Part shown: in pieces, positions 1-28,078 of the stretch
Numbering within the stretch: position 1 is the stretch's first letter
Layout of the letters: the number at the start of each line of letters is the position of its first letter
NCBI GenBank assembly: GCA_963422645.2
Contig: OY730417.2
Span: forward strand, 1-28,078
Direction: 5' to 3'
DNA: 28,078 bases
Source: Alphaproteobacteria bacterium
GTDB lineage: Bacteria > Pseudomonadota > Alphaproteobacteria > UBA828
Translations under genes and position numbers: made by a program
The notes under the pieces: model-generated
Databases searched by the model: none
Seen by the model: only the letters and a program-made list of their open reading frames with translations
What the model was told of the DNA's origin: nothing

Positions 1-197
1 GGGCGATGCGGCTTCCGGGCTTTCCGGAGCGTCGCCACTGCTTCTTCAGCCCCGGCAGGACCTCGGCGGCCTGTTCCATGCGCTGCTGTGCGGCCATTGA
101 GAAGGCGCGGCCGAGCTGGGTGTTGAAGGGTCTGCGAGGGCGGCGGTGACCCCGCCGGACCCGCCGCCGAGACGATCAACTGCGGATGCCAGTCGCT
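1..197. repeat. Rearranged second copy of the phage MuF-fragment repeat, continuing from 27983-28078 across the circular junction
   Basis: 1-148 matches 18068-18215 directly; 149-197 is the reverse complement of ~17941-17989; 1-17 is identical to 28062-28078. Confidence 0.9.
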
Positions 198-199
198 AG

Positions 200-649
200 C
201 TACGGTGCGAGCGGATTCAGTGTCGTCAGCCCTTCGTTGGTTGCCGCTTCGCAGAGGCGCGCGTCCGCGCAGACGAAGGTCACCGCCTCCGGCATGCCCT
301 CACGCACGACCAGACAGCCCGCGAGTTGAAGCGCGTCGTAGGCGCGGAGCGGGTGCCGGTCGATCAGCCGGGCGGCCTCCTCCATCACCGCTGAAGTCGA
401 GGGCTGCACCAGGAAGAGCGCCGAGGTGTCGTCTTCGATCCGCCTGAGCACAAGAACCGCGTCCGCCGCTGCGATGTCGCCCTCACGCTCGCGCCGGCGA
501 ACTGCCGACCGGGCTTCGACCGGGGTGAGGTCCAGGATGACGATCCGGCCGGCGGTGACCTCTTCCGCGACGTTGACGACCCGCTCCGTGCCCTCCTCCG
601 CGATGTAGAGCTTGAGCAGTGCGCTCGTGTCGAGATAGATGCTCGCCAT
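200..649 (-). CDS. vapC: PIN-domain toxin, VapC family
   Basis: N-terminal YLDTSALLKLY, central E (PVEARSA) and LRAYDALQLA...CADARL motifs are typical PIN acidic residues. Confidence 0.9.
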   Translation of the reverse strand: MASIYLDTSALLKLYIAEEGTERVVNVAEEVTAGRIVILDLTPVEARSAVRRREREGDIAAADAVLVLRRIEDDTSALFLVQPSTSAVMEEAARLIDRHPLRAYDALQLAGCLVVREGMPEAVTFVCADARLCEAATNEGLTTLNPLAP

Positions 650-658
650 TCGAACCGC

Positions 659-1333
659 CTAGCGTCTGTCGCCGAGAACCGTGTCTGCGATCGTACCGCC
701 TCGTATGGGGATCGGCGCGAAGGCAACGCCCCTCTTTGCGGTGTCTGTCTGGAACCGCGGATGCCGCCGATTGACCCTGATTGCGGTGACCGGGTGAAGC
801 GGGTTGTTCGGGTTGGGAACCTGGCTCGTCAGGATCAATCGCTGCCCGGTCGCGTGGCGCAACAGGACACCGTTATCCCTCGGGTCGCTGGACCATTCGC
901 GGCCACGCGAAGGAAGATACTGGTCGCGGAACCATTTCAGGCTGACGAATTCCCGCGCACTTTCGACCTCCGCAAGATCATCAAGAAGCTGGCCTATAGC
1001 CGTCTCGCAATCGAGCGCACCTGCGCTGCCGCCACCTGCTTCGGAAGCGTCCGGCCGGTGTAGGGCGACCTCGTCGTACGGATCGTCCGCCGGCACGAAC
1101 TGGATCACCACCTCGCAGCTCTCCGGGGCGAAATAACTGGCGTCGGCGTCCTTGCGGACTCTCCTGCCTCCGTCCCGGCCTCGAATGCTCACCTGGGGCT
1201 CGTAGTCACCCAACGGCAAGTGCCGCAATCCCTGCAGCGCCGGCGGCAAGGCAGACCCACTCAAGCTCTTGAGGTTGGCGAGGCCTTGCTCGATTTCAAA
1301 CACGACATCCTGAATTTTCATTACATTCTCCAT
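659..1333 (-). CDS. Hypothetical protein, probable atypical antitoxin or regulator of vapC
   Basis: Ends 9 nt upstream of vapC in the same orientation; C-terminus PIPIRGGTIADTVLGDRR resembles VapB-type toxin-binding tails; AT-rich promoter upstream. Confidence 0.6.
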   Translation of the reverse strand: MENVMKIQDVVFEIEQGLANLKSLSGSALPPALQGLRHLPLGDYEPQVSIRGRDGGRRVRKDADASYFAPESCEVVIQFVPADDPYDEVALHRPDASEAGGGSAGALDCETAIGQLLDDLAEVESAREFVSLKWFRDQYLPSRGREWSSDPRDNGVLLRHATGQRLILTSQVPNPNNPLHPVTAIRVNRRHPRFQTDTAKRGVAFAPIPIRGGTIADTVLGDRR

Positions 1334-1339
1334 ACATTA

Positions 1340-1390
1340 TCTTGTTGTATCTAGTTTATTTCTTGATACTAAATACAATGTATCACGTTT
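1340..1390 (-). promoter_or_regulatory. AT-rich promoter with inverted-repeat operator candidates
   Basis: TTGTATCTAGT (1345-1355) / ACTAAATACAA (1368-1378) imperfect inverted repeat; overlapping TGATAC/GTATCA (1364-1385). Confidence 0.5.
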
Positions 1391-1527
1391 CTTCGAGATT
1401 TCAAGCGTAATGTCGCGGTGTGCGGCCCTCGGTGCGAATCGAGGTACACGGCCGCGGTGGTGCCGGGGCGGCACCTACAATCGGCAGGCGTTGCGACGAG
1501 CGTTGCGTTACGCAGCAGCGCCCTGCC

Positions 1528-1710
1528 CTACTCCGCGGCTTCGGCGATGTCGTCGGCCGTGCCGAAGTGGCCGAACATGCCGGTGAAGCGCTTGCGCTCC
1601 GGCGGGCGGCAGGTCTTGCGCTTGCTGGTCTTGAGCCCGGCGAGGCCGGCCGCGAGGTCCGCCCTGGTGGCGCGCTCGCCTTGCCCGTTGCGGATCGCGG
1701 CTGCGGTCAT
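1528..1710 (-). pseudogene. Fragment of DUF1640/CCDC90-like coiled-coil protein
   Basis: AAAIRNGQGERATRADL matches ASAIRAGQGDLATRADL at 26519-26782; lacks N-terminus and TM tail. Confidence 0.5.
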
Positions 1711-1727
1711 GGTGTGGTTCCCGTGAA

Positions 1728-1754
1728 ATCACCGCCAACTGAATTGGCGGTGAT
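1728..1754. terminator. Perfect 11-bp hairpin, possible terminator or operator
   Basis: ATCACCGCCAA-CTGAA-TTGGCGGTGAT downstream of the HTH gene; no clear U-tract. Confidence 0.35.
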
Positions 1755-1808
1755 CCTGCGAAGACCGTCAAACCGCCTCTCGCGACCCGTCCTTGAGGCC
1801 GCTCCCCC

Positions 1809-2153
1809 TCAACCTCCCGCGATCCTCGCCCACCATCTGCGCCGCGCCGGGGCGCGGGCCTCCAGCAGCGTCATGAGCCGGTCGCGGTGCGCCCGCGCGT
1901 CGGCGAGATCCTCCCGGAGCCGCACGTTCTCAGCCTGTAGTACAGCCAGTTGCGCACTGTCGCTCCGAGGTGATGGCAGAGCGACGCGCGAGACAGGCTC
2001 CCCGTAGACGCGCACAAGCTCCGACGTGTCCACCACTGTTGCACCACGATCGTCCCTTGCGGCGCTCAGCTTGCCATTCCTTATGGCACGGTACAGGGTG
2101 GCACGGCTTGGCCAGCCCTGTTTTGCAGCCTGTAGCAGGGTGATTTCCGGCAT
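1809..2153 (-). CDS. Excisionase/MerR-like HTH plus coiled-coil DNA-binding protein of the kind found beside plasmid rep genes
   Basis: MPEITLLQAAK...SRATLYRAIRNGKLSA...VDTSELVRVYG, then a coiled coil and RRRWWARI tail; divergent from the rep candidate; start chosen at ATG 2153. Confidence 0.75.
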   Translation of the reverse strand: MPEITLLQAAKQGWPSRATLYRAIRNGKLSAARDDRGATVVDTSELVRVYGEPVSRVALPSPRSDSAQLAVLQAENVRLREDLADARAHRDRLMTLLEARAPARRRWWARIAGG

Positions 2154-2418
2154 GTACCGCTCAGCCGTGATTGAAGCACGTGAGGCATTCTCGCGAGATT
2201 TCGGGCGGCGGCAAGGCTCAAAAGGGCGATTCTCACGGACCTGAGCCAGCCAGGCCGGGCAGTCGGCCGTGAAGTCGCCGAGAATCGTGCTAGAGTGCGG
2301 ACGGGGCGCGGTGAGCGCGCGCCGGTTTTCAGCAGGGATCGGGGCCTGATCCGCCACCGAGAGGCTGCATGACGCGCCGATGGCGACGGCACACCGGCGT
2401 GCAGGGAAGGACGCCAGG

Positions 2419-3495
2419 ATGAGCGGGGAGACGGACGACCTGTTCGACATCAACGAGACCAAAAACCCGTCATTGCGTACCGCGCTCGCACGCATGAACG
2501 AGCAGCGGCAGGCGCATCCCGACTACGGGGCAGACGGGCAGGCGGACGTCGAGAAATCGGCCACTCCAAAGCCGAAGGAACCGGAGCCGATCACGGCGGT
2601 GAGGCCCCGACGGCGGGTGAAGGAAGTGGTGCCGAACCTCGATCGGGATGATCGGATCATCCCGGCTCGCCTCGCCATGTTCGACGGTGCGGAAGGCGAT
2701 TCGCGTGGTCGCCTGTTCTCTCCCGCGATGCATCGCATGCTTCGGGGCGACGGTCGGCAGCAACTCCTGCCGGGCTTCGAGCATGACGTGCGGACCCCGG
2801 CGCTACCGTTAGCGCTCTACGAGCTCGGCGTGAATCACACCTCGCCCGGACCGGGAGCGCCAGTGGCGCTCCGGCTGTTCGTCGAGAGCATTCTCGCTGC
2901 GCCCTACCACGAGCGTGACATGGACCAGTCCGTGACCTTCGACGTTCCCATGCGAACGCTGGTCAGGCGCTTGTGGCCGAATCGTCGGCGCAAGCGCAAC
3001 GAGTGGTTCCCTGTCATTGCATCGGCGCGCGACGTGCTGGCGAGCCGCGAGGCCGGAATCCCGTGGCCTGGCGGCGTGCGCTGGGCCGTCACGATGACCA
3101 ACCTGCCGATCGATATCGCCGATGACGTGCGCCTCGTGGTGGACCTGCCGCCCGGCGCCAAGGACGGGCCGCAAGTCTCGCCGCGCCTGCACCTCTACGG
3201 GCCGCAACGCGGCAAGCACTATCGGGCGCTCCTGAACCTCGCCTATTGGTGGCACGAACCAGGCCGGACCCTCGTGCCGGCAGATGGCGGCTCACACTGG
3301 CTCCGCGTCAAGGATCCGCGCCGCTATCGCAAGCCGAACGACGCCGAGCTCGTGAATCTCGTGTTCCCGACGGCCGCACGCAGGCAATTCCGCAACCTGC
3401 GCGGTGAGGCACTGAAGGTGCTCGCGGACCTGCGCGACGACGGCGAACTCCGCGAGCTGGACGGCAAGCCGCTCCCGCCGGTGGCGCCCGAGTAG
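2419..3495 (+). CDS. Putative plasmid replication initiator (divergent, family not recognised)
   Basis: 358-aa ORF with purine-rich RBS, immediately followed by an iteron array and AT-rich region; function inferred from context only. Confidence 0.6.
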   Translation: MSGETDDLFDINETKNPSLRTALARMNEQRQAHPDYGADGQADVEKSATPKPKEPEPITAVRPRRRVKEVVPNLDRDDRIIPARLAMFDGAEGDSRGRLFSPAMHRMLRGDGRQQLLPGFEHDVRTPALPLALYELGVNHTSPGPGAPVALRLFVESILAAPYHERDMDQSVTFDVPMRTLVRRLWPNRRRKRNEWFPVIASARDVLASREAGIPWPGGVRWAVTMTNLPIDIADDVRLVVDLPPGAKDGPQVSPRLHLYGPQRGKHYRALLNLAYWWHEPGRTLVPADGGSHWLRVKDPRRYRKPNDAELVNLVFPTAARRQFRNLRGEALKVLADLRDDGELRELDGKPLPPVAPE

Positions 3496-3499
3496 GAGG

Positions 3500-3650
3500 G
3501 GGGGCAGAAGCCCGTGCGCTAGGGGGCAGAAGCCCGTGCGCTAGGGGGCAGAAGCCCGTGCGCTAGGGGGCAGAAGCCCGTGCGCTAGGGGGCAGAAGCC
3601 CGTGCGCTAGGGGGCAGAAGCCCGTGCGCTAGGGGGCAGAAGCCCGTGCG
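3500..3650 (+). repeat. Iteron array, 7 x 22 bp GGGGGCAGAAGCCCGTGCGCTA (last copy 19 bp)
   Basis: Exact tandem copies start at 3500, 3522, 3544, 3566, 3588, 3610 and 3632; no spacers. Confidence 0.9.
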
Positions 3651-3690
3651 TTTTTCTCCATAAGTTACTGATATTAAACAAACTCAACTC
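3651..3690. promoter_or_regulatory. AT-rich unwinding element of putative oriV
   Basis: TTTTTCTCCATAAGTTACTGATATTAAACAAACT abuts the iterons in a high-GC background; GC hairpin follows at 3723-3754. Confidence 0.6.
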
Positions 3691-3855
3691 GCCCCTACCC
3701 CTACCTCTACAGAGGAGGGGGAGGGGAGCGCGCCGTATGAGAAGCGCGCTCCCCCTTCCTAAAACCGACAAAACAAACTCGGCGTTTGCCAGCGACCATT
3801 ACCTCCCGTGAGGTCTGATCCACGCCAACGCCGACACGCAACAGGGCCAAATTGC

Positions 3856-3906
3856 GTCGGCCTGACGGCCGACAAATCATCCTGAACGACGGCCTGACGG
3901 CCGTCG
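3856..3906. repeat. Twin hairpins CGGCC-TGAC-GGCCG (copy 1)
   Basis: GTCGGCC-TGAC-GGCCGAC at 3856-3873 and CGACGGCC-TGAC-GGCCGTCG at 3887-3906, linker contains ATCATCC. Confidence 0.8.
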
Positions 3907-4424
3907 AAAAAAACGGGTCTGGCAGGACACGAGGCAACCGCCGGGGCAAGCCGCAGGTCCTCGTCCCGCGCTCCTGACTGACGGTGCAAGCCGGTCGACC
4001 ACGATCATTCCCGGAGGAGCAAGCCGGACGGTCAACCGCTGCGCTTCGCTCCGCTCGTGAGCAGCGATCCGACGCCGGACCGGGTCACACCGCTGCGGTC
4101 CGCGCGCTTCGCGCATCCGGCCGTGAAGCCACCTGCCGTCACCAAGTCCCCGCCTTGCGTTGGATGCATGCCCACGTCGCCGGCGCCGGGCCGAGCTGGA
4201 TCCGCCCGAGCCCGCTCGTCGGCGCTGACCGCTCCCGGCCATGCGCGAAGCACATGCCGCCACGCCCGGAACAGCCTCACAGGTCGAGCCGGGGGAACCG
4301 GCCAGAATGTGCCGTTGAGCGCCCTCACGGCTTCACAGGGCGCCGCTCGGCCGGGAAGGGGGAAAATATGCATGAGAGAGCCCCTGCGCGCTCCTGGGCC
4401 GTTCTGGGCCTCCTGGGGCCGTTC

Positions 4425-4641
4425 CGGGGTGAGTTCGAGCCGCCGCGCAATCCGGCTCGATCCGGATGCCCTGTTCGTCGAGGCGCTGATGGATCATCGC
4501 GATGTCGGTCTGAACATTCGCCAGGTGGCGCTCCATCGAGGACACGCGGCCACGGAGCTCGCCCAGGCCCCGGGAGAGATCGTCGAGCTGCGCGCGGATC
4601 GCGCGCATGTGCTCCAACAGCAGGTTTTCGGCTTCAGGCGC
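4425..4641 (-). pseudogene. Small coiled-coil hypothetical protein, copy 1 (frameshifted, start missing)
   Basis: APEAENLLLEHMRAIRAQLDDL...RLELT, paralogous to 7035-7281; +1 shift near 4455. Confidence 0.6.
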
Positions 4642-4876
4642 TTGACCTCCATGTGCTCCGCGGCCGTCAACGTGATCGATACCGACTTCGTTCCATCCGG
4701 CCTCATGATCCATCCCCTCTCGTGACCATGAGACCAGCCCATGCAAGTTCAGTTGCCTTGTTCTGGCGCCTACGCAGCCCCCCACTCCCACCACGTCAAC
4801 ACCCTCCCCCGCCCCTTCCACCGATCTCGTTTCCTGCCCACCATCCATACCGTTCTCACCCCATCCACGGTCCAGT

Positions 4877-5218
4877 TTGTCTCGATCCTCCCCTGAACAA
4901 CTTGCGCACACCGATGCACTTCCAGTGCGGGCCGAACCACGAAGCCTCGAAAACCGCGCCGGCGCGCCCGACGCGCTCGTGCTACCGACGGTCATTCGCC
5001 TGAGGAGCGACGATTTCAGTTGGCCGCGGATCGCCCGGGAGCTCGAGGAGCTGTTCGAGCCGCCTGGTCGCCGCGGCCGGCCAGGCAAGTGGCACGCAAC
5101 CGCAGTGCGGAGGATCGCGCAGCGACATCGAGCGGCGCTGCACGACGCGGAGAGCGCCGTCAACGACGGGCAGGCCACGCAGAAACAGAACCTCCGGATC
5201 GAGGACCGGTCGCGGTGA
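4877..5218 (+). CDS. Small protein resembling the C-terminal HTH of serine recombinases, copy 1 (start uncertain)
   Basis: IRLRSDDFSWPRIARELEELFEPPG...GKWHATAVRRI; paralog at 5786-6040. Confidence 0.45.
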   Translation: MSRSSPEQLAHTDALPVRAEPRSLENRAGAPDALVLPTVIRLRSDDFSWPRIARELEELFEPPGRRGRPGKWHATAVRRIAQRHRAALHDAESAVNDGQATQKQNLRIEDRSR

Positions 5219-5243
5219 GAGGCGCGCCTTCGGGCAGTTGTGG

Positions 5244-5255
5244 TATACATGTATA
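5244..5255. promoter_or_regulatory. Palindromic operator of relBE
   Basis: Perfect palindrome TATACATGTATA 22 nt upstream of the antitoxin ATG. Confidence 0.65.
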
Positions 5256-5277
5256 TCAATGCCGGAAGGATCGACGC

Positions 5278-5508
5278 ATGAAACAGGCTGCCGTGCGCCT
5301 GCCCGAGGCCACCTACGACCGTTTGCAAGCTCTCGCCGCTCGGACGGGCCGCACCGCGACGTTCTACATTCGCGAGGCGATCGAGCAGCATCTCGAGGAC
5401 CTCGAAGACTTGTACGCTGCCGAGAAGGCAGCCATCGAACACCGCAAGTCCGGCGAGCGCACCATCTCGCTTGACGAGTTGGGCCATCACCTTGACCTGG
5501 AGAGTTGA
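5278..5508 (+). CDS. relB: Ribbon-helix-helix antitoxin (RelB/CopG-like)
   Basis: MKQAAVRLPEATYDRLQALAARTGRTATFYIREAIEQHLEDLEDLY...ISLDEL; overlaps the toxin start. Confidence 0.85.
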   Translation: MKQAAVRLPEATYDRLQALAARTGRTATFYIREAIEQHLEDLEDLYAAEKAAIEHRKSGERTISLDELGHHLDLES

Positions 5509-5767
5509 GATCGCGGAGAGCGCGGCCAGGCAGATCAAAAAGCCGGGACCCTCCGGTGCAGCGCGCATCCGCGACTGCTTGCGCGACCGGATCGCGCGCC
5601 TCCAGGATCCGCGCCAGCTTGGAAAGCCGCTACGTGGCTCCGAGCTCGGCGCCTTTTGGCGCTATCGTGTCGGGGACTACCGCATCCTCTGCGAGCTTCG
5701 CGACTACGAGCTGCTGGTGCTCGTGATCGAGGTCGGTCATCGCCGTTCGATCTACAACCGTCCCTGA
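5492..5767 (+). CDS. relE: RelE/StbE family toxin
   Basis: TTG start; DPRQLGKPLRG...WRYRVGDYRILCE...VLVIEVGHRRSIY signature. Confidence 0.9.
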   Translation: MTWRVEIAESAARQIKKPGPSGAARIRDCLRDRIARLQDPRQLGKPLRGSELGAFWRYRVGDYRILCELRDYELLVLVIEVGHRRSIYNRP

Positions 5768-5785
5768 TGATCCCCTGCGGCGGGC

Positions 5786-6040
5786 TTGGTCGGCAAGGTG
5801 AACCAGAACGAGGACCGTGATGTCCTTGCAATGGCTGAGGCACGCCGCCGCGAGTTCCGCGGCACGGGCGGCCCACAGCGCGCGCACGACGCGCTCGTCT
5901 CGCCGACGATCCTGCGCTTGAGAGGCGAGGGGTTGAGCTGGGCGCGGGTCGCCCAGGAACTCGACGGGCTGTTCGAGCCGCCCGGCTGGCGCGGCTGCTA
6001 CCAGCCAGGCGATTGGCACGCGAGCGCCGGCTGGCGCTAG
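5786..6040 (+). CDS. Recombinase-HTH-like small protein, copy 2 (probably truncated)
   Basis: DALVSPTILRLRGEGLSWARVAQELDGLFEPPG...WHA, homologous to 4877-5218. Confidence 0.45.
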   Translation: MVGKVNQNEDRDVLAMAEARRREFRGTGGPQRAHDALVSPTILRLRGEGLSWARVAQELDGLFEPPGWRGCYQPGDWHASAGWR

Positions 6041-6588
6041 GTGGATTGCCGCTCCGATCTACCGACCAGGCTAAGGCTCATCTGCGCCGCGTCGCTCTGC
6101 GCCTTGTCCCGCTCCTTCCCGGTCAGGTGAGTGCCCACGTTCGGGTTCATGAAGTACCGCACGCCCCGGCCCTCGCGGACCCGCGACACCGCGCCGATCT
6201 CCACGAGCTCCGTCATGATCCGCGACAGGTTCCGAGGACTGATGCCCACCCGCTCCGCGAGCTCCGCCCTGGTCAACGCGATCTCGCCGGTATCGAAGCG
6301 CAGCGCAGTGAACAACTCGGCCCAGGTTGCCATCGCCGCCATCGGCCGCTTGCTGTTCTCCCGCAGCCAGGCGACCACCGCCCGGTTCTCTCTCGGTCCG
6401 ATCATGACGAACGTCCACCCCCTCTCCGATGCGGTCTGGCCGTCAACGGCCGCGATCACCTGCGTCACGGCATCCGCAGGCAGGTTCTTCACCTCCGCCA
6501 GGTCAAGGAGAAGCTGCCGCACCTCCTGCGCCTGGCCGGCCTCGAACCGCTCACGCTTCGAGCGGAACTTGTGCAACGCCGCTGCCAT
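6037..6588 (-). CDS. RepL-like / winged-HTH plasmid replication-maintenance protein
   Basis: GWTFVMIGP...DTGEIALTRAELAERVGISPRNLSRIMTELVEIGAV...YFMNPNVGTH resembles small-plasmid RepL/Crp-HTH proteins. Confidence 0.65.
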   Translation of the reverse strand: MAAALHKFRSKRERFEAGQAQEVRQLLLDLAEVKNLPADAVTQVIAAVDGQTASERGWTFVMIGPRENRAVVAWLRENSKRPMAAMATWAELFTALRFDTGEIALTRAELAERVGISPRNLSRIMTELVEIGAVSRVREGRGVRYFMNPNVGTHLTGKERDKAQSDAAQMSLSLVGRSERQST

Positions 6589-6601
6589 CGCTCGACTCCA
6601 C

Positions 6602-6645
6602 TGGTGTCACCTGGTGGCACCATGTAGTGTCACCTGGTGGCACCA
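6602..6645. promoter_or_regulatory. Tandem palindromic operator or binding sites upstream of the RepL-like gene
   Basis: GTGTCACCTGGTGGCACCA at 6604 and 6627 (23-bp period), each an imperfect palindrome. Confidence 0.7.
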
Positions 6646-6817
6646 GTCAAGCGCTACATCCCTTGCCCACCAACGGGTTCCGGCGTGCTTAAGAAGAATA
6701 TCTAGACTGTCCGGCCTGAACATTAGGCCTGCCGCTGCGATCCAAACGGCTGGGCGGCAGGCCGGCCGGCCCCCTCCCTTACCCTCCCCCTCGAGGCTTG
6801 CGCCTGTGGAGAAGGCA

Positions 6818-6869
6818 TCGGCCTGACGGCCGACTGGTCCATCATCCGACGTCGGCCTGACGGCCGACG
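6818..6869. repeat. Twin hairpins CGGCC-TGAC-GGCCG (copy 2)
   Basis: TCGGCC-TGAC-GGCCGA at 6818-6833 and CGTCGGCC-TGAC-GGCCGACG at 6850-6869, linker contains ATCATCC. Confidence 0.8.
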
Positions 6870-7034
6870 AAAAACTGGCTCGGCAGGGGGAGCGGATGCG
6901 CCGTTGAGCGTCCCTGGAGCCGCTCAGGGCGCCGAGAGCGGCCGGGAAGGGGAAAAGGGGGAAAGGGGGACTTACGGGCTGCCCCGTGCGCGCTCTTGGG
7001 GCGCCCGGCGGCCTCCTGAGGGCGTTCCGGGGTC

Positions 7035-7281
7035 CTATGCCGTCGTGAGTTCGAGGCGCCTCTCAATCCGGCCGAGCCGGGTGCCGTGACCGTCGAGGCG
7101 TTGGTGGATGATCGCAATACCGCCCTGCATGTTGGCGAGATGACGGTCGATCGTTGCCAGGTGATGCTCGATGGAGGACACGCGGTCGCTGGAGCTCGCC
7201 AAGGCCGTGGGTGAGATCGTCGAGCTGTGCGCGGATCGCACGCAGGTGCTCTGGCACCAGGTTCTCAGTTTCCGGCGGCAT
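7035..7281 (-). pseudogene. Small coiled-coil hypothetical protein, copy 2 (frameshifted)
   Basis: MPPETENLVPEHLRAIRAQLDDLTHGLGEL / DRVSSIEHHLA...RLGRIERRLELTTA split over two frames near 7190. Confidence 0.65.
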
Positions 7282-7345
7282 GACCGCAGCAGCCTACAGG
7301 ATGCGCTCGACGTGTCATCGAGGGCTGAACAGGTTTCCTGAGCCG

Positions 7346-7625
7346 CCAGGCGAAGCCGAGGAACAGCGCCAAGGCTCGGTTGATGGCGACCAGGGCGTCG
7401 TTGTCGAGGCGGCCGAGGCGCGACCCCAGCTTGTCCCGCTTCACCGTCATCGCCTTGTCCACCATGACCTGGGACCGCTCACGGAGACCGTTCCTCGCGG
7501 AAGGCTCCACGGTCAGGCGGATCAGCGGAGCCTCCACCAGCGTGCTCGACACGAGCAGCACCGTGACCGTCGCCGTGGTGTCGAACTGATCGGACTGGAT
7601 GACCAGCGCGGGCCGCGCCTTGCGT
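7346..7625 (-). pseudogene. PemK/MazF toxin lacking its N-terminus and normal stop
   Basis: KARPALVIQSDQF...NGLRERSQVMVDKAMTVKRDKLG...ALALFLGFA; no start region; TGG where a stop is expected. Confidence 0.8.
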
Positions 7626-7797
7626 CGTCCACTCGTCGGCATCCGCCAGGGCGGTGTCCATGAACTCGAGCAGATCCGGATCGGCCAGGTCGGCTTTTGC
7701 TGCGACCTGGCCCTGGCGGCGGCATTCTTCCGCGAAGCCCGGCTTCCCGAAGCGCCAGGCGGTGCTTCCGAACTCGCCGGTTCACCGATGCTGGCAT
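7622..7797 (-). pseudogene. MazE-like (DUF3018) antitoxin with internal deletion
   Basis: MPASVNRRVRKHRLALREAGLR joins out of frame to PGFAEECRRQ...FMDTALAD; the family PxQIWVPD segment is absent. Confidence 0.75.
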
Positions 7798-8117
7798 CGT
7801 GGTACAGCGTCGCCTCGGCAACACGGCACTTCGCGCTACAGCGCGAGGACGCCTTCGCCGCGATCCTTTCTCCCTGAGCGCCACCACGCCGTCCGATCCG
7901 GACGGCGGACAAATTGTGGTGTGCAGCCTCGTCACCGCCGGTCTGTCAGCACTGACGTTCATTGCGGCCAAGCCAACATCTCGCCCGGACCGAGACACGC
8001 GAGCCTGCGAATTGCGCTATCGCGCGTGAGCCGCAACACCAAAAATCGCCCGAACACAGCCCGAATCATCCGCAATTGGGGAGCGTGGGATAGTCCTGCA
8101 CCCACGCCTCGCGGGGG

Positions 8118-8147
8118 TTGACACTGCCGGGGAGGGGGGGGGAAGAT
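8118..8147 (+). promoter_or_regulatory. Sigma70-type promoter with G9 tract in the spacer
   Basis: Perfect TTGACA at 8118-8123, 18-nt spacer CTGCCGGGGA-G-run (G9 at 8134-8142), weak -10 GAAGAT; ~100 nt upstream of the lipoprotein ATG. Confidence 0.5.
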
Positions 8148-8249
8148 GCAGGCGGCTTCGTGGGTTCCCGGGTGGGGACTTCATGCTCGCTGCGTAGTGC
8201 CGGTCGGGCTTCCGGGTCCGGCGGGAAACCGACCGAGGGGAATTGAGCG

Positions 8250-10919
8250 ATGGCGAGGAAGAACTGGATAACTGCTCTGGCGTGCTGCGCGCTTCTGGCG
8301 CTGGGCGCGTGCACGCACAGCGATAGCGATGACGAGAAGGTTAGCAGCGGTGGCGGCCCGCCTCCGGCGGAGAGATCGGTGGCGGACGCGACGCAGGCCC
8401 TGACGGACGCGAAGCAGGCCGTGACCAAGGCGGCGACGGCCTTCGATGAGGCCGATCTGGCCGTGGCGGATGCGCAGACACGCGAGGCCGTGAAGGCCGC
8501 GACCCAGGCCCTGAATGCCGCCGTGGAAGCGGCCGACGCTGCCGTGAAGGCAGCCGGGGACGACGCGGACGCGAGGGCGGAAGCGGAAGTGGCCAAGAAG
8601 GCCGTGGATGATTACAGGGCCGAGAATCCTCTGAATCTGGCGATACTGACCGTGGCCGTGTGGGACGCGGAGGACGCGGTGACCGGGGGCGGTGAGGCCC
8701 TGGAGACGGCCCGGGCGGCGTTGGCGAAGGCCGTGGCGGCCTTGGATGAGGCCGTGGCGGCGTTGCCGGACGGAGACCGGAAGACGGCGCTGACGAAAGT
8801 CGCGGACGACGCGGCCCCCGTTCCGGCGGTGGGATCGGTGGCGGCGGCGGAGACGGCCCTGACGGACGCGAAGGAGGCCGTGAAGGCTGCGGAGACGGCC
8901 CTGAACGAGGCCGTGATAACGGCGTCCGTGACGCCCGTGGCAGTGTCGCAGGCCGATGATGATTCGGCGGCGTCCGCGCCGAAGACCCCGAAGGCCAAGG
9001 CGCGCGAGGCCCTGGAGGTTGCGAAGAAGGCCCTGAATGCCGCCGTGGAAGCGGCCGACGCTGCCGTGAAGGCAGCCGGGGACGACGCGGCCGCGAAGAA
9101 GCTGGCGGATGCGGCCAAGGAGGCCGTGGATGAATACAGGGCGGAGAAGCCTCTGGAGCTGGTGACGCTGACCGTGGCCGTGTGGGACGCGGCGGACGCG
9201 GTGACCGCGGCTGGGGACGATGCGACGGCCGCGCAAAAGACGGCTTTGAAAGCGGCCCAGGAGGACTTGGATGAGGCCGTGGAGGAGCTGGATGACGGGG
9301 CCCTGAAGACGGCGCTGTCGAAAGTCGCGGATGAGGCGGACGAGCTGAGGAAGAGCCTGGCCTGGGCCACGGGCGCGGGGCTTGAGCCGGGCGTGCCGAG
9401 CTCACCGAAGATGGGCGAGGTCACGGTCACCCCGCACTCGCGCATTAAGCCCGCCGACGCGGGAAGCAGCTGGAAGAGGCTGGCTATCCGGGCCGAGGCG
9501 GTTTCCTATGACCCCGACAAGTTCGTGATCTCCCCGGACGGCGACGGCACGACGGACGAGTTGCCCTTGCGGGCGGTCACTGTACGCCAGTTCGACTTCA
9601 TCCAGGGCGAGGACGACGGTAAAAACGGACCCTCCAACACCCGAGGGGAGTTGAAGAGTTCGATCGAGTTGACGGAGGACGGTCTCACGCTGAAGGTCGG
9701 TGGCGAGGCGATCTGGAACGACATGCAGAAGAGGTTCGATATCGGCGAGGCAGTGTGGAGCTGGTTCGACCAAGGTAAGGACGGGATAGAAGGAGACAAG
9801 GATAGAGATGTGTCCACGTCAACAGATTTGACGGGAGACTATGCCGCGGAGCTTGTTGCGGGCGGCGACCTTGAAGGGGCCGCCTTCTCCGATTCCAAAT
9901 CTAGGACGTTGACGGAGAAGGAAAAGGTGGCACTCAACGGCTATGATGAAGACAACGGCACTTGGGTCAAGTGGGATGAGGACGACAACAAACACCTCGC
10001 CGACTGGAACAACGACGACCTGACGATCGCCTTCGGCAAACCCTCGCAAGCCCCCGACGGCAGCGCGGCTTGGTACTGGCGCGCGCGTGTGCCGTTCCAT
10101 GGCGATCAGACTTTCGACGGCGTCAAGGCTTATGAAGGTGTAACGCTCAGCAAGAAGGCGAACCAGGATCTGGGACAGTACGAGCTCTGGCTGTCGAACT
10201 ACGGCGGCTTCCACAAGAATGTGGAGGTGAAGGTGCTTGGCGATGCTACGGATGCGCAAAAGGAGACGCTCAAGAAATTCAACGAGGCAGACAACGAGCA
10301 CCGCCACCTGTCCCATGCGGCCTACGGCCTGTTCCAGTATCTGGACAATGTCGCCTATACGACCGAGTTCAGCCGCTCGCAGGCGTTCCACTTCGGCTAC
10401 GACGCGTTCAAGGATACGTCCAAGAAGTCCGAACTCGCCAAGCCGATCAAGGGCACGTTCGTGGGCCATACCATGGCCCATGTCTTGCTGAGTAAAGAAA
10501 GCAACCAACGCCCCAGCGACCGCCTGGAAACTCTGCGGGGCTCCATCAGGCTTGAGACGTCGATCGGCGGCGACAACGAGATCACGGGCAATATCGAGAA
10601 CTTCGAGCGCTATGGCGCCAGCGGTTGGGGTGGTTACGCGGACCTGCATAGGGTCACACTGACTGATGGCACGATCACGTCCGACGGCTCCTACAAGGGT
10701 ACCGCGACGGCGCAGAATGCTGGTGACGAGGATCAGGGAAAGGTTGGCGGCGGATTTGGCGCCGGCACCTTCTCGGGCAGCTTCTACGGTCCCGTGGGCA
10801 AGGATCTGGAAACGGCGGGCTGGTGGGAGGTTTCCGACCAGAATGGTACCAAGGCTTCGCAGAACCGCATCATCGGCAGCTACGGCGCGGTGTGCACCAA
10901 GGGCTGCGGCGACGACTAA
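8250..10919 (+). CDS. Surface lipoprotein with Ala-rich helical repeats and C-terminal TbpB-like beta-barrel (Slam/T11SS cargo)
   Basis: Lipobox LALGA-C; duplicated ~140-160 aa helical repeat; C-terminal GTFSGSFYGP...ETAGWW...IIGSYGA pattern of TbpB-type barrels; adjacent Slam-like gene. Confidence 0.8.
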   Translation: MARKNWITALACCALLALGACTHSDSDDEKVSSGGGPPPAERSVADATQALTDAKQAVTKAATAFDEADLAVADAQTREAVKAATQALNAAVEAADAAVKAAGDDADARAEAEVAKKAVDDYRAENPLNLAILTVAVWDAEDAVTGGGEALETARAALAKAVAALDEAVAALPDGDRKTALTKVADDAAPVPAVGSVAAAETALTDAKEAVKAAETALNEAVITASVTPVAVSQADDDSAASAPKTPKAKAREALEVAKKALNAAVEAADAAVKAAGDDAAAKKLADAAKEAVDEYRAEKPLELVTLTVAVWDAADAVTAAGDDATAAQKTALKAAQEDLDEAVEELDDGALKTALSKVADEADELRKSLAWATGAGLEPGVPSSPKMGEVTVTPHSRIKPADAGSSWKRLAIRAEAVSYDPDKFVISPDGDGTTDELPLRAVTVRQFDFIQGEDDGKNGPSNTRGELKSSIELTEDGLTLKVGGEAIWNDMQKRFDIGEAVWSWFDQGKDGIEGDKDRDVSTSTDLTGDYAAELVAGGDLEGAAFSDSKSRTLTEKEKVALNGYDEDNGTWVKWDEDDNKHLADWNNDDLTIAFGKPSQAPDGSAAWYWRARVPFHGDQTFDGVKAYEGVTLSKKANQDLGQYELWLSNYGGFHKNVEVKVLGDATDAQKETLKKFNEADNEHRHLSHAAYGLFQYLDNVAYTTEFSRSQAFHFGYDAFKDTSKKSELAKPIKGTFVGHTMAHVLLSKESNQRPSDRLETLRGSIRLETSIGGDNEITGNIENFERYGASGWGGYADLHRVTLTDGTITSDGSYKGTATAQNAGDEDQGKVGGGFGAGTFSGSFYGPVGKDLETAGWWEVSDQNGTKASQNRIIGSYGAVCTKGCGDD
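8397..9338 (+). repeat. Intragenic tandem duplication (~8397-8813 vs ~8856-9338)
   Basis: ALTDAK...ALNAAVEAADAAVKAAGDDA...LTVAVWDA...KTAL.KVAD twice; ~60 nt identical at 8507-8568 and 9029-9090. Confidence 0.9.
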
Positions 10920-10978
10920 GGAGCCCTCCGGAACGTGCCCCTCCTCGGCCCCGGTGGCGGGCGGGGAGGGGCGCCTTC

Positions 10979-11019
10979 AAGACCCGCCGCTTCCCCTCGG
11001 TCGCGGCGGGTCTTTCTTT
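10979..11019 (+). terminator. Rho-independent terminator between lipoprotein and Slam gene
   Basis: AAGACCCGCCGC ... GCGGCGGGTCTT stem followed by TCTTT. Confidence 0.7.
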
Positions 11020-11083
11020 GCCGGACCGCAACCCCGCAGCTGTCAGCGTCGGGGTCCGGGCGCTTCTTTCGGGATGGGCATTG

Positions 11084-12559
11084 ATGACGCTCCTTCGGAC
11101 CTTCCGCGCCGCCGCGTTCGTCGCGCTGACGCTTCTCGTCGCCGCGCCGGGCCTCGCCGGCCCGGAAGGGCCGGAGGCGCCGGAAGACCAAGCAGCCGCG
11201 GTGGCGCGCGGCGAGGCGCTGATCGTCGCCGGCAGGCCGGCGGAGGCGCTCGCCCTGCTGCGGCCCCTGGCCGGGCGCGGGCCCGACGACACCGACGCCT
11301 GGTTCTTCCGCGGCCTGGCGGCCGCGAGCGCGGCGCGCCTGCCGGAGGGCCGGCCCGGTGCGCCCGCGACCGCCGACGGGCGGCGGGCGCTTCGGGACGA
11401 GGCGGAGGCGAGCTACCGCCACGTCCTGGCCCGGCGCCCCGGGCTCGCCGGGGCGAGGCTCGAGCTGTCCCGGACGCTGTTCGAGCGCGGGCGCTGCCTC
11501 GAGGAGCCCGACGACCTGCTGGCGCATCTGCTGGGCGACGACTGCGACGCGGCGGCGCACCACTTCCGGCGCGCCCTGGCGGGCGACCTTCCGGCGACGG
11601 TCGCCGCGGCGGTCTCGCGCTACCTCGCCATCGTGCGGGCGCGCAAGCGGGTCTCCGGGCAGTTCCGCATGGCCGTTGCGCCCGACAGCAACGTCAACGC
11701 CGGCACCGATGCGCGCAGCTTCCGCCTGCGCAGCCTGCCGCTGGAGTTCGAGATCGACGAGGAGGCCCGCGCGACTTCCGGCGTCGGGGTGGTCGTCTCG
11801 GCCTCGGGCGAGTATCTCCATCCCCTGGACCTCCGACCCTTCGGGGAGACGGCGACCCGGCTGCGTCTCGGCGCCGGCCTGTGGCGGCGCGAGTACGGCG
11901 GCAGCCGCTTCGACGACATGACGGCCTCGCTGCACGCCGGACCGGAGGTGCTGTTTCCACGCGGGCGCGCCGCCCTGCTGGCTGTGGCGGACCGGCGCTG
12001 GTACGCGGGCGAGCCTTCGAGCCGCGGTCTCGGCCTGCGCCTCGAAGGCGGGCTGCGCCTCGGCGAGCGCCTGTGGCTCGGCGCCGGCGCCGGGGGGATC
12101 GAGCGGCGCCACCGCAACGGCCCCGCCAGCGACGGCCCCAGGCTCGACCTCGACCTCGATCTGGCCTGGGCGGCGACCCCGGCGGTCACGCTGGGGCTGC
12201 GCGGCGGCTGGCACAGAACCCGCGCGGAGCGCCCGAGCCTGCGCGCCCGTACGGCCAAGGTCGGCGCGTTCGCCGGCGCCGACCTGCCGCCGGTGCTCGG
12301 CGCCGCGGGGTTCGTCGCCGGCCTCTCCCACGACGTTCTGTTCACCGCCTACGACGAGCCGGGCTATACGCTGATCGACCCGGACGCGCGCCGCGACCGG
12401 CTGTCGGTCTCCCGGCTCACCCTCTCCAACGACAAGCTGGAGCTGTTCGGCTTCGCCCCGGCACTGTCGCTGGTCCACGAGCGCCGCTCGTCCAACATCG
12501 CCAGCCTCTTCGACTACCGGCGCAACCACGCCGAGCTCTCGCTGCGCCGGGCGTTCTGA
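11084..12559 (+). CDS. Surface lipoprotein assembly modulator (Slam, DUF560) / type XI secretion outer-membrane protein
   Basis: Signal peptide, TPR-like region (DAWFFRGLAA, ARLELSRTLF), APDSNVNAG motif, amphipathic beta-strands, RSSNI..FDYRRN and terminal Phe. Confidence 0.85.
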   Translation: MTLLRTFRAAAFVALTLLVAAPGLAGPEGPEAPEDQAAAVARGEALIVAGRPAEALALLRPLAGRGPDDTDAWFFRGLAAASAARLPEGRPGAPATADGRRALRDEAEASYRHVLARRPGLAGARLELSRTLFERGRCLEEPDDLLAHLLGDDCDAAAHHFRRALAGDLPATVAAAVSRYLAIVRARKRVSGQFRMAVAPDSNVNAGTDARSFRLRSLPLEFEIDEEARATSGVGVVVSASGEYLHPLDLRPFGETATRLRLGAGLWRREYGGSRFDDMTASLHAGPEVLFPRGRAALLAVADRRWYAGEPSSRGLGLRLEGGLRLGERLWLGAGAGGIERRHRNGPASDGPRLDLDLDLAWAATPAVTLGLRGGWHRTRAERPSLRARTAKVGAFAGADLPPVLGAAGFVAGLSHDVLFTAYDEPGYTLIDPDARRDRLSVSRLTLSNDKLELFGFAPALSLVHERRSSNIASLFDYRRNHAELSLRRAF

Positions 12560-12592
12560 CCCCACCCGCCCCGGCACTCGACCCGAGAGAGG

Positions 12593-12835
12593 CTACCGGG
12601 TGCGACGACCAGGGTGCCCGCCGTCCGCCCTGCGGTAAAAGACTGCCGCGGCGACGGCGCGCCCGCCCGGCCAGGGCGCGTATCGCGGGCATCCCGATCC
12701 GTCGTCCCCGGCCGGAACCATGCAGTCATCCTCCCCGAGCCGGATGGCGCCCGGCGGCGGCTCCCGGGCCGCGGTTTCCGCGCAGCCGCAGAGCGCGATC
12801 GCCAGGGCCGCCGCCGCGCAGCCGTCGAGCCGCAT
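12593..12835 (-). CDS. Small putative lipoprotein
   Basis: MRLDGCAAAALAIALCG-C lipobox; begins 13 nt after the subtilase stop; C-terminus may be frameshifted. Confidence 0.55.
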   Translation of the reverse strand: MRLDGCAAAALAIALCGCAETAAREPPPGAIRLGEDDCMVPAGDDGSGCPRYAPWPGGRAVAAAVFYRRADGGHPGRRTR

Positions 12836-12848
12836 CGATCCCGGCGCT

Positions 12849-15248
12849 TCAGAAGGCCAGGCGTATTTTCGCCGCCGCGCCGAACTCCGGCGCGGCCGAG
12901 TCGTCGTGGCCGGGCCCGATGCGCGCATAGCCGCCGACCGCGGCCGATACGCCATCGCCGCCTTGCATCTCGTACACCGCCTGCAGCCGGATCTCCCGCC
13001 CGCGAGGCGCCAGATCGATGACGCGCGGCGTGTAGCGGACGACCCCGTCGGCCACCTCGCGGTCGGGAATGCCGATGCGGACCGCCGCGCCGCGCGCCCG
13101 GAACGGCGACGACGCGGTCAGCGTGAGCCGGTCCGACGCCAGCCAGAGCCGCTCCGCCTCGGCCCCGACCGCGAACGACCCGGCGCGCGCACTGCCCCAT
13201 TGAGAAACCAGGGACGCCCGCTCCGGTGCGCCGCCGGAAGCGACGCCGCGGCCGAGGCTTCCGAACAGCGTCACACCGCCCGATACGCGGCCCTCGACGC
13301 CGAGGTCGAGAAAGCGCGTCGCGGCGTCCGCCGCGCCCGCGAAAGCCCCCCCGGCCCGGATACCCATCAGCGATCCGCTCTCGCGCAACGCGCCGACGCG
13401 CGCGCCGAGGACGATGCGGCCGCCGAACCGGCGGACGATCCCGAGCGAGGCCAGCCGCGTTCTCGCCGACCCGGAGTAGCCCTCTCCGCGCTTGCCCGCG
13501 ACGTCGATTTGCGTGTCCCCGTCGACCCGCCAGTCGAGGCTCAGTCCGGTGCCGCGCCCGGCGAGCGCCGCGAACGCCGCCGCCGCCCATGCGTCCCGGA
13601 ACACGGCGCGGCGCACCCGCGCGGCGGCGAAACCGTTCGACGACCCGAGCGCATGGACCCCCGGCCCGACGGCGACCGCCAGGTCCGGAGCCGGAGCGAA
13701 ACGCAGGCGCCAGTCGCGCACCGTCCCGCGGTCCCGGTCCGCCGCCGGCCGGCGCGGGTCGAACGCATCGTCCCCGTGCGCGAATTGAAGCGCCGCCTGC
13801 CGCCCCAGGGGCACGATCCGGGACGGTTCGCCGGGCACCGACAGGAAGGCGCGCAACGCCCCTTCCGAGGCGCGTCGCCCGGCCGGCCGGAAGAGCGCGG
13901 CCAGATCGTGGCGGAAGGGGAACATCTGCTCGTCGTACACGACGGCGCCGGCCAGGGCGGCGGCGCCCGAAGGCGCCCCGAAGCCCGGCGGCAGATCGAC
14001 GAAACTGTCCGCCAGCGGAACCATGCCCGCCGCGCCCGCGGGCAGGCTCAGGGACCCGACCGGGCTCAGCGCGGCCCCGAGGTCGAGCGCCCCGTGCCCG
14101 AACGTGTCGGAGATCTCCCGCCCGTCCAGCGGGCGGGCCGTCGCCAGCAGGCGCTCCACGATCCCCGCGCCGCCCTTGTTCGGAAACGCGGCCCACACCA
14201 CCGCGGCCGCGCCGGACACGTGCGGGGCGGCGAAGGACGTGCCGTCGACCCGGCCATACCCGCCGCCCGCCCGCGTAGTCGCAACGCGCTCGCCCGGCGC
14301 GAACAGGCAGTACTCCCTGACCGGGCCGCAGGTGTTGCTGTGGGCGGCCCTTCCCGCGCCGCTCTCGTCGAGTGATCCGACCGCGATCGCGAAGCCCGCG
14401 ATCCCCGGGTCCGCCACATGGGCGGCCGGCGCCCCCAGGGGCCCCCGGCCGTCGTTCGAGGCGCACTCGTCCCCGCCGTCGCCGCAATTGCCCAGGACGG
14501 CGACCATGACCCGGCCCGCCCCGGCCGCGTCCCGCATCGCGCCGGCGATCCGGGGAACGTCGTGAAAACCGGGATAGGCGAAGCTCATGTTGACGATGTG
14601 GGAGCTGGCCGCAGGGTCGGACGACACGCCCCCGTAAGTCCGCGCCAGACCCGCCGCGGACGCGATGGAGGCCGCGACGGCGTCGACCGAACCCGCGTCC
14701 GCGAAGTCCCCCGCGCACCCGCCGCCGATCCCGCAGGTCGCGATGCTCCGCAGGTTCGCGTTCCAGGCAACGCCGTGCACGCCGGAGCCGTCGCGACGCG
14801 CCGCGACGATGCCCGCAACGGGCGTCCCGTGCTCGCGAGACAACAGGGCGCTCCGAAACGCGGTCTCCCCGTCGAACCGGCCGGGCACCAGATCGGAATG
14901 CGAGAAGTCGACCCCGTCGTCCAGCACCGCCACCGTGATGCCCCCGCCGCCGGGCCGGCCCGCGTCGCGGCGCGCGTACCCCCCGCTCGCGTCGATCAGG
15001 GCGAGTCCGGTGGAGCGCCTGTACTCGGCGGTCTCCCACGAGACGCGTCCGCCGGGACGCCGGGGCTCCGCCAGCCCGCCTCCGTGCGAGCGAACCCCGC
15101 TCTCCGGCGACACGGGCGATACAACCGGCGGAGGGCCACTCGGCGGCGGCACGGGCGGAGAACCGCCGCCACCGCCGCAGCCGGACAGGACCGCCGCCAG
15201 CAAGCCCGCAGCCGCCAGCGAAGACAGCCTCTCGATCCGGACAAACAT
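12849..15248 (-). CDS. Lipidated S8 subtilisin-like serine protease with C-terminal beta-barrel (autotransporter-like)
   Basis: Lipobox VLSG-C then Gly/Pro linker; triad VAVLDDG, EHGTPVAG, GTSFAAPHVSG; FGHGALDL; beta-rich C-terminal half ending IRLAF; start chosen at ATG 15248. Confidence 0.85.
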   Translation of the reverse strand: MFVRIERLSSLAAAGLLAAVLSGCGGGGGSPPVPPPSGPPPVVSPVSPESGVRSHGGGLAEPRRPGGRVSWETAEYRRSTGLALIDASGGYARRDAGRPGGGGITVAVLDDGVDFSHSDLVPGRFDGETAFRSALLSREHGTPVAGIVAARRDGSGVHGVAWNANLRSIATCGIGGGCAGDFADAGSVDAVAASIASAAGLARTYGGVSSDPAASSHIVNMSFAYPGFHDVPRIAGAMRDAAGAGRVMVAVLGNCGDGGDECASNDGRGPLGAPAAHVADPGIAGFAIAVGSLDESGAGRAAHSNTCGPVREYCLFAPGERVATTRAGGGYGRVDGTSFAAPHVSGAAAVVWAAFPNKGGAGIVERLLATARPLDGREISDTFGHGALDLGAALSPVGSLSLPAGAAGMVPLADSFVDLPPGFGAPSGAAALAGAVVYDEQMFPFRHDLAALFRPAGRRASEGALRAFLSVPGEPSRIVPLGRQAALQFAHGDDAFDPRRPAADRDRGTVRDWRLRFAPAPDLAVAVGPGVHALGSSNGFAAARVRRAVFRDAWAAAAFAALAGRGTGLSLDWRVDGDTQIDVAGKRGEGYSGSARTRLASLGIVRRFGGRIVLGARVGALRESGSLMGIRAGGAFAGAADAATRFLDLGVEGRVSGGVTLFGSLGRGVASGGAPERASLVSQWGSARAGSFAVGAEAERLWLASDRLTLTASSPFRARGAAVRIGIPDREVADGVVRYTPRVIDLAPRGREIRLQAVYEMQGGDGVSAAVGGYARIGPGHDDSAAPEFGAAAKIRLAF

Positions 15249-15402
15249 CCGGCCTCCGTCGCCCCGTTCCCGCGGGAAGGCTGCGCGAAGGGAGCCCCCG
15301 GAACAAGCTCCATGATCAGGCCTCCGCGAGCACGCGATCTGTCCAGTGCAGACACAAGCTCGACCGGGGGCGCCGACGTGTCCTTGTCGGTCGGCTGCAA
15401 GA

Positions 15403-16674
15403 TCAGGGGATGTTGCACGGAGCGCCGGGTCGACCGGCGTGCTGTTTTTCCTGTGCCGTATCCCGAATCGCGGTCGCATAGACAGCGAGGTCCGATGCGC
15501 GCATCCGGAGACTTCGCGCGATGTCCTTCCAGCCACCCAGTGCAGTCGCGACCTCATCGATGATGGCAGCGGCCCGGCTGGCGTTCAGCGCGAAGTATGG
15601 TGCAGCGCTGCGGGCAAGATCCAGATCGGCGCCCGGTCCTTCTTCCGATATCCAGGTGGTCAGTTCCCGCGCCTTTTCGGTCAGCGGCACCGGGTTCAGG
15701 TCATAGGCCGGCGAAAGGCGCCATTTGTTATCGTGATCGTACAGGAAGCCATGGTTGCGGAGGTGATCGTCGAGATTGCCGACCATCACATTGAAGACGA
15801 TCCGCCTCCACAGCTCATGCAGGTCTTCGGTGGGCGCGCTCGAATACATTCTGATGACTTCTGCGATATCCGTGTAGGTCGCTTCGTCGCCGTCGCTGAG
15901 CCCGAGTAGTGTCATGGCGGAAATGAACGGGATTCTTCCGCCTTCGTCGCGGTCGAACCGCGTGATCAGGGACACCGGCCGACCGGCCACGTCCAGCAGT
16001 GTTGCCTGAGCAACATCGATGCCTGCGCCGGCGGCGAGTGTCATCGCCAGCACTTCGCCATGCGGAATGCTGCGATCGTCGTCGTTCTTTGGAAACTTGG
16101 CGATCGCCAGGCGACCGTCATTGTCGATGACGGCGGATTTGGGGCGGGCGCCGCCGAGGGGCGAGCCTTCGTTCAGCAGAAGTCTCAAGTCCTCGGCGGT
16201 TTCGGTGTTGGACAGTACCGCATCGGCGGCGTCGAGGAGCGCCGGCAGCCGGATCAGGGGAGGAACGCGGTAGCGGCCGATGTTGTGGTCGAAGGTCTCC
16301 TCGCCTTCCCGGCGGTACCGGAGCGCGCCTATTCTCGTCCGGTCGTTGATGGCGAGGAGACAGTCGATCTCGGACAGGGCGCGTTGCTCGCCGGCTTTGC
16401 GAAAGGCGCGCCGTATCAGCTGTTGGCCCCAGCAGTCGGGTGCGGTGTCACGCAGCGCACCTGGCGATGCGGACTTGTTGGAGGAGGTGTATATCTGCCG
16501 GCGTTCCAGCGGCAGGTTCGCCGGATCCAGGGCGAAAGCACCGGCGCGGTCGTGCCACGCGTCGGCGTACTCGAACACCGAGCCTTGGCCGTGTCGCCTG
16601 GCAATATAGTGGCATCGGCCGACGAGGCGTGTCGGACCATTATGGTCGACAAAGACCTCGATGGTGTCGGTCAT
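15403..16674 (-). CDS. hipA: HipA family Ser/Thr kinase toxin
   Basis: GSPLGGARPK, IAKFP, RFDR, GNLDDHLRNHGF, LSPAYDLNP motifs. Confidence 0.9.
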   Translation of the reverse strand: MTDTIEVFVDHNGPTRLVGRCHYIARRHGQGSVFEYADAWHDRAGAFALDPANLPLERRQIYTSSNKSASPGALRDTAPDCWGQQLIRRAFRKAGEQRALSEIDCLLAINDRTRIGALRYRREGEETFDHNIGRYRVPPLIRLPALLDAADAVLSNTETAEDLRLLLNEGSPLGGARPKSAVIDNDGRLAIAKFPKNDDDRSIPHGEVLAMTLAAGAGIDVAQATLLDVAGRPVSLITRFDRDEGGRIPFISAMTLLGLSDGDEATYTDIAEVIRMYSSAPTEDLHELWRRIVFNVMVGNLDDHLRNHGFLYDHDNKWRLSPAYDLNPVPLTEKARELTTWISEEGPGADLDLARSAAPYFALNASRAAAIIDEVATALGGWKDIARSLRMRASDLAVYATAIRDTAQEKQHAGRPGAPCNIP

Positions 16675-17006
16675 GACTGTGGCCGGGCGCGGCGGCGCGG
16701 CTGCACCTTCCTGGGCAGTCGATCCTCGTCGATGTCCAGTCCGAGGGAATCGTCTCGCCGGTCGACCGCCTGGACAAGGCGGTCGGCGAGCCCCAGGATG
16801 GCCAATACGGTTGCGTAGATGCCGATCGAGACCGACGGGTCGCCTCGTTCGACTTTGTAGAGGGTGCCGCGGCTGATGAATGCGCGCTCAGCCATCGAAA
16901 CTGTCGAGATGCGACGCTTCTTGCGGGCGACCGCGATGTCCGCGCCGAGCTTGGCGAGGGCCTGTTTGGCTGCTCTGGGAAGGGCATGTGTCGCCAGCGT
17001 TTTCAT
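16671..17006 (-). CDS. XRE-family HTH antitoxin (HipB-like)
   Basis: LGADIAVARKKRRIS...AERAFISRGTLYKVERGDPSVSIG; ATGA overlap with hipA. Confidence 0.85.
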   Translation of the reverse strand: MKTLATHALPRAAKQALAKLGADIAVARKKRRISTVSMAERAFISRGTLYKVERGDPSVSIGIYATVLAILGLADRLVQAVDRRDDSLGLDIDEDRLPRKVQPRRRARPQS

Positions 17007-17671
17007 CGTATGTCCTATAAAGAACGCAATAGAGGCATATATTGTTCATTACACAAGACATTAGAGGTGGATCAACAGATTTCGGATCTTGACCGCAGCC
17101 GGATGAGCAAGACCATCCCTCGGGTGCGCCGCATATCGCTGCGTGCGTCCCGTCGGTTGGCCCAGGTGGAGGGGCGGGGTGGAAGATCGGGGAAGGTGAC
17201 ATGCAGATTTGCGAGGCTGCGCTTCAAGAACGTACGGCGAGACCCTGGTAGCGAGCGCAGCCGTGTCGCCACCCGACGAGAAGCAGCGCCAGCTGTGGTG
17301 AGACGGTAATCACCTGGGGCAGTCTGGGCCGCCGGCGCACACTGAATGGGGAGACCCAGGCGGAGCTGATCGCCTGCGCGATCGAGAGCGCAATGCGCGA
17401 GGCGTTGCGCGCCCTCATCGTCGACTCTCGCGGGAAGGTGCGCCCGAACGAGCGCACGAAGCTGTTGTGGCTCTCGGCGGCGTGTCTCGTGGACCCGCGC
17501 GGAAGCCGGCAAGCGCTTGTGGAGGCGGCGGACGATCCTGACTTTCCCGGCCATGTCCGGGAGGCGACAGGGCGCATGAACCGCTACGCCGATGCGCCGC
17601 TCGAGGTCGTGTCCCCGGGCGTGGTGTAGGAGGGAGGCTCCTGTAGACGGACAGAAGTCTCTGTGAATCGG

Positions 17672-17720
17672 TGGAAGGAGGCGGAAGGATACGGAAGGAT
17701 ACGGAAGATGGCGGTAGGTA
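17672..17720 (+). repeat. Short degenerate 10-bp tandem repeat
   Basis: GGCGGAAGGA TACGGAAGGA TACGGAAGAT GGCGGTAGGT. Confidence 0.6.
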
Positions 17721-17856
17721 AAGGGGATGGGTGGCGGGGTCGTCGGCGTGCGGCGCTCTGCGGGCGGACGAAAGTCTTTGCGGCGGTTTCGGGTGCCGGT
17801 TCGGGGGCAAATCCCGGTGCGAGGCGGGTGCCCGCCTCGCCCGGTCTACGATACCG

Positions 17857-18194
17857 GCGCGCCGCGGGTTGCGTGCGATCTCTTCGTCGGAGAACGGCTT
17901 TCGTCCGGGGTTCTCGACCTCCCGGCTTTCCATCCATGGCAGCGACTGGCATCCGCAGTTGATCGTCTTGGCGGCGGGTCCGGCGGGATCGCGGGGGTAC
18001 ATGAGCGTGGCGCCGCCGACGCTGAAGGGCCTGGCGGTTTCCCTGATCTGTCCGTCGACGGCGTCGTGGGCGATGCGGCTTCCGGGCTTTCCGGAGCGTC
18101 GCCACTGCTTCTTCAGCCCCGGCAGGACCTCGGCGGCCTGTTCCATGCGCTGCTGTGCGGCCATTGAGAAGGCGCGGCCGAGCTGGGTGTTGAA
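17857..18194 (-). pseudogene. Phage head morphogenesis (MuF/SPP1 gp7-like) C-terminal fragment
   Basis: TQLGRAF...LKKQWRRSGK..SRIAHDAVDGQ...LMYPRDP..PAAKTINCGC motif; no N-terminus. Confidence 0.75.
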
Positions 18195-18215
18195 GGGTCT
18201 GCGAGGGCGGCGGTG

Positions 18216-18701
18216 CCCCCGAACGGTGGCGGGCCGCACTCGACCGCCCGTGCCGCCCCGGTCCCGCCCGTGCACGGGCCATGCACAGGCCATTTTTCCA
18301 GCCCTGTTCAGCCCCGAAAATCAGCCGGTTTTCCGGGCGATTCCTGAGGACTTTCGTCCGCCTACACCTGCTATGAACCCTACTTCAGTGCCAGGTGACC
18401 GGGGCGGGGTAGCGGTGCCAGCCGCGCGCCGTCCGCACTCTGGCACAGGTTGCGGGGTTTCAAATCTGAAACGTCTTCGGTAGGGTCGCCGGCGTTTCGG
18501 GTCTGAAACGAGAGGCCGCGTCATGCCGAGGAACCGCCCCGAGCACTTCCACGTCTGGCGAAAGGCGAAAGGCGACAGGATTTTCTACGTTCTGCGGCGG
18601 CCCTTCAACACCAGCCAAGCCGCCGGCCAATGGGCGAAGCGGCGCGAACCGGACAAGGCCCGGTTCATGGTTTTGCGATGCACGGAAGAGCGCTGCGCCC
18701 C
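18216..18701 (+). repeat. Dispersed repeat X, copy 1
   Basis: 18386-18701 appears identical to 22971-23286 (316 bp); 18216-18561 matches the reverse complement of 27612-27982. Confidence 0.9.
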
Positions 18702-18714
18702 CAGGCTCGATTGA
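18523..18714 (+). CDS. 63-aa basic hypothetical protein within repeat X
   Basis: GAGAGG RBS, ATG; repeated at 23108; stop overlaps the TTG of the dksA-like gene. Confidence 0.55.
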   Translation: MPRNRPEHFHVWRKAKGDRIFYVLRRPFNTSQAAGQWAKRREPDKARFMVLRCTEERCAPRLD

Positions 18715-19137
18715 CGGGCCGGCCCCGCGTCGCCATCCGGCCAAGTACAAGCCGACGAGCAAGGAGGAGTTCATATCCCCGAGGATGCGGGAGTATTTCC
18801 GGCGCAAGCTGGAAATGTGGCGGCAGGACATCCTCGACGAAACCGATGCGACCCTCGAGAAGCTCAGGCTCGATACCAGCCAGAAGCTCGACCTGGGGGA
18901 CTGCGCCGCCGTCGAATCCGAGCGATTGGTTCAGCTTCGCACCCGAGACCGCGCGCGCAAGCTGATCTCGAAGATCGAGGCGGCGTTGCAGCGGATCGAA
19001 GACGGCTCCTATGGCTATTGCGAGGAGACCGCCGAGCCCATCAGCATCCGCCGTCTGGAAGCCCGCTCATCGCGACGCTCAGTGTCGAGGCGCAGGAGCG
19101 CCACGAGCGCCACGAATGCACCCACCGCGACGGTTGA
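18711..19137 (+). pseudogene. dksA: DksA homolog (alphaproteobacterial type) with two apparent -1 frameshifts
   Basis: YKPTSKEEFISPRMREYFRRKL...LRTRDRARKLISKIEAALQRIEDGSYGYCEET.EPI...IATLSVEAQERHER across three frames, shifts near 18738 and 19065. Confidence 0.85.
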
Positions 19138-19207
19138 TCTCTGCTTTAAGCCGGTCGTTGACGCGGGGTGGGGAAGAGAGAATACGCCCTGAGTGGCAAC
19201 ACGATCC

Positions 19208-19972
19208 TTACCTTGTGCCACTCGCCTCCCTATGGCCCAGTGTGCGGTCGCCGATCAGACGCGCCAACTCGAACCGCCGGCCTGTTTTCCACCCGGACCT
19301 AAGCGATATCCGCGTGTGGCCGTGTTGCTGGCGGAGCGCGAAGGAGATGCCGTCGGAGCGCCTGTGGATCTCCGTGATTGCACGACTTGTCGTCCCCGCG
19401 AAATCTGCGAGGCGCTGATCGGAAACCGGCTGTCCGTCGAGGGAATTCCTGTCGCGAAGCGCCCGCGCCATACATTTCCCCACGCGCCACGCATCAGCAC
19501 TTTCAAACTGCGGTACGGTTTCCTCTTCGGGCAATGCGATCACATCGCCTACATCGGCATCGAAACCGCTCCGCCCCGCGGTTTCCATGATGTCGGACGC
19601 AGACATCATGCAGTCGAAGGCATGGCCGCAAAGCGCGGCGTCGGCCGCCACCTCTCCGAGCGCCTCTTCCCCGAGAGCCGCCGCATCGCCGAGGCGGGAG
19701 CGTATCGTGTCTTCATCGACTTCATCCGGATCGCAGCCGAGCTGCGCTTCCAGCCGACGGAAACGCGCGACCTCCGGGTTCTCCCGTTCCGTCATCAGGT
19801 CGTTCCACAGGCGATGGAGGTTTGTCGTGCGGAGGCCATCTTCATCAAGTCTTGCCAGGACATCCTCCAGGAATCCGTCGACGACGTCTTCCAACGCCGT
19901 TGCAGGAATTGTCTGACGTCCCCTGGCCCACTGCTCGCCCCGCAAGCCCCGTAGCGGTGCCCCGCACCTCAC
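19208..19972 (-). pseudogene. Internal fragment of a hypothetical protein, possibly ImmA/IrrE-like
   Basis: Protein-like ORF (RFRRLEAQLGCDPDE...TGRRFELARLIGD) with no good start or end. Confidence 0.35.
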
Positions 19973-20015
19973 TCAAAGCCGGAATCAACCCGCTTCATCC
20001 CAAGATTTGCCCCTC

Positions 20016-20546
20016 TTACAAGTCAGCGTCCAGCGGCGGAGGCGGTAGGGGGCAAGCCGGCCATACGCACAAAAAAACGCGGTATGATAAACGTTTGGCC
20101 AAAAGCCAGTTTTCCCCTAGGTCTTCGACGGATATTTCTCCAAGTGCTGACCCCTCCTGCTCCGCTCGCGCATGAAATTGTTTGAACCACTCCCGCAAAT
20201 GTGTCTGAGCGACAGTGTCGTTGGGATACGCCAACTCTGCAAAATTCGGCGGAGTGCCTTCCAAGAACTCAATGACGTCCTGCTCTTCGAGTTCTTGCCA
20301 TATATGCGAGCCGATTACAAAAAAGTGTGCTGTATTATCAGCCTCCCCCTCAACCAAGGAATCCCACAGACGAGAAAACTGTCTTAAATCGTTCACAGAC
20401 GCTATTTCCGAGACAAGTTGCCGCCCGGCGTTGCGTTGCGTGCCGTTTTCTCCATTCTCTGCCACTGAATCCGTTGCAGCAAGTATCGAGAGCATCGTTG
20501 CAAAAATCAAAAACGCATTTTTGGGTTTACCGCAAAAAGACATCAT
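20016..20546 (-). CDS. Hypothetical exported protein (low-GC island)
   Basis: Hydrophobic N-terminal signal-like segment; GGAGG RBS; ATGA overlap with upstream gene; C-terminal CVWPAC-polyPro. Confidence 0.6.
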   Translation of the reverse strand: MMSFCGKPKNAFLIFATMLSILAATDSVAENGENGTQRNAGRQLVSEIASVNDLRQFSRLWDSLVEGEADNTAHFFVIGSHIWQELEEQDVIEFLEGTPPNFAELAYPNDTVAQTHLREWFKQFHARAEQEGSALGEISVEDLGENWLLAKRLSYRVFLCVWPACPLPPPPLDADL

Positions 20547-21061
20547 GTTGCCTCCCCTTGATCCTTTCGTTGCCAGAGACTAAATGAAAGAAAACCAGCT
20601 GTGGTTAGTATTGCCAGACTGCTGGCAGCAATTTGAACCAAACTAACACACCGAAGACTCGCATAGTAGTCGTTGCGGAAATGTTGCCTAGCGTCGACAA
20701 TGTAGCACTCCAATGATCCATTCCACCCGGTCGAAATTTCAGAAAAGAAGCCTGTTCTATATGCTATAACTAGAAAACTACACGCTACGGCTAATACAAA
20801 TAATGACAATGGAATAAACAATAAATTCACTCCCTTAACCAGGGTTTCATCGCGACTCAGCTTCGCTTCCCTAGCCCGGAACAAAATTGACAGAATAAAA
20901 CCAATGCTGGCTGCCGAGATTCCGGTAGCGACATCAGCTTGCATTTGTATTCCGTCGACGAACTGCAGTACCGTATCGGGGATGTCGGGATATGAGTACG
21001 CATCCGACGTGCTCTCTACGCCATTTTCTGTGCACATCTCGTAATTGATATCAACTTGCAT
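20543..21061 (-). CDS. Hypothetical membrane protein, ~3 TM helices (low-GC island)
   Basis: Three hydrophobic stretches; GGAG RBS; visibly AT-richer than the flanks. Confidence 0.65.
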   Translation of the reverse strand: MQVDINYEMCTENGVESTSDAYSYPDIPDTVLQFVDGIQMQADVATGISAASIGFILSILFRAREAKLSRDETLVKGVNLLFIPLSLFVLAVACSFLVIAYRTGFFSEISTGWNGSLECYIVDARQHFRNDYYASLRCVSLVQIAASSLAILTTAGFLSFSLWQRKDQGEAT

Positions 21062-21155
21062 ATTTTCTCCGCGTTGTTCGGCCGAGAAGCACTGAGGTGG
21101 CCTCGCCTATTCGGACAGCCTGGCGGCTTGGTTCAAGGTGTATTCCGGTTGAAGT

Positions 21156-22099
21156 TCAGGCTGCCAATATCCCCTTGAATCGATCTTCCTGTTGCTGCTG
21201 TTGCGCCTGTGGGTATGTGGGCAAGGCGCGGAGCGGCTTGTCCATCATATCATATCCACAGGCAGGCCGTCCCGGCAGGCCTCGGCCGGCGTCCGCCCGC
21301 CCAGCGCCGAGTGCGGCCTGATGGTGTTGCAGAAGCCGATCCACTCGCCGATGACGCGCCGGGCGGTGAAGCCGTCGGCGATCTCGTGCAGGTAGACCGC
21401 CTCGTATTTCATCGAGCGCCAGAGCCGCTCGATGAAGATGTTGTCCATGCACCGGCCCCGCCCGTCCATCGAGATGCGGATGCCGAGCCGCCTGCAGGCG
21501 GCCGGTGAAGGCGAAGCTGGTGAACTGGCTGCACTGGTCGGTGTTGAAGATCTCCGGCGCGCCATGCCGATCCAGGGCCTCCTCAAGCGCGTCTGTACAG
21601 AAGCCGGCATCCAGCGTGTTCGACAGCTGCCAGGCCAGGATGTGGCGGCTCGCCCAGTCCATGATCGCCACCAGGCAGAGGAAGCCGCGCTGCACCGGGA
21701 TACAGGTGATGTCGGCGCACCAGACGTGGTCCGGCCGCTCGATCCGCAGACCCTTGAGCAGACAGGGCCAGACCCCCGGTGCTCGGGGTGCGGAGCGCTG
21801 GTGCGCTGCGCCCGCCAGACCGCCTGAAGACCCAGAAGGCGCATCAGCCGAGCGGCCCGGCGGCGCCCGATGCATACCCCCTCGCGGCGAAGATGGCGAA
21901 CCATCTGGCGGGCGCCGTAGAACAGACCCTTCAGGAACAGCTCGTCGATCCGACGCATCAGCGCCAGCGTCTCGGCGCTCTCGCCCTTCGGCTCGTAGTA
22001 GAGCGAGGAGCGCCCGATCGACAGCAGCCGGCATTGCCGGCTCAGGCTCAGCGCCGGATGATCGCGCTCCACCATCGCCCGACGCTCGGCCCGGCTCAT
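21156..22099 (-). pseudogene. IS3 transposase OrfB (DDE), frameshifted
   Basis: Conserved blocks alternate between two frames, shifts near 21775 and 21495. Confidence 0.85.
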
Positions 22100-22386
22100 C
22101 GACCGGACCCGCGAGACAAAAAATCCCGCTCCACGATCAGCTCCCCGATCTTGGCGTGAAGATCGCGCACTTCGCCCTCATGATCCCGGACCCGGCGTTC
22201 CGCGCCCTTCGAGAACAGCTCGGCCAGACCCTCGATCGCCTGGCGCTTCCACGCACCCACCTGGTTCGGATGAACCTGGTGCCGAGAGGCGATCTCCTGA
22301 AGCGTCCGATCACCCCGAAGCGCCTCAAGCACGATCTTCGACTTCTGCTCTCCCGAAAATCTCCGCCGCTGGCTGCTCATATGCAT
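22096..22386 (-). CDS. IS3 transposase OrfA
   Basis: RRRFSGEQKSKIVLEAL...HPNQVGAWK...KIGELIVERDFL. Confidence 0.85.
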   Translation of the reverse strand: MHMSSQRRRFSGEQKSKIVLEALRGDRTLQEIASRHQVHPNQVGAWKRQAIEGLAELFSKGAERRVRDHEGEVRDLHAKIGELIVERDFLSRGSGR

Positions 22387-22450
22387 CCCTCCGTCCCTCA
22401 GTGGAATACACCTTGGCGACCCGTCCGATTTCCCGGGGCCACCGGCAACG

Positions 22451-22970
22451 TCACGATTTATGTGTCATGGGGAATGGGGTAGCGGTTCCCTGACATTTGT
22501 TTTGGTGGCTGAAGACGGCGAAGAGGATTCGGTTCATTGAGGTTTGGTCCTGGAAGGTTCCCATGGGCCGGGTCCTTCGCCGGACCTCTCGGAAGCGTCG
22601 TTCGATGGCGTTGGTGGTCCTGACCTGCTTTCGCTCGGCGAGGCTTGAGTAGCGGAAGCATGTGAGCAGGTCGTCGAGGTCGTTGCGCAGGCAGGCGACG
22701 GCCTTGGGGTAGGTCTCCTCCCAGGCATCGGCGAAGCGTCGGGCGGCGCTGAGCGCCTTGGGCCGGTTGGGGGCGTTCATGACGGCGTGGAGGCTGGCCT
22801 TCACGGCATCGCGGTGGGGTTTGCGGACCTTGTCGAGGATGTTTCTGATCTTGTGCGCCCAGCAGCGCTGGAGCGGGATGCTGGGGTAGACCGTCGGCAG
22901 TGCTGCAATCAGGCCTTGGCCGCCGTCGGCGCAGATCACCTCGAGACCCTCTCCGGCGAGCCCCCTGCGC
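22451..22970 (-). pseudogene. IS256-family transposase, C-terminal half
   Basis: ADGGQGL, QRCWAHKIRN, RTTNAIERRFREVRRRTR; truncated at repeat X. Confidence 0.85.
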
Positions 22971-23286
22971 CAGTGCCAGGTGACCGGGGCGGGGTAGCGG
23001 TGCCAGCCGCGCGCCGTCCGCACTCTGGCACAGGTTGCGGGGTTTCAAATCTGAAACGTCTTCGGTAGGGTCGCCGGCGTTTCGGGTCTGAAACGAGAGG
23101 CCGCGTCATGCCGAGGAACCGCCCCGAGCACTTCCACGTCTGGCGAAAGGCGAAAGGCGACAGGATTTTCTACGTTCTGCGGCGGCCCTTCAACACCAGC
23201 CAAGCCGCCGGCCAATGGGCGAAGCGGCGCGAACCGGACAAGGCCCGGTTCATGGTTTTGCGATGCACGGAAGAGCGCTGCGCCCC
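22971..23286 (+). repeat. Dispersed repeat X, copy 2 (contains ORF 23108-23323)
   Basis: 316-bp direct copy of 18386-18701. Confidence 0.9.
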
Positions 23287-23293
23287 GGATTTG

Positions 23294-23352
23294 ATCGCCG
23301 GGCCTCCTCTTCCCATAGCCTAAGGGTGGACCAATTCCATGGGCGAGGATCA
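23294..23352 (-). mobile_element. Isolated IS3-family left end
   Basis: AGGGTGGACCAATTCCATGGG.GAGGATCA shared with the IS end at ~26044-26073. Confidence 0.7.
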
Positions 23353-23367
23353 GTATTGGCAACCGTT

Positions 23368-23405
23368 CCCGAATGTCCGATAATTACAGTTATCGGACAT
23401 TCGGG
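23368..23405. promoter_or_regulatory. lox-like recombination site: 16-bp perfect arms with 6-bp asymmetric core
   Basis: CCCGAATGTCCGATAA-TTACAG-TTATCGGACATTCGGG, ending 6 nt before the recombinase ATG. Confidence 0.75.
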
Positions 23406-23411
23406 CCAGCC

Positions 23412-24350
23412 ATGACAGACGCCGCCGACCGCAAGATCGCCGCCGCCCCGCCCGTTCGAGAGCTCGCGCCCGCCGTGCAGGCCAGACTCGAAGCTGCATG
23501 GGCCGCCTCGAAGTCGCCCGCCACGCGCCGGGCCTACCGCACCGCATGGGCCACGTGGACGGCATGGGCCGATGCGCACGGGGGCACGTCCCTTCCCGCC
23601 GCCCCGCAAGCCGTCGCAGCCTACCTCGCGGCCCGCGCCGAAGCCGGCGCCGGCATGGCAACCCTGCGCATGGCAACGGCCGCAATCGGGGCCGCGCACG
23701 AGCTCGCCGGCGAAACCTCGCCGTGCGCGAACCGGCTTGTGAAAACTGCGATGCAGGGTTTCGCCCGGCAAGCCGCCGAAGCCGGCGCAACCGTCCGCCA
23801 GGCGCGCGGGCTGACCGCCGAAGCCGTGGCCGCGATCCGGGGCGCGCTCAGCGGCCGGGCCGATACCAGCCGGCGCGCCGCCCGCGACATGGCGCTTGTC
23901 TCCGTCATCGCCGATGCCGGCTTGCGCCGCTCGGAAGCCGCCGCGCTGGCATGGGCCGATATCGAGGTCGAGGCCGACGGCTCCGGGCGCGTCACTGTCC
24001 GGCGCTCGAAGACCGATCAGGAAGGCACAGGCGCGGTCGTGGCGATCACGCCGGCGGCAATGGCCGATCTCGACCGCCTGGCGGCTCTGCGCGGCGGCCG
24101 CGATCCGGATTTGCCGGTCTTCCGGCTGTCGGACAGGCAGATCGCGCGCCGCATCGCCGCCATGGCGATGCTGGCCGGCCTGGGCGACGGCTTCAGCGGG
24201 CATTCCGGGCGCGTCGGCATGGCGCAACGCATGACGCGCAACGGCGCGCCCGCACCCGCCGTCATGCGGCAAGGGCGGTGGAGCACAACCGGCATGGTCG
24301 CCCGTTACACCCGCAACGAGGGCGCCGGCGAGGCGCTGCGATACCTCTAG
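23412..24350 (+). CDS. Cre-like tyrosine recombinase
   Basis: SAM-like N-terminus (SPATRRAYRTAWATW); catalytic R (GLRRSE), K (RRSKTDQ), HxxR (GHSGRVG), W (QGRW), Y (MVARY). Confidence 0.9.
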   Translation: MTDAADRKIAAAPPVRELAPAVQARLEAAWAASKSPATRRAYRTAWATWTAWADAHGGTSLPAAPQAVAAYLAARAEAGAGMATLRMATAAIGAAHELAGETSPCANRLVKTAMQGFARQAAEAGATVRQARGLTAEAVAAIRGALSGRADTSRRAARDMALVSVIADAGLRRSEAAALAWADIEVEADGSGRVTVRRSKTDQEGTGAVVAITPAAMADLDRLAALRGGRDPDLPVFRLSDRQIARRIAAMAMLAGLGDGFSGHSGRVGMAQRMTRNGAPAPAVMRQGRWSTTGMVARYTRNEGAGEALRYL

Positions 24351-24359
24351 TCCACGGGA

Positions 24360-24528
24360 GACCGGCGTCGAGACCCGCCAGGCCGAAGCCATTGCCGCCG
24401 CGATCCGCGACGGACAGGGCGAGCTTGCCACAAAGGCGGACCTCGCCGGCATCGAAACCCGCATGGTCAAGTTCGGCTTCGGCCTCGCCGTCGGGATCGT
24501 CGCCATGAACACGGCCTTGATCGTCGGC
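24360..24528 (+). pseudogene. DUF1640/CCDC90-like fragment
   Basis: GVETRQAEAIAAAIRDGQGELATKADLAGIETRMVKFGFGLAVGIVA; no start. Confidence 0.6.
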
Positions 24529-24583
24529 TTCCGCATGCTCAACGTCCTGGACGAGTTCACCCGCGAGAGCCTGGCCATCCGGG
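24529..24583 (+). pseudogene. Tiny IS3 integrase-core fragment
   Basis: FRMLNVLDEFTRESLAIR is a characteristic IS3 OrfB block. Confidence 0.6.
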
Positions 24584-24635
24584 ATGCTCATGGCGTTGCC
24601 GCGGATACACCGAAATCCCCGCCGCCGGTCAAAGG

Positions 24636-25070
24636 TCAGGCGGCTTCTTCCACGGTCACCACCAGGCGCTTCCTGAAGCGGGCCAGGGCTTCCTCCAGCC
24701 GGCCGATCTTGGTGGCGTGGCGGGGGTCGAGCATACGGCGAACCTCGCTCTCCTGGACGCCCATGGCCGTCGCGAAAGCGCTGTTGGACAGCCGCTCTTC
24801 GCGTAGCGCCTCGTAAAGCGCCGCCTTGGCGGCCAGCACCGCGCCCGGAACCGCCGCAGGCCGGCCCCTGGCCGGGCTCGACGCCGGAATGTCCTCGCGC
24901 CGCGCCATCCGGCCCGCGAGCGCCTCCTCCAGGCAGTCCGCGGCTTCCGCCACCGCCTCGGCGAGCGTCTCGCCGTCCGTGAAGGCTTCGTCGAAGTCCG
25001 GGAAGGTGACCGAATACCCGCCTTCGCGTTCCTCGTGGAGGTCGATGGGGTAGCTGTACCGCATTGCCAT
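24636..25070 (-). CDS. hicB: HicB antitoxin
   Basis: GGYSVTFPDFDEAFTDGETLAEAVAEAADCL...C-terminal HTH (EVRRMLDPRHATKI); own GGGAG RBS. Confidence 0.9.
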   Translation of the reverse strand: MAMRYSYPIDLHEEREGGYSVTFPDFDEAFTDGETLAEAVAEAADCLEEALAGRMARREDIPASSPARGRPAAVPGAVLAAKAALYEALREERLSNSAFATAMGVQESEVRRMLDPRHATKIGRLEEALARFRKRLVVTVEEAA

Positions 25071-25082
25071 GATCGCAACTCC

Positions 25083-25295
25083 CTGGAGGTCGTTCGGGTC
25101 GATGCCGAGCTGCTTGCACATGCCGCGCAGCGTGCCGGTCTTGAGCGACTTCCTGCGGTCCTTCACCACGGTATGGCGGTCACCGCAATAGAGGGTGCCG
25201 TGGCTGCCCTTGCCCCTCGTCCGGTCGAACCTGACCGCGACCCCGTTCCTGCGCGCCAGCTTCCTAACCCTCGTAATGAATTCACGCCCGTTCAC
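25083..25295 (-). CDS. hicA: HicA toxin; stop codon lost so it reads in frame into hicB
   Basis: GTG start; RGKGSHGTLY...KTGTLRGMCKQLGIDPNDL then CAG at 25083-25085 where a stop is expected. Confidence 0.85.
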
Positions 25296-25449
25296 GGCCG
25301 GCACTCTCGCACAAAAATGCGCGAATAGGCAGGGGTTGTCTCGAACATTCTCATGCAGGCGGCAACATCCGGCATCGCAGAGGGAGAGAAAAACTCTTCG
25401 GGAGCGAAGCCGCTGACGGAGAGTATCAATCGGCTTTGAAGTTTGACCC

Positions 25450-25670
25450 TGAACCGCCCCGACTTTCCCGGAGGCTCCATCCTGTGAGAAGGAGGAGCCG
25501 TTATGGGAAGACATTCGACACGTTATCCGGCGGAGGTTCGCGAACGGGCTGTCCGGCTGGTTTTCGAGCACCGGGGCGAGCATGGCTCGCAATGGGCGGC
25601 GATGTGTTCGATCGCGGCGAAGTTCGGCTGCACGACCGGGACGCTGCGGCGGTGGGTCCGTCAGGCTGAA
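25450..25670 (+). mobile_element. IS3-family left end with truncated OrfA (ATG 25503)
   Basis: IR TGAACCGCCCCG..TTTCCCGGAGGCT; RYPAEVRERAVRLV...SIAAKFGCT..TLRRWVRQAE. Confidence 0.8.
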
Positions 25671-26073
25671 GCCCGGCGCTCCGGGATCCCGAGCCGGTCA
25701 CGGACATGATCGATGCACTGGCGGCGGTGCGAGGGGCTCGGAAGTTTCCCCGGGCGGCCTCCTTGAGGATCTGCTTGTCCAGCGTCAGGTCAGAAACCGC
25801 ACGGCGCAGCCGCTCGTTCTCCTGCTCAAGCTCCTTCAAACGGCGGAGCTGATCGCCGCTCATCCCGGCATACTCCTTGCGCCACCTGTAGAAGGTAACC
25901 TCGCCGATCCCGAGCTGCCGGATCGCGTCCGCCATCGACATGCCCTGGCCATGCAGGACTTCTGCCTGCCGCAGCAGGATCACGATCTCCTCCGGCTTGT
26001 AACGCTTCCTCGCCATCGTCGGTCCTCCTCTTTCCGTAACCTGAGGGTGGACCAATTCCATGGGGGAGGATCA
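25671..26073 (-). mobile_element. IS3-family (IS407-like) left end, OrfA from ATG 26016, truncated early in OrfB
   Basis: MARKRYKPEEIV..LRQAEVL...TFYRWRKEYAGM...LDKQILKEAARGNF; IR TGATCCTCCCCC. Confidence 0.85.
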
Positions 26074-26306
26074 ATCGCGTCTTGAAGTTGACGGCAGGCT
26101 ATGGCGGCTGTGCGGCTGGAGCGGTGCCGGCCGGCTTCTGGCCAAGGAGAGGCTATTGCGGCCTGCCCGGCCACGACCACCAGCCCAAGCTCGTCGGTGT
26201 CCTCATCGGTCACAACGGGTGGCCTGTCAATGCCTGTATGCGGCTCCAGGTTGCCGTAAAAATGCCATACCTGTATCATGTGAGCGTCAATCATGGAGGC
26301 GGAATC

Positions 26307-26522
26307 ATGGGATATGCAAGCCCCGGCGGACGAAACGAGGCCGGTATCAACATCAAGGTGCGCCCCGAGCTTCGCGCGCGCGCTGACACGTGCGCGACTC
26401 TCGAAGGGCTGACCACGCCGGAATTCGTGCGCGCGGCCATCGTCGCCCACTGCGAGCGCATCGAGAAGCTGCACGGCCAGCGCCAGCGCGCCGCGAAGGC
26501 CGCGCTGGCGGGCCGCGAATGA
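26307..26522 (+). CDS. Small ribbon-helix-helix-like regulator
   Basis: GGAGG RBS; INIKVRPELRARAD..ATLEGLTTPEFVRAAI; ATGA overlap with next gene. Confidence 0.6.
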   Translation: MGYASPGGRNEAGINIKVRPELRARADTCATLEGLTTPEFVRAAIVAHCERIEKLHGQRQRAAKAALAGRE

Positions 26523-26782
26523 CCATGGCCGCATCGTTCGACACGCTGGCCGCCGCCCGCCGGATGGAGCAAGCCGGGCTGCAACGCGAGGCGGCCGAAG
26601 CCGTGGCGTCAGCCATCCGCGCCGGGCAAGGCGATCTCGCCACGCGGGCTGACCTGAACGGGTTGCGCGAAGCAACCGGGGCGGACCTGGCCGCGCTGGA
26701 AGCCCGCATGTACCGTGCCATGATGTTGCAGGCCGTTGCCATCGCCGGGATCGTGATCGCCGCGCTCAAGCTGATCCCGTAG
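26519..26782 (+). CDS. DUF1640/CCDC90-like coiled-coil membrane-anchored protein
   Basis: FDTLAAARRMEQAG..REAAEAV...DLATRADL...C-terminal TM helix. Confidence 0.75.
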   Translation: MTMAASFDTLAAARRMEQAGLQREAAEAVASAIRAGQGDLATRADLNGLREATGADLAALEARMYRAMMLQAVAIAGIVIAALKLIP

Positions 26783-26785
26783 GCG

Positions 26786-27551
26786 ATGACGGCCCGGCCC
26801 GCGCGCTCGGTGGACGAATGGCGCGCGGCGTGGCCGTACCTGCGGCGGATCGGCCATGAATGGCACGGCCTTTGTCCGCTGTGCGGAGGCGCGGATCGGT
26901 TCTGGGTCTTGCGCGGGCGCGACCGTCCGGCGGTGGCCGGCTGCCGCCAGTGCGACGGCGGGCCGGAGTGGGTCGGCGAGGCCGAGCGGAAGGTCTTCGG
27001 GGATGCTGAGCGGCGAGGCCCGCCGCGATCCGCTCGCCGACGCCCGCCGGATCGCCGTCCGGCCGCCAGCGCCGCGAGACCCGAAGCCCCCGCAACCTCG
27101 GACCCGGCCGCGATCTGGCGCGAGGCTGTCCGGGCGGACGGAACGCCGGCCCTGGCCGCCCGACGGGATCGGCCCGGACCTGCCGGCGTCCGTGCACTGG
27201 CACGCGGGGCGATCGTGCATCCTGTTCGCCTTCCGGCGAGGCGCCGCCCTCGTGGCCGTCTCGATGGAGCGCCTGAATTCCGACGGGACGCGCCCCGACC
27301 CCCGCTGGCGGCGCACCTTCGGCCCGCGCTCCGGCGCGCTGTTCGAAGCGGCCCCCGGCGATGGACCCGCCCCTGATCTCGTGCTGGCGGAAGGCGAGGT
27401 CGATACGCTCGCCTGCCGTTGGCTGCATCGAGGCGCGCGCTGCCTCGCGGCGGGCGGAACCGCCGGCCCGGCGGCGCGGCCCTGCGTGGTCATCGAGGCC
27501 GACGGCGACCTGGCCGGCGAGCGCGCCGCCGCGACAAGGCAGGCTATCTGA
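26786..27551 (+). pseudogene. Primase: P4-alpha-type zinc finger plus Toprim domain, frameshifted
   Basis: EWHGLCPLCGGADRF...GCRQC in one frame; LVLAEGEVDTL...AAGGT...IEADGDLAG in another, switch near 27150. Confidence 0.75.
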
Positions 27552-27611
27552 TCGGCGCGAACGAGCGCGTGCTCACCGACAAGCACGGGCACCCGCAACG
27601 CGAAGGACCGC

Positions 27612-27982
27612 TCGCCAGACGTGGAAGTGCTCGGGGCGGTTCCTCGGCATGACGCGGCCTCTCGTTTCAGATCCGAAACGCCGGCGACCCTACCGAAGAC
27701 GTTTCAGATTTGAAACCCCGCAACCTGTGCCAGAGTGCGGACGGCGCGCGGCTGGCACCGCTACCCCGCCCCGGTCACCCGGCACTGAAGTAGGATTCAT
27801 AGCAGGTGTAGGCGGACGAAAGTCCTCAGGAATCGCCCGGAAAACCGGCTGATTTTCGGGGCTGAACCGGGCTGGAAAAATGGCCTGTGCATGGCCCGTG
27901 CACGGGCGGTGCGTGAGGGGCTCAGGCGCGGTCGGGACCGGGGCGGCACGGGCGGTCGAGTTCGGCCCGCCACCGTTCGGGG
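27612..27982 (-). repeat. Dispersed repeat X, copy 3 (inverted, ORF truncated)
   Basis: Reverse complement of ~18216-18561 with a few substitutions and a ~25-nt insertion at ~27909-27933. Confidence 0.9.
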
Positions 27983-28078
27983 TCGCGGGGATACATGAGC
28001 GAATCGCCGCCGACGCTGAAGGGCCTGGCGGTTTCCCTGATCTGTCCGTCGACGGCGTCGTGGGCGATGCGGCTTCCG
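27983..28078. repeat. MuF-fragment repeat and 17-nt terminal overlap
   Basis: Matches ~17989-18084 directly; 28062-28078 equals 1-17. Confidence 0.9.

Follow-up and report, generated by a model that had tools for sequence, protein, structure and literature searches.

Introduction

Fungal RIP changes C to T and targets repeats. A closer parallel to the pattern analysed here comes from the alga Bigelowiella natans, where 230 of 231 de novo mutations in integrated viral DNA were A:T>G:C at TpA, at a rate raised approximately 1000-fold; adenine deamination was proposed, the enzyme being unproven there (bioRxiv 10.64898/2026.01.13.699255). In bacteria, A-to-I editing of mRNA by TadA needs a TACG or YTACGAA motif (PMC12255301), and the interbacterial toxins DddA and SsdA show that bacterial DNA, single-stranded DNA included, can acquire heritable, context-specific mutations through deaminases (PMC7901873). 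We found no bacterial case of TpA-directed DNA adenine editing in the literature searched.

We analysed a complete 28,078-nt contig (1..28078) of an alphaproteobacterial genome, hereafter the window. A 17-nt overlap of its ends falls inside a repeat, so this plasmid-like contig is either circular or broken in that repeat, and sister contigs of 28.7–34.0 kb encode the same proteins. Two putative replication genes were recognised: a RepL-like helix-turn-helix protein (6037..6588, minus strand), a candidate on cluster leads only (Atlas clusters with PF05732 in 12–61% of members), for which a Pfam search gave no RepL match; and a candidate initiator (2419..3495, plus strand) with weak Rep3/RepC/TrfA leads, in which seven of seven Tyr were retained in nine cluster members. 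A family search of the window gave no deaminase match.

A first-pass annotation had proposed that A:T>G:C changes at TpA recur across the whole window, driven by a host mutator that could erode mobile DNA in the manner of RIP. The pattern resembles RIP in being dinucleotide-specific transitions in mobile DNA, but the change here is A>G, and it struck a lone copy while sparing the elements that are repeated on the chromosome. The RIP-like reading did not hold. As in Bigelowiella, the changes are A:T>G:C at TpA and restricted to foreign or mobile DNA: the rate ratio was 8.4 on the plasmid, 0.73 in core genes and 1.18 in chromosomal repeats, the host's other mobile DNA being unhit. Unlike Bigelowiella, the system is bacterial, the plasmid excess is approximately 8-fold and lies among many other changes, there is a lean to one strand and TpA is not depleted. 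Sense-strand Tyr>Cys changes, a 5′ pyrimidine-T-A context and a TadA-like gene in the host recall TadA mRNA editing, which acts on RNA, whereas here DNA is changed and no TACG site is. DddA acts on cytosine and reaches the cell from outside (PMC7901873), so its marks should be seen on the chromosome as well; for the window we found no counterpart acting on adenine.

Results

TpA sites are preferentially changed on the plasmid

We counted A:T>G:C changes at columns conserved in at least three relatives and compared TpA with other A/T sites. In the window 14/151 TpA sites had changed against 19/1725 others (P = 6 × 10−8), a pooled rate ratio of 8.4 (CI 4.3–16.5), while the same test in the relatives gave 47/1958 against 386/21,048, a ratio of 1.3. 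The claimed excess was thus borne out within the contig. Its even spread was not, as no TpA site had changed in the integrase (0/21), dksA (0/8), IS256 (0/10) or Slam/S8 (0/12) genes, and the evidence base is only 14–18 events, about half of them in one IS copy. Outside that copy the counts were 8/119 TpA and 16/1399 other sites (P = 3 × 10−4); the comparison was null with fewer homologs (5/114 v 56/1349, P = 0.8; 10/171 v 65/1923, P = 0.13), the extra homologs having been drawn mainly for genes that the annotation had already named. We excluded site 7622, at the pemI/pemK junction, where a deletion had produced a false alignment, and sites 25134, 26043, 22616, 7556 and 4504, which were variable or unpolarised.

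The excess persisted at sites left unnamed by the annotation, where 7/144 TpA sites had changed (P = 0.003; 0.014 and 0.004 at other thresholds). Newly found sites were 21816 (Y95W), 21927 (Y58G), 22415, 15453, 17052, 17054, 1610 and 5488. Among the seven unnamed changes, that at 17054 is common to a copy in another host, and 5488 is a multi-change site.

Changes were concentrated at YTA (11/49) relative to RTA (3/102; P = 3 × 10−4), and 11 of the 14 events lay on the minus strand (P = 0.03), with both TpG and CpA products occurring; the effects of strand, sense and 5′ base cannot be told apart among these events. None of 12 TACG sites had changed, which is at odds with canonical TadA specificity. 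The HicA site at 25186 is TTACG, but it falls below the conservation threshold, carries an older allele and stands outside this count. The suggestion that TpA would be depleted relative to the host found no support: observed/expected TpA was 0.50 in the window, 0.43 in the span where the annotation placed the densest signature and 0.47 in the genome (sd 0.08 at 4 kb). Only two of 28 1-kb windows fell below the genome's fifth TpA percentile, and long-term TpA loss with CpA and TpG gain was not seen.

The IS3 copy was altered stepwise

The TpA signature was densest in an IS3-family element (21090..22443, minus strand), a lone decayed copy 87% identical to four chromosomal copies and 90% to the closest congener copy, with two frameshifts in OrfB, near 21770 and 21486. 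Alignment to homologs placed middle-base A>G changes in seven OrfB Tyr codons (21276..21927, minus strand): 21927 (Y58G), 21816 (Y95W), 21763 (Y112C, TAT>TGT), 21703 (Y132C, TAC>TGT), 21676 (Y141C, TAC>TGC), 21330 (Y256C, TAC>TGC) and 21276 (Y274C). Homologs thus confirmed the Cys residues that the annotation had flagged in WPCLL, DITCIP, GFLCLV, GFCNT and AEAC, the last being Cys in 2/10 homologs also. Three of the seven codons bear a second change, and six of 11 near-invariant Tyr were lost. A TpA>TpG change at the left end of the element (22415, plus strand) is on the opposite strand to those in OrfB. Changes affected 7/18 sense and 1/18 antisense TpA sites of this copy against 3/344 other sites, compared with 4/269 sense and 3/270 antisense TpA sites in 25 other IS3 copies or pieces. 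A>G made up 11 of its 47 private changes, seven of them at TpA, and the spectrum was not exclusively A:T>G:C.

The four chromosomal copies retain the Tyr codons. A full-length sister protein (P0043) has W95, C132 and C256 in common with the window OrfB and retains Y58, Y141 and Y274; a second sister (P0044) retains those Tyr yet has W274. At the level of aligned sequence, these copies show that the TpA changes in IS3 built up stepwise.

Toxin-antitoxin genes and other cargo

In the hipBA module (15403..17100, minus strand), TpA events were located at 16361, 15453, 17052 and 17054, of which the one at 17054 also occurs in sister L135. The first replaces Tyr with Cys in the EIDCLL motif of HipA (Y105C), as the annotation had recognised; 23 homologs read TAT (19), TAC (3) or CAT (1). 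Since divergence from a 97.7% sister, the window branch gained nine A:T>G:C changes (three at TpA, out of 19 changes in all) and five G:C>A:T, whereas the sister branch had none and 10, respectively (P = 0.002).

In relBE (5238..5767, plus strand), RelE carries Y36C at 5577 (RDCLR), where 3/3 homologs have TAC, and 5488 in relB is a weak multi-change site. In a small ORF (1528..1710, minus strand) a Tyr codon has become Cys at 1610, where the homologs listed all read TAC.

The hicA gene (25086..25295, minus strand) has Cys for Tyr at 25186 (TLYCG), where homolog alignment gave TAC in five of seven, TGC in one and GTC in one. The replacement is real, but intact 70-aa HicA proteins also carry the Cys, and it is an old allele of intact genes and not erosion. 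The hicA stop (25083..25085, minus strand) reads CAG, as reported, and the frame continues into hicB (24636–25070); at 25085, homologs have TAG (5/7), TGG (1) or TGA (1). The read-through recurs in P0036 and P0037, and the stop is intact in P0034.

In pemK (7265..7640, minus strand), the N-terminal part of which is deleted in the window copy, the stop reads TGG as claimed, but the one close homolog has TAG instead of the expected TGA, which makes the change at 7347 a TpA event. Two further proposals were corrected. The CGA at the orfA stop (25739-40) of an IS407-like fragment (25671..26077, minus strand) is of ambiguous origin, most homologs ending in TAA or TGA, and the CCA of the coiled-coil gene lies opposite TTG in its paralog and in L073, more than one TpA step away.

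A proposed plasmid-confined process

The TpA excess, its confinement to the plasmid, its inheritance and its stepwise build-up are direct observations. With middling confidence, we attribute them to recurrent A>G change at (Y)TpA that is mild, is confined to the plasmid and probably arises when adenine is deaminated in single-stranded DNA. An A following T, mostly in YTA, would become G in this plasmid lineage, chiefly on the coding or minus strand. The adenine may be deaminated to hypoxanthine while the plasmid DNA is single-stranded, in a transcription bubble, as the displaced strand in replication or during transfer, and would then be copied as G before repair by endonuclease V. Because TA steps in GC-rich genes are almost all Tyr or stop codons, kept by selection in needed genes, such a process would be visible only in dispensable cargo.

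Some observations fit this reading poorly. An adjacent second change accompanies 5/14 events, which plain deamination leaves unexplained. TACG is unhit, TpA depletion is absent, and IS21 had 0/56 TpA sites changed on G008:C4, a plasmid of a congener that shares the RepL-like gene.

A stronger version seems unlikely. In it, a bacterial activity specific for TpA deaminates DNA adenine and singles out plasmid DNA in its single-stranded state, either for defence or as a side effect; this would be the prokaryotic counterpart of the algal hypermutation and a sign that a DNA adenine editor exists in nature. If true, adenine editing at TpA that spares the chromosome would be a replicon-specific mutator, would let hosts erode the toxins and transposons of plasmids, and could help to find a naturally occurring DNA adenine deaminase.

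Alternative explanations

Ordinary decay combined with ascertainment is quite possible, although we doubt it. Plasmid cargo would decay under relaxed selection in a lineage that leans generally to A:T>G:C, with TpA everywhere in slight excess (1.3–1.7-fold), and the window would be a conspicuous outlier picked from very many, as Tyr>Cys changes and stop read-through catch a reader's eye. Relatives do show background Tyr>Cys/His changes, with Y23H, Y312H, Y360C and an independent Y105C among HipA cluster members. In 120 IS3 fragments, Tyr transitions numbered 14/934 against 38/4199 (OR 1.7, P = 0.1), singletons of chromosomal IS elements lean to A:T>G:C (50 in 443,879 v 59 G>A in 904,241), and a decayed chromosomal IS21 had 3/56 TpA sites changed against 17/745 others. 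The sole outlier among 231 diverged chromosomal segments (C8:633241-633545, P = 4 × 10−5) consists of group II intron copies that differ only synonymously and retain their Tyr codons. However, relaxed selection should free both site classes equally, since both were conditioned on conservation, and the excess holds at the unnamed sites. None of 71 homolog segments fell below P = 0.03, whereas two window modules reached 2 × 10−5 and 2 × 10−3, and a hand tally of Tyr>Cys/Trp/Gly against Tyr>His gave 11:1 in the window and 9:9 in relatives (P = 0.02). If decay is the whole story, the window still shows clearly how Tyr and stop codons make changes at TpA stand out in mobile DNA of high GC content.

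Selection for inactivation appears improbable. On this view the changes were retained because they disable toxins (HipA, RelE, HicA, PemK) and the transposase, which is readily done by hitting Tyr and stop codons. In its favour, L212, an unrelated genome, shares the HicA Cys and has lost the corresponding hicA stop through a different change (TAG>TGG), and HipA Y105C arose twice. But one change kills a gene, and seven are present in the IS3 copy. A promoter region and an IS end were also hit (17052, 17054, 22415), and any other disabling change should have served selection as well as A>G.

A host-wide, RIP-like mutator or repair defect, the annotation's own explanation, is very improbable and was largely refuted by chromosomal controls. 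Across 1.35 Mb of positions in repeats of at least 94% identity, 578 private changes included 13/27,964 at TpA and 164/415,915 at other sites, a ratio of 1.18 (CI 0.67–2.07). Core genes totalling 38 kb, in which nine congeners served to polarise the changes, gave 3/629 and 50/7,653 (0.73, CI 0.23–2.33). The 231 diverged segments showed no overall TpA excess, and five decayed IS407-like copies in G203 had 0/29 TpA sites changed in a small sample. Chromosomal homolog segments (2/92 v 14/1202, OR 1.9, not significant) would still allow a minor effect in old elements. The host has a PF00383 match at C8:858882-859409 that we take to be TadA-like from its motifs; its other four PF00383 matches look like metabolic deaminases and RibD. 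A repair defect is countered by open frames for endonuclease V and for a 915-aa protein with a MutS_V match. A mismatch-repair-deficient mutator would give transitions throughout the genome, with hot contexts flanked by G/C. A mismatch-repair defect is unlikely because MutS is intact and the context differs from that of mismatch-repair-deficient Pseudomonas fluorescens, in which TA contexts were among the slower ones (PMC4316635 Table 2).

Several frameshifts in the contig might suggest sequencing or consensus error, which can hardly be the explanation, as other contigs encode HipA C105 (P0008), RelE C36 (P0041), the HicA Cys (P0032, P0034, P0036, P0037, P0039), HicA-HicB read-through (P0036, P0037), PemK read-through (P0048-P0051) and IS3 W95/C132/C256 (P0043). 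Contigs of 28.7–34.0 kb and 320.8 kb encode P0008, P0034, P0041, P0043 and P0044. Most named changes thus recur in other assemblies; Y58G, Y141C, Y274C and the non-coding sites were seen once.

Exact-pattern scans of metagenome contigs gave no matches. Reverse transcription of edited RNA was set aside, as IS ends and a promoter were hit and TACG was not, and so was codon reassignment, Tyr being kept in core genes. Part of the stretch was present in 16 of the 19 sequencing runs listed, and the three runs assembled contained related strains approximately 1% apart, with 759 differences.

Mutation bias on the plasmid

The 28,078-bp contig C1, read as a plasmid, belongs to a 5.9 Mb genome (67% GC, 23 contigs, 31% repeated). 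Its ends overlap by 17 nt, placed within a repeat; it encodes five toxin-antitoxin modules, an integrase, IS pieces, a RepL-like protein and another candidate initiator (both Atlas leads), and near-identical proteins are found on other contigs of 28.7–34.0 kb. A small congener plasmid (L095, G008:C4, 7,169 bp), bearing an IS21 nested in an IS256, has a RepL-like gene, a coiled-coil ORF and flanking DNA in common with it. C1 also carries a frameshifted dksA copy (18737–19141; 93% to its chromosomal counterpart on C13), a frameshifted zinc-ribbon primase-like gene (26786–27551; weak Zn_Ribbon_Prim match, E = 0.015) and an 889-aa, repeat-rich lipoprotein-like ORF adjoining a Slam-family outer-membrane protein and an S8 protease (8250–15557), whose repeat region differs among strains in the sequencing runs compared.

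A:T>G:C changes at TpA steps were in real but modest excess, confined to the plasmid, and inherited. In the decayed IS3 copy (21090–22443, minus strand), compared with 11 homologs (84–90%), private A>G changes affected 7/33 TpA sites versus 4/329 other A/T sites; the homologs gave 3/351 (P = 2 × 10−6). Six of the 11 near-invariant Tyr in its transposase, OrfB, were lost, each through a middle-base A>G, with a second change within three of these codons. TpA events occurred at 7/18 sense and 1/18 antisense sites, versus 4/269 and 3/270 in 25 other IS3 copies or pieces. P0043, a full-length OrfB sister, has W95, C132 and C256 in common with this copy, carries W112 and keeps Y58, Y141 and Y274, and a second sister, P0044, keeps Tyr at the compared sites except W274. 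Thus, the losses accumulated stepwise. Repeated Tyr>Trp in intact OrfB frames may reflect Tyr>Cys and then a compensating Cys>Trp. Two low-GC ORFs (44–52%) lacking a Pfam match adjoin the IS3 copy (20016–21061).

Outside IS3, tests requiring at least two homologs per site showed no excess or a weak one (5/114 TpA versus 56/1349 other A/T sites, later 10/171 versus 65/1923). With more homologs, collected mostly for genes named in the first-pass annotation, and at least three per site, there was an excess (8/119 versus 16/1399; homologs under the same test, 38/1431 versus 310/15,243). hipBA singly gave 4/43 versus 3/396; pooling with IS3 gave 14/151 versus 19/1725, a ratio of 8.4. Removing every previously named site left 7/144 (P = 0.003; 0.014 and 0.004 at looser thresholds). 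The integrase, Slam and S8 genes and region 19200–21089 were poorly polarised or unpolarised. Events favoured YTA (11/49) over RTA (3/102), lay on the minus strand in 11/14 cases and affected 0/12 TACG sites, all three patterns being confounded with coding strand. The plasmid hipBA region (15379–17604) matches a copy on the chromosome of a Paracoccaceae genome (L135/L188/L197) at 97–98% identity, and proteins closely related to its HipA come from several phyla, indicating recent horizontal spread.

Possible origins of the bias

A local adenine-editing process on the plasmid is plausible. The leading explanation, at about even odds, is that adenines following T are deaminated while plasmid DNA is briefly single-stranded. 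An enzyme would deaminate adenine 3' of T during single-strandedness, replication would make the change permanent, and events would be visible only where selection has ceased protecting Tyr and stop codons. In nine relatives, the candidate initiator has retained all 7 Tyr. Against deamination stand the small number of events, adjacent second changes in 5/14 and the absence of a TpA signal on the congener plasmid that shares the RepL-like gene.

In the closest known case, viral DNA integrated in Bigelowiella natans undergoes TpA-restricted hypermutation (bioRxiv 10.64898/2026.01.13.699255); the plasmid shares its context and confinement, but not its exclusivity or depletion. TadA mRNA editing requires TACG (PMC12255301), unlike the plasmid changes; TA contexts are slow in MMR-deficient P. 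fluorescens (PMC4316635, Table 2); and DddA and SsdA leave heritable deaminase signatures in bacteria, the DddA substrate being cytosine (PMC7901873). No bacterial TpA hypermutation appeared in literature listings from outside the subscription journals.

The main rival, decay combined with ascertainment, is less likely but has in its favour that Tyr>Cys/His is frequent in relatives and that such a window is one that readers would select from very many.

A host-wide TpA mutator, or RIP-like erosion of mobile DNA, had also been proposed. There was no TpA excess among private variants of chromosomal repeats (13/27,964 versus 164/415,915) or in 38 kb of core genes on this genome's branch, against a 94% sister and eight outgroups (3/629 versus 50/7,653), where G:C>A:T prevails. 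MutS and endonuclease V are open frames in the host, and the plasmid shows no TpA depletion; the proposal is therefore without support. Chromosomal homologs of plasmid segments gave 2/92 versus 14/1202 and a decayed chromosomal IS21 3/56 versus 17/745; older elements on the chromosome may show a twofold effect. This IS21 (G000:C16:188541–193064) leans towards A:T>G:C (20 versus 17, not significant alone) and has Tyr>Cys in istB.

Individual changes

Alignment to homologs bore out the Cys residues reported at five OrfB sites, in HicA and as HipA C105 and RelE C36, along with the lost stop codon of hicA. For pemK, the change to TGG stood but the expected TGA stop did not, as its only close homolog has TAG, making this a TpA event. 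Homolog comparison gave no clean TpA event for the IS407-like CGA or coiled-coil CCA. Assembly error was ruled out as a source by the same alleles in proteins from other contigs. The HicA Cys also occurs in intact 70-aa HicA proteins and an unrelated genome, and so the allele is either old or recurrent. The 219-aa HicA-HicB read-through fusion (24636–25295) is polymorphic among very close relatives, being present here and in P0036/P0037, with separate proteins in P0034/P0038; in an unrelated genome (L212) the identical stop was lost via TAG>TGG. At the pemI/pemK junction (7600–7640), approximately 45 bp absent here are present in contigs from runs X1, X12 and X16 and in P0048/P0050, and the PemK C-terminal read-through is common to all, this copy included.

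Follow-up and report, generated by a model that had tools for sequence, protein, structure and literature searches.

A Cre-type tyrosine recombinase gene and its very probable palindromic target site, which overlaps a predicted promoter

The DNA analyzed here, which we refer to as the window, is a stretch of 28,078 bases. One segment of it combines the remnant of an insertion sequence, a predicted promoter, a palindrome and a gene for a tyrosine recombinase. These features are listed below with their strand and the searches by which they were defined.

23294..23352, minus strand: remnant of an IS3-family element end, 88% identical to 26015-26073, the end that adjoins the IS3-type OrfA gene at 25504-26061
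23356..23361, plus strand: −35-like hexamer TTGGCA of the predicted recombinase promoter, matching the consensus at 10 of 12 positions together with the −10 hexamer across a 17-nt gap
23368..23383, plus strand: left arm of the core site, CCCGAATGTCCGATAA (repeat search and arm search of the window)
23379..23384, plus strand: −10-like hexamer GATAAT, formed by the inner left arm and the first spacer base (promoter search)
23384..23389, plus strand: asymmetric 6-nt spacer TTACAG, the presumed strand-exchange region (repeat search; spacers differ among homologs)
23390..23405, plus strand: right arm of the core site, TTATCGGACATTCGGG (repeat search and arm search of the window)
23412..24350, plus strand: gene for a Cre-type tyrosine recombinase of 312 aa (Pfam, PDB sequence search, AF2 with Foldseek, protein collection entry P0001)
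23925..23927, plus strand: codon for R172 (this and the next five from an alignment of 32 members)
24009..24011, plus strand: codon for K200
24201..24203, plus strand: codon for H264
24210..24212, plus strand: codon for R267
24279..24281, plus strand: codon for W290
24306..24308, plus strand: codon for Y299
24352..24603, plus strand: 5'-truncated paralogue of the ORF at 26390-26779, sharing 18 of 33 residues with positions 61-93 of the latter (E = 5e-10)

The reading frame that encodes the recombinase is open and intact from 23373 to 24350 (325 aa). In a large protein collection, the window's protein corresponds to entry P0001, which is 312 aa long and starts at the ATG at 23412, 6 nt past the right arm. 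This is the likelier start; the alternative in-frame ATG at 23373 falls within the left arm. N-termini vary among homologs, no clear Shine-Dalgarno sequence precedes the ATG at 23412, and from the promoter only a short 5' UTR would be expected. At the other end of the gene, homology to its relatives stops at 24350.

By its sequence, its catalytic residues and its predicted fold, the protein is a simple Cre-type tyrosine recombinase. Pfam detects the Phage_integrase catalytic domain (1.1e-14), with the SAM-like N-terminal domain below threshold, and a PDB sequence search returned 17 distinct matches at E ≤ 0.001, all of them Cre or Tre, the best at 2e-15. The AF2 model built from the family alignment (mean pLDDT 87) displays a two-domain Cre-like fold, in the size range of ~300-350 aa and with no extra arm-binding domain. 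Its top Foldseek matches are Cre-DNA complexes (Cre or Tre; E 1.9e-14, TM 0.64-0.73, ~310 columns); XerA follows more weakly at 5.7e-8, and then IntI, XerH, lambda Int and XerD. Among the NCBIfam Xer models, XerA scores best with 35.7 bits against a cut-off of 220, and since none of them reaches its curated score, an identity as XerC, XerD, XerS or XerA was rejected. Six catalytic residues, R172, K200, H264, R267, W290 and Y299 in P0001 numbering, are invariant in 32 aligned family members, which bears out the intact Cre-type recombinase with an R-K-HxxR-W-Y set described in a first-pass annotation of this DNA. In a phmmer alignment to Cre, these residues lie on the LLR, TKT, GHSxRVG, GxW and xxY motifs; the catalytic residues of Cre itself are given as R173, K201, H289, R292, W315 and Y324 in PMC10250229.

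The palindrome in front of the gene is perfect. A repeat search delineated a 38-bp element at 23368-23405 in which two 16-nt arms, 100% complementary, stand 6 nt apart around TTACAG, as the first-pass annotation had reported; the same palindrome can also be read as 15-nt arms around the 8-nt ATTACAGT. Read as 16+6+16 or as 15+8+15, and located 6 nt 5' of the gene, the design lies within the search criteria of PMC10250229. The element has the layout of a Cre-type target, that is, two inverted half-sites of 13-15 bp around an asymmetric spacer of 6-8 bp, near the recombinase gene. It is also present once, as had been noted before. With up to three mismatches allowed, the arm occurs in the 28,078-base window at just its two places (shuffled sequence gave a mean of 0.14 matches, and two or more in 0 of 100 shuffles), and the central 16-mer GATAATTACAGTTATC is unique at the same tolerance, so that neither the arm search nor the core search revealed a second site in the window. 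A 12-mer with two mismatches at 17009 was rejected as a second site: it is intergenic, beside the hipA operon, and has no matching partner arm. The palindrome is very probably the target of the recombinase encoded behind it. We have little doubt that the 312-aa protein would bind there, and consider it likely, with less assurance, that the palindrome is also the true crossover site.

The site is intimately associated with a predicted promoter. TTGGCA-17-GATAAT, at 23356-23384, is the sole sigma-70-like promoter in 23200-24500, where 0.1 would be expected by chance for a match of 10/12 to the consensus. It spans the left arm and the first spacer base, in agreement with the earlier proposal that the site overlaps the likely promoter. 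The arrangement recurs in the family: of 33 sites, 24 have GATAAT or TATAAT at the equivalent position, and 18 have a TTG hexamer 17 nt upstream of it. Since the site carries a near-consensus promoter, self-repression is plausible, and autoregulation by site occupancy may reasonably be inferred from the sequence. The IS3 remnant ends close by, 4 nt short of the −35 hexamer and 16 nt short of the site, and because it sits there the native DNA further upstream has been lost. Upstream of the remnant are a repeat also found at 18378-18677 and an IS256-type fragment.

Homologous loci support the assignment of the site to the recombinase. Of 8000 proteins scored, 3120 belong to the family at E ≤ 0.001; the best non-self match has 83% identity, and the nearest protein relatives (P0002-P0010) have 76-83%. 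A scan of one genome per species gave 264 related loci, 80 of which were analyzed, 77 of these with upstream DNA. We scored a palindrome design (...TAA-N(3-8)-TTA..., complementary at 9 or more of 12 arm positions and no further than 260 nt from the gene on its upstream side) and found it upstream of 32 of the 77 homologous genes, versus 16 of 2155 equal-size control windows elsewhere in those loci; the 16 positive controls probably include family sites lying further upstream. A good nearby site is absent from the other 45 of the 77 loci. They include L001, the closest relative with DNA (79% aa identity), which has no palindrome within 260 nt upstream and whose upstream DNA is unrelated. In the 33 sites, including that of the window, the spacer is 6 nt long in 29, the exceptions being 3, 4, 5 and 7 nt in L024, L072, L027 and L015, respectively, and 29 different spacer sequences occur. 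TTACAG itself is also found in two Dehalococcoidia loci with other arms.

The arm type, in turn, tracks the recombinase clade in a quick maximum-likelihood tree, in which rows L010 and L072 are unreliable as their translations are out of frame. One Dehalococcoidia clade has GCGCGATAA arms in 17 of 17 rows, the alphaproteobacterial clade that holds the window (10 rows) has TCCGATAA-like arms wherever a site is present, and a third, bin90-type clade has GCGxTATAA arms. Conserved arms that change with the protein, combined with free spacers, are what is expected of a cognate core site, and so support this interpretation; the first-pass annotation had named precisely this pattern, homologs that keep the arms and vary the spacer, as a check. 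Among 15 Dehalococcoidia copies, conservation sets in ~80 nt ahead of the palindrome and ceases exactly at the stop codon. Two further features were sought in this conserved stretch and its surroundings and were rejected. One, a half-site concealed in the conserved end of the gene (...ALRYL-stop), is at odds with last codons that are free at synonymous positions in the 15 copies, which points to conservation at the protein level. The other was a divergent gene conserved ahead of the site; the nine ORFs there proved to be unrelated or spurious, with a mean column identity of 23%.

The closest experimental precedent comes from Jelicic et al. 2023 (PMC10250229), who sought palindromes within 1 kb of Cre-type genes, predicted ~500 pairs and tested some of them. 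One of the enzymes, YR9 from the Sphingomonas koreensis plasmid CP018821.1, recombines its site lox9, CGTCTGTCCGATA ATCTTTCT TATCGGACATACT, in E. coli (PMC10250229). Its activity there was weak (16%) and was increased about seven-fold by directed evolution, and the authors suggest that cofactors might be needed (PMC10250229). In YR9/lox9 as in the window, a palindrome lies upstream of a Cre-type recombinase gene and on its strand; the setting is a plasmid for YR9 and plasmid-like for the window. The lox9 site has in common with the window site the half-site core TGTCCGATA beside an 8-bp spacer as well as GATAAT at the border between arm and spacer. The window half-site CGAATGTCCGATA is identical at 11 of 13 positions to each of the lox9 halves, CGTCTGTCCGATA and AGTATGTCCGATA, and two mismatches in 13 to each half lie inside the pseudo-site criterion of PMC10250229. 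The two systems differ in their spacers (ATTACAGT in the window, ATCTTTCT in lox9) and in geometry, since the window arms are perfect over 16 nt and stand 6 nt from the start codon, whereas lox9 lies ~130 nt upstream of the YR9 gene, on the same strand, in the plasmid record. They differ above all in their proteins. The window recombinase shares 27% identity with YR9, with 26% gaps (E 1e-15), values on which we rejected it as a YR9 orthologue, and YR9 forms a long separate branch in the quick tree. YR9 has been assayed in E. coli, whereas the window protein is known from its sequence.

The site class and architecture are therefore already known, and experimentally validated with lox9, whereas the window protein and its subfamily are not. 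The first-pass annotation had proposed that the recombinase has its own new and possibly orthogonal site; this is not fully borne out: the protein is uncharacterised, but the class of the site was already known from lox9, with 11 of 13 positions shared per half. Orthogonality to YR9/lox9 is, on sequence, doubtful. Table S2 of PMC10250229 has five further predicted GTCCGATAA sites besides lox9; the exact site and spacer of the window are absent from these six GTCCGATAA rows, and GCGCGATAA sites are absent from the supplementary tables. A tested relative closer than YR9 was not found, and literature searches on the recombinase family in symbiont genomes or defence islands and on recombinase mining returned nothing specific. 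For tool builders, the window offers one more candidate Cre-type pair, with a protein far from every tested enzyme (27% identity to YR9, ~22% to Cre), together with a warning that orthogonality to YR9/lox9 may be lacking. A protein that is distant from YR9 and yet is predicted to read a near-lox9 half-site also makes a test case for different proteins recognising the same DNA.

Other known systems resemble the locus to different degrees. Cre resolves dimers of the P1 plasmid, and Cre/loxP of this phage gives the best sequence and fold match among solved structures, with the catalytic set in common. Like the window site, loxP has inverted arms, an asymmetric spacer and an adjoining recombinase gene, and is present in single copy on a plasmid-like replicon. 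Unlike loxP, which to our knowledge does not overlap the cre promoters, the window site overlaps the promoter of its gene. The proteins are ~22% identical, and the half-sites have 7 of 13 positions in common, taking the loxP half-site as quoted in PMC10250229. A tyrosine recombinase beside its primary site and a promoter is also what the window has in common with IntI/attI, a resemblance extended by the other genes that lie between site and recombinase gene in some relatives; unlike in IntI/attI, gene and site are on the same strand. Membership in this group was rejected on the weak fold match to IntI (2a3v; E 1.2e-5, versus 1.9e-14 for Cre) and because the genes inserted in relatives come without a second flanking site.

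Single-recombinase Xer modules (XerS/difSL, XerH/difH and archaeal XerA/dif) have near-palindromic sites with arms of ~11 nt ending in ATAA and a 6-nt spacer, and the site is sometimes directly beside its gene. Like the window, they consist of one recombinase and one nearly palindromic site. Unlike them, the window protein scores far below the XerA cut-off, its fold matches to XerA and XerH are much weaker than that to Cre, and its relatives occur 2-5 per genome, while a dif system is not expected to be multi-copy per chromosome. ResD/rfsF of F and TnpI/IRS of Tn4430 have one site per replicon, directly ahead of the recombinase gene, and the window follows the same plan with its tyrosine recombinase gene; accessory direct repeats like DR1/DR2 of IRS were not seen around the window site (23200-23600).

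Several features suggest, if weakly, that the window is plasmid-like. Eight head-to-tail 22-bp iterons are found at 3500-3675. The ORF at 1812-2495 has a weak match to a plasmid replication DNA-binding family (49.9 bits, below the cut-off of 85), and 72 plasmid records carry relatives of it; in the window as a whole, every Rep family stays below its cut-off. Four toxin-antitoxin gene sets are present, with PIN, MazF and HipA genes among the genes of the window. The window begins and ends with the same 17 bases, which would fit a circle of 28,061 bp and could also be an assembly effect, as the overlap lies inside a repeat also found at 17984-18221. Next to the recombinase gene, the truncated paralogue at 24352-24603 starts right after the stop codon and matches no Pfam family at E ≤ 1; it is followed by a HicA/HicB-like ORF on the opposite strand.

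On balance, we favor the interpretation that the locus is a self-contained module for Cre-type site-specific recombination, whose most likely task is resolving replicon multimers. A dimer of the 312-aa recombinase would bind the two inverted arms of the 38-bp upstream site, and a tetramer would synapse two such sites, its R-K-H-R-W-Y active site exchanging strands across the central 6 bp as in Cre/loxP. As the left arm and spacer hold the −10 hexamer and the arm fills the interval between −35 and −10, the occupied site should repress transcription of the gene. On plasmid-like DNA with a single site, the task would be resolution of replicon multimers, and fusion or resolution with other DNA bearing a compatible site would be a by-product. 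Multimer resolution with autoregulation is the most likely role in the window; that multimer resolution is the main role here we put forward tentatively, at somewhat less than an even chance. Dimer resolution had been suggested in the first-pass annotation, and this suggestion stands as far as the single site and the plasmid-like window are concerned, to which it fits, but it leaves the multi-copy chromosomal relatives unexplained.

These relatives are indeed numerous and widespread. At least 12 genomes or bins carry 2-5 loci each (80 loci analyzed of 264 found). Chromosomal copies among the 80 loci include four on OZ253486.1 and three each on OZ253540.1, OX638345.1 and OZ220731.1, and one SAR202 bin has recombinase loci on five contigs. 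The hosts span six phyla (Alpha- and Gammaproteobacteria, Chloroflexota, Actinomycetota, Binatota and Tectimicrobiota), and many of their bins presumably stem from sponge microbiomes, an origin stated in a single record title. Such a multi-copy, cross-phylum chromosomal distribution in uncultured bacteria is unusual. It is not explained by dimer resolution and may leave room for a mobile or DNA-capturing role. Conserved in the family, too, is the merging of the crossover site with the promoter, an arrangement that would build autoregulation into the module.

We therefore weighed the possibility that the module integrates and excises a mobile island or captures DNA, the site acting as a simple attP or attI at which recombination with secondary sites moves the recombinase together with neighbouring toxin-antitoxin or defence cargo from one replicon to another. 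Spread over several phyla and multi-copy within genomes, the family has one Actinomycetota row nested inside a Chloroflexota clade of the quick tree, as would suit such mobility. Copies within a genome resemble each other over just ~1.0-1.1 kb, a stretch that begins ~80 nt ahead of the site and closes with the stop codon, but most of these paralogues are 80-88% identical, which makes them old copies rather than recent hops; one pair from the same bin reaches 99.8% identity, confined to the ORF. The gene neighbourhoods differ between loci and abound in IS elements and in toxin-antitoxin and defence genes (MazF, PIN, HEPN, AbiL, CBASS, DRT1a, type IIG R-M, DndB), with PADLOC matches at E ≤ 1e-10, IS proteins and cold-shock domains set aside, in 9 of 32 loci examined; this figure is without a control, and mobile DNA in metagenome bins can be misplaced. 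At eight loci, a distance of 1.1-2.7 kb separates the recombinase match from the site upstream of it. In seven of these, other genes intervene: four loci have one for a nucleotidyltransferase-domain protein, and the other three have, one each, a gene for a STAND-type ATPase, a gene for an SNF2 helicase and an ORF without an assigned family. The eighth locus, L078, has an interruption within its recombinase gene. As for the window, its recombinase gene is bordered directly by a truncated gene at the 3' end and by IS debris upstream.

Half-site junctions were seen in three loci. Between L009 and L015, identity continues across the right arm and ends in or at the spacer; so it does between the proximal site of L041 and L017, which have the spacer tcactc in common, and the similarity of L043 to a related copy likewise breaks in or at the spacer. 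Such breaks are the footprint expected of a spacer crossover with a secondary site. Against integration through the site, no second full site is found in the 80 loci (~5 kb each side) or in the window, and both flanks of the palindrome are conserved, unlike in an element that has integrated through it. With evidence on both sides, we consider the mobile-island role unlikely for the locus. The same footprints bear on the reverse possibility, namely that the palindrome is an operator only, at which a recombinase homolog represses its own promoter without strand exchange. This would suit the conserved geometry in which the site covers the −10 hexamer and the gap between −35 and −10, and an operator would better tolerate the different spacer lengths of four of the 33 sites (L024, L072, L027 and L015). 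However, the six catalytic residues are invariant in 32 members, YR9 recombines a site with the same half-site core (PMC10250229), and homology breaks at the spacer in three loci, all of which make a pure operator improbable.

We regard it as very improbable that the palindrome arose by chance as a repeat, or that it works in RNA, as the hairpin of an attenuator or terminator, rather than as a DNA site. As RNA, its predicted fold is strong (−34.7 kcal/mol, z-score −6.05), but no T run lies past the stem, the predicted promoter starts transcription inside the palindrome, and no Rfam family matches at gathering score. Chance is excluded by the shuffles (0/100) and by the conservation of the design (32/77 versus 16/2155), and both the half-sites and the precedent of lox9 speak for a site in DNA. 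A broader reading, speculative and in our view quite unlikely, is that the module belongs to a large undescribed subfamily of Cre-like recombinases with their sites, each unit a portable, self-regulated "socket". These units would be spread over at least six phyla as several diverged copies per chromosome with their own spacers, in the midst of many toxin-antitoxin, defence and IS genes, and would capture, shuffle or move neighbouring gene sets via secondary sites.

As for plasmids, a DNA search of the plasmid collection with the recombinase gene gave no match, and a protein search found relatives of at most 37% identity (43% over partial matches) on 21 records. Distant homologs of this kind also have palindromes just upstream of the gene; for example, that on a Flagellatimonas plasmid is preceded by ACGTGTCCGATAA tgacag TTATCAGACACGA, and the plasmid-borne one of Methylobacterium indicum by a CCGATAA-type palindrome.

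The region around the recombinase gene in the window (23412-24350, plus strand) is heavily rearranged, as shown by a three-copy repeat together with several pieces of insertion sequences. The repeat, an unnamed sequence of ~300-430 nt, occurs at 18245-18677, 22963-23262 and 27612-27928, and its copies are 96-99% identical, with one of them inverted. The mobile-element pieces are as follows.

Insertion-sequence features near the recombinase gene
21159-22386: IS3-type element, with its transposase reading frame split across two ORFs
22454-23023: IS256-type fragment
25504-26061: IS3-type OrfA

The 3' end of the recombinase gene is itself a rearrangement breakpoint, as a 5'-truncated copy (24352-24603) of the small ORF at 26390-26779 starts right after the stop codon. 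The two are identical at 18 of 33 residues, and for the intact copy the sole indication of a family is a weak CCDC90-like/DUF1640 match (E 0.015).

The window also displays plasmid-like features. Eight 22-bp iterons (unit GGGGGCAGAAGCCCGTGCGCTA) are arranged head-to-tail at 3500-3675, with an extent of 3478-3675 in the family table, and are followed by AT-rich DNA, an arrangement that looks like a plasmid replication origin. The two ORFs adjoining the iterons (2380-3495, plus strand, and 4336-5568, minus strand) have no family match. The ORF at 1812-2495 (minus strand) matches a plasmid replication DNA-binding protein, though below the threshold, and 72 plasmid records carry relatives of it. 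Because the first 17 bases of the window (1-17) are identical to the last 17 (28062-28078), and the terminal junction sequence has a further, internal copy at 17984-18221, the window may correspond to a circular replicon of 28,061 bp or else to a contig ending in a repeat.

Four toxin-antitoxin-type genes are found within the 28 kb of the window.

Toxin-antitoxin-type genes
203-649, minus strand: PIN
7268-7912, minus strand: PemK/MazF
15406-16674, minus strand: HipA, with both N- and C-terminal domains present
24639-25592, minus strand: HicA/HicB-like, a single ORF combining HicA-like and HicB-like parts

Next to the hipA operon, the intergenic DNA contains an imperfect palindrome (17005-17045) that includes ATGTCCTATAA. 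This palindrome resembles one arm of the recombinase site, with 10 of 12 positions shared, but has no matching partner arm; it is probably unrelated to the recombinase site and is perhaps an operator of the hipA operon.

Base composition is uneven. A block at 11001-15000, which houses a 902-aa subtilase-family ORF (12852-15557, minus strand), has a G+C content of ~76% versus ~65% elsewhere, and shortly before it lies an 889-aa ORF built of internal repeats (8250-10916, plus strand) that has no family match. The stretch at 20001-21061, with 48% G+C and two ORFs with no family match (20019-20546 and 20546-21061, both on the minus strand), looks like foreign DNA.

In some related recombinase loci, another gene separates the site and promoter from the recombinase gene.

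Intervening genes in related loci
L022: 3978-4904
L037: 3982-4890
L038: 3878-4825
L076: 2536-3453
L055: 2453-3646
L046: 3127-4962

In four of these loci the intervening gene encodes a nucleotidyltransferase-domain protein (~305 aa); of the other two loci, one has a gene for a STAND-type AAA ATPase and one a gene for an SNF2 helicase. All six lack a second site, and the L055 insertion begins ~130 nt past the site. Four other family sites keep intact arms around spacers of 3 nt (L024), 4 nt (L072), 5 nt (L027) or 7 nt (L015) instead of the usual 6, and may represent either errors of assembly or crossover sites that have been inactivated but retained as operators.

Four loci contain, near full copies, additional recombinase gene fragments truncated at the 5' end, most of them with similarity extending to the stop codon.

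Truncated recombinase pieces
L079: 6893-7015, 8339-8930 and 9855-10336
L020: 6767-6866
L024: 6496-6657
L035: 2610-2986

Finally, a quick tree places the recombinase of L057, from an Actinomycetota bin, on short branches inside a Chloroflexota clade (L045-L060), a position that reflects either a recent cross-phylum transfer or mobile DNA assigned to the wrong bin.
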